64,000 nucleotides of DNA, taken from a virus (Duplodnaviria; Heunggongvirae; Uroviricota; Caudoviricetes). Both the position numbers and the translations under genes were made by a program. Below, one piece after another: positions 1 through 64,000 of this stretch (positions are counted from its first letter, which is position 1; the number at the start of each line of letters is the position of its first letter). Where the stretch lies: IMG/VR virus record IMGVR_UViG_3300042400_000593; one strand, given 5' to 3'. The notes below the pieces were generated by a model. The model was not told the DNA's origin, did no database searches, and saw only the letters and a list, made by a program, of their open reading frames with translations.

Positions 1-423
1 AATTCGTTTAATTTCTAAAGTATTCAAATTTTTTGCAACCACTGTGCCTTTACTATAATTACTTACAACCTTTGCATGCGATTCTCTAAGGTATGCATAC
101 ACTCTATTGGTTATTTTATAAGATCGGCATACATCACCAGTTTTAGAATACACCATTAAGTGTAATGCTTTAATCATTTTAGGACTATTTGTGCCTTTTG
201 CTAATAATAAATGTGCTATATAATGATGCCTTGCACTTAACGTAATTAAGTTGTTAATATTATCTAATCCGCCAAATGACTTAGGAACGATATGATGAGT
301 TTCGGTGTATTTGTCATTAAGTACTAAGGTTTTACAATGCTCAATAAATGTTACATAGCGGGTTATATTATGATTGTTTGGATTTAAAGAATGTTTTAAA
401 ATATGTTGTTTATAGTCAGTCAC
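1..423 (-). CDS. HNH-family homing endonuclease (5' portion; ORF runs off the window start)
   Basis: GTG start at complement of 421-423 preceded by AAGGAA (428-433). My hand translation is open to nt 1 and contains ETHHIVPKSFGGLDNINNLITLSARHHYIAHLL, a classic HNH pattern (HH..N..N..H..H). It is absent from the supplied ORF track because it has no ATG start. Confidence 0.5.
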   Translation of the reverse strand, partial: MTDYKQHILKHSLNPNNHNITRYVTFIEHCKTLVLNDKYTETHHIVPKSFGGLDNINNLITLSARHHYIAHLLLAKGTNSPKMIKALHLMVYSKTGDVCRSYKITNRVYAYLRESHAKVVSNYSKGTVVAKNLNTLEIKRI

Positions 424-433
424 CTGTTATTCC

Positions 434-673
434 TTAAACATTGTTTAATCCGATTCTAGCATATCCTAGTGACGCGTTAAGTTCACGACGACCTTCACGG
501 TTGTCTACCTTGTTCTCTAAGATAATAAGATTATGTTGTAATTTTTGAAGATATAGCTTACCATTGCGTTCCAATCTGTCAGCCGGATAGTTTTTAATTC
601 TGTCCATATACCGCTCAATCTCGTCTTTTTTGAGCTGGATTCTATGCTCAAGATTCTCTTTAGTTTTTTTCAT
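434..673 (-). CDS. hypothetical protein (79 aa, charged, coiled-coil-like)
   Basis: ORF track; tightly packed with neighbours; no recognisable motif. Confidence 0.35.
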   Translation of the reverse strand: MKKTKENLEHRIQLKKDEIERYMDRIKNYPADRLERNGKLYLQKLQHNLIILENKVDNREGRRELNASLGYARIGLNNV

Positions 674-1109
674 TGTAAGCCTCTTTATGAAATTCTTGAC
701 AATCGTTAACTGCAGACTTCAATGCTTCTGCATAGTTTAATGTTTGTTGCTCGGACATTATAGTAGACTGCTGATATTTAAGATAACCATTAAACCACAA
801 ATTCCATGTCATTTTAATACGATGCTGAAACCCGTTAAGAAAGCTCAATGTTTCGTATGCAATACTGCTTAAAAACGAATTTTTAATTTTGTATGTGTTT
901 GAAACATCAAATGGTCTATCCCAGTACGCAGTTTTTTGCGTTGTAAATGTAGTTACAGTAATCATATTAAGGTCATCTGCCTCGACCATAAACTCAATAT
1001 TGTCATCGTCGTTGCCGCATGTGCATTGAATTTTATACATTTTACTGTTACCCCAGTCACTTGTTTTCATAATGCCTACTGCTGGAATTTGTGGTTTTAA
1101 GTCTTTCAT
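660..1109 (-). CDS. hypothetical protein (149 aa)
   Basis: ORF track; Cys cluster CTCGNDDD; start 8 nt after the folE stop. Confidence 0.45.
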   Translation of the reverse strand: MKDLKPQIPAVGIMKTSDWGNSKMYKIQCTCGNDDDNIEFMVEADDLNMITVTTFTTQKTAYWDRPFDVSNTYKIKNSFLSSIAYETLSFLNGFQHRIKMTWNLWFNGYLKYQQSTIMSEQQTLNYAEALKSAVNDCQEFHKEAYNEKN

Positions 1110-1117
1110 AACTCTCC

Positions 1118-1795
1118 TTATTTGTTTACAATACTCATAAATTCTGCACGAGTAGTTGGATCGTTTTTAAATGCACCACCTAACTTACTAGTAACAGTAG
1201 AACTGCCAGTATCTTCTACACCTCTTGCAGCAACACAATAATGTTTTGCATCAATAACTACTGCAATATTATCAGTGCCTAATATGTATTCTAATGCATG
1301 GAATACTTGTTCGGTTAATCTTTCTTGTACTTGCGGACGTTTTGCAAAGTATTCAACTACACGATTAATTTTGCTTAGTCCAAGTACAACCTCGTTTGGA
1401 ATATAACCAACTGTTGCAAAGCCGTCAATTACAACTCCGTGATGTTCACAATTACTTTGTATGTTTACATTTCTTTCCACAACAATTTCATTGTAGCCCA
1501 TTTTGTTTTTAATAGTAGTACACTTTGGAAAGTTTTCTTCTTTAAGTCCAAAATATATTTCATTTGTGTACATTTTAGCCATTCGATTTGGTGTTTCTGC
1601 TAAACTATCATCTGTTAAGTCCATTCCTAATGTTGACCATATTGTTGTAAATGCGTTTTCAATAATGTCAATTTTTGTTTTATTATCAACTACTAGGGCT
1701 GTATTATTAATCGGAGTTTCGACTCCTTTACTAATTAAATATTCTCTTACTCGTTTACCTAACGCTGGATCTGTTTTAGTTTTATCAAAGCTCAT
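1118..1795 (-). CDS. folE: GTP cyclohydrolase I (FolE type I)
   Basis: Motifs NCEHHGVVIDGFATVGYIP and HYCVAARGV correspond to the FolE zinc/active-site motifs (CEHH ... HxCMxxRGV); size 225 aa. Confidence 0.85.
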   Translation of the reverse strand: MSFDKTKTDPALGKRVREYLISKGVETPINNTALVVDNKTKIDIIENAFTTIWSTLGMDLTDDSLAETPNRMAKMYTNEIYFGLKEENFPKCTTIKNKMGYNEIVVERNVNIQSNCEHHGVVIDGFATVGYIPNEVVLGLSKINRVVEYFAKRPQVQERLTEQVFHALEYILGTDNIAVVIDAKHYCVAARGVEDTGSSTVTSKLGGAFKNDPTTRAEFMSIVNK

Positions 1796-1809
1796 TATTT
1801 TAATTCCTG

Positions 1810-2670
1810 TTATATTTGTTTGTGATTTTTAAAAGTAGGTTTATCATGTTTCCAAATTAATCCAATTTGATAGCATTGTGTAGGATTATCGCTAATATCT
1901 TGATTAGTTCGGTATTTTCCTTTAAGTTCACCTTCAAAAATTATTCTCTGTTTAGAAGGTTTATTTAATCTACCATATGTAATATTATAATTGTTTTCTA
2001 AGTAAAAGTCAACATCTTTTTTAGATAAAAAATATTCAACATTGTTAATTATACACCATTTATACCCTTTAGTTGCAGATCTACCATACATGCCATTATT
2101 AGTACCTACTCTTGCCATAGTAGTGTTAGCACCAATTCTTGTTTTAATACCGGTTGTAACAATAATATCATGATGACTATTAGCCTCTTGTAAATCTAAT
2201 AATTTAGATTTCTTAATAATAGTATGTTCTTTGATGTTAGTATTGTATACTGTAAATGTGTCTGTTCTTAGCCCAATGTGCGGTTGTAAGTTACGAACAG
2301 GGTTACTCCTTGCAGTTTGATGGGACACCCACCCTCTCTCACGAATATTTGTTATTTTATAGTTTCTAAATTCTAAAATTAATTTAGTCTCTAATTCTAC
2401 TGCATCTTCTTCAGATAGATTAGTGGCTACTTTAAAAATTATTGGTAATAACTGCAATCTAGTTAATTCTCTAATTGTGTTTAATTTATGTGAATTTTTA
2501 TATTTTCGTGTAGGCCGTGCTTCTTTAAGATGATCAAATAATCGATTATTTTTACCGTAACCTACATAAAATGGTTTAAATAACAGTGAACAAAATGTAG
2601 AAACATATTGACCTGGTGTTCTTGGATCTAAGTATACATAGACATAGTATATATTGTTATTAGATGACAT
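1810..2670 (-). CDS. GIY-YIG homing endonuclease (Seg-like)
   Basis: N-terminal IYYVYVYLDPRTPGQ...PFYVGYGKNNRLFDHL is the GIY-(10-11)-YIG motif. The true start is probably the internal ATG (MSSNNN...) at complement 2668-2670, which has a strong AAGGAG 14 nt upstream; the track start at 2724 lacks an RBS. Confidence 0.75.
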   Translation of the reverse strand: MSSNNNIYYVYVYLDPRTPGQYVSTFCSLLFKPFYVGYGKNNRLFDHLKEARPTRKYKNSHKLNTIRELTRLQLLPIIFKVATNLSEEDAVELETKLILEFRNYKITNIRERGWVSHQTARSNPVRNLQPHIGLRTDTFTVYNTNIKEHTIIKKSKLLDLQEANSHHDIIVTTGIKTRIGANTTMARVGTNNGMYGRSATKGYKWCIINNVEYFLSKKDVDFYLENNYNITYGRLNKPSKQRIIFEGELKGKYRTNQDISDNPTQCYQIGLIWKHDKPTFKNHKQI

Positions 2671-2892
2671 ATAAGATTCCTTACTCCTTACATAATTGAT
2701 TTTTAAAATGGGCATTCCTATCATGATTGCCCATTGTTATTTATTAGTTAAGAGTTCTTTGTCAATGTTTTTAAGTCGTCTTCTAAGTATTCTAGATATT
2801 GTGACAAACCTAACAGCATACGTTGATTGTTTGAATCGCTATGTTTAGCAATATCACGTTTTACTTGTGCAATTTTTTCTTGTAATTCTTCT

Positions 2893-3249
2893 TTAGTTAA
2901 ATCTGTCATTTTTTACCTCCGATCTTGCTATTTCTAAAAACATTTGATATTTTTCGTATGCTGCTTTAACAGTTGGATTAGAATCTCTAACATACATATC
3001 TTCATAATATTTTTTATTCCAGTCTTCGCACTTTTCAGCTTTGTCAATTAACTTTATAAAATCGTTCTCGTGTATTTTAACAGTTAATGACCGTGTAACG
3101 TTTGCTCTTTCGCTTGGTAGGTTTGATCTTGACCAATCTAACGAATAGTTATCACCTGCAGCATAAAATTGTTCAACGTCTATGCTTCGTATACCGTGTT
3201 TCTTAGCTATTGAATGTAGTTCCATTATTTCTTCCAGTAGTTTTCCCAT
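2893..3249 (-). CDS. hypothetical protein (118 aa)
   Basis: ORF track only. Confidence 0.4.
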   Translation of the reverse strand: MGKLLEEIMELHSIAKKHGIRSIDVEQFYAAGDNYSLDWSRSNLPSERANVTRSLTVKIHENDFIKLIDKAEKCEDWNKKYYEDMYVRDSNPTVKAAYEKYQMFLEIARSEVKNDRFN

Positions 3250-3755
3250 GGAAAGTCAATCCAAATCGGATCGTCTCGTTTATCAAATTCTTCAGCACAA
3301 TAATCAACATGTGCATTGCTAGCAGAATTATCAAACACTGTAGCAAATCTTACATTTTTATGCCAAACATCGTGTTTCCATCTTATAGAATCTGGTAAAC
3401 ATAATGATTGCCAATCTTCTTTAATCCAATCGAGTGTTGCACCCGAATCGTTAATATCGTCTACAATTAAAATGTTTTTAGCACGTCCGGTACTTGCTAG
3501 TTCGTCATCAGTAACACCAAATGCATCACAAGCCATCCATGCATTATGTTCATTGTCGTCTGGATGGTCACGTAAACTAACATGTAATGTTAGCATCTTA
3601 ACTCCGAGATACTGACTAAGTAAGTTAGCGGGGATAAGTCCCCCGCGTGTGATTCCGACAATGTAATCTGGTTTCCAATTAGCAGCTTGAACTTGGCGTG
3701 CTATCTCTAATGCGGCACCTTCTAATTGTGCCCAACTATATTTTACTACTTTCAT
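3225..3755 (-). CDS. xanthine-guanine phosphoribosyltransferase-like (Gpt-like, type I PRTase)
   Basis: YIVGITRGGLIPANLL and KNILIVDDINDSGATL align with E. coli Gpt GIIAVSRGGLVPGALL and FIVIDDLVDTGGTAV (PRPP-binding motif); 176 aa versus Gpt 152 aa. Confidence 0.7.
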   Translation of the reverse strand: MKVVKYSWAQLEGAALEIARQVQAANWKPDYIVGITRGGLIPANLLSQYLGVKMLTLHVSLRDHPDDNEHNAWMACDAFGVTDDELASTGRAKNILIVDDINDSGATLDWIKEDWQSLCLPDSIRWKHDVWHKNVRFATVFDNSASNAHVDYCAEEFDKRDDPIWIDFPWENYWKK

Positions 3756-4183
3756 TCGTCGTCCTTTGGTAACATGCTATCCTCATAGCAAATTGCATAA
3801 ATTGTTTTTAAATTTCCGTATGCTTTTTCTAAACCTGGATATTCGTCGCATAACTTCTTAAATGCATCCCATTCTGGAAACGCATCTATAAAAGGTCGTC
3901 CGTTCATTGCAGTTGAGTTACTCCAGCTACCGTTACTACTTAATGTACTACCTCCTATTCCGTTATATGCATAGTAATTACTTGTTAAATTAGTAGCTAT
4001 AGTATTATACCCGTATACACCATTAGAACCTGTGATAGTAATTGTATCACTTGCTGCTGCTGTTCCACTCATAACATTTGACGCCGTGTATGCCGATAAT
4101 GTACTTGCATCGAACGCCGGTATACGAACATGTGCATCTCCATCCATAGTAAATGTAATCGTATCTTTATTTGAATCTATCAT
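3752..4183 (-). CDS. hypothetical protein (143 aa, Ser/Thr/Gly/Asn-rich)
   Basis: ORF track; overlaps neighbours by 4 and 17 nt in operon fashion. Confidence 0.4.
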   Translation of the reverse strand: MIDSNKDTITFTMDGDAHVRIPAFDASTLSAYTASNVMSGTAAASDTITITGSNGVYGYNTIATNLTSNYYAYNGIGGSTLSSNGSWSNSTAMNGRPFIDAFPEWDAFKKLCDEYPGLEKAYGNLKTIYAICYEDSMLPKDDE

Positions 4184-5261
4184 ATAATTTCTCTGCGTTA
4201 AAAAACTCTTTTGTTAAATATTCTGCTTGGGTGTTTACATAATGCGCTATACTATCATAGTTTTCTATATAATAAATAATTTTATTACATAAATCATAAC
4301 TGTGCGTTTCGTAATTTTCGTAACTAATAGACCATTCTGACGGGTATTTAAAATGATACATATACATTTCTTTATAACTTAGTCTATCGGGTACCATTGG
4401 TATAGCACCAAGCAATGCGCCTTCGTAACAACTTATGCCTAGGGTTTCTTGTAAGTTAGCACTAAACACAATCTTTGCTTCGCTTAATAATTTATGATAT
4501 TCGTCTTTAGTTAGCTTCTCGTCTTGGCACACTACAAAATCGTATTGCGGTAATTGCATAGCTAATGATCTAAAAATATCAACTTGTTTTTCTGGAGCAA
4601 CCCTATGCGGAAACAATATTAGATCACGTTTTTCTGAATTTTTATAAGGAGTTAGCGTATCTTCTAAATACTCCATAGGCCAACCTGTTTTTATAATAGA
4701 CCCATCGTCGTATATTTCGTCCCAATCCTCGTCGTACCATGGATTTTCACTTGGATAACCATTTTGTATAACATTGTTAAAAAACATTCTTACGTGAAAC
4801 TCGGTAGCAAAATAGTTATGAGTGTATGCAGTGTACATACTTTTTTCAGCAAGTCTAACCCATGCGTCTTTAATATTACCTAAAAAGTCGTGTGGATCAT
4901 AACTTCCTGCGTGCCATAGACCGTGGAATGTCCAATTTAGATGTTCTAAATCGTTAATGTACTTTAATTGTATAATAGTAGGATTCCATGCATCAGTAAA
5001 TAAGAAATGATCATTAGGAGTAGTCCTGTGATAATTTTTTAAAAATCCAACAAGCTGAGAACTTTTCCATACGTTTGTGTCGACAAAGTTTAAAAATGCA
5101 CCCGGAGTTACATCGGTTGCGTTTTGTTCGCCGTCTATTTGAATTATGTTGTATTTGTCGTTAATATAATTGCTTAGTTGTTTAGGGATATGAGTGTGCC
5201 ATTGTCTAGTATATCTAGTATCTAATGGTTCTACAGGAAATATCCAAATAGTAGGTTTCAT
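4167..5261 (-). CDS. GT-B fold glycosyltransferase (GT4-like)
   Basis: C-terminal ...FSANLQETLGISCYEGALLGAIPMVPD... resembles the EX7E donor-binding motif region of GT4/GT1 retaining glycosyltransferases; 364 aa. Confidence 0.45.
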   Translation of the reverse strand: MKPTIWIFPVEPLDTRYTRQWHTHIPKQLSNYINDKYNIIQIDGEQNATDVTPGAFLNFVDTNVWKSSQLVGFLKNYHRTTPNDHFLFTDAWNPTIIQLKYINDLEHLNWTFHGLWHAGSYDPHDFLGNIKDAWVRLAEKSMYTAYTHNYFATEFHVRMFFNNVIQNGYPSENPWYDEDWDEIYDDGSIIKTGWPMEYLEDTLTPYKNSEKRDLILFPHRVAPEKQVDIFRSLAMQLPQYDFVVCQDEKLTKDEYHKLLSEAKIVFSANLQETLGISCYEGALLGAIPMVPDRLSYKEMYMYHFKYPSEWSISYENYETHSYDLCNKIIYYIENYDSIAHYVNTQAEYLTKEFFNAEKLYDRFK

Positions 5262-5317
5262 AAAATTCCTTAGAGAATGAAAGCTCCATGAGGAGCTTTC
5301 GTGGTTGAAAATAATTG

Positions 5318-5566
5318 TTATGATTTTTTATAATTTTTAGGTCTAACACCGTTTGGCCAAGGTTTATTACCTTGATATGGTTTGCGTGGACGTTTACTTG
5401 CTAAGTATGCACCATACGATTTACTATCTTTGCGATATAAATCCGATGGATCAAATTTACGTAACTCAATTCTGCAAAAGTCATGAAATGCTTCTAAATC
5501 TTCAAAGATTTTAACAACATCTGGACGTGATTCGAAGTATGAGAATGTTTTGTAATTTTTAGCCAT
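5318..5566 (-). CDS. hypothetical basic protein (82 aa)
   Basis: ORF track. Confidence 0.35.
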   Translation of the reverse strand: MAKNYKTFSYFESRPDVVKIFEDLEAFHDFCRIELRKFDPSDLYRKDSKSYGAYLASKRPRKPYQGNKPWPNGVRPKNYKKS

Positions 5567-5567
5567 T

Positions 5568-5858
5568 TTATTTTCTTCCGTTTTTTAATATAGTTTGATT
5601 AGTACGAACATTTAACGTGTGTTTTAATTCGTGTAGTTGTTGTCTAAGTTTTGTAATGTGTATCATATGCTTAGGTTTACTGTTACCTGATTGCATATTT
5701 TGTTTTTCATAATCAGTTATCTCTTGGCGTAAACGACTAATTTGTTGTTCAAGCATAGCTTTTGAGATATAATGTTTCATGCTACATATACTTAATAAAT
5801 GATCCGTTTTCACCATCTTCGGATACTTCAATCCACACTTCTTTGTGTAGATATTCAT
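5568..5858 (-). CDS. hypothetical coiled-coil protein (96 aa)
   Basis: ORF track. Confidence 0.35.
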   Translation of the reverse strand: MNIYTKKCGLKYPKMVKTDHLLSICSMKHYISKAMLEQQISRLRQEITDYEKQNMQSGNSKPKHMIHITKLRQQLHELKHTLNVRTNQTILKNGRK

Positions 5859-6115
5859 TTGTTATATTACAGTATAGATCATTACTTATCATTTCGCAAC
5901 TTTTGTTATCTAATGATAATGTTAATACGTAGTGTTTCATATTAGTTGATATTTATTATTTTAGTGAAAGTATAAATACAATATTAGTGAGATAGAACTA
6001 TGCCTAAACTCAAAACCCTTAATAGTAATTATACATGTTATTTGTGCGGTTGTCAAGCATTTTACATAAGTATTAATTCCAAAGTCTAAAAATCGATCTA
6101 AACGTATAGCTTGTT

Positions 6116-6493
6116 CTATTTCATTAGATGACCTGCGTCAGTTGGCTGGTATGTAACAATGCCATCAGATTCACCATCTTCAGATACACAGACTGTATAG
6201 TGCCTATCTCCATATTTAGGCAATAAATGATTAGTTAAAATATCACTAGCAATCATTTCGCATGATTTGTAATTTTGATCACCTGCAGTGATAAAATCAG
6301 TTAATGCCCATTTAACCAAAAAAAACTCTAATTCTCTATCTAAGTGATTAACAGAAATAGTTACTTCGATTTTAAAAATGTGACGATGTATATTTTCAAG
6401 AAATGCAATTTTAGAATCAATCAATCCTGCATTTGGGTAACAGTGCATACCTTCAAACTCTGTTCGAATTTTAATAAATGTTTGTAATTTCAT
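6116..6493 (-). CDS. QueD/6-pyruvoyl-tetrahydropterin synthase-like protein (divergent paralogue)
   Basis: TEFEGMHCYP ... NIHRHIFKIEV parallels the QueD FEAAHRL ... LHGHSFMVRLE arrangement, but the CxxxHGH box is degenerate; 125 aa. Confidence 0.45.
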   Translation of the reverse strand: MKLQTFIKIRTEFEGMHCYPNAGLIDSKIAFLENIHRHIFKIEVTISVNHLDRELEFFLVKWALTDFITAGDQNYKSCEMIASDILTNHLLPKYGDRHYTVCVSEDGESDGIVTYQPTDAGHLMK

Positions 6494-7017
6494 TTAATTA
6501 TCTTGTCGTCGTTATAGTCGGTCCAACTAGTAAACACATCTTCATTTTGCAAAACTTTTAAGTTATGTGTCCACACGCCGGGGTTAGTTGCGTTAAAATC
6601 TATGTCATCTAATTTAACCATTGTATTATAACTCCAATCTTTAATATTTGCAACCGGAAATCTAATTTGAGGAATAAAATTTTCATATGAACATAAATTA
6701 GTTTTATTATTAAAATCATTCATTGCTGTAACCGGAATATCTAATGAACAGTGTTTGCCTAATTTTAAAAAGTGCTCAATAATGTTATTCCAGTTGAGCC
6801 AGGTACCTGGTGTGTTTGGATTAAAACTGTGGTTTGCACCAAAGAAGATATGTGTAATATCTTCTTCAGTATCTAACCGGTGATGTATTGCTTCTGTAGT
6901 ATGAGCACCAACAACAAATAATGTTTTTAAACCATATGCTGGAGTATGCTCTACTTCGGTACCAACAAAAAACTTAGCAGTGTTAGTAGTTATATTGTTA
7001 TTATACTGTCTATTCAT
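6490..7017 (-). CDS. hypothetical protein (175 aa), translationally coupled to the DpdA-like gene
   Basis: Its start overlaps the upstream TGT-like ORF stop by 8 nt and its stop overlaps the QueD-like start; His-rich (HTTEAIHHRLD, ITHIFFGANH); no known motif recognised. Confidence 0.45.
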   Translation of the reverse strand: MNRQYNNNITTNTAKFFVGTEVEHTPAYGLKTLFVVGAHTTEAIHHRLDTEEDITHIFFGANHSFNPNTPGTWLNWNNIIEHFLKLGKHCSLDIPVTAMNDFNNKTNLCSYENFIPQIRFPVANIKDWSYNTMVKLDDIDFNATNPGVWTHNLKVLQNEDVFTSWTDYNDDKIIK

Positions 7018-8731
7018 CTTTAATGCTATCTTCTAGGGTAAGTAAAGTGTCTTCTTCTTCTTCAGAAAATTCAAATGCCGTCGGATCGACATTATCCTCA
7101 TCTATGTCGTTAGGATCTATATCTTCAAGTGTCCAAAACTCATTAAACTTTGTATCAGCATTGATTGTTTTCTTGCCACAATTACCACGTGTACCAGGAA
7201 TATCAATCCATAATTTGCTATATCTACTAATTAATTTCAATGCAGAACGCTTAGTTTTACTGCTAATGATTTTATCAATTATATCGCTAACATAAACTGG
7301 ATTAAATTTTTCATCAACTAACATATATGGCAAAATATTGTTATCAAATGTTTGATTTGCTCTTTGTACAGCATCAATATGACTCCATACATTATGCCCC
7401 ATTAAAATAGCGTAACTAAAACTATCCCAACTTGTTCTACCGACTTTGTTAATTTTATTCGTACTGCCCATAGTAATCCAATATTTAGGATCATTTAAGT
7501 ATAGTGGGTTTTTAAATAAGTCTTCATGATCAATGCCATCATTGTCTACTTCTGTCCAGTTAGGATCACCTGCACCGTAGATACAAATATCTTTTATTTG
7601 TACTTGATCAATAAGTGGACTTGGATTAAACACTTTAAAAATACCATCATCGATAACCGCGTCTTTAAACAGTCTAGTATCATATGCGTATTTTTTATTA
7701 TCAACACTCGGGACCATTCGATACACCCATTTAGATCTATCTTCTAATTCTGTAGTAATGTAAACCTGACCATTTGCTGTAGCCAAAAACGGACTAGCAC
7801 AATCATAACTAATAGTAAAGCTAGGATTAACATATTTACGAACTGCTCGTTGAATTATAGTTAGTAAACATGCCCATTCTAATTTACTAGTTCCTAAGAA
7901 ATGCATCCAGTCGTGCTGGCCTTCTTGAAGCATGTTATCAAATTTTAAACCAATAATGCGTTTAAGTACTAACTCGGCATCGCACATGTTTTGTCCACCC
8001 ATTGCCCAGCCATTAAATGCTTTATCACCGTAGATCTTAGTATCGCAAAACTTTTTCATACTTTGATACCATTTTTCTGCATCTTTGTGTGTTTCGCCTT
8101 GTAATACATTTAAGAATTTACAAGCACCTGTGCGATTTTGAATAAAGTATTCATTGTTAATAAATGTACCTTTAACTGCATCTTTGTAATTTCTAATACC
8201 TGTTGCTTTTCTACCAGCCGGCATACGTGCTACCCACGCAGGAATATCAAGACACATACCGTAATCCATTAACTCGTCCATCCATCGCAGTACTTGTTCA
8301 CGTTTCTTTTGTGCTTTAGGACAAGTAGGATCTTTCCAATCAGCTGGCCATACACCTTTCCCTATTTGGAAGCCTCCAGAGTCACCTAACACCCAACTAG
8401 TACTTCTATCTCTATTACGGAACATGTCTTCACTTTCGTCAAACTTATCTAAATCTAAGTTTGCATGTCCAGCTGAGTACAAGCACCATTTATAATAAAA
8501 TTCACCTTTTTCAGGTTCTAAGTAGTTAAGTCCCTCTACACCTGCTTTAAATGATGTTGGAATACGTAACGGATCAACATAATTACCATAACGTTGTTTA
8601 CCAACAAATGTTGAGTAAAACCCTGACGTTGCAGGCAAAAACACGGCATAATCCTGTTGTGTTGCTGTTAAGTTTCTATTCATGTTTTTTCCATATATAT
8701 GTTTTATTTCCGCAGTCCCAGATTCTATCAT
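7010..8731 (-). CDS. dpdA: tRNA-guanine-transglycosylase-family DNA transglycosylase (DpdA-like)
   Basis: VLGDSGGFQ matches the TGT catalytic-Asp motif LxDSGGFQ; NGWAMGG matches G(F/Y)AIGG; MHFLGTS matches YLMGVGTP. 573 aa. An alternative start is Met17 (complement 8681-8683), 2 nt after the upstream stop. Confidence 0.75.
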   Translation of the reverse strand: MIESGTAEIKHIYGKNMNRNLTATQQDYAVFLPATSGFYSTFVGKQRYGNYVDPLRIPTSFKAGVEGLNYLEPEKGEFYYKWCLYSAGHANLDLDKFDESEDMFRNRDRSTSWVLGDSGGFQIGKGVWPADWKDPTCPKAQKKREQVLRWMDELMDYGMCLDIPAWVARMPAGRKATGIRNYKDAVKGTFINNEYFIQNRTGACKFLNVLQGETHKDAEKWYQSMKKFCDTKIYGDKAFNGWAMGGQNMCDAELVLKRIIGLKFDNMLQEGQHDWMHFLGTSKLEWACLLTIIQRAVRKYVNPSFTISYDCASPFLATANGQVYITTELEDRSKWVYRMVPSVDNKKYAYDTRLFKDAVIDDGIFKVFNPSPLIDQVQIKDICIYGAGDPNWTEVDNDGIDHEDLFKNPLYLNDPKYWITMGSTNKINKVGRTSWDSFSYAILMGHNVWSHIDAVQRANQTFDNNILPYMLVDEKFNPVYVSDIIDKIISSKTKRSALKLISRYSKLWIDIPGTRGNCGKKTINADTKFNEFWTLEDIDPNDIDEDNVDPTAFEFSEEEEDTLLTLEDSIKDE

Positions 8732-10301
8732 AATTATTATTTTTCATATTTTCCCATTCGGTTTTTGATAAATCAACAACTTCTAATAATTTAGATAATT
8801 TATGTTTTTGAAATTTAATTCTACTCATTATGCGAGACGGATCACTATTTAAAAAATACCAGTAATTTGGATCAGTATCGTGTATAAATTCAAAACCAAG
8901 TTGTGTATATAAATTACCAGTTGACCATCTTCTATCTGCATATGATACAATACTACTCGGATTATGTAATTTTATAAAATGTTTAATTAATTTACTACCT
9001 GCACCAACTACTGTAGTATTCAATTTATTACAAAAGCGAATCAATTCCCACTGTGCAGCACTTGTATATCTAGCTTTTGCAAATGTAGCTAACGATACTA
9101 ATTCACCATCAAACATTGCGCCAATATTTACACTTGACGAGCAATCACCTTGAATATGATTTTCATTTAAGAAGTTACGTTTATCTGTAGTTGATACGTC
9201 TATTATACTACAGTTTCGTGCAAAAATCTTGGTTGATTTATTCAATTTATGCAATAATTTTGATTTTATAATATCAGTTTGCGTGTTCCATTCATAATCC
9301 CATATTTGTATAAGTTGAATATTTTGCTGTTCACATGCAACAGTCTTTGATACATGGTATTGTTTAGATTTTCCGTGAAGTTCGCTATGCCAAAAACTTC
9401 CATTAAACTCAATTGCAAGATTAAAATCCGGTAAAAAAATGTCAAGCTCACGTGGTGCAATGATTGTTCTATCATTTCTAATTATGTTTTGAGTGTAATT
9501 AGATAAAAAGTCAACTAAATTAGTTTCTCCGGCCGAAACATTAAATCGTTGTATATCAATACCAGCTGCAACCAATCTTTTAAGTATCGGCGTTGGAGAA
9601 CACCCTAGTTCTTCTGCAATTTGACTACATGGTTTCTTTAATGTTACATGCTGTTCTATAAGAAACTCAAGATTGTGCAATTTATCAATATTCTCATTAG
9701 TTAAATGAATATGTTTATTTGACGAAACACCAAACTTTTCAATACAAGTATTGTGACGTTTATCAATTACGTCATCCCAATTTCTATTAAGAGATGACTG
9801 ACTAATTTTTAACTTAATCATATCATTTTTAGCTGCATTATCCACACCGTACTTTTCTAAATTTCGTTGTTTGATTTTTTCTTTAATTTCTAAAGATTTA
9901 AATACGTTATCAACACCGTACTTTTCCATTGTAGCAGCATTTCGAGTTTCTCTAATAGTTTCATTGTGCATAGGATGACCGCCATACTTAGCTTGATTAG
10001 TTTGAGATTTTTTTAATAATATTGCAGGATCAGTGCCCATGCATTTAGCAGAGCACCATTCCGAATATGATTTTAAACTTTTAACAAACTTAGTAGATAG
10101 CTTTCCGCACCGGGTACAGGTTGGTACGTCAATCGTGTCATTAATAACGTGCCACAATCGTTGATGCGGAGTAGCAGTTTCGCTTAGAAAACTTGTAATG
10201 TCAATAAACTCAATAACATGTTCATCTAATATTGTACGTTTAGCAAATAATTCATTAGCAGTTGATTGCAATTGTATAGAATTATTCAACAGCTTTGTCA
10301 T
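8676..10301 (-). CDS. multidomain protein: N-terminal Cys cluster, three 22-aa K-Y-G-V-D-N repeats, Vsr/DUF559-like endonuclease core, C-terminal GNAT-like region
   Basis: ELDIFLPDFNLAIEFNGSFWHSELHG resembles the Vsr / EDxHD nuclease core (..AIE.DG.FWH..); C-terminal TTVVGAGSKL...LYTQLGFEF is GNAT-like; repeats KYGGHP../KYGVDNVF../KYGVDNAA../KFGVSS.. Confidence 0.4.
   Translation of the reverse strand: MTKLLNNSIQLQSTANELFAKRTILDEHVIEFIDITSFLSETATPHQRLWHVINDTIDVPTCTRCGKLSTKFVKSLKSYSEWCSAKCMGTDPAILLKKSQTNQAKYGGHPMHNETIRETRNAATMEKYGVDNVFKSLEIKEKIKQRNLEKYGVDNAAKNDMIKLKISQSSLNRNWDDVIDKRHNTCIEKFGVSSNKHIHLTNENIDKLHNLEFLIEQHVTLKKPCSQIAEELGCSPTPILKRLVAAGIDIQRFNVSAGETNLVDFLSNYTQNIIRNDRTIIAPRELDIFLPDFNLAIEFNGSFWHSELHGKSKQYHVSKTVACEQQNIQLIQIWDYEWNTQTDIIKSKLLHKLNKSTKIFARNCSIIDVSTTDKRNFLNENHIQGDCSSSVNIGAMFDGELVSLATFAKARYTSAAQWELIRFCNKLNTTVVGAGSKLIKHFIKLHNPSSIVSYADRRWSTGNLYTQLGFEFIHDTDPNYWYFLNSDPSRIMSRIKFQKHKLSKLLEVVDLSKTEWENMKNNNYDRIWDCGNKTYIWKKHE
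9701..9989 (-). repeat. in-frame 22-aa K-[YF]-G-V-x-N repeats (3-4 copies) inside the 541-aa gene
   Basis: KYGGHPMHNETIRETRNAATME / KYGVDNVFKSLEIKEKIKQRNLE / KYGVDNAAKNDMIKLKISQSSL / KFGVSSNKHIHL. Confidence 0.5.
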
Positions 10302-10683
10302 CTTCTTCCTGTTCTGTGGTTAAGGTTGCAAGTAGTGTAGTAACTTCTTGCAATTTAGTTTCTAAAAGTGTAATTTTTGTAGACATACCTGTAATTTGAT
10401 AACTTGTATTAACATAGTTAGCTACATAAGAATTATAGTTATAATTAGTATGTGGATCTCTATTATATCCTTCGAGAGTAGATAACCTCGATTCAAGTCC
10501 TTGCACACGTTGTTTCATGTATTCATAATCAACATAAAACTGTTCAAACGGACCAGGTGGAGTCCATACAGGAGCATCTAACTGTGCTAACATTGTTACT
10601 TTATCAAGAGATGATTTAACACTCTCGTTGTTGTTAACATAAACAATGTCTAATAATTTTAATGCTTTTCTAATATCTATCAT
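10282..10683 (-). CDS. hypothetical coiled-coil protein (133 aa)
   Basis: ORF track. Confidence 0.4.
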   Translation of the reverse strand: MIDIRKALKLLDIVYVNNNESVKSSLDKVTMLAQLDAPVWTPPGPFEQFYVDYEYMKQRVQGLESRLSTLEGYNRDPHTNYNYNSYVANYVNTSYQITGMSTKITLLETKLQEVTTLLATLTTEQEEDDKAVE

Positions 10684-11420
10684 TATTTTGTTTGTGCTGG
10701 TAATGTATAAGTATATTCTGCAATTCCGCTATCAACAACAATTTGTAATGCACCTTGATCTGCAATACGCATAGTGATGGTTCCGTCTAAATTTAAAATA
10801 CTTAATATTTGTGCTACCGGCCATGACCAAGTATTTTTTAATTTATAATCAATACCGGTATAAAATACAAAAGTACCAGCATGTGTGCTTGCATCACCAA
10901 AACTAAACACTAAATTATTATCTTCAGTCGAAACTTGGAATACTGTTTCTTCTGTGTGTGCAGCAGCTTGGAATTTTAATCGTTGCACATTAGCTGCTTC
11001 TGGTTTAAATTCGATATCGTAAACAATTTCTACTTTGTTTTTAGGTTTTTTTACTTTTGCTTCGATAATTGCGCGAGCCATAAATCTATAATCATTTTGA
11101 AAATCGCCAGCAGCATTAGTAAAGTGTAAACCTGTAGGCACATATTCTCCATCTCGGGTGTCGTATACAATATTAATAACTGCATCATTTTTATATTCTG
11201 GACATTTAAGATGTAAATCTAATTTGTTTAAATTAGGCATGCCAAATACACTTGATAAACCGTTAACTGGTGCAAATGTTTTTGCATTAAGAATTACTGA
11301 TCTATCTTCAGCCATTGAATCAACTTCAACGTAATTGTCATGTTCTGCTGCAACCTTAACTAATGGTAAAACGCCTAATGTGTGTGTATGTGCTACTAAA
11401 TCTTGTAAAAAGTCTTTCAT
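10683..11420 (-). CDS. putative sliding clamp (gp45-like processivity factor)
   Basis: 245 aa, acidic, immediately downstream of the DNA polymerase gene and with its own sigma70-like promoter; assigned by size and position, not by motif. Confidence 0.35.
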   Translation of the reverse strand: MKDFLQDLVAHTHTLGVLPLVKVAAEHDNYVEVDSMAEDRSVILNAKTFAPVNGLSSVFGMPNLNKLDLHLKCPEYKNDAVINIVYDTRDGEYVPTGLHFTNAAGDFQNDYRFMARAIIEAKVKKPKNKVEIVYDIEFKPEAANVQRLKFQAAAHTEETVFQVSTEDNNLVFSFGDASTHAGTFVFYTGIDYKLKNTWSWPVAQILSILNLDGTITMRIADQGALQIVVDSGIAEYTYTLPAQTK

Positions 11421-11440
11421 GTGTAATCTCCTAGTAATAT

Positions 11441-11469
11441 ATTATAATGTATTTGTAGTGGGTTGTCAA
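11441..11469 (-). promoter_or_regulatory. sigma70-consensus promoter upstream of the clamp gene
   Basis: Minus strand reads TTGACA-N17-TATAAT followed by AGGAG and ATG at 11420. Confidence 0.5.
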
Positions 11470-11476
11470 TTTTATT

Positions 11477-14137
11477 TTAATCAAAATCAAATAAATTGTT
11501 AAATGTGTTTTTGTCAGATGTGTTAACTAGTTTCCAGTTAAGAATTCCGATTAAGTTATCTAACTTGTTATCAATAATTGTTTGTTCCATTTCATTATGA
11601 TCAAACGGTAAGTCTTTAAACCATTGCGGTAATCGTAGTTCGTCTACTGGATATGCAACACTTGTAAACCCCAACGGATTTGGTTTAAGTTTACATACAA
11701 TTACTTTTGCACCGTCTGTAATAGACATCGAATATTTGTCACTGTACATACGTTTTAAAGTATTCCAGTTTATACTTGCTCTTACATGCCCGGGCATATT
11801 AGTTTTACCTTGTTTATCTTCTTTTGTAGCATATGAAGTAATACTGTTAGCACGTTTAGGTGAACCTTTTTCCCACCCAGGTCTAGCTTTAAATAGTAAC
11901 CTAAATTCTGTAATGTAATCTAATACAGTATCTTCACTTTCGCCTGCTAGAACCATTTGTAACACTTGTGATAAAAAATCTTGAATAAATTCCGGTGTAT
12001 CACTACGTTTTAAATCTAATCCCATAGCTTTAATTTCACCATTTTTACCATTAGTGTCTTTACGTTTACCTTCTTTATCGTATACTAATACTGCATAACG
12101 CTTTTTAGTAATAAACAACGATTTACTTCCGACGATCTCACGTCCGGCTTTAATAACTTCGCCACGCGATTTAGGACAATGGAATGCATCTAACATAAAC
12201 TGCTGGAATGTGCTATTAACTTGATCACTAATTTGATCATATAACTGAACAATAGTATCTTTAGACCATGGTAAACTACCATTATCGATATCACGTTTGA
12301 GTGTATTGTATGCACTAAAGTAACAGGAGTCAGTATCACCGTAAATAATAGCTTTACCTGTGTGATTATAATCACCGGTAATGATTTCATTTACTTTTGC
12401 AGCCATATGTTTAGCAATTTGGCGACCTACTAGCGTAGTAGATTGTCCAATGCGCTTATCAAAGAACCTACAACCTGGATTAAGAATAGCACCGTATAAA
12501 CTATTTAGGTTAATCTTCTTAACTAACTGTCTTTTATCCCAGTATTCTTCTTCAATTTTATTACCTGCGTTAATAGCTTCTTTTAGTTTTTTCTGCATAT
12601 CTTTACGTTCTGCATACCATCGTTTAAGTAAACCAGGAATAACTCCTTCTACTTCAACGGAAAAGATAGTACCATTAGCAGATAACACCCATGGTTGATT
12701 GCTTTCAAACACTAACCTGTATACTTCGGCAGCACTTAGTACATCTGTATCACCATTTTCCCAGTCAACTACTATATCAGTACCTATTTCTTCATTCATA
12801 ACAGCAGTATATTCAAGAGTACCAAATAATCCTTCCCATGCAGCGGCAAATGATTTACCTTTTGCTAGTTGCATAGAAATAAATTCATCAGTTGCAACAG
12901 GTCTTAACTGACCTACAATAGTCTCCGGACCCATATTTAATGCTCTAATAGCACTAGGATACAGAGAGTTGATATCTAGTGATCCGACCCAGTCATGAAT
13001 TCCTTCTTTTGGATATGCAACATACGCACCTGCAGCTTGAATAGGATCTTCTCTACGTCTATTAGGTACAACAAATCCTCTGTTATGTGCTTCGTTAATA
13101 ATAGCTTGTTCTGTTACAGCAACAGCACCCATAGTAGTTTGTAGTAATACTGTATTTTCATGTGCAAGTGTGTTAGCTAAGTCAATAAATTTTAGTTTTT
13201 TGTCTAAACTATCTAATAGCATGGTATCTTGTCTATTATATTCAATAAATGTTTTAAAGTCATTGTTATATAATTGATCAAGGGTGCCTTCGTATTGTGT
13301 TTTACGGTCGCCTAGTTCATATTCTGCAATAGCATCGAGTCTAAAACTATGTCTTTCTTCATATGTGTACTTTTGATATAGCTGTAAGCTATCTAAATGT
13401 ACACGTCCTACAAAGTCATATGTTACTGATGCTTTACCGTATTTTTCATATTCACGTCTTTTTGGTAATTGATCGAATAAGCAGAACCTACGTGTATCAT
13501 CTTTTGATAATACTTTAGTAACACGATTAACTGTATATGGTATATCAAATCCTTCACTATTCCAACCACTTAAAATGTCAGCATCTTCTATTAAATTAAG
13601 AAATGTGTCTAATAATTCAGCTTCAGTTTTAAATAAAAACGTATTAGGAAACTCTTTTACTTGTTCTTCTGCTTGCTCCATAGTTAATGTCTTTGGAGGA
13701 ATAGCTAAACAGATAAGTGTTTCTAACCATTGTAAGTGTACAGCAATCGCAGTAATGGGCATAAACGCATCATCGGGCGATGCATAACCACGTTCTGGAT
13801 CAAAGTCGACCTCGATATCAAAAAACGCAACGTTTAGTTTAGGCGCGTCGTGGTTAAGATAGTGTTCTGATAAACATGCAAATATTGGATTAATATCTGC
13901 TTCAAATGTTTTACTTGTGCTATGTATAGAAAGTTCTTTTCTATACTCTTTTGTATTTCTACAAACAATTTTTGATACGGGGTCTCTGTAGATTGATTGA
14001 TATTTCCCTTTCGAGTCTTTATAATATAATGTGTGCTTTACGGGAATGTCTTTAAACTCCCGTTCGCCTTTTGAGTTTCTTTCTACAATCTTAATAACAT
14101 CGTTATTGCGATCAAAGTATCCATCTATATAACTCAT
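11477..14137 (-). CDS. family B DNA polymerase (T4 gp43-like) with 3'-5' exonuclease domain
   Basis: Exo I FFDIEVDFDPE; motif A LDINSLYPSAI; motif C IYGDTDSCYFS; 886 aa. Confidence 0.95.
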   Translation of the reverse strand: MSYIDGYFDRNNDVIKIVERNSKGEREFKDIPVKHTLYYKDSKGKYQSIYRDPVSKIVCRNTKEYRKELSIHSTSKTFEADINPIFACLSEHYLNHDAPKLNVAFFDIEVDFDPERGYASPDDAFMPITAIAVHLQWLETLICLAIPPKTLTMEQAEEQVKEFPNTFLFKTEAELLDTFLNLIEDADILSGWNSEGFDIPYTVNRVTKVLSKDDTRRFCLFDQLPKRREYEKYGKASVTYDFVGRVHLDSLQLYQKYTYEERHSFRLDAIAEYELGDRKTQYEGTLDQLYNNDFKTFIEYNRQDTMLLDSLDKKLKFIDLANTLAHENTVLLQTTMGAVAVTEQAIINEAHNRGFVVPNRRREDPIQAAGAYVAYPKEGIHDWVGSLDINSLYPSAIRALNMGPETIVGQLRPVATDEFISMQLAKGKSFAAAWEGLFGTLEYTAVMNEEIGTDIVVDWENGDTDVLSAAEVYRLVFESNQPWVLSANGTIFSVEVEGVIPGLLKRWYAERKDMQKKLKEAINAGNKIEEEYWDKRQLVKKINLNSLYGAILNPGCRFFDKRIGQSTTLVGRQIAKHMAAKVNEIITGDYNHTGKAIIYGDTDSCYFSAYNTLKRDIDNGSLPWSKDTIVQLYDQISDQVNSTFQQFMLDAFHCPKSRGEVIKAGREIVGSKSLFITKKRYAVLVYDKEGKRKDTNGKNGEIKAMGLDLKRSDTPEFIQDFLSQVLQMVLAGESEDTVLDYITEFRLLFKARPGWEKGSPKRANSITSYATKEDKQGKTNMPGHVRASINWNTLKRMYSDKYSMSITDGAKVIVCKLKPNPLGFTSVAYPVDELRLPQWFKDLPFDHNEMEQTIIDNKLDNLIGILNWKLVNTSDKNTFNNLFDFD

Positions 14138-14352
14138 CCTGCACTACCTTCACGACCAATGTCGCGATTAGTTGCATGATCGTTAATCCATGACATAAAT
14201 GCTTCTTCGTTACGTACTTTTGCAACAGCTTCATGACTGTGTACAATAATACTGCATTCGCATCTTGATAAGCATATCTCCGGACGAATACATTCCGTAC
14301 AGATTTTAAATTCTTCCATATTGTATCTCAGTTTATGTGACTTGTGGCTCAC
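14134..14352 (-). CDS. hypothetical Cys-rich small protein (72 aa)
   Basis: CTECIRPEICLSRCEC cysteine cluster; overlaps the polymerase start by 4 nt. Confidence 0.35.
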   Translation of the reverse strand: MSHKSHKLRYNMEEFKICTECIRPEICLSRCECSIIVHSHEAVAKVRNEEAFMSWINDHATNRDIGREGSAG

Positions 14353-14405
14353 AAATACCCTTTTGCAGTTTATGGCCTGCCTACCGTTCTCAATGTTACT
14401 ACTTT

Positions 14406-14660
14406 TTAAATACGTTTTGTAATGTCTAAGATTGCTTCAACTTCTTCCCAATCTTCATTATGATCTGCCCAATTACCTTTATGTGCTATCTTAATAGCTT
14501 TATTAATAACTGCAGGTTTGACTTGTAGTTCTTCTGCTACTGCTTTTACAGTATCTTTTAAACCAGCTTGTAAGTCTTCAACTTCACGTAAAACTAAAGA
14601 ACCTTCGTTGATTAGTTTTTCAAGTTTAGCTTTTTCTTCTGGACCGTATGCTCTACTCAT
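14406..14660 (-). CDS. hypothetical protein (84 aa)
   Basis: ORF track; preceded by a sigma70-like promoter and RBS AAGGAG. Confidence 0.45.
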   Translation of the reverse strand: MSRAYGPEEKAKLEKLINEGSLVLREVEDLQAGLKDTVKAVAEELQVKPAVINKAIKIAHKGNWADHNEDWEEVEAILDITKRI

Positions 14661-14693
14661 TAGTACTTCTCCTTTGTTTAATTTATGTATATA

Positions 14694-14721
14694 TTATATA
14701 TTCGTTTGTTCAGTGTGTCAA
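14694..14721 (-). promoter_or_regulatory. sigma70-consensus promoter (TTGACA-N16-TATAAT) upstream of the 84-aa gene
   Basis: Minus strand ..cagTTGACAcactgaacaaacgaataTATAATat..; located just after the terminator hairpin at 14743-14770. Confidence 0.5.
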
Positions 14722-14742
14722 CTGGCTTGGTAAAATGAAGGT

Positions 14743-14770
14743 AAAAAAAGGCAGACTAGCTGCCTTTTTT
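14743..14770 (-). terminator. rho-independent (bidirectional-type) terminator after the 857-aa gene
   Basis: aaaaaaaGGCAGactagCTGCCtttttt: 5-bp GC stem, 5-nt loop, A-run and T-run on either side. Confidence 0.6.
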
Positions 14771-14781
14771 AATTGTAACGA

Positions 14782-17355
14782 TTATTGTACGCCGTTTAAT
14801 CTTGTAGACATATCAGCTACTGCTTTCTGTGCTTCAGGATTTGAACTTTTACCTACATCTGCCATTAATGTTCTAAGTTGAGCCATTAATGCTGCCATTT
14901 CTGCATCAGAAGGATCTGCTGCCGGAGTTACAGGTGGAGTTGGAGGTGTTGGAGGAGTTACTGGAGTAGTACCGCCGCCATCGTGATGTGGTTTATGAAT
15001 ATGTGGTTCAGGATTATGTATTGGATCTGGTTTAGGACCTTGTCCACTATGATATGCGTCCCATGCAGCCATACCGCCTGCACCTGCTGCTGCGCCACCT
15101 AAGAAGCTAGCAGTTTTTGGGTTTTTGTTAACAATATCGCCTGCACCGTGTGCAATTTTATCTGCTCTAGTCAATGCTGTCGGACCTGCAGAACTTGCTC
15201 TAGACAAAGCTGGCTCACCTTTAGCACCACGTACTAAGTTTTTACCTGCGTTCCAAGCACCTTTTCCAATTTTTGCTAATGCATCACCAATGCCTTCGTT
15301 AGCTAATTCGTCCATAAATGCAGGATCTAATCCACTTTCAATTAATGATAATCTTGCACCTAATGCTCTAATAGATTCAGCTACAGGTTGCGGAGCTGCA
15401 TTAGTACCTGGGAATTTAGGATCTGGTTGGAATTTAGGGAACACTCTGTCATATGCCGCTTGTGTTGCTGGACCGTAAATACCGTCGACTTTAAGATGTT
15501 CACCGTTAGCATTTAACAATTCTTGCCATTTCATAATTTCAGGATTACCTTGTTTATGTACTGGACCGTGCGGATGTGGTTTAGGATGTGGTTTTGGTCC
15601 AGGTGGTGGCATTGGGCCTTGTCCGTTATCACCTGCTAATGCACTATACCCAGCCATGCCTGCAGCTAATCCTGCAATAGCAGCATTTCTTTTACCACCT
15701 TTCTCTGCAGCTTTTTCACCTTTGCCTGCAAAATTATAGTTTTTACTTTTGCCAAGTGCATTTACGTCCATACCGCCTTGTGCGTAAGTTGCATCATTAG
15801 CTGCGCCTCTTGCACCATATGATGCGTCATTTGCTGCTGTTCTTTCTAATCCGCCTGCTGCGGCACCTGCGTCATTAGCTGCTGCTTTTCCTGCATCTGC
15901 TGCAGCATTGCTGCCCCATGCTGGGCCTGCAGCTGGTTTACCTAAATGACTTACATCACCGGCACCTTGTGAAGTTGCACCTTTAAGTGCGCCCCAACCC
16001 ATAGACGCGTCATTAGCTGCTGCTTTTCCTAACGCGCTTGCATCATTAGCTGCTACTTTGCTAAGTATTTTGCTACCTACTGTACCCCAGTCTTCGGCTA
16101 CTTGTGGATTGTTAATACGTTCCAATGTATCACGCATAGCTGCAATTGATTCAGCTACTGTTAATTGTTTCATTTCTGTACCTTCTTTAATGCCAAATTT
16201 TGCTTGTGCTGCTTTAGTTTTAGGCCCCATAATTCCGTCAACGCCGTCGTGGTTAGGACCGCTTGTACCTAAGTCAGCACCTTTAGCTTTTAATTGTTGT
16301 TGCAATGCCATGATATGATTAGTACCAGCATTACCTGCAGGATGCGGACCTACTGGAGTTTGTTGGGTACCTAAAGTATGTGCATTAGCTGCATCGACTG
16401 CTTGTCCTGCAATATATCGTTTACCTACTACACCTGCAGCACCTGCAAGACCTTTAGCTGCACCGCCCGGAGTTACAAAACTTCCAGCTAAGTCACCACC
16501 ACCGTATAACCATGGACTTCTTTCTTCGGCTGCTTTATTAGCAGCAAGTTCCCCTGCTAGTTCGTCTTTATATTTGGTTCCTTTAACTAAACTTTTAACC
16601 CCGGCATTAATATTGCTACCAGTACCCCATGTAACACCGTTCCATACACCGCGTCCAAGGTCTCCTGCGTCGCTTGCAAGATCTTCATTTAACTGTTCAT
16701 AACCGAAGCTGTCAAGTAATGCATTAGCCATACCGTATGATTCTTTAAGTCCAGCAGGTGCATTTGCTAGTCCAGCACTTGCATCTTTCATACTAGTTTG
16801 AATGTTGTTTAGTGTATTAGCAATATTTGGAGGAGTAATAGCATTGGCAGCTGCTGCATTTGCACCAGGTGATCCTAAGCTATTAGCTGCTAAGTTTTTA
16901 TCAGCGCGTTTTTTACGTAATTCTAAAATTTTATTAAACAAGTCCATCATTTGTTTAATTTTATCATGTAACGCATCTGCATCACCTGAAATTTGAGAAC
17001 TTTGACTAACTAAGTCCGCGTTTGCTTTTTTAAAGGTGTCTTCGTTGTCAAACCAACCTGCCTGCGGCAATCTAGCGTTTTTAGGCAATAGACCAGCTGC
17101 TGATAATTTTTGCGCAATTTCAAATGGTACTTCATCGTCTACTTCGCCTTCGTTTGAAATATAATTTCCATTTACTGGATCAACTAATCCTTCTAAACCG
17201 TTTTCTTTAGCTAATTGTGCTAATTTTGGTATTCTTACCTTATCATCTTGTTCATACCCTGATGTTACTGCAATGATTGCAGATAGTGTTAACCCTTCAG
17301 CCAACATTCCATTATTAATGTTGTCTAGTTTATTCATTAAATCTCTAAAATTCAT
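14782..17355 (-). CDS. Ala/Gly-rich low-complexity protein with two peptidoglycan-binding (PG_binding_1-like) modules
   Basis: LQQQLKAKGADLG...DGIMGPKTKAAQAKFG and WQELLNANGEHLKVDGIYGPATQAAYDRVF match the PG-binding DG.xGxxT motif; six AANDA(S/G/T) repeats; PKPHPKPHPHGP and TPPTPPTPP tracts; 857 aa. Confidence 0.65.
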   Translation of the reverse strand: MNFRDLMNKLDNINNGMLAEGLTLSAIIAVTSGYEQDDKVRIPKLAQLAKENGLEGLVDPVNGNYISNEGEVDDEVPFEIAQKLSAAGLLPKNARLPQAGWFDNEDTFKKANADLVSQSSQISGDADALHDKIKQMMDLFNKILELRKKRADKNLAANSLGSPGANAAAANAITPPNIANTLNNIQTSMKDASAGLANAPAGLKESYGMANALLDSFGYEQLNEDLASDAGDLGRGVWNGVTWGTGSNINAGVKSLVKGTKYKDELAGELAANKAAEERSPWLYGGGDLAGSFVTPGGAAKGLAGAAGVVGKRYIAGQAVDAANAHTLGTQQTPVGPHPAGNAGTNHIMALQQQLKAKGADLGTSGPNHDGVDGIMGPKTKAAQAKFGIKEGTEMKQLTVAESIAAMRDTLERINNPQVAEDWGTVGSKILSKVAANDASALGKAAANDASMGWGALKGATSQGAGDVSHLGKPAAGPAWGSNAAADAGKAAANDAGAAAGGLERTAANDASYGARGAANDATYAQGGMDVNALGKSKNYNFAGKGEKAAEKGGKRNAAIAGLAAGMAGYSALAGDNGQGPMPPPGPKPHPKPHPHGPVHKQGNPEIMKWQELLNANGEHLKVDGIYGPATQAAYDRVFPKFQPDPKFPGTNAAPQPVAESIRALGARLSLIESGLDPAFMDELANEGIGDALAKIGKGAWNAGKNLVRGAKGEPALSRASSAGPTALTRADKIAHGAGDIVNKNPKTASFLGGAAAGAGGMAAWDAYHSGQGPKPDPIHNPEPHIHKPHHDGGGTTPVTPPTPPTPPVTPAADPSDAEMAALMAQLRTLMADVGKSSNPEAQKAVADMSTRLNGVQ
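15795..16065 (-). repeat. in-frame AANDA(S/G/T) peptide repeats (about 6 copies) inside the 857-aa gene
   Basis: KVAANDASALGKAAANDASMG ... KAAANDAGAAAGG..TAANDASYGARGAANDATYAQ. Confidence 0.6.
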
Positions 17356-17954
17356 TAGTCTTCCTCTGGAGGTCCTATTAGTTGCTGATCGCCAACTATC
17401 TGATCATAATTGTCCATTGTTAGCACCTCACCTGTGGCACTTAACTTAATTAACATGTCTGCTACATTATGCAAATCCATATCGGTTTGAGCATCTTCTC
17501 TAGAATATTCAAATAATCGAATAAGCAACGGAACATCTAATGTAACTACATCTTGAGGATTGTTAAAAGATTCTTGTGGTTCCGTGCCTGGACCGACACC
17601 ACCGGTAAATCCGGGCGAATGGCCAGGTATTGTATTTTCCATTACTTTGTTTGCAATGTATTGTGCATACTGATTAATTTCTGCTTTCTTTGCATAACGT
17701 GCTTGTTCTTGTTCTTCAGATGCTTCAGCCATGTACTGTTTAAGTAACGAAGGTCTTGCTAATGCTGGTTTAGACAGTTCATCTTTAACAGGCGTGGCAT
17801 AATGTTGCATTGCCAGTTGTACAGGTAATGCAACTTTATGAGGATTTGATCCTTCTGTAACAATTGACATGAATTTCTTCATGTCGTCTGTATTTTCTAT
17901 AGGAGCAGATGTCTTAACTGAATCCATTGCCTGTAGAATTGCTTTCATATCCAT
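17355..17954 (-). CDS. hypothetical acidic protein (199 aa)
   Basis: ORF track; start overlaps the upstream stop. Confidence 0.45.
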   Translation of the reverse strand: MDMKAILQAMDSVKTSAPIENTDDMKKFMSIVTEGSNPHKVALPVQLAMQHYATPVKDELSKPALARPSLLKQYMAEASEEQEQARYAKKAEINQYAQYIANKVMENTIPGHSPGFTGGVGPGTEPQESFNNPQDVVTLDVPLLIRLFEYSREDAQTDMDLHNVADMLIKLSATGEVLTMDNYDQIVGDQQLIGPPEED

Positions 17955-17956
17955 AA

Positions 17957-19135
17957 TTATAAAATTACTCTTGAAGTAAGTTCTCTTAAACGTTGCAATT
18001 CGACGGATTCATTCATGCAATCTTTTTCTTTTTCTTTTTTAATTGCATTGTCAACTGCACCTTTGTGTTCTTCTTCACCGGTTTCAATTTTGCCATCTTT
18101 GTCATAATCTTTTTTAGCTTTTTTAGCTTCTGCTATTTTCATAAGTTCTTTAGCAGACTTCCATTCTGATTTTGCACGGTTGATTGCAGATTGTTCGTAG
18201 ATCGAACCACCATAAAAACTTTCTGTTTTAGACTCTTCTGTTTCAGACTTTGCTTTTTTAGGTTTCTTAGGAGCATCAGATGTAGTATCACTTGATTCTT
18301 CTTTAGTAGTTTTAGATTTTTCTTTATCTAATTCTTTTTTAAATGCATCACCGTTGCCTTTCTTTTCGTCTTTTTTAGCAAATGGATTATTACCTTTTTT
18401 ATCAGCAATTGCACTTGGTTTTTTAACTGGTGTAATTTCTTCTTCAAATTCTTCGTCATCAGGGATGCCGTTGTTATTTTTATCTAGACGTTTTGAAGCA
18501 GCATGGAATGCTTTAGCTTGACGATTATATTTTTCAACTTTTTGTTTTGTAGCTTCTGGAAGTGGTTTTTCTACCATACCAGTTCCGCCGCATTCACCGC
18601 ATGTGTGAGCAACGCCTTCTTTAACTGTAGATTTGTCAAGTTTTTCAGCTTGATCGATTTTAAGGGCGGCAAGAGATTTCTTTGCTTCCATTAACGCATT
18701 TTTCATTTGTCTTTTTTGACTTTCTGAGTACATATCACTATTCTCTATCTTATCGCCGTATTCGCTAAATTTCATTTCGTATTCTAAATAATGGTAAACT
18801 GAAGAAATATAATCTGCAGCTTTAGTAATTTTAGCTTGAACCCATGATTCAAACTGATCTTGATCTTCAATTTTTTTGAACAATTTAACGCTATATTTTG
18901 CTAACTTATATAAGTCAGCTTTCATCATTGCACCTTCATCGTCAGCATCGATGTTATGACCGTCATGCTGTAATTCGTCTGATGAGATGTCTAAGTTTGG
19001 TTCTGGTAACTCAATCTTTGGTAACTCTACTTCGAGTCCTGCAAATTCCGAAAGGTTTTTTCTATTTTTCATGGTAAACTCCGTTATAGTATATTTAGCC
19101 TCTTTTAATAGTTCCGCCGCCAAATAAACTGACAT
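17957..19135 (-). CDS. hypothetical highly charged Lys/Glu/Asp-rich protein (392 aa) with CGECGGTG motif
   Basis: ORF track; composition resembles a scaffold or internal virion protein. Confidence 0.45.
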   Translation of the reverse strand: MSVYLAAELLKEAKYTITEFTMKNRKNLSEFAGLEVELPKIELPEPNLDISSDELQHDGHNIDADDEGAMMKADLYKLAKYSVKLFKKIEDQDQFESWVQAKITKAADYISSVYHYLEYEMKFSEYGDKIENSDMYSESQKRQMKNALMEAKKSLAALKIDQAEKLDKSTVKEGVAHTCGECGGTGMVEKPLPEATKQKVEKYNRQAKAFHAASKRLDKNNNGIPDDEEFEEEITPVKKPSAIADKKGNNPFAKKDEKKGNGDAFKKELDKEKSKTTKEESSDTTSDAPKKPKKAKSETEESKTESFYGGSIYEQSAINRAKSEWKSAKELMKIAEAKKAKKDYDKDGKIETGEEEHKGAVDNAIKKEKEKDCMNESVELQRLRELTSRVIL

Positions 19136-19358
19136 TTAGATCGGCACCATTTTTAGCAGTGCCGTCTGGATTTTTAGGTTGTACTACTTTAGGTTGCGGA
19201 GGTGCTTTAGTTCCGCTACCAGTAGCCATGCTACCTGTATATGATTTTTTGCCTCTAGCTTTTCCTGGGCTAATATGTGGATTGGCAACTGTGCCGATGT
19301 TTGCAGAACTAGTTGCACCGGCTGATGCAAATTCTACTATAATTTCTCTAATTCTCAT
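19095..19358 (-). CDS. hypothetical Gly-rich small protein (87 aa)
   Basis: ORF track; 41-nt overlap with the upstream gene, so the start is uncertain. Confidence 0.3.
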   Translation of the reverse strand: MRIREIIVEFASAGATSSANIGTVANPHISPGKARGKKSYTGSMATGSGTKAPPQPKVVQPKNPDGTAKNGADLNVSLFGGGTIKRG

Positions 19359-19615
19359 AATTTATTACCCCACAATTCAAACCATGCAGGTGTTCCGGGT
19401 TTGATATTGTTTTCGCGTTGATATTTACCGCGTTCGTCACTAAACGCTTTTTGTTCAGCTTGGTTAACACGATATTCATGTAATCTAGCTTCAGCACCTA
19501 ATCCACCTAAATACTGAGCAATTTTTAATTCATGTATTGGATCATCAGATGCGAGAAAACAGTCATCAGGACTGTCTTGTAGTATATTCTCAGATGTTAT
19601 TCTATACTGTTTCAC
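19355..19615 (-). CDS. hypothetical protein (86 aa)
   Basis: ORF track. Confidence 0.35.
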   Translation of the reverse strand: MKQYRITSENILQDSPDDCFLASDDPIHELKIAQYLGGLGAEARLHEYRVNQAEQKAFSDERGKYQRENNIKPGTPAWFELWGNKL

Positions 19616-19618
19616 ATT

Positions 19619-20023
19619 TTAAATCCCATACCTGTTACGTTTTTTATTAGCAACTGGACTAACTTTGTGAACGTCATCTAATTCAGATGACTTTTTAGAA
19701 GAACCTAGAGACGAGCTGCTAACACCGATGCTTTTTGCAGCACCATCTAAAATCTCTTGATCGCCATCAGTATATGCAAGGGTAACAAAGTTACCGCCGA
19801 TCGGTCCTTCTTTATCCATAGATCGACTAGGCGATCCAGCTAATGCTACACCGAATCTATATGCATGATATGGATTGTTATTGTTATCCAATGCAGGCCA
19901 TGCAGATAAATTTTTTAATGCTTTTCTTGTACCATGATGCAATTTGCTTTCTTGCATAATCGCTGTCATTTCTTCTACGGCAACCTCGAATTCCCGTATG
20001 TCTTCGTTTGTATATCGTTTCAT
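19619..20023 (-). CDS. hypothetical protein (134 aa)
   Basis: ORF track. Confidence 0.4.
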   Translation of the reverse strand: MKRYTNEDIREFEVAVEEMTAIMQESKLHHGTRKALKNLSAWPALDNNNNPYHAYRFGVALAGSPSRSMDKEGPIGGNFVTLAYTDGDQEILDGAAKSIGVSSSSLGSSKKSSELDDVHKVSPVANKKRNRYGI

Positions 20024-21723
20024 TATTCATTCCGTTGTACATTCATTCCCTCCCGTGTAGCTTCGTATAGTGTTTTACCACATACTGTGATATCTTCACT
20101 TACACCAGTTATTAGTTGGAAATTAATTTTGTCACCTAGTTTAGCGTACTCACGCGCTAATGTACCGCTAGCGTTATTAGTGTTATCTTTACGATTTCCA
20201 CTACTAACAAATTTTAATACTACATGTTCCCTACCATTCGGACCGCGGGCATAATCCGATGTGCGAGATGGGCCGCTATTCCAATTGTTAAGTGCAGATT
20301 CTAAACTGAGATTACCTGCACCTAATCTATCACTTCCTGCCACAAATGTCATATGTCTGTAACCTCTATCATATAACCAACATGCAGCTTGCCATGGATC
20401 TCTAACATATTCAGTTACCATAAAGTTAGAATAATCAGGATGAATCTTTTTAATAAATTCAGTCTTAACATTATATTCTAATGGGTCACTTTTTGGATCA
20501 TGCTTATTGCTTGCAAATATGTATGCATGTTCTTTTCCGAGTTCTACAGTTTGTTGTATAACGGTTTTATGTCCGACTGTAGGAGGATTCATTCTACCAA
20601 AGCAAAAAGTTGCCATTGGCATTTTACTTTTTATTTCAATTTCTTCAACAGATACTTTATATTTAGAAAAATTAGCACGACTAAATTCTAATCGATTAAC
20701 AATTTTTATTTTATTAGTACCGGCCCCGCAAACATAACCTTCATGACTTATAATACTATTTATTACAGGTTGTACTGCACTGTATAGTTGTTGCTCGTCA
20801 ATTTGTTGTTTAATATCTAATTTTAAATTAGAAATTGCACTCCATATCTCCCATAGTCCGATAATACCGTTGTAAACATCTTTACGTATTTTCCCATTTG
20901 GTAAAAACAATTTAGAATGAGCAGATTGTGTGAGTCGAGGAGTAGTAAATTCGATAAATCGTTTAGCAATGTTAATAGAGAGATCTTCACTATTAATCAT
21001 ACTAGTGATAAATGGCCCCATTGCAGTAATTACACTTTTACATTTTAACTCAGTTAATTTAGCAATAGTAGCATCTACGTCGCTGGAATGTGTAGCAAGT
21101 GCAGTTTGTACAGCTTGCAGTAATACGCTGTTTATAACAACATTTGGCTGTTTCATCTCAGTTGCAATAAATGTAATATCCTTACAATCTGAAAATACAT
21201 CAAAACCAGTAATCGGTTCATCTTCTGCAGTTAATCCGGAAATAAATGTATGTACTGCAATACCACCAATACTGCTAGCAATCGACTGCCCTAAATCACT
21301 AGTATGTTTAACTCTATATTCAACTGTGTTAGGTTTAAAGACGAACGAATCACCGATACTTGCAGGAGTGTTAACCCATAGCAAATCTCCCATGTAATAA
21401 GTGTCAGTTATGTTTGGAATTATCTTGTCTAATGCAGGACGGAGAATGTCTTCCTTATCCCATAAATCATTGCGATCTATATTGCGGGTTAAGTCATATT
21501 CTCTAATTGAAGTAAATTCGAGGTTGCCTTTAGCAACTTGTTTGAACATGTGCTTATCAACAAGCACTAAAGTTCCATTTTTATCTCTACCAAAAACTAT
21601 TGCAGGAAAGCCGTCCCACTTAATAGTTAATGTTGAAAGATTAATTAATTCATTAACTGCTCGGTGAGCTCCTGCAGATCCTTCGTTAATAATAAGATCT
21701 TCAGGGTGTGCAATTCCTGCCAT
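20023..21723 (-). CDS. two-module nucleotidyltransferase: N-terminal ligase-type KxDG motif region plus C-terminal HxGH (cytidylyltransferase-like, NMNAT-fold) domain
   Basis: TLTIKWDGFPAIVFGR (Lys35, ligase motif I-like) and later EGYVCGAGTNKIKIV (motif IV/V-like); C-terminal FCFGRMNPPTVGHKTV resembles the (H/T)xGH box of NMNAT/PPAT/NadM-class adenylyltransferases; 566 aa. Confidence 0.4.
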   Translation of the reverse strand: MAGIAHPEDLIINEGSAGAHRAVNELINLSTLTIKWDGFPAIVFGRDKNGTLVLVDKHMFKQVAKGNLEFTSIREYDLTRNIDRNDLWDKEDILRPALDKIIPNITDTYYMGDLLWVNTPASIGDSFVFKPNTVEYRVKHTSDLGQSIASSIGGIAVHTFISGLTAEDEPITGFDVFSDCKDITFIATEMKQPNVVINSVLLQAVQTALATHSSDVDATIAKLTELKCKSVITAMGPFITSMINSEDLSINIAKRFIEFTTPRLTQSAHSKLFLPNGKIRKDVYNGIIGLWEIWSAISNLKLDIKQQIDEQQLYSAVQPVINSIISHEGYVCGAGTNKIKIVNRLEFSRANFSKYKVSVEEIEIKSKMPMATFCFGRMNPPTVGHKTVIQQTVELGKEHAYIFASNKHDPKSDPLEYNVKTEFIKKIHPDYSNFMVTEYVRDPWQAACWLYDRGYRHMTFVAGSDRLGAGNLSLESALNNWNSGPSRTSDYARGPNGREHVVLKFVSSGNRKDNTNNASGTLAREYAKLGDKINFQLITGVSEDITVCGKTLYEATREGMNVQRNE

Positions 21724-21747
21724 ATTGTTACCTATATAGTAAAAATG

Positions 21748-22122
21748 TTAGTTGTGATCGTAATGGCCATCTTCCATATCTTTAGAAATGTCGTTGAACA
21801 GTTTTTTACAAACTGCTCTCCATGATTTAGAATCAATGGTGTTTGGCAATTCACGGATTGGATATTGTTTAATATACTCTTTATATCCTTTTGCTACTGC
21901 AGATTTAAAGATAGTGTACTTAATTTCTTTATCTGCTTTTTGCAAATCGATAAATTTGTGAATAGTAGGAAGTAAATGATGACGATATACATTGTCGTCA
22001 TTGTTTAGATAAAACACTAAATCGTCAATTAAATCGTAATCAATTTCGTTACCATCGTTAGTTTTTTTAATAAATTCCTCACTTTTAAAGTGAGCGTTTT
22101 CAAGTAAGTCTGTAATACGCAT
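21748..22122 (-). CDS. hypothetical protein (124 aa)
   Basis: ORF track. Confidence 0.4.
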   Translation of the reverse strand: MRITDLLENAHFKSEEFIKKTNDGNEIDYDLIDDLVFYLNNDDNVYRHHLLPTIHKFIDLQKADKEIKYTIFKSAVAKGYKEYIKQYPIRELPNTIDSKSWRAVCKKLFNDISKDMEDGHYDHN

Positions 22123-22152
22123 GTTATGTTCCAGGTTATTAGTATATTTATA

Positions 22153-22773
22153 CTAATTAAGGATCCGCTCAACAGTTAAATTAACGTTGCCTAGATGCAA
22201 TCGTACAAACAACAAATTGCGTTCACCAGTAACGTAAAGTTGAGTACCTGAATTATAAATGCCAGGTGATACTAAATTAGATTTAGTACGAGGTTGTAAC
22301 TTTATATTTTTATTACCTTCTGCCCATTCAACAAATTCTGTATTAATATTAGTAATAGAACCTAATGTAACACGAAATTCATATGGAGTATCAGGCATGT
22401 AAACCATACCTTTTTCTAAACCTTCTGCCGGCAAACCGATTGATACGATTATGTTTTCAGGAACGGCGTTCATTAAACCTAAAATATCATCATAGTTATT
22501 AGTATAAACATGCAATCTTGGTTGTTCAAACCTAGTTGCAAAATTTTCCATATCCATTATATATTCGTATATTTGAGGTAACAAACTAAATTCATCTTTT
22601 ATATGCGTCCATCTCGGTTTTATACCTTGATTCATAGTATAGTTAAACTCTTGAGTGTACTTGCGTTTGTCTTTACCTCGAAATATATCCCCGTTCCAAA
22701 GACGGAGTACAATGTTGTACTTGTACTCGCCTTTGTACAGTTTCTTAACAGTGTTATACACTGACATGGTCAA
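22153..22773 (-). CDS. hypothetical protein (206 aa)
   Basis: ORF track; overlaps the clpA-like stop by 20 nt. Confidence 0.45.
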   Translation of the reverse strand: MTMSVYNTVKKLYKGEYKYNIVLRLWNGDIFRGKDKRKYTQEFNYTMNQGIKPRWTHIKDEFSLLPQIYEYIMDMENFATRFEQPRLHVYTNNYDDILGLMNAVPENIIVSIGLPAEGLEKGMVYMPDTPYEFRVTLGSITNINTEFVEWAEGNKNIKLQPRTKSNLVSPGIYNSGTQLYVTGERNLLFVRLHLGNVNLTVERILN

Positions 22774-25036
22774 TCTCTAATTTGTTAAGTGTAATTGCAG
22801 GTACTTTAGGGGTTTTCGGTTTAGCAATAAGTGCAATTTTATCATCAGTGACACTAATTGTTAACCAGCCACCATTTTTAAGATCACCGAACAACATCAT
22901 TTTAGCAAGATCACGTTTGATCTCTTTATCAATTACACGATGTAATGGTCTAGCACCCATCTTAGGATCAAATCCTTTTTCTAACAACCAGTTAGTTGCA
23001 GTTTTGTCAATCTTAATACGAATACCTTTATCTTTAACTTGTTCACGTACTTCATCGATAAACTTGTTAATAACTTTAACCATAGAGTCTTTACTTAACT
23101 TATTAAACGTAATAACACCGTCTAACCTGTTACGGAACTCAGGCGATAAAAACTTCTTAAGATCTGCATCCGAGTAGTCTTTTTCTTGAGTACCAAAGCC
23201 AATCTGATTCTTTTCTGCAGATTGCGCACCTGCATTAGTAGTTAAAATTAACACAATGTGACGACAATCAGCTTGTTTACCATTTGATCCAGTAACAAAC
23301 CCGTTATCCATCATCTGTAGTAATACAGTAGATACATCGGGATGTGATTTTTCGATCTCATCAAATAATAATACAGCGTTAGGATTCTCTTGAATTTGTG
23401 TAATTAACAACCCTGCATTGTCTTCAAAACCTACATAACCTGGAGGACTACCGATCAGTTTACTAATACTGTGTTTCTCTTGATACTCTGACATATCAAA
23501 ACGCAATAATTTAGTATTCAAATGTTTAGCAAGTGCTTTAGCAGTTTCGGTTTTACCACAACCTGTAGGACCCATAAACACAAAGCTACCGATTGGTTTG
23601 TTTTCTGGTTTTAAGCCTGCTTGTGCAACCATAATTTTGTCAACAATTTCGGTTAATGCAGTATCCTGACCATACACTTCAGCTTCAAGTTTTTCTTGTA
23701 GAGTAACTAGTGCAGTAGTTTCAGTTTGCATAATTTGCTCAACTGGCATATTAATCATTTTAGCTAATTCAAATTGAATTTCAGCTTCAGTAACTACTCG
23801 TTCGTCAGCAAGTTTTAAATTAAAGCGTGAACATGCACAATCGATTAGGTCAATAGCTTTGTCCGGTAGCTTTTTATCAGCTTGATATTTTACTGAAAGT
23901 TTAATCGACGCTTGCAATGCATCATCTTTGATTTTAAGTTTATGATGCCCTTCGTAATACTTCTTAATACCTTTAAGAATCTGCAAAGTCATTTCCTGTG
24001 TAGGCTCGTCAACTGTAATACGTTGGAATCTACGCATCAATGCACGATCTTTTTCAAAGTGTTTGCGATATTCATCCCATGTAGTAGATGCAATAACTTT
24101 AATATTACCTTTACTAAGAGCAGGTTTCATCATGTTAGCTAAATCATTAGAAGAATTACCAGATGCACCTGCACCACTAATCATATGTGCTTCGTCGATA
24201 AACAATACACACTTGCCTAACTTTTGTAGAGATTTAATAACTGATTTGAAGCGTTCTTCAAAGTCGCCACGGTATTTAGAACCAGCTAACATAGCAGCAA
24301 TATCTAAATTATAAACAGTATAATCTGTTAAAAATTCAGGAACTGCGCCTTGTACGATGTTATATGCAAGGCCTTCTGCAATTGCAGTTTTACCTACGCC
24401 TGGATCGCCTACTAAAATAACATTATTTTTGTTACGACGACCTAGTGCTAATGAAATATGCTCAAGTTCATCAACACGACCGATAACTGGGTCAATTTTG
24501 TTCTGCTTAACTTCTTCGTTTAAGTTAGTAGTGTAAGCTTGAAGTGCTTTATTGTTAACAGGCGACGATTTAACTGATTCGGTAGTAATATCGTCATCGT
24601 CGGCTACGTTAACTAAGTATTCGTTAAATTTTTCCTTAGAAATATTTACTTGCGATACGTAATAAAACGCCCATGATCTTTTTTCACCTAACATTGCTAG
24701 GAAAAAATCAACAGGCTGAATCTTTTGTCCGCCGTTAAACAACACTTGGGTAAATGCACGATTTAATGATCGTTCAACTGCTTGTGTTTTTTTAGGTTTA
24801 ACTACTACTTCGGGTGTAGTAATCTCATGACATTTAGTTTGCAGATGATCTAAAACTAAATTTTTAAGATACACAGTGTCTGCGCCATACCCTTGAATAG
24901 TATTAGCAAATTGTTCATCTTCCATGAGCATCGAAAACAACACATGCTCAAGAGTAACATATTCGTGATGCATGTTTTTTGCAGCAGTAATAGCTTTGTC
25001 AAAAATAGTTTGTAGTTTTTCGCTTGGTTCAACCAT
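22754..25036 (-). CDS. clpA: ClpA-type AAA+ unfoldase (Clp_N domain, two AAA+ modules, ClpP-docking IGF loop)
   Basis: HEYVTLEHVLFSML is a Clp_N repeat. Walker A motifs are VGDPGVGKTAIAEGLA (D1) and GPTGCGKTETAKALA (D2). RGDFEERFK, LPDKAIDLID and GARPLHRVI blocks are near-collinear with E. coli ClpA. QIGFG lies at the position of the ClpA IGL loop. There is no ClpB middle domain; 760 aa. Confidence 0.9.
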   Translation of the reverse strand: MVEPSEKLQTIFDKAITAAKNMHHEYVTLEHVLFSMLMEDEQFANTIQGYGADTVYLKNLVLDHLQTKCHEITTPEVVVKPKKTQAVERSLNRAFTQVLFNGGQKIQPVDFFLAMLGEKRSWAFYYVSQVNISKEKFNEYLVNVADDDDITTESVKSSPVNNKALQAYTTNLNEEVKQNKIDPVIGRVDELEHISLALGRRNKNNVILVGDPGVGKTAIAEGLAYNIVQGAVPEFLTDYTVYNLDIAAMLAGSKYRGDFEERFKSVIKSLQKLGKCVLFIDEAHMISGAGASGNSSNDLANMMKPALSKGNIKVIASTTWDEYRKHFEKDRALMRRFQRITVDEPTQEMTLQILKGIKKYYEGHHKLKIKDDALQASIKLSVKYQADKKLPDKAIDLIDCACSRFNLKLADERVVTEAEIQFELAKMINMPVEQIMQTETTALVTLQEKLEAEVYGQDTALTEIVDKIMVAQAGLKPENKPIGSFVFMGPTGCGKTETAKALAKHLNTKLLRFDMSEYQEKHSISKLIGSPPGYVGFEDNAGLLITQIQENPNAVLLFDEIEKSHPDVSTVLLQMMDNGFVTGSNGKQADCRHIVLILTTNAGAQSAEKNQIGFGTQEKDYSDADLKKFLSPEFRNRLDGVITFNKLSKDSMVKVINKFIDEVREQVKDKGIRIKIDKTATNWLLEKGFDPKMGARPLHRVIDKEIKRDLAKMMLFGDLKNGGWLTISVTDDKIALIAKPKTPKVPAITLNKLEIDHVSV

Positions 25037-25072
25037 ATTAGTAGCTCCTTGTAGTATTAAATAAAGTTATAT

Positions 25073-25100
25073 TATACACTATTTTATAATAATGTCAACT
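25073..25100 (-). promoter_or_regulatory. sigma70-consensus promoter for the clpA-like gene (TTGACA-N16-TATAAT)
   Basis: Minus strand gTTGACAttattataaaatagtgTATAATataactttatttaatactacAAGGAGctactaatATG; the -35 overlaps the dnaJ-like stop. Confidence 0.55.
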
Positions 25101-25928
25101 TAATTGGCTTTGTATTTGCTGTAACTGTGCTACTAATACAGGATCTGTAACTGATACTGGAGCAATTTTAATAACAGTAACAAATCTTCCAGTTTGTTTA
25201 CTGTGTAAATTAGTAAACCCTGCGCCTGCCTTTGCAAATTCTGTTCCTGATTCAACACCTGGCCTAATTGGCATTTGAACAGTATCGCCTGTTATTGTTT
25301 TAACAGTTTTAGTACATCCAATCATTGCTTCGATTGGGGAAATGTCTAATGTTGTATATAAATCATTTCCTTCTCGTCTAAAATTACGGTCAGGTAGTAT
25401 ATGTACAGTTACATTAAGATTCCCGCGTGGAACATTAGGTATCGAATCGTCACCTAATCCATTATATCTAATAGTATCACCGTGGTCAATACCTGCAGGA
25501 ACATTAATGTTTACAGTCTGCGGTCGACCACTCGGTAACGTAAACGTAGCATCTACTTGTTTTCCATTAAACGATTCGACTAATGTTACTTGAACTTGTA
25601 GATTTAAGTCTCTGTTACGTTGTTGTCTAAATCCATTGCCAAACATATTTGTAAAATGTGCATGTTGACCAAACATATCGTTCATGTCAAAATGGAAATG
25701 TTGTCCACCGCCAAAGCCACCAAAGTGATGACCGCTTTGTTGCATATCGTATTCTTGACGTTTTTGTGGATCACTTAGTGTGTCATATGCTACGGAGATA
25801 TCTTTAAAGGTTTCGGGAGAACCGCCTTTGTCTGGGTGATGTTTGTTTGCTAATGAACGATATGCTTTTTTAATATCGTCCTGTGATGCGTCTTGCGACA
25901 CACCTAATTTTGAATAAAAGTCTGTCAT
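25095..25928 (-). CDS. type II J-domain co-chaperone (DnaJ/CbpA-like; no zinc-finger domain)
   Basis: J-domain DFYSKLGV...YRSLANKHHPDKGG (HPD tripeptide); Gly/Phe-rich linker GHHFGGFGGGQHF; C-terminal client-binding domains similar to CbpA; no CxxCxGxG repeats; 277 aa. Confidence 0.85.
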   Translation of the reverse strand: MTDFYSKLGVSQDASQDDIKKAYRSLANKHHPDKGGSPETFKDISVAYDTLSDPQKRQEYDMQQSGHHFGGFGGGQHFHFDMNDMFGQHAHFTNMFGNGFRQQRNRDLNLQVQVTLVESFNGKQVDATFTLPSGRPQTVNINVPAGIDHGDTIRYNGLGDDSIPNVPRGNLNVTVHILPDRNFRREGNDLYTTLDISPIEAMIGCTKTVKTITGDTVQMPIRPGVESGTEFAKAGAGFTNLHSKQTGRFVTVIKIAPVSVTDPVLVAQLQQIQSQLS

Positions 25929-25940
25929 GATTAATCTCTC

Positions 25941-25989
25941 ATAATAAAAGGTCAGTTAGTATAGTAATTATACTATACTAAGACTGACC
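25941..25989 (-). terminator. long nested hairpin followed by a U-run (minus strand), between the lysis cassette and the dnaJ-like gene
   Basis: GGTCAGT t AGTATAGTA atta TACTATACT a AG ACTGACC; revcomp of 25941-25949 gives TTTTATTAT after the hairpin. Confidence 0.45.
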
Positions 25990-26003
25990 TGTCAATATTT
26001 TGA

Positions 26004-26237
26004 TTATTTACGTTTTTTAACTACTTTTTTTGGAGCTGGTTTTACAACTGGTTTTTTAGGTGGAACTTTTTTACCTTCAAACTTCTTATGAACTTTGATA
26101 GTTTTACATTGTTTCTTACCTTTTACAGTTTTGCAAACTTCTTTAGTAGTTGGACCAACGTGTCCTTCTTCATGATTAGCATAAGCAACTGGAGCTGCTA
26201 ACATGCTAATAATAATTAATGATAATAGTTTTTTCAT
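26004..26237 (-). CDS. secreted Lys-rich small protein (77 aa, signal peptide)
   Basis: MKKLLSLIIISMLAAPVAYA signal peptide; very basic KKPVVKPAPKKVVKKRK tail. Confidence 0.45.
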   Translation of the reverse strand: MKKLLSLIIISMLAAPVAYANHEEGHVGPTTKEVCKTVKGKKQCKTIKVHKKFEGKKVPPKKPVVKPAPKKVVKKRK

Positions 26238-26248
26238 ATTGTTTCCTT

Positions 26249-26713
26249 TTATGATTTTGGAATTGGTTTGCCTGCAGGGCGTTTTCTTGCCACTTTAGGA
26301 GCTTCTTGTACAACAGGTTCTGGAGCTGTTTCGACTACAGGTTCTGGAATAACAACCGGTGCAGGAGCAGGCGGTGTATAAACCGGTGCAGGTGCAGGCG
26401 CATACGCAGGAGCAGGTGCTGCAGGCGGTGGTGTAAAGCTGCTAAAATCAGGTAAACTCGGACCAGCAATTTTTTCTTGTGTACGACCGTGTGCTGAGAT
26501 ACCTAATACAACACCCATTGCAATGTGATAAAGACCACCACCTTGTAATGTTAATGGTTGCCACATGTCTAAGTTTTGTCCAGGGTTATAATATTGCAAC
26601 ATGTTGTATAAAATCGGTCCTACAATAAAGTCAAACAAACATGTTGCCATGTAAGTCATTGCCATCATTGGGCGCCAGTATTTTGTCATAAAATCCTCTT
26701 TGTTTTCTTCCAT
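26249..26713 (-). CDS. membrane protein with two TM helices and Pro/Ala-rich tail; holin candidate
   Basis: Hydrophobic segments MAMTYMATCLFDFIVGPILYNML and LYHIAMGVVLGISA; C-terminal PAAPAPAYAPAPAPVYTPPAPAPVV; sits in the lysis cassette. Confidence 0.4.
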   Translation of the reverse strand: MEENKEDFMTKYWRPMMAMTYMATCLFDFIVGPILYNMLQYYNPGQNLDMWQPLTLQGGGLYHIAMGVVLGISAHGRTQEKIAGPSLPDFSSFTPPPAAPAPAYAPAPAPVYTPPAPAPVVIPEPVVETAPEPVVQEAPKVARKRPAGKPIPKS

Positions 26714-26728
26714 TTACGTTCCTTGTAT

Positions 26729-27001
26729 TTAAATTGCTTTTGCTGCTGTTGATGCAATTGTGATTGCAGTGTTTATAATTTTGTTTAATTCTGTTTGTGC
26801 GTTAAGTGCGGCTGCATCTTCTACAATAATCCCTGTCGTAGAAATGTCTGATAACAATTCTTCATATTCTGAAGCACTAATTGTTCCATTTTGGTAATCT
26901 TCTGTCAATGATTTAAGTTCTGCTGCTGCATCTGCAAGAGCGTGACTTTTAACAGTATCATATCCACTTAAACTATTTAAAATATCTTGTGTACTACTCA
27001 T
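26729..27001 (-). CDS. hypothetical protein (90 aa)
   Basis: ORF track; lysis cassette. Confidence 0.4.
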   Translation of the reverse strand: MSSTQDILNSLSGYDTVKSHALADAAAELKSLTEDYQNGTISASEYEELLSDISTTGIIVEDAAALNAQTELNKIINTAITIASTAAKAI

Positions 27002-27402
27002 CGTGGTTTACCTCCTATTGTTTGGGCAATTGTAGTTGCCGCTTTTGTTAAAATATCCATTTTTTGTTTACAATAAGCTTCACTTATTTTTTCTGTTTTA
27101 TGATATCGTACATGTAATGGTTCAGTTAAATCCATTAATGATTCTGATAATTTTATAGTAGCTTTGTTTTCTGGTATAAATTCAGCATAGTTTTTAAATT
27201 CAATACTTTTTAAATATATACGATCTACAATAGGAACCATCTGTTGTTGGTTGCTACAAAACTCCGAGCCTATTTGAGAAAGGCTACGAACGTCATTAAT
27301 CAATTGATATTCGTTTTGATCAAATTTTGCCATAAAATACGCATCCATTGCTGCACAACCAGATAGCATACTAAGTATAATAATTGCTAATACTTTTTTC
27401 AT
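26998..27402 (-). CDS. lipoprotein (134 aa)
   Basis: Signal peptide plus lipobox LSGC (MKKVLAIIILSMLSGCAAMD). Confidence 0.55.
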   Translation of the reverse strand: MKKVLAIIILSMLSGCAAMDAYFMAKFDQNEYQLINDVRSLSQIGSEFCSNQQQMVPIVDRIYLKSIEFKNYAEFIPENKATIKLSESLMDLTEPLHVRYHKTEKISEAYCKQKMDILTKAATTIAQTIGGKPR

Positions 27403-27698
27403 TTTACGTCCTCATATATTTTCTTTTGTTGCTTGTACCAATCTTGCCATGCAAGATATCGTTCTCGTAGTTCATAGTAAGAACCGTAATTCTCACTAGC
27501 ATTTTCTAATATATCGCTTAGTTCTGGTTTAGTTTGAGATAATGTCTTTAACGTTGGCGCCGGCTCCATCAAGGATGGAGGTACCTGCGGGAAGCTCATT
27601 GTTAACGGCACTGTTGTAGAGCACCCTTGCAACATCAGGAACAGTACACTCGGCGTTAATAATCTCTTTGTGTTCTTGGATAATCTTTTTAGTCGCAT
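27399..27698 (-). CDS. o-spanin (outer-membrane lipoprotein spanin subunit), overlapped arrangement
   Basis: Lipobox LMLQGCS; Pro-rich mature part; its start lies inside the 3' end of the i-spanin gene in another frame, and it extends 130 nt beyond. Confidence 0.6.
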   Translation of the reverse strand: MRLKRLSKNTKRLLTPSVLFLMLQGCSTTVPLTMSFPQVPPSLMEPAPTLKTLSQTKPELSDILENASENYGSYYELRERYLAWQDWYKQQKKIYEDVK

Positions 27699-28029
27699 AT
27701 ACTTTTTCCTTGATAACTTTTACTTTTTCTACTACACGAGTTTCTATTTGAACATTAACTTCGTGTGACTGAGCTTCTGCTTCTGCTATTTTTTGTTCAA
27801 GTTCTGCTACACGGTTACGCCATTCCATTTCAACACCATATCCGCCTTTAAAATATACACCAGCAACTAACAAAATTGTTGATATTATATTTAACAATAA
27901 TTTGTAATGATCTAAGAATGGAATAAACTTAATAAAAAATCCTGCTACGGTACCGATAGCACCGAGTAGCAGGATTGTATTAACCGCCCAAAGTAAATAT
28001 GAATCAGGGAGGAAATGTAAGATAAACAT
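27529..28029 (-). CDS. i-spanin (inner-membrane spanin subunit)
   Basis: N-terminal hydrophobic segments followed by a coiled-coil periplasmic region (RNRVAELEQKIAEAEAQSHEVNVQIETRVVEKVKVIKEKV); overlaps the o-spanin; directly downstream of the endolysin. Confidence 0.55.
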   Translation of the reverse strand: MFILHFLPDSYLLWAVNTILLLGAIGTVAGFFIKFIPFLDHYKLLLNIISTILLVAGVYFKGGYGVEMEWRNRVAELEQKIAEAEAQSHEVNVQIETRVVEKVKVIKEKVYATKKIIQEHKEIINAECTVPDVARVLYNSAVNNELPAGTSILDGAGANVKDIISN

Positions 28030-28676
28030 TATGCACTCAATACTTTGATTGCATTAGCATAGTGATGTTTACGGTCTTCAATTCCAATAGTTCCGCCATT
28101 AATTCTTTTTGTAAGTGTAATGATGTCACCTTTATCTGCCCATTGGTTTAAGTTATTAGTTTCCCAAAACCAGCAAGCACTTTGTACAGCACCTTCAAAT
28201 GTTTCTAAGTATTCAATAGCTTCGTCAATTTCCATTTCTAAACTTTCAGCAAAGCGTGTGTAGTTGTCTTTACCTGTTAATTGGATAAGACCACGTCCGC
28301 AGAATTTATAACCTTCGCCTGTAGATTCGTCTCCATTGCCCATACGTCCGCCATACACTTTACTTGCAATTTTTTCCGGTTTACCTGCATATGATTCTGC
28401 TAATGCTGCAGTTGGAAAGTATTTAGGAAACACTTTTTGCAAAGTAGCTGCTTTGTAGTTTAAGTTTTCTTTCAATGCAGTGTAGTTACCGCTTTCGTGT
28501 GCAGTTTGAGCAAGGAATGCTGCAACACGTTCTGGTGTGTTAATATCGTATTCTGGTAAAATAGACGATAGTGCATCATACCATTCTGAAATATATGAGT
28601 TACCTGGAATAATTTTTGCTAAGTGTGCTTCTGTAAATGTAAATGCCATTATTTTTTCTCCAATGCTACAGCCCAT
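28029..28676 (-). CDS. endolysin, glycoside hydrolase family 19 (chitinase-like lysozyme)
   Basis: ERVAAFLAQTAHESGNYTALKE and GRGLIQLTG are GH19 catalytic-region signatures; 215 aa. Confidence 0.75.
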   Translation of the reverse strand: MGCSIGEKIMAFTFTEAHLAKIIPGNSYISEWYDALSSILPEYDINTPERVAAFLAQTAHESGNYTALKENLNYKAATLQKVFPKYFPTAALAESYAGKPEKIASKVYGGRMGNGDESTGEGYKFCGRGLIQLTGKDNYTRFAESLEMEIDEAIEYLETFEGAVQSACWFWETNNLNQWADKGDIITLTKRINGGTIGIEDRKHHYANAIKVLSA

Positions 28677-29380
28677 CCGCTGTTTTCAAATATAAATGTA
28701 TTACCAACTTTGGTAATATTGTAATTGCCAATGCGTTTTGTAAAGTACATTACTTCTGCAATTGCACTTCCTTCTAACATGATTGGACCTTGTATATAAC
28801 TATATACCTCTGGCTTAGGTCCGCTAGTGATAATATCAAATTTTAACGAATCACTCCACTGATTTTTAAATGTAATCGATTCATCAAGTACACTAACTTC
28901 TGAAAAACTTTCTTTAAAAAAGTTACTGAAATTATCTAGACCTTGTTTTTTAGTTGCTTCCTCATAATCTTCTTGATTGCAAGGAATATGTTTAGTTAAA
29001 TTTTTTAAATTTGCATCGTAACTTTTAAAATTTTTAAAATAACGGAATTTCATATCAGGAATTCCTGTAAGTTTTTCAATTCCGTTTAGTAATTCTAAAA
29101 TAGTCTCAGGTGCGTGTCGTGTACGTTCAATTTCGATGAATACTTTGTAATTGCCATCGTCTGTTTCTCCCGGACTAACGTCTGCATCTAGTACAGAGTC
29201 ATACCCCATTTCAACAAAGTTTTCTAAATCTTTTGCAGGATCTTCGTGATCAACAGTAAATGACAATACGATAACATCTTCGTCATCACCAATTTTACTT
29301 TTATATGCATCGATTTCAAATATACGATTCACTAAATGTTTAAGATCGGTTGCGTGTAAACTTTCGTTAATCATATTCAT
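28649..29380 (-). CDS. hypothetical protein (243 aa)
   Basis: ORF track. Confidence 0.45.
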   Translation of the reverse strand: MNMINESLHATDLKHLVNRIFEIDAYKSKIGDDEDVIVLSFTVDHEDPAKDLENFVEMGYDSVLDADVSPGETDDGNYKVFIEIERTRHAPETILELLNGIEKLTGIPDMKFRYFKNFKSYDANLKNLTKHIPCNQEDYEEATKKQGLDNFSNFFKESFSEVSVLDESITFKNQWSDSLKFDIITSGPKPEVYSYIQGPIMLEGSAIAEVMYFTKRIGNYNITKVGNTFIFENSGWAVALEKK

Positions 29381-29382
29381 CC

Positions 29383-29979
29383 TTACATTGGTGCTGCAGC
29401 AGGTGCACCTGCTGGCATTCCGCCGCCCATCGGTGGAGCCATTCCGCCTGCCGGAGCAGGAGCTGCTGGAGCCATTCCAGGTGATGCGCCAGGTGCTGCC
29501 GGAGTTGGAGTTCCTTGTTGTGGAGCTTTATCCGGTGTAATGTTTTCATTTTTTAATTTATCCATATAACCTTTATACATATCAAAGGCTGTCTTTTTTG
29601 GCATTTGGATTTCTACAATCCAAATAGGATGGCGATCTAGTTTACCTTTCTTAGTACCTGGACGGATGTCTTCTGGTGTTTTAATTTGACGCGGCTCAAC
29701 AAGATGAGATTTTTGATATTTAACTTTGCATCCTAAATCAATTAATCGTTTACCGCCGTTCGGATCTGGCATTTTATCTTGAGGCCACATAAACCCAACA
29801 GTGATCCAATGACGATCAACTTTTGGTCCATAGGCTAATTCGCCATCTTCCCAATTTTTATAAACATACAAATCTAATTCATCAAGAACTCTTTCAAAAT
29901 CTTTTAGTACTGCTAGACTTGAATTGTTTTCGTATAAAGTTTGTATGTTTTTAATAATATCTAATACATCTGTAGCCAT
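29383..29979 (-). CDS. hypothetical protein with Pro/Ala/Gly/Met-rich C-terminus (198 aa); late-promoter driven
   Basis: ORF track; GATAAATA box 26 nt upstream (complement of 30005-30012). Confidence 0.5.
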   Translation of the reverse strand: MATDVLDIIKNIQTLYENNSSLAVLKDFERVLDELDLYVYKNWEDGELAYGPKVDRHWITVGFMWPQDKMPDPNGGKRLIDLGCKVKYQKSHLVEPRQIKTPEDIRPGTKKGKLDRHPIWIVEIQMPKKTAFDMYKGYMDKLKNENITPDKAPQQGTPTPAAPGASPGMAPAAPAPAGGMAPPMGGGMPAGAPAAAPM

Positions 29980-30004
29980 AATAATATCCTAAAACTTTTA
30001 CACT

Positions 30005-30012
30005 TATTTATC
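30005..30012 (-). promoter_or_regulatory. late promoter-like box GATAAATA upstream of the 198-aa gene
   Basis: Minus strand ccagGATAAATAagtgtaaaagttttaggatattattATG(29979). Confidence 0.4.
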
Positions 30013-30127
30013 CTGGTTTAAAATCAACCTGTATTTCTTTGTATTTGATTATCTTTCGTTAAATAAATGTGTAGTATCCATGTCGCTGTGGTTACTACCA
30101 TTCTAACAAAAACTAGGAGTTACCTAT

Positions 30128-30859
30128 ATGGGCCACAAACGAGTACAAAAACGTTTTACATCACATGTTAATATAGTAGAATTTCAACAACTAAAACTTA
30201 TTAAACCTAAACGCTACAGTGTATCATTAAATCCACGTAATCAAAGTCAAAAAGAATACGTTGCAATGTTGCAAGACGAGACTAATAGTATTGTATTTGC
30301 AATAGGACCAGCAGGTACTGGTAAAACAATGTTAGCTGTACAACAAGGTATTAAGTTGTTTCAAGAGGGAGTTATAGATAAAATTATAGTAACTAGACCG
30401 GCAGTATCGGTAGATGAGGAATTAGGCTTCTTACCAGGCACATTAAATGAAAAAATGGCGCCATGGACAAGACCTATTTTTGACGTATTCGGAGAGTATT
30501 ACCATCAGACAGACATTGCAAAATTTTTGGCTGAAGGTGAGATTGAAATTAGTCCACTAAGCTATATGAGAGGTAGGACATTTAAGAATGCTTATATCAT
30601 TTTTGACGAAGCGCAGAATACTACGCCAAATCAAATGAAAATGGCTCTTACCCGCTTAGGAGAAAATTCACGTATGATTGTAACAGGAGATTTAGCGCAA
30701 GCTGATCGCTTGCATGACAATGGATTATTGGAATTTATTGATAGATTAGATAAAAATAAGACAGCGTTAAGCCATATTGATGTTGCGTATTTTACGCATA
30801 AAGATATTGAAAGACATAGTGCAGTGAAGGAGGTTTTAGCACTCTACGGGGAAAGTTAG
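30128..30859 (+). CDS. phoH: PhoH-family ATPase
   Basis: Walker A GPAGTGKTMLAV, Walker B IFDEAQN; RBS TAGGAG; 243 aa. Confidence 0.85.
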   Translation: MGHKRVQKRFTSHVNIVEFQQLKLIKPKRYSVSLNPRNQSQKEYVAMLQDETNSIVFAIGPAGTGKTMLAVQQGIKLFQEGVIDKIIVTRPAVSVDEELGFLPGTLNEKMAPWTRPIFDVFGEYYHQTDIAKFLAEGEIEISPLSYMRGRTFKNAYIIFDEAQNTTPNQMKMALTRLGENSRMIVTGDLAQADRLHDNGLLEFIDRLDKNKTALSHIDVAYFTHKDIERHSAVKEVLALYGES

Positions 30860-30877
30860 AAGTTTTAAAATAGAACT

Positions 30878-30906
30878 AGCAGCTGACTAGTCAGCTGCTA
30901 TTTTTA
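30878..30906. terminator. bidirectional terminator hairpin between the convergent phoH and dCMP-deaminase genes
   Basis: tAGCAGCTGAC ta GTCAGCTGCTatttttat: 10-bp perfect stem, 2-nt loop, T-run; overlaps the deaminase stop. Confidence 0.55.
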
Positions 30907-31410
30907 TAGTTTTTCAACAGTTATACCACATTTTTCTAAAAATTCAAGTCCGGCAGTACTACGATAAGTTTCTTTGTAGAACACTTTAGTAATTCCGGTC
31001 TGATATATTCCTTTAGCGCACTCTATACATGGAGCATGCGTAATAAACATAAAAGCACCTTTACCAGATTCAGATGAACTTGCTAATTTCATTAGCGCAT
31101 TCATTTCTGCGTGTATCACTTCTGATTTTGTTTTTAGTGCATATCGCTGGTTATCATCTCTAACATACGGAAAATTTATTGCGAACTCTTCTGGGTCACA
31201 ATCATAATCGCCATGATTTTCATCCGGGTAAATGACACGCTCACAACAGTTGTCCCATCCGGTGGGAGTACCGTTGTAGCCAAGACTAATAATACGATCA
31301 TCTTTAACTACAACCGCGCCAACTTTAAGCTTAATTGCGGAACTAAGTTCCGCAAATGTATAAGCTGTTTTCATAAAAGCATTTTTAAACTTTTGTTTCA
31401 TGATCATCAA
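30904..31410 (-). CDS. dCMP deaminase (CDA-fold zinc deaminase)
   Basis: HAEMNAL (HAExNA) and PCIECAK (PCxxCA) zinc-binding motifs; GYNGTP; 168 aa. Confidence 0.8.
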   Translation of the reverse strand: MMIMKQKFKNAFMKTAYTFAELSSAIKLKVGAVVVKDDRIISLGYNGTPTGWDNCCERVIYPDENHGDYDCDPEEFAINFPYVRDDNQRYALKTKSEVIHAEMNALMKLASSSESGKGAFMFITHAPCIECAKGIYQTGITKVFYKETYRSTAGLEFLEKCGITVEKL

Positions 31411-31567
31411 CAGATTGCTTTTCTGTTAGTTCTTTAGGTGCTGGCGAATTCATAAATGGACATTTTGAAATGTCTCCTGTATGATAATTGTCATCACTTT
31501 TAAAAATTTTAGTAATAGTTGTCCAAACATAATTAAACATAGTAATTCTCCTCGTTAAATATTTTCA

Positions 31568-32419
31568 TTACTTAATCCCAATCATCGGCACTGAACTATT
31601 TGGTAACATAGTAACAGGTAATACTCCATTCCATTTTTCAATAGCATTTAGTTCTGCTACACCTGGATTGTTACGAACAGCTTCGCCTTTTAACCGAATT
31701 GCTTTAGCTTCGGCTTCTGCTACTAACAATCTTGCATTAGCTTCGCCTTCTGCAACTGCAATAGCTTTCTGTGCTTCAGCTTTAGCAGTTTCAATTTCAT
31801 TTTGACGTGTGATTGCAATTTGTGATGCAGAAATCTTAGCATCGATTGCGTTAGTTACAGTTTCTGGCAATCTAATATTGCCAACCCATGACAAGTGATC
31901 TAAATGAATGCCGTATGGTTCAATTTCAGCACGCACTCTAACTTCGGCAGCTTTAATTAACTCTGCTTTACCTTCGCCGTATACTGATTCGATTGGTTTA
32001 GTAGACGATTCTGTATTAATCGCATCTCGCACTAAGTTACGCAAGTACACATCGGTAATTTCGGTGATACCTTTACGATACTTTTGGAACAATACTGGAA
32101 TCTTATCTGGTTGTAACGTATAGGTAATACCAATGTCAGCGTTTACAGATAAACCTTCTTTAGTTTGGAACGTAATAGACTCATCTTCAGCATTACCTTC
32201 AGTGTGGGATTTAGACCATGTGTAGTTTTGCATAAAAGTCGGAAACGTGTATAATCGTTCATTAACACCGATCCAGTAACGTCCTGGTGATAAAATTTCT
32301 GAATCAACCCCTTTGTCACCACCGAGTAAGTGTACCTTAATACCAACTTCACCTACGTTAACATTTGAGCAGCCAGAAAGCACAGTAGCCATTGCAGCAA
32401 CTAATAGTAATTTATTCAT
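31568..32419 (-). CDS. SPFH/band-7 (HflK/C-, prohibitin-like) domain lipoprotein
   Basis: Lipobox LSGCS; SPFH-like core; C-terminal Ala/Glu-rich coiled coil (IAITRQNEIETAKAEAQKAIAVAEGEANARLLVAEAEAKAIRLKGEA); 283 aa. Confidence 0.6.
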   Translation of the reverse strand: MNKLLLVAAMATVLSGCSNVNVGEVGIKVHLLGGDKGVDSEILSPGRYWIGVNERLYTFPTFMQNYTWSKSHTEGNAEDESITFQTKEGLSVNADIGITYTLQPDKIPVLFQKYRKGITEITDVYLRNLVRDAINTESSTKPIESVYGEGKAELIKAAEVRVRAEIEPYGIHLDHLSWVGNIRLPETVTNAIDAKISASQIAITRQNEIETAKAEAQKAIAVAEGEANARLLVAEAEAKAIRLKGEAVRNNPGVAELNAIEKWNGVLPVTMLPNSSVPMIGIK

Positions 32420-32628
32420 TATTTTACATCCTTAAAAAGTTCGTCAACGGGTTTAACTGCATCTTTCCATAATTTGTAAATTACAACTGGATCGATGATT
32501 AGTAAAATAAACCAACCTAAACTAAATTCCCACCATTGGTTTGATGACATATAGTATGGTAGTACAAAAATAAACTGTAGTAGAAAAAATAATAATACAG
32601 CTAACACCTTAAAATAAATTAACAACAT
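32419..32628 (-). CDS. small two-TM membrane protein (69 aa), start-stop overlapped partner of the SPFH gene
   Basis: Hydrophobic LAVLLFFLLQFIFVL and GWFILLIIDPVVIY segments; sigma70-like promoter immediately upstream. Confidence 0.5.
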   Translation of the reverse strand: MLLIYFKVLAVLLFFLLQFIFVLPYYMSSNQWWEFSLGWFILLIIDPVVIYKLWKDAVKPVDELFKDVK

Positions 32629-32659
32629 AGTTGCTCCTTAGTAATTAAATAAAGTTATA

Positions 32660-32687
32660 TTATACACTATTATATAATAAGTGCAAG
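32660..32687 (-). promoter_or_regulatory. sigma70-like promoter (TTGCAC-N16-TATAAT) for the small-membrane/SPFH operon; near-identical copy of the clpA promoter/5'UTR
   Basis: Minus strand cTTGCACttattatataatagtgTATAATataactttatttaattactAAGGAGcaacATG; about 45 nt are almost identical to 25053-25100. Confidence 0.55.
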
Positions 32688-32694
32688 TTCTAAT

Positions 32695-32952
32695 TTAATC
32701 AAAGGTAAACAGTGTATCTGCTATTATAGTAGCAGTATATCGATCTTCAATTACTGAATCAATTACAGTGCTATCCCAATAAATTAAAAATAAGTTTGCA
32801 TCGTTTATACTGTGATAAAATTCTACAGTGGTGTCATCGATCTGATCCCATCGATCGTAATCCGAACCGAATTCATCTATACACCACTCTATCACATCCG
32901 ACATATTGTGTTGTGCATTTACCTTAATTGCACATTTCACAAGAAACTTCAT
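32695..32952 (-). CDS. hypothetical acidic protein (85 aa)
   Basis: ORF track; its start abuts the clamp-loader stop. Confidence 0.4.
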   Translation of the reverse strand: MKFLVKCAIKVNAQHNMSDVIEWCIDEFGSDYDRWDQIDDTTVEFYHSINDANLFLIYWDSTVIDSVIEDRYTATIIADTLFTFD

Positions 32953-33872
32953 TACAAGTTACCTAATCGTATTAACGTAGCTGATAAGTTGATCTCTGCA
33001 TCGCAAATCAATGCGTGATCAACTAAACCTTGTTTAATAATAAGAATAGCTTTTCTTTGTGTATCATCATCTCCAAACAGTTCGATATTATCATACAACC
33101 ATCTGTAAATTTCTTCCATCTCTTCCGGACGTGCTTGCGAGCATAGTAATTTACGAGCAGCTTCAATTTTACCTGCTTTAAACAATTCAACCATTTCAAT
33201 TTTATAATCGGCTAAACCTGAATCACTTGCATTCGCTGATTTTAAAACACCTGAAATACTATTCATTTGTACAGTATTAATACATTTTCTTAAGTCTGGA
33301 TATGTTGCTTTAACGTAAGTGTCAAGTGTATCTAAATCAAATTCAATATTTTCATCCATTAAAATTGTAGCAACTCTTGCTGTAAACTCGACCATATCAA
33401 CTTTTTCAATATGGAATCCTTGACATCTTGAATGGATAGCAGGGATAATTTTGTTTGGGTAGTTACACGTTAGTACAAATCTTGAAGTATCGGAATATTC
33501 TTCCATAATACCACGTAAGCTAGCTTGTGCAGGAGGTGTTAAGAAATCAGCTTCATCAAGCAACACTACCTTAAATTCACCAAATGGAATCATTTGAATA
33601 AAATTAGTAATACGATCTCGCATTGCGTCAATACCACGTTCTCTCGATGCGTTTATTTCTAAAATGTCTAAGTCGTCAATTTCTAACTCATTAAATAATA
33701 TTTTTGCAAGTGTTGTTTTACCTACACCTGCGCCGCCACTGAATAATAAATGAGGAATGCTTTTTTGTTCAAGCCAACTGCGTATTTGTTGTTGTTGTTT
33801 TTCATCTTTAAAAACATACCCGTCAATAGTTGACGGACGATAAGATTCGACCCATAATGATTTTGTTGCCAT
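32952..33872 (-). CDS. clamp loader large subunit (gp44 / RFC-like AAA+ ATPase)
   Basis: LWVESYRP box, Walker A SGGAGVGKTTLAKIL, LLDEAD Walker B; 306 aa. Confidence 0.8.
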   Translation of the reverse strand: MATKSLWVESYRPSTIDGYVFKDEKQQQQIRSWLEQKSIPHLLFSGGAGVGKTTLAKILFNELEIDDLDILEINASRERGIDAMRDRITNFIQMIPFGEFKVVLLDEADFLTPPAQASLRGIMEEYSDTSRFVLTCNYPNKIIPAIHSRCQGFHIEKVDMVEFTARVATILMDENIEFDLDTLDTYVKATYPDLRKCINTVQMNSISGVLKSANASDSGLADYKIEMVELFKAGKIEAARKLLCSQARPEEMEEIYRWLYDNIELFGDDDTQRKAILIIKQGLVDHALICDAEINLSATLIRLGNL

Positions 33873-33892
33873 ATTAATGCCTTTTGTTTAAG

Positions 33893-33921
33893 TTAAAAGT
33901 GTATTATAGAGTAAAAGACAC
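33893..33921 (-). promoter_or_regulatory. sigma70-consensus promoter for the clamp-loader gene (TTGACA-N17-TATAAT)
   Basis: Minus strand cagcaTTTGACAtgttgtgtcttttactcTATAATacac...ATG(33872). Confidence 0.5.
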
Positions 33922-33934
33922 AACATGTCAAATG
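33901..33934 (-). terminator. hairpin plus U-run terminator after the gp31-like gene, overlapping the clamp-loader promoter -35
   Basis: AAGACACA-acatgtcaaatgc-TGTGTCTT; minus strand reads gaagacacagcauuugacauguugugucuuuuac. Confidence 0.4.
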
Positions 33935-33950
33935 CTGTGTCTTCAAATGA

Positions 33951-34331
33951 TTAGTACATCGGTTGACTAAAGTCAAACTCTTGTACAGTTGATGCGTTTG
34001 ATGCGCCTAAATTAATGTCTGTAGGTCGATGATCTGATACTGCTAAAATTGACTTAGTTTCAACTCGTCTAACGGTGAATACAGTATTATTATCTTCTAC
34101 TTGAACACCACGTGTCCACCGTCCGTGTTCAACTAAGATCCAATCACCAATTTTTACATCGTGTTGATCAGGACCGATTTTATAAACTTTACCCCAACGA
34201 GGTTTAATTCCTTCAGTTTTTCCATTATCGCTACTAACAATAATACCGCTAGCGGTTACTTGTTCTTCAAAATTCATATCCGAAACAAGTACATTATCAT
34301 GAATAGTTTCTAATTGTTCTGTTATAATCAT
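33951..34331 (-). CDS. GroES-like co-chaperonin (T4 gp31-like)
   Basis: LETIHDNVLVS..EEQVTASGIIV..KPRWGKVYKIGPD..VKIGDWILV..ILAV follows the Cpn10 consensus (L.P..DRVLV..E..T.GGI.L...KP..G.V.AVG.G...VKVGD.V.F...IL.V); 126 aa. Confidence 0.6.
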   Translation of the reverse strand: MIITEQLETIHDNVLVSDMNFEEQVTASGIIVSSDNGKTEGIKPRWGKVYKIGPDQHDVKIGDWILVEHGRWTRGVQVEDNNTVFTVRRVETKSILAVSDHRPTDINLGASNASTVQEFDFSQPMY

Positions 34332-34654
34332 TGTTTACCTTTATAGTTGCTAGGCTTTTCTGATTCTTTTACAATCGGGTCGATTAGTGTATCGACTATC
34401 GGTGCTGGCTTTATTAATGCCGGTTGCACTCTTTGTTCAACAACTGGTTCAGTTACTATATGACGTTCAACTGGAATTCCAGTTGATGGAACATGTGGAA
34501 TGTCTGATTGTTTACGAATAATCTGTCCACCTGGACCTAATATATCGCCCCGTGCATTAATTTGCACATTACTAACTGCGACTGCAAGTTCATTTTGACT
34601 TACTAGTCTGCCCATATCAATTGTTTTACCTTTAGCTGATTTATATATTGCCAT
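34328..34654 (-). CDS. hypothetical protein (108 aa)
   Basis: ORF track. Confidence 0.4.
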   Translation of the reverse strand: MAIYKSAKGKTIDMGRLVSQNELAVAVSNVQINARGDILGPGGQIIRKQSDIPHVPSTGIPVERHIVTEPVVEQRVQPALIKPAPIVDTLIDPIVKESEKPSNYKGKQ

Positions 34655-34674
34655 GTTGTTCTCCTTTATTCTAC

Positions 34675-35184
34675 TTATCTTAAAAAGTCACGCCAATCTA
34701 AATTATATTTAATACTGTTAATCTTATGAACGTCTAACAAATATAAAACAAAACTAGAAACACTGGATCCTCGACCTACACCCCATATTATATTTTCTTG
34801 TAAACACGTATCTACAAAAAATTTAAGCCATTGTAGCACTCGAATCATTTTTCTTTTTTCAAATTCTAACAATTCGTCTTTTACTCTAGATTCTTCAAAA
34901 GGTGAATTACATTTTGAAATACAATAAGCGTATACATCAAAGGAATAGTATTCCGTTGGCATAAACCATAAATCTTGTGCGTTGCTATCAAACTCGTCAA
35001 TTGATAAATCATATAAAGATGGATCAATTTTAGCAAAATTTAATTCTGCAATGTTAGCAAGCTGTGAAAGTTCGTAGGTATCTTCAACTACGATATCTGA
35101 TAAAGCTGTTTGATGTCCTGAGTACAAGACATCAAATATGTCAGCTTCGTTAAAAATTGGGTTTGCAAATTTATCTAATTTCAT
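34675..35184 (-). CDS. hypothetical protein (169 aa)
   Basis: ORF track. Confidence 0.4.
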   Translation of the reverse strand: MKLDKFANPIFNEADIFDVLYSGHQTALSDIVVEDTYELSQLANIAELNFAKIDPSLYDLSIDEFDSNAQDLWFMPTEYYSFDVYAYCISKCNSPFEESRVKDELLEFEKRKMIRVLQWLKFFVDTCLQENIIWGVGRGSSVSSFVLYLLDVHKINSIKYNLDWRDFLR

Positions 35185-35193
35185 GCATGTATT

Positions 35194-35424
35194 TTAACTT
35201 ACATTTATTAGTTTGTCAAGTCCTTTATTCCTCGATTCCATAACTTTATTCCATTCTTCACGTTGTCTGTTACTTAATTCTTCTTTGTAAGCATCTAACA
35301 TGTTAGTAATTTGAGATTGCACTTCAAAATTTGAAGTCATAAAGTATTTTTTAGTTAAATCGTTTATTTTTGCTTCAATTTCAGCAGTTTTTAACTCTGA
35401 TAAATTATATATTAGTGGATGCAT
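35194..35424 (-). CDS. hypothetical coiled-coil protein (76 aa)
   Basis: ORF track. Confidence 0.35.
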   Translation of the reverse strand: MHPLIYNLSELKTAEIEAKINDLTKKYFMTSNFEVQSQITNMLDAYKEELSNRQREEWNKVMESRNKGLDKLINVS

Positions 35425-35427
35425 AAA

Positions 35428-36036
35428 TTACGGAATAGCATAACGACCTAAATACTTCACAAATACAGTAGCACCACCGTCATAAGTATAAGCTTCAATA
35501 GCATGATATGCTGAATTGTCAATTTCAATTGCCGGAAATGACGCTTCACGGATAACAACACCAGCATTAGCTGACGATATTGCAGTTAATTCATGTGAAG
35601 ACACACCTAAACCAATTAAATGAACTCTTATAGAAGCGTAAACTCCTCTTGCGTTAACTGGCCAGTTACTAAAACGAAGAGTCGAAGCACGAGCAACTGA
35701 AAATAATTGAAAAACGCCGTTATATAATGATGCTTCGAGTATATTATCTCCAGTATCAGTTAAACTTTGTGAATAAGTAGAACGCACACCGTAAAACTTA
35801 TTATATCCGCCATTTAAAATTACTCCTTCGCCTAAATCACTTGTAACTGCAGTAGCAGTGTCACCAATTGACGATTTTAATACTGCTTTATTTTGCAATT
35901 CTTCAATTTCAACCTTAGCTACTTGTAATGCAGTTTTGATTGCACCGAAGTTATTTCGAAAACCGGCACTATCATTGTCTTGCCCTGCAACCGGATAAAG
36001 GGCGTTGATTGTTGTTGTTGTTATATCACTACTCAT
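35428..36036 (-). CDS. short fibre-like structural protein with conserved fibre N-terminal motif
   Basis: GQDNDSAGFRNNFGAIKTAL parallels GNDGTGDSIRDAFRKVNENF at the N-terminus of the giant fibre gene; 202 aa. Confidence 0.45.
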   Translation of the reverse strand: MSSDITTTTINALYPVAGQDNDSAGFRNNFGAIKTALQVAKVEIEELQNKAVLKSSIGDTATAVTSDLGEGVILNGGYNKFYGVRSTYSQSLTDTGDNILEASLYNGVFQLFSVARASTLRFSNWPVNARGVYASIRVHLIGLGVSSHELTAISSANAGVVIREASFPAIEIDNSAYHAIEAYTYDGGATVFVKYLGRYAIP

Positions 36037-38666
36037 TGGAGGTTCCTATTATTAAATACAATATATTTATCGGAATCTTCACCGATAATTTTGTTTATTA
36101 TAAATCTGTCAACTGTATAATCTACCAGTTTAAAATCAAAATTGCTATTTTTAATGTTTAGCATAACAGTATCTGCACTTCCTACTTTACAAAAACATAA
36201 AGGAACTGCTAATATAAATCCTAGTTCCATTCTAGAATCAGATTGGACAGATCTCATCCATAATGGAAGATAATCCCATTTTATTTCTCCTAGATTTGAA
36301 ATTTGAGATCGCCACGAGTTAACGTTATTTTTATTAGATGATGTTTGATACATTAACGGGTCAATCATTTTAATGTATATTACTTCGTACACTGGAGTTT
36401 TAGTTCCTGGAAGATATGCGGTTGCTTTGTATACATCTTCAAATTGAAACCGTTTAATAGAATTATTAGTTAATGAACTATAATCTGATAATAATTTTGT
36501 TTCAATACCGGCATAAATTAACATTGATAACGAATCCTGAACTCCAAATGAAGTATCGTATGGTCGATATATCGATGATGATGTAAAAATATCCAAGTTG
36601 TTAATAAATTTAGACCAGATATCTCTATGAGTTAGTGTCATAAAAGGTTTAACGTATATATTACTGTAATTAAGCTTATTTGGAGTATCAACTGTTATTA
36701 AAAACTCACGATTTGAAATTCCTAGTTGATATTGATCAGATGCGGCAACTGTAAATTTATACACTCGGTCGATTGTAGTAGTGTTGTTATCAAATGTAGT
36801 ATATTGAGGTAACCGTAAGTCAAATGTTAACAGTCCGACTTTTTTAATTGTATCATTAAATGTTGTAAAATATGCCGGTGTAAATGTTGTTAGATTATTA
36901 TCAAAAATTCGTAACTCTGTTACATTGATTTCAGTTGTATCGTAAAATCTAGTTAGTAACGTATCTGCTTTTAAAATAGATGTTCCGAATGTTGTAAGGC
37001 TTGAATCAAATACGCAGTTATTATTATCAAATGACACATAGTGTATTAATGGATTAGAGTCAAATACTGTAGTGTAATTATCAAAGCTAAGATGATTAGA
37101 ATATTGAGATATCGTTCCGGTAATTTCACCGTCGTATTCTAATTTTAATCCAGGTGGTAATTTCCCATCAACTATCGTATAAACAACAATTGCATTAGAA
37201 AGAGTGGTAGTTGCGTTAATACTTAACACCGAGCTGTATCCTGCATTAATACGTCCTAAGTCAGTTGCGGTGCTCCATTGGATGACACTGTCGATTTCAC
37301 CAATTATATCAACAGTAAACACACGAGAAACACTATTAGTTTCGTCTGTATCGTTATCTCCAATTCGAATTGCTGTTACTGTAAAGTTGTAAGTATTTGT
37401 AATAGCTGATTGTGCAGGAACTCTTCCAAATACATCACCGGTGATACTATCAAAACTCATCCCTAACGGAAGTTCGCTTTTTGTTCCAATAAAGAATCTA
37501 GTACCATTAGCAATATTAACATCTAATGGAGACGACATGGTCAATGTGTATTCAGTTGAATTGCTTATTGATACTTGAGTGACCTGATTGTATATATTAG
37601 ACCCGTTAAATTTTATATAATGGCCGACTTGTGGCGCCTTAGTAGTCGATGTAGTTGATACTGTGTAACTACCAATTCGATTGTCTTGTAACGTTTTTCG
37701 ATTAGCAATTGCAATTGAATTTGCGTTGACTAATTCTAATTTGTAATATATTAGCTTAGTATCAAATACATCTAATACAAATGTAAGGTAATTGTTAGCG
37801 CGATGTGTTCCTAGATTAGACGGAGTAATCCAAACTGGCTGTTGATTATAGGTTACGTCTGCTGTAAAGATATTCGAGTTTGAAATTAACGATTCTGAAT
37901 CAGCTCTAAAATACATTGGATTAATAACATATAATTGAAACTTGCGGTAAGGCGGAGATAATGTATCACCGTCTGTAACTGCAACTACAAAATCGTAAAT
38001 TCTATTAAGAGCTCTAGGCTGAGATATAGTAAAATAATCATATCCAAGACCTGCATAATCATACTTTAAAACATCGTACCCATTTTGTGCTTGTGGGCTT
38101 GCAAAATCGTATGGTCCGACACCATAAAAACCGTGATCATATGATCCGTTTCCTTCTTCAAGCCGTAATGTTGTTACTGAATTAACTTCACCATAAATCA
38201 CTCCGTCAGGTGTAAGCGATAACCCAGGCGGCAATACTCCTTCTGTTATAAAATAAGTTAATGATTGTCCAGCAAGCGTATCAGTATCTATTGCGGTTAG
38301 TTGATAGTTAACAACTGAGTTATCAACTACAAATAATTGTTGGTAAGGTCCAACGTCTAATAACCCTGTAGGTGTTAAAATTACTGGCGCGTCTGCACCG
38401 CTAACAGTAATAGTAAATGTTCTGTCAGCAATTTGATTATTCTTAGTTGCTCTGATACAGAAAGAAAAATCAGTATCTCGAGCAACTTCAAATGGCGACC
38501 CGAGTATATAATCGTTATATAACCATAATCCGCCAGGGAGCTTTCCAGAAATAACTGAATATTTGACCTCGTTATCGGGATTAACAGGTAGTTGTAAATT
38601 AAAATTAGAGCCTTCTTGGAATATACCAAGAGACCCGGATGGTTGTGTCCAAACAGTTAGTGCCAT
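36033..38666 (-). CDS. large virion structural protein (baseplate/fibre-associated; 877 aa) with TFD/FDNN-type repeats
   Basis: ORF track; canonical T4 late box TATAAATA 17 nt upstream; repetitive Thr/Asn/Phe-rich segments. Confidence 0.5.
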   Translation of the reverse strand: MALTVWTQPSGSLGIFQEGSNFNLQLPVNPDNEVKYSVISGKLPGGLWLYNDYILGSPFEVARDTDFSFCIRATKNNQIADRTFTITVSGADAPVILTPTGLLDVGPYQQLFVVDNSVVNYQLTAIDTDTLAGQSLTYFITEGVLPPGLSLTPDGVIYGEVNSVTTLRLEEGNGSYDHGFYGVGPYDFASPQAQNGYDVLKYDYAGLGYDYFTISQPRALNRIYDFVVAVTDGDTLSPPYRKFQLYVINPMYFRADSESLISNSNIFTADVTYNQQPVWITPSNLGTHRANNYLTFVLDVFDTKLIYYKLELVNANSIAIANRKTLQDNRIGSYTVSTTSTTKAPQVGHYIKFNGSNIYNQVTQVSISNSTEYTLTMSSPLDVNIANGTRFFIGTKSELPLGMSFDSITGDVFGRVPAQSAITNTYNFTVTAIRIGDNDTDETNSVSRVFTVDIIGEIDSVIQWSTATDLGRINAGYSSVLSINATTTLSNAIVVYTIVDGKLPPGLKLEYDGEITGTISQYSNHLSFDNYTTVFDSNPLIHYVSFDNNNCVFDSSLTTFGTSILKADTLLTRFYDTTEINVTELRIFDNNLTTFTPAYFTTFNDTIKKVGLLTFDLRLPQYTTFDNNTTTIDRVYKFTVAASDQYQLGISNREFLITVDTPNKLNYSNIYVKPFMTLTHRDIWSKFINNLDIFTSSSIYRPYDTSFGVQDSLSMLIYAGIETKLLSDYSSLTNNSIKRFQFEDVYKATAYLPGTKTPVYEVIYIKMIDPLMYQTSSNKNNVNSWRSQISNLGEIKWDYLPLWMRSVQSDSRMELGFILAVPLCFCKVGSADTVMLNIKNSNFDFKLVDYTVDRFIINKIIGEDSDKYIVFNNRNLQ

Positions 38667-38684
38667 ATTTGTTCTCGTTTGCAG

Positions 38685-38692
38685 TATTTATA
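38685..38692 (-). promoter_or_regulatory. T4-type late promoter box TATAAATA for the 877-aa structural gene
   Basis: Minus strand aatctTATAAATActgcaaacgagaacaaATG; perfect gp55-type consensus 17 nt upstream of the ATG. Confidence 0.55.
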
Positions 38693-38725
38693 AGATTTCT
38701 GTGTGTCTGCTACTCGCCGTAATTA

Positions 38726-38733
38726 TGATAAAT
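38726..38733 (+). promoter_or_regulatory. late promoter-like box GATAAATA for the 485-aa fibre gene
   Basis: tgATAAATAttaaaaagagacttaattATG; 7/8 match to TATAAATA; divergent from the previous box. Confidence 0.45.
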
Positions 38734-38752
38734 ATTAAAAAGAGACTTAATT

Positions 38753-40210
38753 ATGACACATTTATTTACTATTCAAGACAATACCGTTGTTATTGACAAT
38801 TTAGTTGTTTCGCAGATTAATAGCGATATTACTATTAATGGAACTACCATAGCAAACGGTTCGGTTAAGATTACCGGTGATTTACAAACTGCTAATATTA
38901 CAGCAGGAACTTTAAGAGTTAAGGAGTTAATTTCCGAAACTACTGAGTTTGGAAATTGGTCAGCAGCAACATTTAATGAACTTAATGGTAAAGGTATTAC
39001 ATGGACTTGCGACGAAGGCAACACTCAATTAATATATCGAACAGGTAATCGTATTTGGACTTCAAGTAATGTTGATATTGCAGCCGAATCAACTTACATG
39101 ATCGATAGCATTCCGGTGTTAAGTTCGACCACATTAGGACAAAGTATTACTAGAAGTAATCTTAGACAAGTCGGTGCGTTAACTGCATTATCAGTTATTG
39201 GCGCAGCATCGATAGGCGGATTTGCATACTTTGATAATAATACAAACCGATTTGGATTAGGTACATCAGAGCCAAACGCGTCAATTAGCATTGTTGATAA
39301 CAATGTTGAAATTTCATTAGGAAGTCCTGCATATAATTTAGCAACTGTTGGAACATATTCAAATCATGATTTTGCTATTATTACTGATAATACCGCTCGC
39401 ATAACTGTAAAACAATCAGGTGAGGTTCATATTAGTGATGCAATTAGTAAGTCTGGAATTTTGCGAGTATATGGTTCAATATATGCAGATGAAATTGTTA
39501 CAGATACAAGAGTTGCACGTACTTCGTCGTTAGAATTTAACGAAACTAGAGCAGATAGTATATACAATAAAGGTCTAGTATGGAAAACTGAAACTAGTAC
39601 AAGACAACTATTGTTAATCAACAACCCGTCTAGAATATGGTCAAGTGAATCATTTGATTTAGCTGCAGACAAATCATATTATATTAATGGTAGAGAAGTT
39701 ATTACACAAACGGCATTAGGCGATACTATATTAAATTCTAGTTTAGAAACTGTTGGTATTTTAAAAGATTTAACAGTCGATGGCAATATAACAGTAAATG
39801 GTAACTTAAATTTAAATAATCCATTAGTTGTTAACTCTTTAGATTTAAATGAATTAACATCAGCTAGCTCTATATCAATTAAAGCTGCAGAAACTGATGT
39901 ATTTTATGCAAACGAATCTGAAATAATTGTTGGTTCAAAACAACAAAGTCGTCGTCCATTTAAAGTATTTGGGTCAGTATCTATCGGAATTACTAATCCG
40001 GATCCGTCAGTTAGTTTAGCTGTAAATGGAGATGTTAGTTTTAATAATAAAAGATTTATGAATGGTGTGGGAATACCGGTTACTGGTTCGTATGTAAAAG
40101 GAGATATCATATGGAGTGAAAATCCAGTAGAAGATGGTTATGTAGGTTGGGTTTGTATCCGCAGTGGCGCCCCAGGTGAATGGAGACCGTTTGGTGCTTT
40201 AGGAGCATGA
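38753..40210 (+). CDS. tail fibre-like structural protein (485 aa)
   Basis: ORF track; GATAAATA late box upstream; Ser/Thr/Asn/Ile-rich beta-structure composition typical of fibres. Confidence 0.5.
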   Translation: MTHLFTIQDNTVVIDNLVVSQINSDITINGTTIANGSVKITGDLQTANITAGTLRVKELISETTEFGNWSAATFNELNGKGITWTCDEGNTQLIYRTGNRIWTSSNVDIAAESTYMIDSIPVLSSTTLGQSITRSNLRQVGALTALSVIGAASIGGFAYFDNNTNRFGLGTSEPNASISIVDNNVEISLGSPAYNLATVGTYSNHDFAIITDNTARITVKQSGEVHISDAISKSGILRVYGSIYADEIVTDTRVARTSSLEFNETRADSIYNKGLVWKTETSTRQLLLINNPSRIWSSESFDLAADKSYYINGREVITQTALGDTILNSSLETVGILKDLTVDGNITVNGNLNLNNPLVVNSLDLNELTSASSISIKAAETDVFYANESEIIVGSKQQSRRPFKVFGSVSIGITNPDPSVSLAVNGDVSFNNKRFMNGVGIPVTGSYVKGDIIWSENPVEDGYVGWVCIRSGAPGEWRPFGALGA

Positions 40211-40602
40211 TAGAATATGATAACAGAATTAAAATAAAAGATCACACCAACAAGTTAGAGACGATTTATAAACAACGCAGGATGTGGTTATATTCTAGTT
40301 CACTAGTGTATACCGCTGTTATATTTTTAATTTTTGGGTGGAATTATTTAGATGCTATGCATGATAGTAAAATTTGGTGGGTTGTTATTTCATTAAGTTT
40401 ACTAATTAGTGTAAATTGGTGGTATTGGACAATGAAGTCATTATCAGAGTTAGCGAGTAGCATTGATAGTGAATACAAAATATTGTCTGATATAACAGAT
40501 AGCATAGAACAGGTAAAGATAATATTAAAATGTAGAGAAGATAACAACACAATTTGTAACAAATGTCCTGTTGTCGGTGGTTGTTCTAATAACAAGAAGT
40601 AG
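40180..40602 (+). CDS. small membrane protein (140 aa)
   Basis: Two hydrophobic helices (LVYTAVIFLIFGW, WWVVISLSLLISV); C-terminal CNKCPVVGGC. Confidence 0.4.
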   Translation: METVWCFRSMIEYDNRIKIKDHTNKLETIYKQRRMWLYSSSLVYTAVIFLIFGWNYLDAMHDSKIWWVVISLSLLISVNWWYWTMKSLSELASSIDSEYKILSDITDSIEQVKIILKCREDNNTICNKCPVVGGCSNNKK

Positions 40603-40631
40603 TTGACTTCTTGAAGCAATGATTATATAAT
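40603..40631 (+). promoter_or_regulatory. sigma70-consensus promoter for queD (TTGACT-N17-TATAAT)
   Basis: agTTGACTtcttgaagcaatgattaTATAATatagc, 28 nt upstream of ATG 40659. Confidence 0.5.
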
Positions 40632-40658
40632 ATAGCTTTTTAATAGACAGGCAATTAT

Positions 40659-41192
40659 ATGAAATGGGAAATAGATAAAGAGTTTCATTTTGAAATGGGA
40701 CACAGAGTATGGGCACAAAAATTAAATCATGTTGAGTTAAGTATTTCAACTGACTGTGCCTGCAAGCATTTACACGGACACAGCTATTCAATTAAAGTAT
40801 TTTTAGGTTCTGATACGTTAGATCATTCAGAAATGGTTACAGACTTTAAGAATTTAAACTTTATGAAACAATTTGTAGATGATGTGTTAGATCATAAGTT
40901 TATGATTGATATCAATGATCCAAACTTTAAGTTAATTACAGGTAACGAATGGAGCAAAGCCAAACACCCATTTGCAAACTTTACTAACTTAGGAAGTTAC
41001 AACTGGGTTGGATTAACTGAAGGTGAACAATTACATTATAACAGTTTTGTACTAGTAGATTTTGTACCAACTAGTGAAAACATTTGTAAGTATTTGTTTG
41101 AATATGCTCAATCACGTATAGGTGATGTAGCAAAGGTTACTGCAGTTGAGCTGTGGGAAACTCGCAAAAGCCATTGTAGATATACAGGATAA
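40659..41192 (+). CDS. queD: 6-carboxy-5,6,7,8-tetrahydropterin synthase (QueD)
   Basis: EMGHRV ... DCACKHLHGHSY is the QueD Cx3HGH zinc/active-site box (E. coli EAAHRL ... CGRLHGHSF); 177 aa with a C-terminal extension. Confidence 0.75.
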   Translation: MKWEIDKEFHFEMGHRVWAQKLNHVELSISTDCACKHLHGHSYSIKVFLGSDTLDHSEMVTDFKNLNFMKQFVDDVLDHKFMIDINDPNFKLITGNEWSKAKHPFANFTNLGSYNWVGLTEGEQLHYNSFVLVDFVPTSENICKYLFEYAQSRIGDVAKVTAVELWETRKSHCRYTG

Positions 41193-41222
41193 GAAAAAAG
41201 GCAGCGTAAGCTGCCTTTTTTA
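41193..41222. terminator. bidirectional rho-independent terminator between queD (+) and uvdE (-)
   Basis: gaaaaaaGGCAGCgtaaGCTGCCtttttt: perfect 6-bp GC-rich stem, GTAA loop, flanking A-run and T-run. Confidence 0.7.
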
Positions 41223-41226
41223 TTGA

Positions 41227-42222
41227 TTACATAAATTCTTCTTTAAACTGGTCAAACAGTTCAAATGATGCTAGGTTCTTAGCTTTAGATTCCGCCATCA
41301 TGTTACCCCATTCAAGATGTGTTAGTGCCCATCTGTTAATATCTTTATTTGTATAAAAATCACTATGAGCTCGTAATTTACTTTTAGAAGTAGATTCAAG
41401 TAATGTTTCCATAGTTGTCATACCAGTACGAGGTATTAATTCTGATTTTGATTGACTGTAATGGAATGTTGGTCTAACACCTTGCCAACTTTCAAGTACA
41501 CCTTGTATTCTAGGATCAGATGCTTTTATATATTCGCCTGTTTTAATAAAATGATGATGTATATCAAGCACGATACCAACCTTGTCTTTCAAAGCTAACA
41601 ACTCATCTAACCCTTGTTGGTACTCGTCGTTCTCTAATGTTAAGCAGTTACGCAGTTCTGGACTCATTCGTTGCCATGCAGCATCAAAACCTGCTATACC
41701 ACGTCTACCACTAACATGTACATTAATCTTAAAATCTAATTTAGACTGACCGAATCCCATAAATCTTGCCATGTCAGCGTGATATTCAAGTTCTTCCAAA
41801 GATCTAGTAATGACATCATCTCTGTCGCTAGCAATGCACACAAACTGACCAGGATGAAAACTGAGACGAATATTAGAATCTTTAGCATATTGTCCAATCT
41901 TAGATAAGTTTTGTTCGATAATTTTGATTCTTGATGGTTCTTGCCAAAAGCTGCGATATAAATCATGAGTATACATTGGAATAACATCAGACCCGATACG
42001 AACCATACGTAAATGTTCATCTAAAGTACCTACCTTTCTAATAAGATTAGAAGTTGCTGTGAGATTTTGCATAGCAATTTCCCACAGCTTTTTTTCTGCT
42101 ACTTGTTTAGATTGACGACCTAGCCATGCAACTGTAGTTGCTCCCATGTTTAATTCTTTAACATTTTCAAACCCGGTTTTAGTGCTGTCAACATACTTGC
42201 AAGCAAAGCCGATTTTTTTCAC
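41227..42222 (-). CDS. uvsE: UV DNA damage endonuclease (UvdE/UvsE family)
   Basis: Blocks KIGFACKY, VRIGSDVIPM, IRLSFHPGQF, INVHVSG, LTLENDE, VLDIHHHF and PTFHYSQSKSE are collinear with the B. subtilis UvsE blocks RFGFVS, YRFSSSIVPL, LRTSFHPNQF, INIHIGG, MTLENDD, VFDFHHF and PKVHLSSPKSE. Confidence 0.75.
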   Translation of the reverse strand: MKKIGFACKYVDSTKTGFENVKELNMGATTVAWLGRQSKQVAEKKLWEIAMQNLTATSNLIRKVGTLDEHLRMVRIGSDVIPMYTHDLYRSFWQEPSRIKIIEQNLSKIGQYAKDSNIRLSFHPGQFVCIASDRDDVITRSLEELEYHADMARFMGFGQSKLDFKINVHVSGRRGIAGFDAAWQRMSPELRNCLTLENDEYQQGLDELLALKDKVGIVLDIHHHFIKTGEYIKASDPRIQGVLESWQGVRPTFHYSQSKSELIPRTGMTTMETLLESTSKSKLRAHSDFYTNKDINRWALTHLEWGNMMAESKAKNLASFELFDQFKEEFM

Positions 42223-42283
42223 AGTAGCACCTCGTAGTTATTATAAAGTAGTATAATAACATAATTGTGCAAATATTACAATA

Positions 42284-42613
42284 TTATACTTTGTCTTTCT
42301 TAGGACGACCTTTTTTCTTAACCGGTAACGGTTGAACAAGTTGAACAATCTTTGCAGGTTCGGCTTTTTCTGTAGGTTTTTTAGCAGCGGGTTTTTTAGT
42401 AGCAGGTTTAACACCTTTAGCTACAACTGGAGCTTCTACTGGTTTAACTTCTGTTAATTTAGTCACTTTTGGTTTAGCTTTTTTTGGTTTTACCTCTGCT
42501 AAAGCAACTTCTTTAATAACAATACTTTCATTGATGTCGGTATGCACTAGTACTGGAGTAGATTGGTCTTCAGTAGTCTTTCTTTTAAATAACGATTTGA
42601 TAAATTCAAACAT
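42284..42613 (-). CDS. Lys-rich DNA-binding protein with AT-hook (KKKGRPKK)
   Basis: 109 aa; repeated KP-V-KK tracts; GRP core of the AT-hook. Confidence 0.45.
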   Translation of the reverse strand: MFEFIKSLFKRKTTEDQSTPVLVHTDINESIVIKEVALAEVKPKKAKPKVTKLTEVKPVEAPVVAKGVKPATKKPAAKKPTEKAEPAKIVQLVQPLPVKKKGRPKKDKV

Positions 42614-42632
42614 AAAATCTCCTTTCCCATAT

Positions 42633-42920
42633 TTATAATTGGTCTAATGTCTTTAAACTACTAACTGGCATTTCCCATATTTTTCTACGTTCAACACCTT
42701 TGGATTGTGCAAATTGTTTAGCATTACATTTACTACAAACATGATAAAATTGATTAGTTAATCTTGCTGGATCCATTGATCCTTTATCACGATTAAATAT
42801 CCGATTACAATTGTCGCACCTTAATACGATTACAGTTTTTTTTCGAAAGTAAGTGTGAGATTTTCCATATTTACTAATCCTTGTATACTCAGTAGTAACA
42901 TATTCTGTAGAAATAATCAT
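42633..42920 (-). CDS. C4 zinc-ribbon protein (95 aa)
   Basis: CDNCN...CSKCN cysteine pairs. Confidence 0.4.
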   Translation of the reverse strand: MIISTEYVTTEYTRISKYGKSHTYFRKKTVIVLRCDNCNRIFNRDKGSMDPARLTNQFYHVCSKCNAKQFAQSKGVERRKIWEMPVSSLKTLDQL

Positions 42921-42953
42921 ACAGTATTTACGTTAAGATTATAAAATTTATTT

Positions 42954-42961
42954 GATAAATA
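42954..42961 (+). promoter_or_regulatory. late promoter-like box GATAAATA upstream of the giant fibre gene
   Basis: tttGATAAATAccgtatcaaacaacattctcacaAAAGGGGtgacacgtaatATG(43003). Confidence 0.45.
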
Positions 42962-43002
42962 CCGTATCAAACAACATTCTCACAAAAGGGGTGACACGTA
43001 AT

Positions 43003-46000
43003 ATGAAACAAGAAATTAAAATCGGTGTACAGGGTAACGACGGCACCGGTGATAGTATACGCGATGCATTTCGTAAAGTTAACGAAAATTTTAATGAAGT
43101 TTATAGTATATTTGGAGAAGGCCGTATAACATTTTCCGAATTAGCTGATGGTTCTGATTATACAGGAAATCAGCTTATTATGGGCAATGCAGTCGGTGAT
43201 AGCTTAACCGCAAGAACATTAACAGCAGGTGAAAATATTGCTATCGTAGTTAGCAGTTCTGCAGTAACTATTGCTTCTAAAGCATCGCAACTTTCAGAAG
43301 ATACAACACCTCAGATTAAATATCCGTTTAACGTAAATTTAAAAGCAATTGGTCGTGTGCCGGAACCAAGCGAAGCATTAGTAGATGCGTTTAATGCGGC
43401 ATGGATCGAACAAACTACACTTGATCAGTTACCAGTTAACGTTGGTTATGCAAATAAGACTTATCTAGCTGTATATAACGGTGTAATTGGGTATAAAGAT
43501 AGTACCGGTAATGTAATTCAACCATCATTAACTACAGTTGAAGGACATCTTGATACTACTAGTGAATTTTACGATCCAGCATTAACTGGTAATTATTTGT
43601 CAACATCAATAGTACCTCGTAAAGATTTAGTTTATCGAGGCGGTGATACGATGTCAGGGCCGCTTTATTTGAATGATCATCCAAATGAGTTAGCTGGTAT
43701 TGTTGGAACCGCAGATAGATCTGAATATCAAGCTGCTACTTCGTTTTATGTTGATAACAAAACATTTTCTAGTAACGTAAACCTATATGTTACTACAAGT
43801 GGTGATGATTTACAATTAACATCACCGCCAGGTAAAGAAGGAAGATTCTGGAATTATTCATTTAATACTATCAGTGCAGCATTATTACATGCTGAATCGT
43901 TGATTAATGTAGCAAGTCAAGAACCCGGACCGTACACACAACGGGTTTCATATTCACTTGGTCCTAATCGTTATTTTTCAAAAATACAAAAAGTTACATT
44001 AACTGGGGGCAACGCTGCTAATCCGGGATATGTTGCTGCATTTAACTTACTACAAGCAAATAAAGAGTTTATTCAATCAGAAACAATTGCATATATTAAT
44101 AAAAAATATGTTAATTCATTTTCATATGATCATGAAACATTAACTATTAAAATTAACTCGTTATTATCTAATATCGGTGAAGATTTAGTATTAGGTGCAA
44201 CTAGCCCAGATTCAGATACATCGAGTACTAACTATAATTCATATTGGGAAGGTGTAAGTTATATTCATGATAATCTTACTAGTGAAGGGTTAATTCAGTG
44301 GGTTGAAACTGTTAATTTTGTAAGAGATCAGATCATCGACTTTTCGTATAATACAACAGCATTACAAACATATACTGAGCAGATTATTAATGCACTACTA
44401 TATGATATGTTGTTTAAAACAAATTACCTAAGTATCCAAACAGGTATAGCATTTAAAGATGCAAATACTAAAGTAAGTGCTGAACAGTTAGCATCGATGT
44501 TAACAATTAATCCGATTACTATTACTGCAGCAGAGTGCAAAGACGGTAATGTGATATTGTCATTTAATACACAATCGTCTATTTTATTCCCAATAGGAAG
44601 TGAAATTTTACTCAATGCATCGTTTATTAGTAAAACAGTTAGTTCTACACCAGTAACTATTTCGTCATACAACAACGGAGCAGTTGTTTCGTTTAGTGTT
44701 ATTGATTCATCTACTTCATCTGTAACATTATCAAACACTAGTCTTAGCTTAGTTGCTGATAAGTTTACAGTGTCAGGAACAATTGATCGTAAAAATTTAA
44801 TTAATCAATTATTGTTAATTCCTGCAGTAAAATCTCTTCCGACTGAAACAAAAACTCTATGGATTATTTCAAACGTTAACATTATTAAAAATTATATTTT
44901 AAATGATACTTTGCCAACTGTAACTTTTCCAACTCCATCGAATCCGCTAGTTGGTTATAATGTAGTAGGTTATAATTCAGCAAAACAATTATTATTAGAA
45001 AATATTTCATTTATACAAGCAGAAACGTTATCATTTTTAAATTCAGAGTATCCGACTGTAATTTATGATAGAGATTTAATTATTCGAGATGTAAATTATA
45101 TAATTTGGAGTTTAGTATATGATTTAACGTACGGTGGAAACAGTCAAAGTGTATACATCGGTAAACACAATTGGGCCACATTATCTAATTTTGTTAATGC
45201 AGCTGAATTAGAAGCATGGGTTCAATCAATAAGACACATTAATATCTTAGCGCAGTCAATTATTACTAATGTGAAATCAGGAGTTACATATCAACAGTCG
45301 GTAAGACAATATAGAAATGATACATTAACTAATGGTAGTGTTGCTTCTACATCAGTATCTACAAATATTACATTAATTGCAGACATTACATCTGATATTA
45401 ATAATGTGCCTTCGTCAATTACGTATCCAACAATTACAATCGGTGTTACTGAATGGCAATCTGTTTATACTAATACATCAAGAACTATATTTACTACCGG
45501 ATCGACTACATCAACTTCTTGGTTTATGAACAAGTATTATCCAGTTATTGATACAGAAATTAAACAAACTAAAATTATAAAATTGTTTAAAGTTATAACT
45601 GATATTATCGAATCCGGGCAATTTCCGACAACATTGCCAACTTATCCGTTACTGGCTCCGGCTATACGAGTTCATAGTGTATCAACAATTACACCAGCAA
45701 TGACTGCCCAAGCAAGAGATTTATTACCATTATCAGTTATAACTAATATTGCAACAAATACTAATGCGTATGTTCTAACAACCTATTCTTCTATTACGTA
45801 TGATCAAACATTGTTTATTAAAGAATTAAAAAGTTTGTTAATTGCGTTATGCTATGATATAACGTTTGGTGGAACTACTGCATTGTACCGTGCATCTAGT
45901 AAATTTACTAAAATTAGTGTTAATTCTACGGTAATTCAAAACATATTTGAACATGCAAAAACTGTTACAGTTTCTTACATTACTGGTCATATTACAGGTG

Positions 46001-49000
46001 ATACTGTGTCAAATACTGTAGCAGCATTAATTAACTCAAAATTTGATAAAATCGTTTATTTTTTAACAACATCGTCAGCAACTAATACATTAGTTCCTAT
46101 TAGTGTCTTTACAAACAACGATACTAACGATATGTATAGTAATGCAATAAAATTAAAAAATCTTATTATAGATAACTCTTCGTTAATTATAAGTAACACT
46201 ATTTCGTTTGTTGATACTACATTATCAGGTGGGTTTGTATACGACGAGTCGTTATGTTATAGAGATATTGGATTACTTGTTGATGCAATGTCGATAGACT
46301 TGATAACAGGCGGGACATGGCAGGCAATTACATCGGGTAAAAGTTTTTACAAAAATTCTAGTGCAAGAACAGTTACAGTTGGCGGATCTCATTATATACA
46401 ATCTTTAGATGGAATCGAGTTTGCTAGAAAAGTTGGTTTACAAGTATTAAATAAACAAACTGCGGTTAGATTCCAATCATTACAACAAACAGTAAGTTTT
46501 TCATCATTAAATAGCTTGCCATCTACGGGAATTAATATAACAGGTAGCACATCAGCAGTTGTTACAGTATCGCAAACAGTAACATTTACTGATTCGGGTA
46601 ACACTGTTACATTGGCAAATCATGGATTTGCCAATGGTACTACGATAGTATTTTCTTCTATCACATCAACTACTGGAATTACAACTAATACACCGTATTA
46701 TATAATTAATTCAGCAACAGATACGTTTAAGTTATCAACTTCGTTAGGCGGTAGTGCAATTACACTAACAACTAACGGTTCTGGTATTATATATGATCCA
46801 ATTACGAAATTTACTGAAAGTTTCCAATCAGTCATTGACATCTTAAATTATGGTATTAGTGTAGCAGCTACACCGTCGTATGGTACAGGATTATGGCATA
46901 TTGCAATTGATAATGGTGGCAATGGGTACGTTGAACAAGGTGCATCAAACAACAATGACTTATTCCCGTCTAAGATTGTAGTCGGGGTCGGATCAACTAA
47001 TGTTACTGCATCTAATGCACATGGTAGTATTGTAAAATACATTTCGGCTACAGATACTTCAGGTACGTCGACAGTATTATCAAATGTTGATACTTTACAA
47101 TTACAATTAACAACTCCGGGGTTTTTCAAAATCTATGAAGAAATTGAATTTGGTGAGCCAGTTAATGGATTAAACTTTACGATTTTTGTTGAAAGTGGTA
47201 TTTATTACGAAGATTACCCAATGAGAATCCCGCCAAACGTTACACTTAAAGGCGATGATGCAAGAAGAACAATTGTTCGACCAAAAGACAGAGCAAGTCA
47301 AAGTTCGTGGAAACGTATATTCTTCTATCGAGATTCAATTATCGATTCGATGGAAATAGGTAATGTTAATTATACTGCTACTTATAGCAGTAGCAATAAC
47401 CATGCTCCAGCAATCGTAGACAATATTTCAGCTACACTAGACAATACTACTGGATCTGTAGTAGTTACATTGAGTGGAAACTATCAAGCACCACTTTCAT
47501 GGATTGGTTTAATATTTGCTGATAATATTACTAGCGGTTTTGGGACAAATTTAACAGAACGAGGTCGAGCTGTTGTTGATTCAGTTAGTGGTAATACACT
47601 AAACTGTACAGTAATTTATCCATTCTCAGCAAGCGGAGTAAAAGCAGCTGGATCTTGGTACTTATTTGATTCTCAAAATTACGGATACCATTACTTAACT
47701 AATCCTGCCGATATTACAAGTACAGCTAAGAACAATAAAGAACTTGATGTATTCTTGTGTAATGAAGGTGTAAGAATTGTTGGATTTACATTCCAAGGAC
47801 ACGGTGGATTTATAATGGTATTAGATCCGACTGGGAATGTTAAAGCAAAATCACCATATATTCAGGAATGTACAAGTTTTGCACAGAGCATTAATTCTAA
47901 AAGATTTGCCGGAGCTCAATTTATCGACGGTTTTGCAGGAAGATTATACGGAACTCTTACTGCAGTAGCAGATGGAGGTATTACTGTTACAGTAACCGGT
48001 GGATCAACTAGTGGTTTACATTTACGACCACCTCAACCACCATGTTCGTTTTATGTATCAGGTGTTCGCTATCAAATAGACCAAGTATTATCTCATACTA
48101 TTAATACAACAACTGCAGTATCTGGAATTGCAGCACCAAACGGAACAGTTGTATTAAGGTTAGATACAACAACACCATATGCAGGTGCTACAGGTATTGG
48201 TATTAACATTGAAACAGGCGGTAACCGTTCAATGTTAGCAAACAATTTATCAATGTTTAACGATTTAGGGTACGGTGTTATTGTAACCAATGGTGGTTTC
48301 TCTGAACAAGTATGTTCGTTTACATATTATGCTTACACAGGGTATTGGGCAAATAACGGTGGTAACATAAGAGCAGTAGGGTGTTCAAATACATTTGGAA
48401 AATATGGTTTAAGAGCATCTGGATATGACGTAACTGAGTTACCTGATTCGGTATCACTTGTAAATAACCTAGTACAGACTGCAAGGGTTTATAAAACAGG
48501 TGCAACTGCATCTGAGATGGCAGCAAATGCAATCAATATTTGGATTAGCGATTATGATTATATTCCAACTAATGTATCTGAATTAGAAATTAATCATATT
48601 ACATCTGGCGGGACAATTACACAGTATTCTGTTTCGTCGGTAACTACAACGTCGATTACCGTTAACAGTAAACTTGTATTAATGTTAACGTTAAACACAT
48701 CGGGTAGAACTAATTCTGTTGGTTCTACAGGATTAACTTACCCGTTGTATCATGACCAGTTACTTATAATTCGAATTTCTCAAAACTTTAAATTTTCAGG
48801 AATTGACAATGTTAAACCAACTAGACCGTCAACTGCTTTACAATTTGTTGATAAGTTAAATGAAGTTTATCGTATCGGTTCGTATAATTTAGTCGATTCG
48901 TTAGGTACGCAATTACCTGCAAACACATCTATTTTACAAAGTGATGTAAATTTCTCATATTATAAATTTTACACTGATACTACTAATATTACAACAACTG

Positions 49001-52000
49001 ATACCGGTAGTAAAACATGTGGTTCAAAAATTGGTGATACTAAGATTGCTATTCTTGCACTAAGTTTAACTGAAGATGTTGCTACAATTAACCAACTTGC
49101 AAAAGGTACATATATTGTAGCATGGAATGGTAGAATCCATAAAGTATTATCATACGGTACAACACCAGTACCACATTTATTAATCGATAGCACTCCGGTA
49201 TTGGATAATGCGTCAAATTCAATTTCATCGTTAACGTTAACATTTGTATCTACTTCGTCAGGTACAGTAATTGGATCACAATATGCAGTATTTTCGTTCG
49301 CATCAGGAACTGCTCCGTTAGTTGATACGTTTATGGTGTTAACTGGCAATGCACGATATAGTGGAACATACCAAGTTACTGGAAGTACTACGACCAGTGT
49401 AACATTATATTATCCAGCTGGTGTTGGTAGTTCAGGTACAGGTACGATTACTGCATCAAGCAATAATAATACTGGTATTAGTTTAGCATTTGATCCAACT
49501 ACTGCAACAATATTAAAAGTTGGTTATGCAGCAAATGCACCAGCTATTGTTACTACTCGAATTAGTACTTGCCGTGCAACCGGTCATGATTTTTGTGATA
49601 TCGGTACAGGAAGTTATAGTACAACGAATATTCCATATTCGATTTATGGTGACCCAACTAACCCACGTGATTCAACACTTGAAGTATTAGAGCAAGGTGT
49701 GGGTCGGTGTTTTTATGTATCTACTAACCAAGACGGTATATTTAGAGTCGGTAGATTCTTTTCAGTTGACCAAGGAACAGGAACAGTTTCGTTTAGCTCA
49801 AAAATTGCATTAACAAACGTTCAAGGTTTAGGGTTTGATCGAGGCGTAATTGTAAGTGAGTTTAGTGCGGATTCGTCGTTTAACAACAATGCATCTGATG
49901 TTGTTCCTGTTATAAGTGCAATTAGAGGATATATTGATAAAAGATTAGGTATTACTCATTCTGGTTCAGTCTTATTGCAACCATCAAGAGTAGGTCCGGG
50001 GTTTGTTGCATTAAACGGAAGCACACCGATCGAAGGTTCGCTAGCAATGCAAGGAAATCTAATTACTGGATTAGGCAATCCAGTAAGCGATCAAGATGCT
50101 GCAACTAAATGGTTTGTAGTAAATCAAGTTTCATCAAGAGATGCTGTTTCAAAATTAGGTGATGTTAAAATTGGAACTTCACAATCTGCAGAAGTATTAA
50201 CTTATTCACTTGGTCCAACAGATAGTGGTTCATCAACTGAGTATAAATGGCGTAATAAAACATTAAATGGAGATGTAACACTTTCTGTAGTGTACGATGC
50301 ACCGTCATTATCTTATAATTTAACATCGACTATCGGTTCTGGTAAAATTCTTAATAGCATGGTAAGTAGCTCGGCAGCGATTGCACAAAGTAAATTATCT
50401 TTATCATATGCTACTACAAGAGCATCGGCTGATGGTGTCCTGCAGGAAAATTTAGGAGTTGCTAGTTTTAACGATAAAATATTTACATCAACAAGCGGTT
50501 GGGTAGATTTAGTTGATTCATCGTCAACTAGTACAGGTGTATTATTAACTAAACTTCAGTATATTGCAAAATCTACAATTTTAGGTAATATAGATGCCGG
50601 AACAGGATCCGGTATAGTAAAAGCATTAACTCCATTATCGGTTGTCCAAGCCGGTGACGGTATTACAAATTCGTTATTTACGTCATCTGGTGTGTTAACT
50701 GTTGCATATAGTTCGTCAACTACTAATAACGTTTATAGTGTTACCGCTGTAACTACATCTGCATCGTCTACTGACGGTGGTAAATTAGTAAAAACTAAAT
50801 CAAGTGGCGAAATCGATGTAGCGCAACTACAAATTGATACCTATAAAATTATCGATACAGTTGCAGGAACAGGAACAGCATCAACTGCAAAAGTAGTGTT
50901 TACTACACCAGGACAGTCAGAATTCTTAACTGCTACTGGTGGTTCTGATAATGCAATTGTTGTTAAAGTATCTGGAACTTTAGATGTAACAGGTACTAAT
51001 AATAGTTTAAAAACTACATCGATTACAACAGGCAGTTCAACAACAACAGGTGAACTTATTGGTTCATGGACAGTTCCTGCAGGCAGTGAGTTAAAAGTAC
51101 CAGGTGGTATTAATGCGTCAGGTGAAGGATTAACAGCAAGTTCACTAAGACCATTAATAAAACCATTAGTATTATTTGATTTTGCTAATGCAAAAACATT
51201 GGATCCTAGAATTACATTTGCTCGCAATTCGATAGGCACATATTATAATTCTGCAGGAATATTAACAACTGCGATTGCTAACCAACCTAGATTTAATTTT
51301 AATCCAACTACAAAAATATCAGAAGGATTACTAGTTGAAGAATCGCGTAGAAATTGGATAGTTTCGTCGGCTGCATTTGCAACATCCGGTGGATCACAAA
51401 ACTGGACTTATACAAACGTAACTAGATCAACATCAACTACTATTGCACCTGACGGTACCACTGCATATCAATTTACATCAACAAGTGCAATGGCAACAAT
51501 GATGTTTGCTGGAGGGACGTCAACTGGGCCTACCTTAAGAACATTTTCAGTATGGATGAAACGTATTAATGGTTCAGGTAATATTAAGTTTACTATGGAT
51601 TCTAATACTCCGGTAGTAGCTGGTATTTCATCACCAACATGGTATACAATTCCAGTAACAACTACATTAACACGACATGTATTTACAAATGCAACATCAG
51701 ATCATGTAGGTATACGAATTGAAACATCCGGTGATGTTGTAGTAATATGGGGTGCGCAATTAGAAGATGGCGGTATGGAAACAAGTTATATTCCAACTAC
51801 AACTACTGATGTATTAAGAGCTGCTGACACAGTTTATGTAGATAGTACTAATTTCTCAAGATGGTATAATCAAAATGAAGGAACTATTTTAATTTCGCAT
51901 GCAGTAACTGCAGTTGACACAACGACTGATCCAAGAGACTATGGTGGATTTGTTGTTATAAATTCTACACCAACTTCATCAATGGGGGTAAGATGTTATT

Positions 52001-52332
52001 CAAACGGTGCAAGTGGAATAACATTCGATGCGTACTCTTCGATATCGGGATCCACTCAGTTTGATTTTACTGGATTAACATTTCCATTTCCGCCTACTCT
52101 TCAAAATCCGCGAGTAAATACATTTGTTACTCATGCATTAGCGTATTCAACTAATTCATGTTCACATAGTTATAACAATATAACAGCAGAAGTAGATTCA
52201 GTTGCAACAATATCAACTGATATGATTAGATTAAACATAGGTAATGAAATTGGTACGCAAACGATTGCTAAAATTGCATATTACCCAATAAGATTAAGCA
52301 ATACAGAAATACAAACGATTACAACTCAATAA
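43003..52332 (+). CDS. giant tail fibre / adhesin protein (about 3,109 aa from ATG 43003; the ORF track lists a TTG start at 42952)
   Basis: N-terminal KIGVQGNDGTGDSIRDAFRKVNENFNEV is the conserved phage tail-fibre N-terminal attachment motif. An RBS (AAAGGGG) precedes ATG 43003 and a GATAAATA late box lies at 42954-42961. The remainder is Ser/Thr/Asn/Ile/Val-rich. Confidence 0.7.
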   Translation: MKQEIKIGVQGNDGTGDSIRDAFRKVNENFNEVYSIFGEGRITFSELADGSDYTGNQLIMGNAVGDSLTARTLTAGENIAIVVSSSAVTIASKASQLSEDTTPQIKYPFNVNLKAIGRVPEPSEALVDAFNAAWIEQTTLDQLPVNVGYANKTYLAVYNGVIGYKDSTGNVIQPSLTTVEGHLDTTSEFYDPALTGNYLSTSIVPRKDLVYRGGDTMSGPLYLNDHPNELAGIVGTADRSEYQAATSFYVDNKTFSSNVNLYVTTSGDDLQLTSPPGKEGRFWNYSFNTISAALLHAESLINVASQEPGPYTQRVSYSLGPNRYFSKIQKVTLTGGNAANPGYVAAFNLLQANKEFIQSETIAYINKKYVNSFSYDHETLTIKINSLLSNIGEDLVLGATSPDSDTSSTNYNSYWEGVSYIHDNLTSEGLIQWVETVNFVRDQIIDFSYNTTALQTYTEQIINALLYDMLFKTNYLSIQTGIAFKDANTKVSAEQLASMLTINPITITAAECKDGNVILSFNTQSSILFPIGSEILLNASFISKTVSSTPVTISSYNNGAVVSFSVIDSSTSSVTLSNTSLSLVADKFTVSGTIDRKNLINQLLLIPAVKSLPTETKTLWIISNVNIIKNYILNDTLPTVTFPTPSNPLVGYNVVGYNSAKQLLLENISFIQAETLSFLNSEYPTVIYDRDLIIRDVNYIIWSLVYDLTYGGNSQSVYIGKHNWATLSNFVNAAELEAWVQSIRHINILAQSIITNVKSGVTYQQSVRQYRNDTLTNGSVASTSVSTNITLIADITSDINNVPSSITYPTITIGVTEWQSVYTNTSRTIFTTGSTTSTSWFMNKYYPVIDTEIKQTKIIKLFKVITDIIESGQFPTTLPTYPLLAPAIRVHSVSTITPAMTAQARDLLPLSVITNIATNTNAYVLTTYSSITYDQTLFIKELKSLLIALCYDITFGGTTALYRASSKFTKISVNSTVIQNIFEHAKTVTVSYITGHITGDTVSNTVAALINSKFDKIVYFLTTSSATNTLVPISVFTNNDTNDMYSNAIKLKNLIIDNSSLIISNTISFVDTTLSGGFVYDESLCYRDIGLLVDAMSIDLITGGTWQAITSGKSFYKNSSARTVTVGGSHYIQSLDGIEFARKVGLQVLNKQTAVRFQSLQQTVSFSSLNSLPSTGINITGSTSAVVTVSQTVTFTDSGNTVTLANHGFANGTTIVFSSITSTTGITTNTPYYIINSATDTFKLSTSLGGSAITLTTNGSGIIYDPITKFTESFQSVIDILNYGISVAATPSYGTGLWHIAIDNGGNGYVEQGASNNNDLFPSKIVVGVGSTNVTASNAHGSIVKYISATDTSGTSTVLSNVDTLQLQLTTPGFFKIYEEIEFGEPVNGLNFTIFVESGIYYEDYPMRIPPNVTLKGDDARRTIVRPKDRASQSSWKRIFFYRDSIIDSMEIGNVNYTATYSSSNNHAPAIVDNISATLDNTTGSVVVTLSGNYQAPLSWIGLIFADNITSGFGTNLTERGRAVVDSVSGNTLNCTVIYPFSASGVKAAGSWYLFDSQNYGYHYLTNPADITSTAKNNKELDVFLCNEGVRIVGFTFQGHGGFIMVLDPTGNVKAKSPYIQECTSFAQSINSKRFAGAQFIDGFAGRLYGTLTAVADGGITVTVTGGSTSGLHLRPPQPPCSFYVSGVRYQIDQVLSHTINTTTAVSGIAAPNGTVVLRLDTTTPYAGATGIGINIETGGNRSMLANNLSMFNDLGYGVIVTNGGFSEQVCSFTYYAYTGYWANNGGNIRAVGCSNTFGKYGLRASGYDVTELPDSVSLVNNLVQTARVYKTGATASEMAANAINIWISDYDYIPTNVSELEINHITSGGTITQYSVSSVTTTSITVNSKLVLMLTLNTSGRTNSVGSTGLTYPLYHDQLLIIRISQNFKFSGIDNVKPTRPSTALQFVDKLNEVYRIGSYNLVDSLGTQLPANTSILQSDVNFSYYKFYTDTTNITTTDTGSKTCGSKIGDTKIAILALSLTEDVATINQLAKGTYIVAWNGRIHKVLSYGTTPVPHLLIDSTPVLDNASNSISSLTLTFVSTSSGTVIGSQYAVFSFASGTAPLVDTFMVLTGNARYSGTYQVTGSTTTSVTLYYPAGVGSSGTGTITASSNNNTGISLAFDPTTATILKVGYAANAPAIVTTRISTCRATGHDFCDIGTGSYSTTNIPYSIYGDPTNPRDSTLEVLEQGVGRCFYVSTNQDGIFRVGRFFSVDQGTGTVSFSSKIALTNVQGLGFDRGVIVSEFSADSSFNNNASDVVPVISAIRGYIDKRLGITHSGSVLLQPSRVGPGFVALNGSTPIEGSLAMQGNLITGLGNPVSDQDAATKWFVVNQVSSRDAVSKLGDVKIGTSQSAEVLTYSLGPTDSGSSTEYKWRNKTLNGDVTLSVVYDAPSLSYNLTSTIGSGKILNSMVSSSAAIAQSKLSLSYATTRASADGVLQENLGVASFNDKIFTSTSGWVDLVDSSSTSTGVLLTKLQYIAKSTILGNIDAGTGSGIVKALTPLSVVQAGDGITNSLFTSSGVLTVAYSSSTTNNVYSVTAVTTSASSTDGGKLVKTKSSGEIDVAQLQIDTYKIIDTVAGTGTASTAKVVFTTPGQSEFLTATGGSDNAIVVKVSGTLDVTGTNNSLKTTSITTGSSTTTGELIGSWTVPAGSELKVPGGINASGEGLTASSLRPLIKPLVLFDFANAKTLDPRITFARNSIGTYYNSAGILTTAIANQPRFNFNPTTKISEGLLVEESRRNWIVSSAAFATSGGSQNWTYTNVTRSTSTTIAPDGTTAYQFTSTSAMATMMFAGGTSTGPTLRTFSVWMKRINGSGNIKFTMDSNTPVVAGISSPTWYTIPVTTTLTRHVFTNATSDHVGIRIETSGDVVVIWGAQLEDGGMETSYIPTTTTDVLRAADTVYVDSTNFSRWYNQNEGTILISHAVTAVDTTTDPRDYGGFVVINSTPTSSMGVRCYSNGASGITFDAYSSISGSTQFDFTGLTFPFPPTLQNPRVNTFVTHALAYSTNSCSHSYNNITAEVDSVATISTDMIRLNIGNEIGTQTIAKIAYYPIRLSNTEIQTITTQ

Positions 52333-52400
52333 GGAATTAATATGAGACAAAATTATAATTTTTTAAAAAATACAAACACATTTTCTAAGGAGTTGCAATA

Positions 52401-55400
52401 ATGAGTAGTTTTATTGGAACAGGTCCAAATCAAGTACCATCTAATAGTGATCTTGGCCGATTAGCGTATTTAGATTATACAGGATTGCAAGATGTAGGTA
52501 CATATATACCTACAATTGCATCAGCAACTAGTATTTCACCGTTAACTGAAATTGTATTTGTTTCTGGTACTACTACTATTACCACAATTGTTCCCCCTCC
52601 ATTATTTGTAAATGGTGGCCGTATTACATTAATACCAACTGCAAAATTTAGTATTGCAGCGACCGATAACGTTGCTATTGCAATATCTGCAGAGGTATCA
52701 AAACCTATTATACTAACGTATGTTGCATCACAAAGCAAATGGTATCCAAGTTATGGAAACACTGTTAATCGTGTTACAGTTACAGCTCCTGCTACTGGAT
52801 CAACATTAACTATTGCAGATAATAAAACACTAACAGTTAATAATACATTAACATTTTCAGGAACTGATAGTAAAACATTAACTGTAAATAAAAATGTTAC
52901 ACTAGACGGTGTAGATGGTAAAACATTAACTTTAAATGCTGGTATAACGGTTAACACTACTTCTAGTAATGCAGTAATAGTTGACTTTGTTACAGGTGGA
53001 ACAGTAGTGTTTGCAACGGCAGGGATAAATCAGTTTGCTGCTTCGTCAACAACGTCAGCCCAGTTAGCAGGTGTTATGTCAGATAAAACTGGAACTGGCT
53101 CATTAGTATTTGGAACTAGTCCAGCATTTACTACGTCAATAACTACTGCATCTACTAGTTTTGATTTGTTTAATACTGGTGCTACTACGTTAAACATAGG
53201 CGGTGCTGCTACTACTTTAAAATTGGGAGCAAGTTCTGGCAGTACTTATATCGGTAATTCAATGTTAGTCGGTGCTTCAACTGGCACAATAACTGGTAAA
53301 TTACACTTAGTAACTCCTGCTCTTACTGGTGCTGTTGGTGATCGACAAACTATAGCAAGATTCCAAACTACTCAAAGCGGGAACACTTCATTGTTAGATA
53401 TCTCAAGTTTTAGAGATTCTACTAGTGTAATTGGAACAAACGGTACTGTAGCTGTAGGTGATTGGGTTACTGCTGGCACTCGAATTCAACAACAAATTGA
53501 TAGTACCTGGATGGCGTGGCAGCAATTTAATGGAACACTTAATCCACAAGGAATTGCGTGGGGCACTGGAAATAGCACAGTATCACCTCAAGCTGTTACA
53601 GAGAAAATGCGATTAGATAATAACGGTACTTTAGGACTTGGTACTGGTAGTTCAACACTTGCAACTAGTGTAACACATTTGCAATTGCCAACCGGTGCAG
53701 TTATTACTGCGTCAACTGGGAACCAGTTGACGATAGGTTCAAACGCAGTATGGAATTCCGCATGGAAATATGCAACTACATCAGCTGCTGCATATTATCA
53801 AGTGTATAACGGCGGCCATTCTTGGACTACTGCAGCATCTGGAACTGCAGGTTCAAATATAACGTTCAACGAAATAATGAAACTTGATTCTAGCGGAAAT
53901 TGTTACCATATTGGGTCAGCTTTAGAACTTCGCCAAATTAATAATAGTCTAAGAATACGGGCAGTAAATTCAAGTTCAGAAACAACTAGATATCCAGGTC
54001 TAGAAGCATTTAACTATTCAGGTAATTTAGCAGCAACTGCCGATAATGGCGGGTTTCCAGTATTAGAATTGTACAGAAGTAGAGGTACTGAGGCAGCAAA
54101 ACTTCCAGTAGCAATTAACGATACATTAGGAAGTATGACCGGATGGGGTTGGGATACATCAGTGTTTAACGATGTATGTCGAATAAATTTCTTAGCAGAC
54201 AATACATTCAGTGCAGCTGATGCACGTGGTAGAATTGAATTCCAAACACAGACCGGTACTACACTATCTACTAAAATGATTATCGATTCTAGTGGTAATG
54301 TTGGTATCGGAACCACCGGGTCTTTATCTCCTAAATTTCAAGTTGTAGGTTCGTCAACTTTCTCTAGTCAACCAAATGTTGCAGCAGTTTTCGGATCAGC
54401 AGTTACATCTGATTTGCTTTTAGGTTCAATTAATGGTAATGCTCCGTTTATTGCATCACAAGGTGCATATCCGTTATTGATGTATACTAATGCAACAGAA
54501 CGAGTACGTATTGATTCTACCGGTAATGTTGGTATTGGAACAACTACACCAGGTTATAAACTTGATGTTGTTACAACTGGGGTTAGATTTCAAAGCGGTA
54601 CTGCTGAAACTAATATTATATTAGGACCTCAAACTAATCAAGGATATGTGTATGGTAATAGCACACAAATTGGATTTTATAGCGCAACTACTAGCGCCAA
54701 TTTTTCAGTAAGCAAAGATTCTGCTAACCCTGGAATTGGCATAAATTCCGGAACAAATGGCGATATAACATTTTCTTCTTCTAATACTACTAGAGCTAGA
54801 ATAGTTGGAACAAATGGTAATTTTTTAATTGGCACAAATACTGATGGCGGTTACAAACTTCAAGTAAACGGTACATTTAATGTTAATAACACAGTAACAT
54901 TTACCGCAACTACTACTGCAACAAGCACTTCAACTGGCGCACTTCGAGTATCAGGTGGTGTTGGTATTGCTGAAAATGTATATGCTGGTGGTTCTATATC
55001 TGCAGTTGGTACTATTTATTCAGGAAGTAGTGCTACGATTAGTACGGATTTAAGTGTTGGAGGCAGATCATTATTGGCAGTAACGCCAAAATATATTAAT
55101 TCATTTACAATTGGAGCAAACGACACCACTTGGTGGCGAATTGCGTCAATGGATGGAAATAACCAACCTAGGTATTCGAGGTTTATATTATCTACTACTA
55201 ACCATTTAAATATGGAATTTATTTTCTCTAACGGTGCAGGTGGTGATAATGGCCATGTTGAAGTTAGAGTCCGAGGGCATTATTCATATTGGTCATCATA
55301 TCCATGGTATGTTAGATACAATCCAACAGGAACTAATTTACCATCGTATGTAGAGATAAAAATGCCATCTAGCAATGTTGAAAATACATTTAGCATGTAT

Positions 55401-56426
55401 GAATTAGAATCATATGCAGACAGTGATATTTATGTAACATATCCAATAGCAACAACTAACAGTTCAGCTGCTGCATTAAATGGAACTAATTTACAATTCT
55501 TTAATAGTACTTCAATTTTACGTAGAGATGGATATCTAGGAGCTAGTGTTACTAGAGAAATTTCTGTACCAGCTGCAGGAACTAGTGGTAATTTATTAAC
55601 TAGTAATGGGTCAACATGGGTTAGTTCAGTAGCTCCAAAATCCGGTTTAGGATCTACACCAATTAAAACATCAGTATCACCTGCTTATACTGCATCAGCA
55701 TACGATTTAGTTAGATGCGACACTACAACTGCTGCATTTTCAATTACATTTCCAGCTTCCCCTACTGATGGTGATTTAATTGGGGTTGTTGATGTTGGTG
55801 GAACATTTGCTACAAAGAATTTAACAATTAATCGAGGAGGAACAACTACGATTGAGGGCGATACTTCGGTTATATTAGATATTAGCAATGCGTATGTTGA
55901 ATTTGTATATAACTCAACAGGCACTAATTGGAAATTATTAGAAACACCAGTTAACGTAGCAGGAGCAGTATCCACATCAGTTACGTTATCGAGTTTAACT
56001 AAAGGCACTGGATCAGTATTAACTAATGCAATAGCTGGAACAGATTATGTTGCACCTAATGTTGCAACGTTATTTACAAAACCACAACGTGCATCTTTAT
56101 CAACTGAAACTGCACCTAGTTCCGGTACAGTTACATGGGATTTAACATCAGATCAAGTTTTTAGGATTAACTTAAATTCTAATATTACTACATTTTCTGT
56201 AACTGGTACATTAAGTTCATTGATAGGGTATCAGTATCAAGTTATTGTTAGATACAATGGAGGAACATCGATAGCGTGGAACAATAATATGAAATGGCCA
56301 AGTGGAGCTTCACCGATGCTAACTGGAATTTCTAATAAAGTTGATGTGTTAACATTTATCGTAACTTCGATAGACGGTACTAACTATTATCTAGTTAATA
56401 CCGGTATTAATCAGAATGTGGGGTAA
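52401..56426 (+). CDS. large fibre-like structural protein (1,341 aa) with short beta-helix-like repeats
   Basis: Repeats KTLTVNNTLTFSGTDSKTLTVNKNVTLDGVDGKTLTLNAGITVN; Thr/Ser/Gly/Asn-rich; RBS AAGGAG. Confidence 0.55.
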   Translation: MSSFIGTGPNQVPSNSDLGRLAYLDYTGLQDVGTYIPTIASATSISPLTEIVFVSGTTTITTIVPPPLFVNGGRITLIPTAKFSIAATDNVAIAISAEVSKPIILTYVASQSKWYPSYGNTVNRVTVTAPATGSTLTIADNKTLTVNNTLTFSGTDSKTLTVNKNVTLDGVDGKTLTLNAGITVNTTSSNAVIVDFVTGGTVVFATAGINQFAASSTTSAQLAGVMSDKTGTGSLVFGTSPAFTTSITTASTSFDLFNTGATTLNIGGAATTLKLGASSGSTYIGNSMLVGASTGTITGKLHLVTPALTGAVGDRQTIARFQTTQSGNTSLLDISSFRDSTSVIGTNGTVAVGDWVTAGTRIQQQIDSTWMAWQQFNGTLNPQGIAWGTGNSTVSPQAVTEKMRLDNNGTLGLGTGSSTLATSVTHLQLPTGAVITASTGNQLTIGSNAVWNSAWKYATTSAAAYYQVYNGGHSWTTAASGTAGSNITFNEIMKLDSSGNCYHIGSALELRQINNSLRIRAVNSSSETTRYPGLEAFNYSGNLAATADNGGFPVLELYRSRGTEAAKLPVAINDTLGSMTGWGWDTSVFNDVCRINFLADNTFSAADARGRIEFQTQTGTTLSTKMIIDSSGNVGIGTTGSLSPKFQVVGSSTFSSQPNVAAVFGSAVTSDLLLGSINGNAPFIASQGAYPLLMYTNATERVRIDSTGNVGIGTTTPGYKLDVVTTGVRFQSGTAETNIILGPQTNQGYVYGNSTQIGFYSATTSANFSVSKDSANPGIGINSGTNGDITFSSSNTTRARIVGTNGNFLIGTNTDGGYKLQVNGTFNVNNTVTFTATTTATSTSTGALRVSGGVGIAENVYAGGSISAVGTIYSGSSATISTDLSVGGRSLLAVTPKYINSFTIGANDTTWWRIASMDGNNQPRYSRFILSTTNHLNMEFIFSNGAGGDNGHVEVRVRGHYSYWSSYPWYVRYNPTGTNLPSYVEIKMPSSNVENTFSMYELESYADSDIYVTYPIATTNSSAAALNGTNLQFFNSTSILRRDGYLGASVTREISVPAAGTSGNLLTSNGSTWVSSVAPKSGLGSTPIKTSVSPAYTASAYDLVRCDTTTAAFSITFPASPTDGDLIGVVDVGGTFATKNLTINRGGTTTIEGDTSVILDISNAYVEFVYNSTGTNWKLLETPVNVAGAVSTSVTLSSLTKGTGSVLTNAIAGTDYVAPNVATLFTKPQRASLSTETAPSSGTVTWDLTSDQVFRINLNSNITTFSVTGTLSSLIGYQYQVIVRYNGGTSIAWNNNMKWPSGASPMLTGISNKVDVLTFIVTSIDGTNYYLVNTGINQNVG
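52797..52956 (+). repeat. in-frame (K)TLTVN-x-TL-x-G short repeats
   Basis: Seen in the translation of the 1,341-aa ORF. Confidence 0.5.
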
Positions 56427-59387
56427 TTGGATATGTTTACATTAATAGCAAACGGTAAATTAAATGCTCCTTACGTAGACGATGTATTTTCAACTTATTT
56501 ATATACTGGTACTGGTGCTGCAAACACTATTAATAACGGAATTAATTTATTAACATACTCGGAATCTATTCAATTTAATACACCAACGACAATGAACAAT
56601 TCTACTTCGGCTGTAACACTAAATTCAGTAGCATATAGTGCGAGCCTAAATATATTTGTTGCTGTTGGATATAATGGTGCAAATTATCCAGTGTTTGCAA
56701 CATCAACCGATGGGTCTACTTGGACTACTCCGGCATTAATGAATGGTTCTACTACAATTGCATATTTAAGAGCTGTATCATTTACTTATGGTATATTTAT
56801 TGCTGTTGGTTTTAACAACAGCACTATGCCAGTATATGCAACGTCAGCTAACGGAACTTCGTGGACAACTCCGGCTTCTTGGGGAACCATAGCTGACAAC
56901 GGAGCTGCTAGAGCAATTGCAGTAAATAGCTCTGGTAAGATGGTTGTAGTTGGGTCTAATTCTATGGGAGAACCTGTATTTTCAACATCTGTTAACGGAA
57001 CTTCGTGGACAACAATGGCACGAATGAACGGTTCTACTACGGCAGCAACTATGAGGTCAGTAGCTGTTAATAGTGCTGGTAAATTTGTTGCTGTTGGGTA
57101 TGATAATTCAAGTTATCCAGTTTTTGCAACATCAACCGATGGGTCTACTTGGACTACACCAGCAACAATAAATGGTACAACTACAGTTACATACATGTTT
57201 TCAGTAACATACAGTTCAGTGTTAAATAAATTTGTCGCAGTTGGAAGAAATTCAACAATGCAACCAATGTTTGCAACATCAACTGATGGGTCTACTTGGA
57301 CTACGCCGGCAGTGATGAATAATTATAGTTTATCTGCATCTATGATGTCGGTAATAGTTAATAGTGCTGGTAAATTTGTTGCTGTTGGGTTTAATAATTC
57401 AACTTATCCAGTTTTTGCAACATCAACCGATGGTTCTACGTGGACAACGCCAACTGTGTTTTCTTCTTCTACATTAGCTGTAAGTTCTGCTGTATTAAAA
57501 ACTGGATATAATGATATTGTTGTTGTAGGAGTTACTACTCAATCATATCCTGCAGTAACAATCGGAACTTACCCTTCACTTGGTACGTATTCTGGAGGAT
57601 TAGTTTGGATTAAAGATAGATCACGTGCAACAGCTGGTCATGTATTATATGATACTATAAAAGGTGGTGGTTATTTTTTAACACCATCTGGAAGTCCTAA
57701 TGGGTCAATCGCAAGTACTGCGGCATATAGTTATGGTGCAGGTAGTACAGATATTAGCTTTACGTCATCCGGTTTTAAACTTGGTACTGATACAGCATGG
57801 GCAGTTAATAACTATTACACTAGTGATCAATATGTCTCATGGACATTTCGCAAAGCCGCAAAGTTTTTTGATATAGTAACTTATACAGGGGATGGAACAA
57901 TAAGCAAATTACTCAACCATTCACTTACAGTTGCTCCAGGAATGGTTATTATAAAAAATATAAGTACAACTTCAAATTGGGGCGTATGGCATGCTCAAGG
58001 TCGAGGTGCAGGGTTGGATGGAGCGTTAGCATTAAATTTAATAGATGCTGCAATCATACCATCGTTTAGCGTATCTGAAACTACATTTAGAGTGTACCAA
58101 GGTACATCTAATTTTAAAATGGACGCTAACATTTCTGGGAATACTTACGTCGCCTACTTATTCGCTCACGACACGTCAGCTAATGGGGTCATTCAGTGTG
58201 GGTCGTTTACTACGGGGGTGGCAGGAACTACAACTTCAGTGAATTTAGGATGGGAACCACAATACGTTCTAATAAAAGGCGTCGGCGCGTCAAATTGGTT
58301 AATTATTGACGCGATGCGAGGATGGTCAAACTCTTTAAATGCAGACCAAATGATTCAAGCCAATAGTAGCGGTGCAGAAAATGTAGGGAATGAATACGGT
58401 AATCCGACTGCTGTTGGTTTTGATTTGCCAGTTTCATCTTTTGGTGCTGCTACGACATGGATCTACATGGCAATCCGTCGCCCAAACAAGCCGCCTACAA
58501 CGGGGACGCAGGTGTTTAACGCAGTGTCATGTTCATCATCCGCTCAAGTTGTATTAAGCGGGTTTCCGATTGACACGGCTTTTTGGAAGGCAACTAATAT
58601 TAGCGAACTATTTGCTTTTATGGATAGGTTAAGAGGGAGTAATGTGACACTTGCGTCAAATTCAAGTCAAAGTGAAGCAGATTTAGCTTATTTCACACCG
58701 GCAGGATATTATGGGTTTGACCAAAGCAATGGGTTTAGACGAGGACTTGGTTCTGGGAGTTACATCAATTATTTCTTCAAACGCGCCCCCGGATTCTTTG
58801 ATGTGGTTTGTTATACAGCGACTGCAACTACTGTAAAATCTCATTCACTTGGAGTTCCTCCTGAATTCGTACTAGTTAAAAATAGATCACAAATCTCAAA
58901 TTGGTCTGTTGCTCATTTTGGTTCTGATAAAGCATTATATTTAGAAAGTAATATAGCATCTTACGGTTTAGCATCAGCTACTGGAATATCTACACCAACT
59001 GCATCATCTATAACCTTAGCATATAGTGCAGTCAATAATGTTGGGGATAATTACGTCGCCTACCTATTCGCCACACTCGCTGGTATCAGCAAAGTGGGTT
59101 CTTATACGGGTAATGGAACAAGTCAGAATATTAATTGTGGATTTGCAGCAGGCTCAAGATTTGTCCTAATAAAACGTACAGATTCTACTGGTGACTGGTA
59201 TGTTTGGGACACAGCTCGTGGCATTGTAACAGCAAACGATCCACATCTTTCATTAAATACTACCACAGCCGAAGTAACTACAGACGATTCAATTGATCCA
59301 TATTCTGCAGGATTCACAGTAAACCAAGTAGCAGCAACCAATATTAACGTCACATCAGCAACATATATCTATCTAGCAATATCATAA
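56427..59387 (+). CDS. BNR/Asp-box repeat (beta-propeller) fibre-associated protein (986 aa)
   Basis: Six copies of ..GKFVAVG.NNS.YPVFATSTDGSTWTTP.. with the Asp-box S-x-D-x-G-x-T-W, at a period of about 47 aa; its start overlaps the upstream stop (ATGGATATG). Confidence 0.65.
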   Translation: MDMFTLIANGKLNAPYVDDVFSTYLYTGTGAANTINNGINLLTYSESIQFNTPTTMNNSTSAVTLNSVAYSASLNIFVAVGYNGANYPVFATSTDGSTWTTPALMNGSTTIAYLRAVSFTYGIFIAVGFNNSTMPVYATSANGTSWTTPASWGTIADNGAARAIAVNSSGKMVVVGSNSMGEPVFSTSVNGTSWTTMARMNGSTTAATMRSVAVNSAGKFVAVGYDNSSYPVFATSTDGSTWTTPATINGTTTVTYMFSVTYSSVLNKFVAVGRNSTMQPMFATSTDGSTWTTPAVMNNYSLSASMMSVIVNSAGKFVAVGFNNSTYPVFATSTDGSTWTTPTVFSSSTLAVSSAVLKTGYNDIVVVGVTTQSYPAVTIGTYPSLGTYSGGLVWIKDRSRATAGHVLYDTIKGGGYFLTPSGSPNGSIASTAAYSYGAGSTDISFTSSGFKLGTDTAWAVNNYYTSDQYVSWTFRKAAKFFDIVTYTGDGTISKLLNHSLTVAPGMVIIKNISTTSNWGVWHAQGRGAGLDGALALNLIDAAIIPSFSVSETTFRVYQGTSNFKMDANISGNTYVAYLFAHDTSANGVIQCGSFTTGVAGTTTSVNLGWEPQYVLIKGVGASNWLIIDAMRGWSNSLNADQMIQANSSGAENVGNEYGNPTAVGFDLPVSSFGAATTWIYMAIRRPNKPPTTGTQVFNAVSCSSSAQVVLSGFPIDTAFWKATNISELFAFMDRLRGSNVTLASNSSQSEADLAYFTPAGYYGFDQSNGFRRGLGSGSYINYFFKRAPGFFDVVCYTATATTVKSHSLGVPPEFVLVKNRSQISNWSVAHFGSDKALYLESNIASYGLASATGISTPTASSITLAYSAVNNVGDNYVAYLFATLAGISKVGSYTGNGTSQNINCGFAAGSRFVLIKRTDSTGDWYVWDTARGIVTANDPHLSLNTTTAEVTTDDSIDPYSAGFTVNQVAATNINVTSATYIYLAIS
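56604..57462 (+). repeat. six tandem coding repeats of about 141 nt (propeller blades)
   Basis: Near-identical DNA, for example gcaacatcaaccgatgggtctacttggactac, recurs at about 56697, 57127, 57283 and 57417. Confidence 0.7.
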
Positions 59388-59397
59388 AGGAAATAAA

Positions 59398-59880
59398 ATG
59401 GAAATTATATTCACAAAAACACAACAAGTAGTTTCTGAACAAGAATTTAGAAACATGTATCCAAATACAAGTTTTCCATCGGTGTTAACAGCTGATGTAT
59501 TAGCTGATTACGAAGCAGAGTCAGTTTTTGAAGGAAAACAAGTTAATCCATTACCGCCATATGAATATTCATTTCGTAACGGAGTTGAAAAAATTAATGG
59601 TAAGTATTTTACTAAGTACAGTATAGGACCAATTTTTATAGATACTGATGATAAAACTGCAGACGATCAACAAGCAGAATACAAAGCAACAATAGATGCG
59701 CAATTAGCATCTGGCATTAGAAATACTAGAAATCAATTATTAAAAGATAGTGATTGGACTCAGATTTCGGATGCAACGGTTGATAAAGATGCATGGTTAG
59801 CATATAGATGTCAGTTAAGAGATATCACATTACAAAAAGGGTTCCCATTAACTGTAAAGTGGCCAGCTGAACCAGTTTAA
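59398..59880 (+). CDS. hypothetical protein (160 aa)
   Basis: ORF track; RBS AAGGAA. Confidence 0.45.
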   Translation: MEIIFTKTQQVVSEQEFRNMYPNTSFPSVLTADVLADYEAESVFEGKQVNPLPPYEYSFRNGVEKINGKYFTKYSIGPIFIDTDDKTADDQQAEYKATIDAQLASGIRNTRNQLLKDSDWTQISDATVDKDAWLAYRCQLRDITLQKGFPLTVKWPAEPV

Positions 59881-59908
59881 GTATAACAAAAATTTATAAG
59901 GAATAATA

Positions 59909-60505
59909 ATGGCAAAATCACTTTCAACACTTTTAGGTGCAACACCGGCTTCGTCGATATTAGTATCGTCACTTGCTGCTACTGGGACAAGAGATGCTAC
60001 AACATACTTAGCAGGCGACGGTACATGGAAATCTTTATCGTTTGCTAATATTGCTGTAACAGGTACAAGAGATGCTACAACATACTTAGCAGGTGATGGT
60101 ACTTTAAAATCGACTAAAGAAACATCTTATACAGTTAATGGAACCGGATCCGGAGCAATTTCTTTTAACGTAGATTTATCAGCAATAAATAATAGTACTA
60201 CAATTATTATTAATTTAGCATCCGGCGTTACTGGAGCTACTATTACATTTACTAATTTAACAACCCAAGCAACAAGTGGAACAGTGTTTTCATTTTCGGT
60301 AATTTTATCTCATGTAACTGCATTAACAACTACTGCATCGGTTGTATTTAAACATGGTGCAGCAGTACTACCAAAATGGACTGGAAATATTGTTCCGCCT
60401 AGTACAGTTACTGCAAATGCAATCGACATATGGACATTTTTTACTTATGATGCAGGGACGTCATTAGTAGGTAGTTTATCAATGGCTGATGTTAGAAATG
60501 CATAA
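59909..60505 (+). CDS. hypothetical structural protein with internal duplication (198 aa)
   Basis: ATGTRDATTYLAGDGTWKS / VTGTRDATTYLAGDGTLKS direct repeat. Confidence 0.45.
   Translation: MAKSLSTLLGATPASSILVSSLAATGTRDATTYLAGDGTWKSLSFANIAVTGTRDATTYLAGDGTLKSTKETSYTVNGTGSGAISFNVDLSAINNSTTIIINLASGVTGATITFTNLTTQATSGTVFSFSVILSHVTALTTTASVVFKHGAAVLPKWTGNIVPPSTVTANAIDIWTFFTYDAGTSLVGSLSMADVRNA
59978..60119 (+). repeat. direct duplication of about 48 nt (two copies, about 78 nt apart)
   Basis: acaagagatgctacaacatacttagcagg(c/t)ga(c/t)ggtac occurs twice. Confidence 0.6.
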
Positions 60506-60514
60506 GGACATATA

Positions 60515-61315
60515 ATGTTTAAGAATTTTATTAAAAATTTATTTAAAGAACCGACAAATGTTGCTGATATTAGTCCGGTTACATTTAATTCTCCCGGAAC
60601 ATATAATCCTAGGTATGGAAAAGCAAAAGTAAAGTTTGTTGGTAGAGGCGGTTCTGGAAGTTACTCTCCAGGCTACCTAACTGGTTATTATAATACTTCT
60701 ACTCAAAATGTAAATCAAACTACAAATTATATATCAGATGTTACATTCGTTGGCCACGCTAGTATAATTGCATATACTGCAAATGGTGTAGTTGCATATA
60801 CAGACAGTGTTAATTCAAATCCAGGATCGATTGGAGCTCAAGCTGCTACTGGCGCCACAACAAATTCCGGTAACTGGGGACTGTATTATAGTTGGCCAAA
60901 TGCTACTCCTGCAGCAGCTATAAATACAAGTAGTGTATGGACAATAACGTATACTAATAATGGTAATTCATCAATTGTATTCACACCCGGTTATTCAAAT
61001 TCAAACTTTCCTAATGGTGGAAGGCTTGATCAAACTATTTCTGTTAATGTTGCATCTGCAGTACCACCTATTTCGATAGTACTAGGTGGAAATCCGGGAA
61101 ATTGGAACCCATCTACTTTTGTACCAACTGGGTATCAACCAGAATCGGCATATACCGGGGCGGCTTACACGTTTGACGGTATATCTGTTCCCGGTGGGTA
61201 CGGTGGACAAGCTACTGATATTTCTATGGTTTCATTACCATATCGCGATTTATGGTTGTCAACAACCGTAACTATCCCTAGTGGCGGTTATGCCACTATA
61301 AATTTTTCATTATAA
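60515..61315 (+). CDS. hypothetical Ser/Thr/Asn/Gly-rich structural protein (266 aa)
   Basis: ORF track. Confidence 0.45.
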   Translation: MFKNFIKNLFKEPTNVADISPVTFNSPGTYNPRYGKAKVKFVGRGGSGSYSPGYLTGYYNTSTQNVNQTTNYISDVTFVGHASIIAYTANGVVAYTDSVNSNPGSIGAQAATGATTNSGNWGLYYSWPNATPAAAINTSSVWTITYTNNGNSSIVFTPGYSNSNFPNGGRLDQTISVNVASAVPPISIVLGGNPGNWNPSTFVPTGYQPESAYTGAAYTFDGISVPGGYGGQATDISMVSLPYRDLWLSTTVTIPSGGYATINFSL

Positions 61316-61324
61316 GGAGCTTTT

Positions 61325-61528
61325 ATGATAAAATATATTTTGTTTAATGAAGATAATACAGAAGTTATTAATACAATTTTGTGTGACTACGAGTTAGATA
61401 ACGCTACATTTGATGTAACTAGATTAGTTAAACTTCAATCAACCGAGCACTGGGATCAAACTACATCTACTATAGAAACGTCTATAAGACTAACAACGGC
61501 TGTTGCTACATCTGATACTCCTAGATAA
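61325..61528 (+). CDS. hypothetical small protein (67 aa)
   Basis: ORF track; RBS AAGGAG. Confidence 0.4.
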   Translation: MIKYILFNEDNTEVINTILCDYELDNATFDVTRLVKLQSTEHWDQTTSTIETSIRLTTAVATSDTPR

Positions 61529-61558
61529 TATCCTATGTAAAATAATATTAATAAATAT

Positions 61559-61620
61559 AGTACATGTCTATTAGACATGTACTATGCATGTTTAGGTAAG
61601 CATGCATTACCTACATTTTA
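61559..61620 (+). terminator. pair of palindromes or hairpins at the end of the fibre gene cluster (possible terminator and/or operator)
   Basis: AGTACATGTCTA t TAGACATGTACT (12-bp perfect inverted repeat, 61559-61583), then TAGGTAA gcatgca TTACCTA cattttaag (61593-61620). Confidence 0.4.
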
Positions 61621-61630
61621 AGTAAAAATT

Positions 61631-62230
61631 ATGTTTACAATACCAGATATACACTCAGCACTTGAGCCACTAGTTTGTTGGTCAGGTGCATTTACAGATG
61701 AAGAAATTGAAGAAATTATTAATATTGGTGATAATTTAGAATTCCAGCAAGCTAAAGTTGGAAATAACGGATTAGGAGAGGAAGACTTAAAAGTTAGAAA
61801 TAGTTCAATTTCATGGATTGCTCCTTCTGAACATACACGTTGGCTTTTTAATAAGATGGCAGAAATCGTTGCTAGAGTTAATACAGATAAATTTCAATTT
61901 GATCTATCCTATATTGATTCGTTTCAATACACCACATATGAAGTAGGTGGCTATTACAAATGGCATATTGACGGTGATGCAAAAGATACGTATGGACCAC
62001 AACATCGAAAATTAGGAATATCAGTAGTTCTATCTGAACCAGAAACCGAGTTTACAGGCGGCGAGTTCCAGATCATACCATCGGGTAATCCTGAACAAAT
62101 AAATAGTACAAAAGTTAAAAAAGGAGATATACTAATGTTTCCTGCATTTGTACCGCATCAAGTAACTGAAATTTTATCAGGTAAACGTAAAAGTTTAGTA
62201 TGTTGGGTACTCGGTCCAAAATTTAAATAA
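61631..62230 (+). CDS. 2OG-Fe(II) oxygenase superfamily protein (prolyl-4-hydroxylase-like)
   Basis: HIDGD (HxD) ... FVPHQV (distal His) ... GKRKSL; double-stranded beta-helix spacing; 199 aa. Confidence 0.6.
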   Translation: MFTIPDIHSALEPLVCWSGAFTDEEIEEIINIGDNLEFQQAKVGNNGLGEEDLKVRNSSISWIAPSEHTRWLFNKMAEIVARVNTDKFQFDLSYIDSFQYTTYEVGGYYKWHIDGDAKDTYGPQHRKLGISVVLSEPETEFTGGEFQIIPSGNPEQINSTKVKKGDILMFPAFVPHQVTEILSGKRKSLVCWVLGPKFK

Positions 62231-62245
62231 CACTCAGAAGGGTAT

Positions 62246-62965
62246 ATGCCATTAATTTCTATTTTTAAATCACCAATAATTGAATTCTTAACAACAGCAG
62301 AATTTGCAGACGTATTAATACCTCCTGCACCTGCTAATAAGTTTATTCCAGATTGGTACAAATCTATCCCGTCACATTCTAAATCTAAGAGAGATGTAAC
62401 CGGTGCACTAGCAATGACTGCTAAAAAATGTTTACCAATGTTAGACGCTATGACACACGGTTATATTATCCCGTTAGCAGGAGATGTTCATATTAGAACA
62501 AACGACGATGCGTCATTAATTGATATTACCGAAAATCAGTTTATTAAACAAACAGAAGAACATTCACAAGAGCAAGTAAGTCCTAATTTTCCATTTCCTA
62601 AAAAGCATTTAGTTAAGTTTATTAATCATTTTGTGATTAAAACTCCTCCCGGATATTCATGTTTGTTTGTTTCTCCTATTAATCATTTAGAAACAAGATT
62701 TACAACATTAGGTGCAGTAGTTGATACTGATAAGTATGATAGAGAAATAAATTTTCCTACAGTATGGATGGCTAATAATTATGATGACACTGTGCTAGCC
62801 GGAACTCCTATAATTCAATGTATTCCATTTAAACGTAGTACAACAATTGAAAAATATGAAGTACGACCATATACACCTGCAGAATGGCATAATCGAGAAG
62901 TTACACGATTAAAACAATCAAATCAATTGAGTTATTATGTTAAAAATCTTAGAGTAAAAAAATAA
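62246..62965 (+). CDS. hypothetical protein, tandem paralogue A (239 aa)
   Basis: Shares KCLPMLDAMTHGYIIPLAGDVHI with CPGMHDYYRAGYIIPAWEDFEI of the next ORF. Confidence 0.5.
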   Translation: MPLISIFKSPIIEFLTTAEFADVLIPPAPANKFIPDWYKSIPSHSKSKRDVTGALAMTAKKCLPMLDAMTHGYIIPLAGDVHIRTNDDASLIDITENQFIKQTEEHSQEQVSPNFPFPKKHLVKFINHFVIKTPPGYSCLFVSPINHLETRFTTLGAVVDTDKYDREINFPTVWMANNYDDTVLAGTPIIQCIPFKRSTTIEKYEVRPYTPAEWHNREVTRLKQSNQLSYYVKNLRVKK

Positions 62966-63717
62966 TGCCAATATTATCTAGTATTAAATCAATGATTGTT
63001 GATATAGTAAATCCTCAACCTATGATTAAATTTAAATGCGATGTACCGGGATACGAAATTGGACAACCGGTTTGCCGTGCGATGGACGTAAAACCTGAAT
63101 GGCTAGTTAATCAGATTAAAACTGCTGAAAAAAACAAGACTGTTAAATTTTCAGCATGTCCCGGAATGCATGATTATTATCGAGCTGGGTATATTATTCC
63201 AGCATGGGAAGATTTTGAAATTATAGTTACTAATAAAAAAGCAAATATTATTATCGGAACCGGACACAATGCAGTATCTAAATCATTCGAACAAATGGAC
63301 TACCGAGTAGTTGCAGGAGCTGCAAATATCGATGATGATATTGCGCATCATGCATTAAAGCTACCGTGCCCGTGGAAGGTATTTACTAAACCCGGGTATT
63401 CGGCATTTGTAATGCCTGCATTGTATCATTCTCCTTTTTTAAGAGATTTATTTTTATATCCCGGAATTAACGATTATGACGCGTATCACACTATTAACGT
63501 AATGTTTTCTCCATTAAGAGAAATGCATGTTAAGATATACGCAGGTACTCCAATGTTGCAAGTAATCCCTTATAAACGAGAAACCATTACTGCCGAAGTT
63601 GGGTTAATCACTCAACAAGAAAATGGAATTGCAAATTTTACATACAGAACTAAAGCACCTGGGTTTTATAGAAAATGGCTTTATAAAAAGAAAACTACGG
63701 AAATTAATTACATTTAA
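62965..63717 (+). CDS. hypothetical protein, tandem paralogue B (250 aa)
   Basis: See paralogue A; ATG overlaps the upstream stop. Confidence 0.5.
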   Translation: MPILSSIKSMIVDIVNPQPMIKFKCDVPGYEIGQPVCRAMDVKPEWLVNQIKTAEKNKTVKFSACPGMHDYYRAGYIIPAWEDFEIIVTNKKANIIIGTGHNAVSKSFEQMDYRVVAGAANIDDDIAHHALKLPCPWKVFTKPGYSAFVMPALYHSPFLRDLFLYPGINDYDAYHTINVMFSPLREMHVKIYAGTPMLQVIPYKRETITAEVGLITQQENGIANFTYRTKAPGFYRKWLYKKKTTEINYI

Positions 63718-64000
63718 CCAATCTTTAACAAAATAGTATCTTCATTAATGCGACCGGTCAATTTAGTATCAGTTGCATTAATATCTTCTATAAACTTCCT
63801 TAACATTATTTTATTAGCAGCTTTAAACTCTTTAAGTTTTTCTTCTGGCTTACGTATAGTCTTTTGAATACTCTTATGCTCATCATAACCTAAAATTGCA
63901 GCACCTTTTACAGTTAAAGGTCCTGTCATTTCATCTGCTATAAACTTACCTAATTTTCTATTCTTAGTGTTGTATACCCATAATTCTTTAGCACCTATAA
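63714..64000 (-). CDS. hypothetical protein, 3' part of an ORF whose start probably lies beyond the window end
   Basis: The track ORF 63714-63929 stays open upstream to nt 64000 in my hand translation (IGAKELWVYNTKNRKLGKFIADE-M...). Confidence 0.35.
   Translation of the reverse strand, partial: IGAKELWVYNTKNRKLGKFIADEMTGPLTVKGAAILGYDEHKSIQKTIRKPEEKLKEFKAANKIMLRKFIEDINATDTKLTGRINEDTILLKIG

Follow-up and report, generated by a model that had tools for sequence, protein, structure and literature searches.

We have found that an uncultivated jumbo phage of ~370 kb encodes a ClpA-type unfoldase, a class-B J-protein directly upstream of it and a bona fide ClpP. We judge it probable that these genes give the phage its own ClpAP protease along with a J-protein that would recruit DnaK, under sigma-70 promoters that are probably early. 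The window analyzed is a 64,000-nt stretch of IMG/VR record IMGVR_UViG_3300042400_000593. The set of ClpA, DnaJ and ClpP genes has been annotated before in many giant phages, ClpA with an adjacent DnaJ has been described in the jumbo-phage literature, and a jumbo-phage survey also covers phage ClpA (PMC7824862); the gene inventory is not novel. A literature search on phage ClpA found no experiment for any phage ClpA.

Three independent contigs match the window at 100% identity, and clpA is surrounded by phage genes (T4-type DNA polymerase, clamp loader, lysis-like and structural genes) on contigs as long as 372 kb. The closest cultured relatives, based on DNA polymerase comparison within a phage collection, are Sinorhizobium phage Phosso and Agrobacterium phage Atu_ph07. 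The window ClpA has 493 relatives in IMG/VR with 75-95% identity and belongs to a large separate clade known only from metagenomes, while the closest cellular ClpA proteins are about 41-43% identical to it. The composition of both genes is phage-like, with a GC3 of 0.244 (clpA) and 0.216 (dnaJ), where the other window genes have 0.17-0.26. Several "phage" records with ClpA or ClpP matches are evidently host fragments (Listeria, Staphylococcus, Acinetobacter MD-2021a, and a 3-kb "Escherichia phage" entry that matches E. coli ClpP at 100% identity), which lends some color to the reading that clpA is a recent host-captured passenger, a bacterial contaminant or part of a chimeric assembly. The phage-gene surroundings, identical contigs, IMG/VR relatives, matching GC3 and distance from cellular ClpA effectively refute that reading here. 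The first-pass annotation of the window had likewise argued against a recent capture, and GC3, cellular identity and the occurrence of orthologues across several jumbo-phage lineages bear this out.

The clpA-like gene (22754..25036, minus strand) was identified from its ORF, Pfam, TIGR02639, 1ksf and phrog_4871, and its 760-aa product is predicted to be a functional ClpA-family hexameric double-ring AAA+ unfoldase. Pfam detects Clp_N, AAA, AAA_lid_9, AAA_2 and ClpB_D2-small domains. The NCBIfam ClpA model TIGR02639 scores 848.9 bits (E 3e-255), below its curated equivalog cut-off of 993.15; phrog_4871 is matched at 5e-246, and phmmer against the PDB returned E. coli ClpA 1ksf at 5e-192, with residues 7-734 collinear with 5-740. 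The likeness to E. coli ClpA (1ksf/1r6b; ClpAP 6w1z, 6uqe) extends over the full length, at 43% identity and 760 vs 758 aa, and includes the N-domain, D1 and D2, all ATPase and pore-loop motifs and a docking tripeptide at the same position. Alignment of the two proteins shows no middle-domain insertion of the ClpB/ClpC type in the window ClpA. The collinearity claimed in the first-pass annotation is confirmed. Unlike E. coli ClpA, the window protein is virus-encoded and has a divergent N-domain with one detected Pfam Clp_N repeat.

The N-domain (aa 1-145; 24602..25036) was delimited by Pfam Clp_N (aa 17-65) and by alignment with the E. coli ClpA N-domain from residue 7. HHEYVTLEH lies opposite E. 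coli RHEFMTVEH, the stretch presumably including E23 and E28, the glutamates through which E. coli ClpA contacts ClpS; the window ClpA has Glu at both corresponding positions. The D1 AAA+ module (aa about 170-430; 23747..24529; Pfam AAA aa 206-340, AAA_lid_9 aa 347-430) carries Walker A GDPGVGKT, pore loop KYRG, Walker B LFIDEAH and an RRF arginine finger. The D2 module with its small domain (aa about 440-728; 22853..23719; Pfam AAA_2 aa 480-639, ClpB_D2-small aa 647-723) carries Walker A GPTGCGKT, Walker B LLFDEIEK, sensor-1 TTN, pore loop GYVG, arginine finger PEFRNRLD and sensor-2 GARP. All of these modules lie on the minus strand. The D1 motifs, and the catalytic motifs of ClpA as a whole, are conserved in the approximately 200 homologues compared. 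ClpA proteins of jumbo phages in phrog_4871 (Atu_ph07 gp292, Phosso gp195, PA5oct gp298, 121Q gp581 and Vibrio phage 2.275.O gp418) have the same architecture and motifs, although their identity to the window ClpA is just 39-42%.

Where E. coli ClpA has its ClpP-docking tripeptide IGL, alignments place IGF in the window ClpA (aa 612-614; 23195..23203, minus strand), with EKNQIGFGTQE opposite ERKSIGLIHQD. An intact docking tripeptide had been proposed from the sequence, with its loss in orthologues named as grounds for rejection; we found I-G-[FLMV] in 206 of 206 homologues (IGF 203, IGL 1, IGM 1, IGV 1). The residues flanking IGF vary among these homologues, and retention of IGF in 203/206 despite variable flanks indicates selection on the docking tripeptide. 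IGF also occurs in bacterial ClpA homologues, such as those at Lysobacterales loci. Most likely, the phage ClpA would dock through this D2 loop onto a ClpP tetradecamer and feed unfolded proteins into it.

ClpA probably works with the ClpP that the phage itself encodes. A metagenome-run contig (SRR27421004_6414; L172) is 100% identical to window positions 57361-64000 over 6640 nt and bears a 193-aa ClpP. The gene lies some 5.4 kb outside the window, beyond its end, and about 44 kb from clpA; it is linked to the window only through the 100%-identical overlapping contig. Its product matches Pfam PF00574 (239.7 bits) and passes the cut-off of NCBIfam NF001368 (273.3 bits; cut-off 249). Its identity to E. 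coli ClpP is 54-55%, and the Ser-His-Asp triad is complete (Ser97, His122, Asp171). The ClpP-related head-maturation model reached only 90.2 bits, short of its cut-off of 120. At the positions of E. coli ClpP Y60 and F112, which we take to be part of the hydrophobic docking pocket, the phage ClpP has S and K, respectively. Given these pocket changes, the ClpA-ClpP docking geometry may be different.

Co-occurrence was assessed as cultured ClpA-bearing jumbo-phage lineages with records among the ClpP matches listed. Both the ClpA and ClpP searches list Atu_ph07, Phosso, the PA5oct group, 121Q, PBECO4, SP27, G17, UE-S1 and JNE01; RaK2 appeared in the ClpP search only, and the ClpA-bearing Vibrio phage 2.275.O is absent among the ClpP matches listed. 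The gene list of Atu_ph07 includes ClpA (gp292), DnaJ (gp293), ClpP (gp676), ClpS (gp708), ClpX (gp2) and ClpB (gp492) (PMC6102473). ClpP peptides have been reported from virion preparations of PA5oct (GenBank note) and CBB (PMC5259590), and ClpP could accordingly have a morphogenetic role. The clpA and clpP genes, 44 kb apart, are not co-transcribed, and relatives differ in where clpP lies.

The first-pass annotation had suggested that ClpA redirects host ClpP. On this reading, which we regard as rather doubtful, the phage ClpA would act mainly on the host ClpP tetradecamer, rival host ClpA and ClpX, and redirect proteolysis to phage-chosen substrates, e.g. defence proteins or regulators; that defence proteins are targets is pure speculation. 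The intact and conserved IGF loop, also used by bacterial ClpA homologues, fits such a role, the consensus sigma-70 promoter suggests expression while host ClpP is abundant, and about 55% identity between phage and E. coli ClpP makes cross-docking plausible. However, the phage has a genuine ClpP gene of its own, whose promoter is just as strong, and the cultured lineages examined have ClpP alongside ClpA, as would be expected of a self-sufficient pair. The adaptor ClpS was not found in the roughly 84 kb examined; the gene 5' of clpA encodes a J-protein in the window, whereas it is clpS in the bacterial loci L178, L181 and L195. The docking tripeptide of the earlier proposal stands; its central idea, a ClpA brought alone to redirect host ClpP, is weakened because the phage has clpP about 44 kb from clpA and because cultured ClpA-bearing lineages in the ClpP listings have ClpP too. 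With its own ClpP as the probable partner, the phage would bring a complete ClpAP protease and not only an adaptor for the host enzyme, and mixed complexes with host ClpP would also be possible. In sum, the observations of the first-pass annotation were confirmed and its interpretation partly supported.

The dnaJ-like gene (25095..25928, minus strand; Pfam DnaJ 3.3e-22, DnaJ_C 3.5e-31) encodes a 277-aa class-B (type II) J-domain protein, with T. thermophilus DnaJ2 6psi and CbpA-like 3lz8 as best PDB matches. By Pfam and translation, its J domain spans aa 3-61 (25746..25922), with HPD at aa 31-33 (25830-25838), and is followed by a G/F-rich linker (about aa 62-108; 25605..25745; GHHFGGFGGGQHFHFDMNDMFGQHAHFTNMFGNGF) and C-terminal substrate-binding domains (aa 109-255; 25164..25604; Pfam DnaJ_C, profile positions 2-149 of 152), all on the minus strand. 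CxxCxGxG zinc-finger repeats were not found in the translation; the protein is without a zinc finger because the whole 277 aa contain a single cysteine. These features agree with the first-pass description and are common to class-B J-proteins (E. coli CbpA; T. thermophilus DnaJ2 6psi, 4j80; Klebsiella CbpA-like 3lz8), which have an HPD J domain, a G/F region, two C-terminal beta-sandwich domains, no zinc finger and about 280 aa. Unlike them, the window J-protein is phage-encoded, clpA-linked and without a cbpM-like partner gene, and it falls far below the CbpA equivalog cut-off (NF007618; 114.8 bits against 403). Like Rki of phage RB43 (Perrody et al. 2012, cited in PMC12619734), it is phage-encoded and expected to act via host DnaK, but it has the full length of a class-B co-chaperone, substrate-binding domains included. 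Rki is reportedly short, consists of a J domain only and stabilises sigma-32. As no gene for an Hsp70 was seen near dnaJ-clpA, the Hsp70 recruited by the window J-protein is presumably the DnaK of the host.

The J-protein gene had been placed downstream of clpA, which is so only in plus-strand coordinates; both genes are on the minus strand, and dnaJ adjoins clpA directly upstream, with a 58-nt spacer. The pair, dnaJ first, is kept in 76/80 IMG/VR relatives and in Phosso, Atu_ph07 and PA5oct, while 121Q and Vibrio phage 2.275.O have no adjacent dnaJ and carry IGM or IGV. A peptide deformylase gene lies between the two in 31/80 relatives and in Phosso, unlike the window locus, which has none. 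The module would belong to a proteostasis set with a GroES-like gene, 9 kb from clpA, and, in many relatives, the deformylase. It may serve bulk quality control amid massive phage protein synthesis or, alternatively, degradation of selected host or phage proteins.

E. coli ClpA can remodel RepA without ClpP. The phage ATPase might similarly be a stand-alone unfoldase, remodeller or translocase that acts with the J-protein, host DnaK and the GroES-like protein in the folding or assembly of very large virion proteins, which we consider quite unlikely. The conserved J-protein linkage, the nearby GroES-like gene and the giant structural proteins encoded in the window (3126 and 1341 aa) are in keeping with such a role, which has been suggested for jumbo-phage ClpA/ClpX (PMC7824862); Iyer et al. 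propose translocase or assembly roles. However, the I-G-[FLMV] tripeptide common to all homologues would be needless without ClpP docking, and the ClpB/ClpC-type middle domain for coupling to DnaK is absent. Moreover, ClpA was not flagged as detected by PA5oct virion mass spectrometry, whereas its neighbours were, and the clpA promoter is of the sigma-70 type common to replication genes, not of the T4-late-like TATAAATA type found 5' of the Ig-domain structural gene (36033-38666).

For a phage-encoded ClpAP protease with its J-protein, the promoters point to the timing. A motif scan found 12/12 consensus promoters on the minus strand for clpA (25071..25098; TTGACA, 16-nt spacer, TATAAT) and dnaJ (25967..25995; TTGACA, 17-nt spacer, TATAAT), and clpP likewise lies behind a perfect sigma-70 consensus (12/12 hexamers). 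Relatives also keep a TTGAC[AT]...TATAAT element between dnaJ and clpA, and sequence reading places the clpA Shine-Dalgarno AAGGAG at 25045..25050 (minus strand). Consensus promoters at dnaJ, clpA and clpP, set against TATAAATA at the structural gene, suggest that the module is probably transcribed early by host RNA polymerase, as judged from promoter consensus only. Promoter-like sites across the region showed no excess (64 vs 60.7 in shuffles).

The clpA promoter and 5' UTR had been described as near-identical to those of an SPFH operon at 32.6 kb, and exact matching recovered a 27-nt ATAGTGTATAATATAACTTTATTTAAT spanning the -10 element and start of the 5' UTR at clpA (25056..25082) and 5' of a 69-aa membrane ORF and SPFH/Band-7 gene (32644..32670). 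There are exactly two copies, both on the minus strand, where shuffles expect 0.00. Starting at the -35 region and ending at the Shine-Dalgarno, the similarity of the two sites covers about 68 alignment columns; their -35 hexamers are unlike (TTGACA vs TTGCAC). The membrane ORF lies at 32419-32628 and the SPFH/Band-7 gene (PF01145, 1.9e-27) at 31568-32419. Finally, a hairpin followed by UUUUAUUAU (25941..25998, minus strand) overlaps the dnaJ promoter; it folds at -25.3 kcal/mol (z = -5.6), with 0/200 shuffles folding as well, and is likely a terminator of genes upstream or an operator.

The clpA-like gene (22754..25036, minus strand) encodes a protein of 760 aa in which Pfam recognizes Clp_N, AAA, AAA_lid_9, AAA_2 and ClpB_D2-small domains. 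The Clp_N match (aa 17-65) scores 30.8 bits against a cut-off of 20.7, with one of the two repeats significant, and the N-terminus aligns to the E. coli ClpA N-domain from residue 7. E. coli ClpA (PDB 1ksf) matches the phage protein with an E-value of 5e-192 and is collinear with it over residues 7 to 734, while identity to the solved ClpA structures is 43% over the full length. The first-pass annotation, which had described a protein collinear with E. coli ClpA containing Clp_N and both AAA+ modules, was borne out by these Pfam and PDB matches. The top NCBIfam model is ClpA (TIGR02639; 848.9 bits, E = 3e-255), which widely outscores the next family, ClpB (676.7 bits). The TIGR02639 equivalog cut-off of 993.15 is not reached, yet ClpA is the best family, and the protein is thus considered a divergent member of the ClpA family that does not qualify as an equivalog under the NCBI rule. 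Both rings carry Walker A and B motifs, pore loops, arginine fingers and sensor-2 residues, with GDPGVGKT (Walker A), LFIDEAH (Walker B) and KYRG (pore loop) in D1, and GPTGCGKT, LLFDEIEK, GYVG, PEFRNRLD and GARP in D2. The absence of a coiled-coil middle domain sets ClpA apart from ClpB, ClpC and ClpE. No middle-domain insertion was found between D1 and D2 of the phage protein in alignment A1 (760 vs 758 aa), and ClpB and ClpC models match it as two separate stretches. A ClpB-like disaggregase cooperating with DnaJ/DnaK was ruled out, as the phage protein has no middle domain. E. coli ClpA, whose N-domain has residues that contact ClpS, was used as a query together with E. coli ClpP, ClpS, GrpE and Def; the alignment of the ClpA query agrees with the PDB alignment, and the ClpP query is a 100% match to a host-derived database record.

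The tripeptide IGF (aa 612-614) falls at the IGL docking position, where EKNQIGFGTQE of the phage protein pairs with ERKSIGLIHQD of E. coli ClpA, and both the PDB and multiple alignments confirm this initial placement. IGF is present in 203 of 206 aligned homologues, the others having IGL (E. coli), IGM (121Q) and IGV (the Vibrio phage), and the residues flanking the tripeptide are variable. Loss of the docking loop in orthologues had been named at the outset as the observation that would count against ClpP docking; the tripeptide is kept across the 206 homologues. Its strict conservation weakens the alternative that ClpA serves as a ClpP-independent chaperone or assembly factor, as do the lack of a middle domain and the class of promoter from which the gene would be transcribed.

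A tblastn search detected no ClpP, ClpS or GrpE within the window. The resulting first impression of a ClpA-only phage was overturned by a clpP gene on an extension contig, L172 (SRR27421004_6414), which was reached by look-up of a protein from the right end of the window. L172 is 100% identical to window positions 57361-64000 and then runs 9.7 kb further; the linkage of clpA to clpP is one of overlapping metagenomic contigs and not of a closed genome. The clpP gene (193 aa; L172 11798-12379, minus strand) corresponds to positions ~69158-69739, ~5.4 kb past the right end. Its product scores 239.7 bits with Pfam PF00574 and 273.3 bits with NCBIfam NF001368, passing the cut-off of 249, and 263 bits with the TIGR00493 equivalog, whose cut-off of 308.6 is not reached. 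The catalytic triad is intact (Ser97, His122 and Asp171), and identity to E. coli ClpP is 54-55%. Judged by its sequence, the L172 gene is a bona fide ClpP (serine peptidase S14). A role as prohead protease was ruled out, since the score with the head-maturation model NF045542 is 90.2 bits, short of its cut-off of 120, vs the passing NF001368 score. Most of the residues that line the docking pocket of E. coli ClpP are kept or conservatively replaced in the phage protein, the exceptions being Y60 to S and F112 to K.

ClpP also accompanies ClpA in cultured phages, namely Atu_ph07, Phosso, the PA5oct group, 121Q, PBECO4, SP27, G17, UE-S1 and JNE01. RaK2, K64-1, GAP32, CBB and XbC2 carry ClpP and are absent among the ClpA matches listed. 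The first-pass annotation had proposed that phage ClpA could redirect host ClpP; this model, with docking mainly on the host enzyme, is weakened by the phage's own clpP and by the co-occurrence of ClpA with ClpP. The reading with the strongest support is a ClpAP protease supplied by the phage itself, in which ClpA hexamers would dock via IGF onto phage ClpP; the existence of a phage ClpP with an intact triad lends such binding and ATP-dependent degradation indirect support. Some relatives have clpP between a DsbA-like gene and the gene for the DNA polymerase (loci L162, L164 and L166-L168), and others have it flanked by gene X and uvdE (L139 and L160). Both sites are empty in the window (regions compared: 14138-14423 and 42223-42951 / 63723-64000); clpP has moved within these phage genomes, and its position is not fixed. 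These positions in relatives came from a scan of IMG/VR with the pattern IY[DN]TM[QE][FY], which missed the ClpP of the window phage because its motif, ILDTMNF, differs.

The dnaJ-like gene (25095..25928, 277 aa), identified by ORF calling and Pfam, is encoded on the minus strand, as is clpA. It therefore lies upstream of clpA, from which it is separated by a 58-nt spacer, and not downstream as initially described. The protein has a J domain (aa 3-61, E = 3.3e-22) with HPD at aa 31-33, a G/F-rich linker, and a DnaJ_C domain (aa 109-255, E = 3.5e-31). It contains a single Cys in its full length and lacks the CxxCxGxG zinc finger. The DnaJ_bact model matches as two stretches, the first of which ends at profile position 140, leaving the zinc-finger region unmatched. 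An HPD-containing J domain, G/F linker and DnaJ_C without a zinc finger define a class-B (type II) J-protein, and this part of the original description is upheld by Pfam and the lone Cys. The further designation as CbpA-like holds for the architecture; it does not hold at the level of the CbpA equivalog (NF007618), which gives 114.8 bits with a cut-off of 403 that is not reached, and ORF and Pfam searches of the locus revealed no cbpM-like gene beside dnaJ. In the proposed mechanism, the class-B J-protein would act alongside ClpAP by recruiting host DnaK.

The order dnaJ then clpA is found in Atu_ph07, Phosso and PA5oct and in 76 of 80 IMG/VR relatives; at least two of the four without the pair (L032 and L074) begin inside clpA, with the upstream sequence missing. 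This arrangement differs from that of bacterial loci, in which clpS precedes clpA, and from that of 121Q and the Vibrio phage, in which clpA has no adjacent dnaJ. A peptide deformylase gene (def) sits between dnaJ and clpA in Phosso (locus L001, 5451-5969) and in 31 of the 80 IMG/VR relatives (within L009-L088), including L035 (171-665; Pfam PF01327, E = 1.5e-41). A search of the window and its extensions detected no peptide deformylase. The ancestral cassette may have been dnaJ-def-clpA.

The window also encodes a T4-type family-B DNA polymerase, clamp loader, PhoH, UvdE and a GroES-like protein, together with lysis-like genes and giant structural ORFs. The DNA polymerase is nearest to those of Sinorhizobium phage Phosso (49.7%) and Agrobacterium phage Atu_ph07 (45%). 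A megablast comparison of the locus with 50,697 phage records returned zero matches, indicating no close cultured relative, and protein searches were therefore used. Metagenomic contigs of up to 372 kb encode the identical ClpA protein, three contigs from a single run match parts of the window at 100% identity, and over 120 protein clusters share 77% or more identity with the window ClpA. The lineage is abundant in metagenomes, and IMG/VR holds 493 relatives. The GC3 values of clpA (0.244) and dnaJ (0.216) match those of other phage genes and the nearest cellular ClpA is only ~41-43% identical, which argues that clpA has long been resident in phages. The initial view that clpA was not recently captured agrees with these values, and contamination or recent capture as the source of the gene is effectively excluded.

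ClpA homologues (phrog_4871) are annotated in many cultured jumbo phages, among them the PA5oct group, 121Q/PBECO4 and relatives, Vibrio phage 2.275.O, Phosso and Atu_ph07. Attai et al. (2018; PMC6102473) stated that most Rak2-like phages have a highly conserved ClpA and noted DnaJ (gp293) beside ClpA (gp292), and the Atu_ph07 gene list in that paper includes ClpX, ClpA, ClpB, ClpP, ClpS and DnaJ. Iyer et al. (2021; PMC7824862) described jumbo phages with ClpA/ClpX, DnaJ, ClpP and ClpS, and proposed translocase or assembly roles. Clp proteins are listed in further genome papers (PMC11242549, PMC5259590), and our literature search found no functional study of any phage ClpA. Phage ClpA and DnaJ are thus already annotated and discussed, and the window example, which represents a large clade known only from metagenomes, adds one clade and synteny detail to a known group. 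What our work adds is modest: a conserved dnaJ-(def)-clpA cassette, a near-invariant IGF, a clpP carried by the phage and consensus promoters in common.

Only two perfect (12/12) sigma-70 promoters occur in the 19.5-33.5 kb region, and they precede dnaJ (25995-25967) and clpA (25098-25071). The clpP gene on L172 also lies behind TTGACA-17-TATAAT, and the clamp loader and other non-structural genes lie behind similar sigma-70-type promoters. Among relatives, TTGAC[AT]...TATAAT is kept in the dnaJ-clpA spacer. A 27-nt string that takes in the -10 element and the beginning of the 5' UTR has exactly two copies (25056-25082 and 32644-32670; zero expected), and the two regions are similar from -35 through to the Shine-Dalgarno sequence. 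This substantiates the earlier remark that clpA and the SPFH operon have a nearly identical promoter and 5' UTR. Replication and proteostasis genes lie behind TTGACA/TATAAT promoters, with ATA[AG]CTTT after several of these, and a T4-late-like TATAAATA precedes an Ig-domain structural gene (36033-38666) and a 124-aa ORF (21748-22122); these signals suggest at least two promoter classes in the phage. The overall number of promoter-like sites is not above that of shuffles. Matches to the sigma-70 consensus suggest that dnaJ, clpA and clpP would be transcribed early by host RNA polymerase. Neither the PA5oct omics paper nor PhageExpressionAtlas states anything on the timing of ClpA/DnaJ orthologues.

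These comparisons show a dnaJ-clpA pair, docking loop and phage clpP that have been kept together under selection in this lineage, and from their joint maintenance a virus-encoded ClpAP protease is predicted. ClpAP and the J-protein would belong to an early proteostasis set with the GroES-like protein and, in relatives, peptide deformylase. A broader proposal, which we consider rather unlikely, is that dnaJ-(def)-clpA and phage clpP form a self-contained, early system for proteolysis and nascent-chain processing, with the J-protein (and deformylase in many relatives) in the place of bacterial clpS, that selectively removes host defence proteins, regulators or N-degron-type substrates for takeover and not for housekeeping. 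Should the protease have specific host targets, it would represent a novel type of mechanism for phage takeover or anti-defence; general quality control would make it an ordinary auxiliary function. Jumbo phages have unusually complete proteostasis toolkits.

Several further features were observed around the locus and in related genomes. The GroES/Cpn10-like gene (33951-34331, minus strand; Pfam PF00166, 31.4 bits) is 9 kb from clpA and, with dnaJ, clpA and SPFH, forms a proteostasis-rich stretch. Behind the second 27-nt copy lie a 69-aa membrane/hydrophobic ORF with no Pfam match and an SPFH/Band-7 gene (31568-32628, minus strand); the ORF overlaps the SPFH start by TAATG in a layout resembling bacterial NfeD-SPFH. 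Directly upstream of dnaJ is a lysis-cassette-like block (26004-29380, minus strand) with a weak Glyco_hydro_19 match (28029-28676), two ORFs with lipobox-like signals (26998-27402, LSGC; 27399-27698, LQGC), small membrane proteins and a Lys-rich secreted 77-aa ORF; the final two ORFs ahead of dnaJ are conserved among relatives. A 335,231-bp sequence (L177; PBPT01000016.1, GC 0.344) from the 'Candidatus Neomarinimicrobiota bacterium RS350' MAG encodes a ClpA 61% identical to that of the window, with dnaJ directly upstream and phage-like neighbours, and is almost certainly the genome of a related jumbo phage that was binned with a bacterial MAG. For PA5oct, a GenBank note records the detection of ClpP (locus L090, 3001-3672) by mass spectrometry in virion preparations, a flag that ClpA and DnaJ of this phage lack; CBB ClpP (CBB_104) was likewise found by mass spectrometry in virion preparations (PMC5259590). 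Packaging, contamination or involvement in morphogenesis could each account for such virion-associated ClpP signals.

On the 3' side of clpA, a 206-aa ORF (22153-22773; mechanical ORF call, TTG start) overlaps the end of clpA by 20 nt (22754-22773) and is swapped for a different ORF of 160 aa in the near-identical contigs L004 and L005, marking a small variable spot directly after clpA. On the dnaJ side, the promoter of dnaJ has its spacer and -10 element within a hairpin with an 18-bp stem (25941-25998, minus strand; -25.3 kcal/mol, z = -5.6) that is followed by UUUUAUUAU; this hairpin could be either a terminator of the upstream small genes that overlaps the promoter or a palindromic operator.
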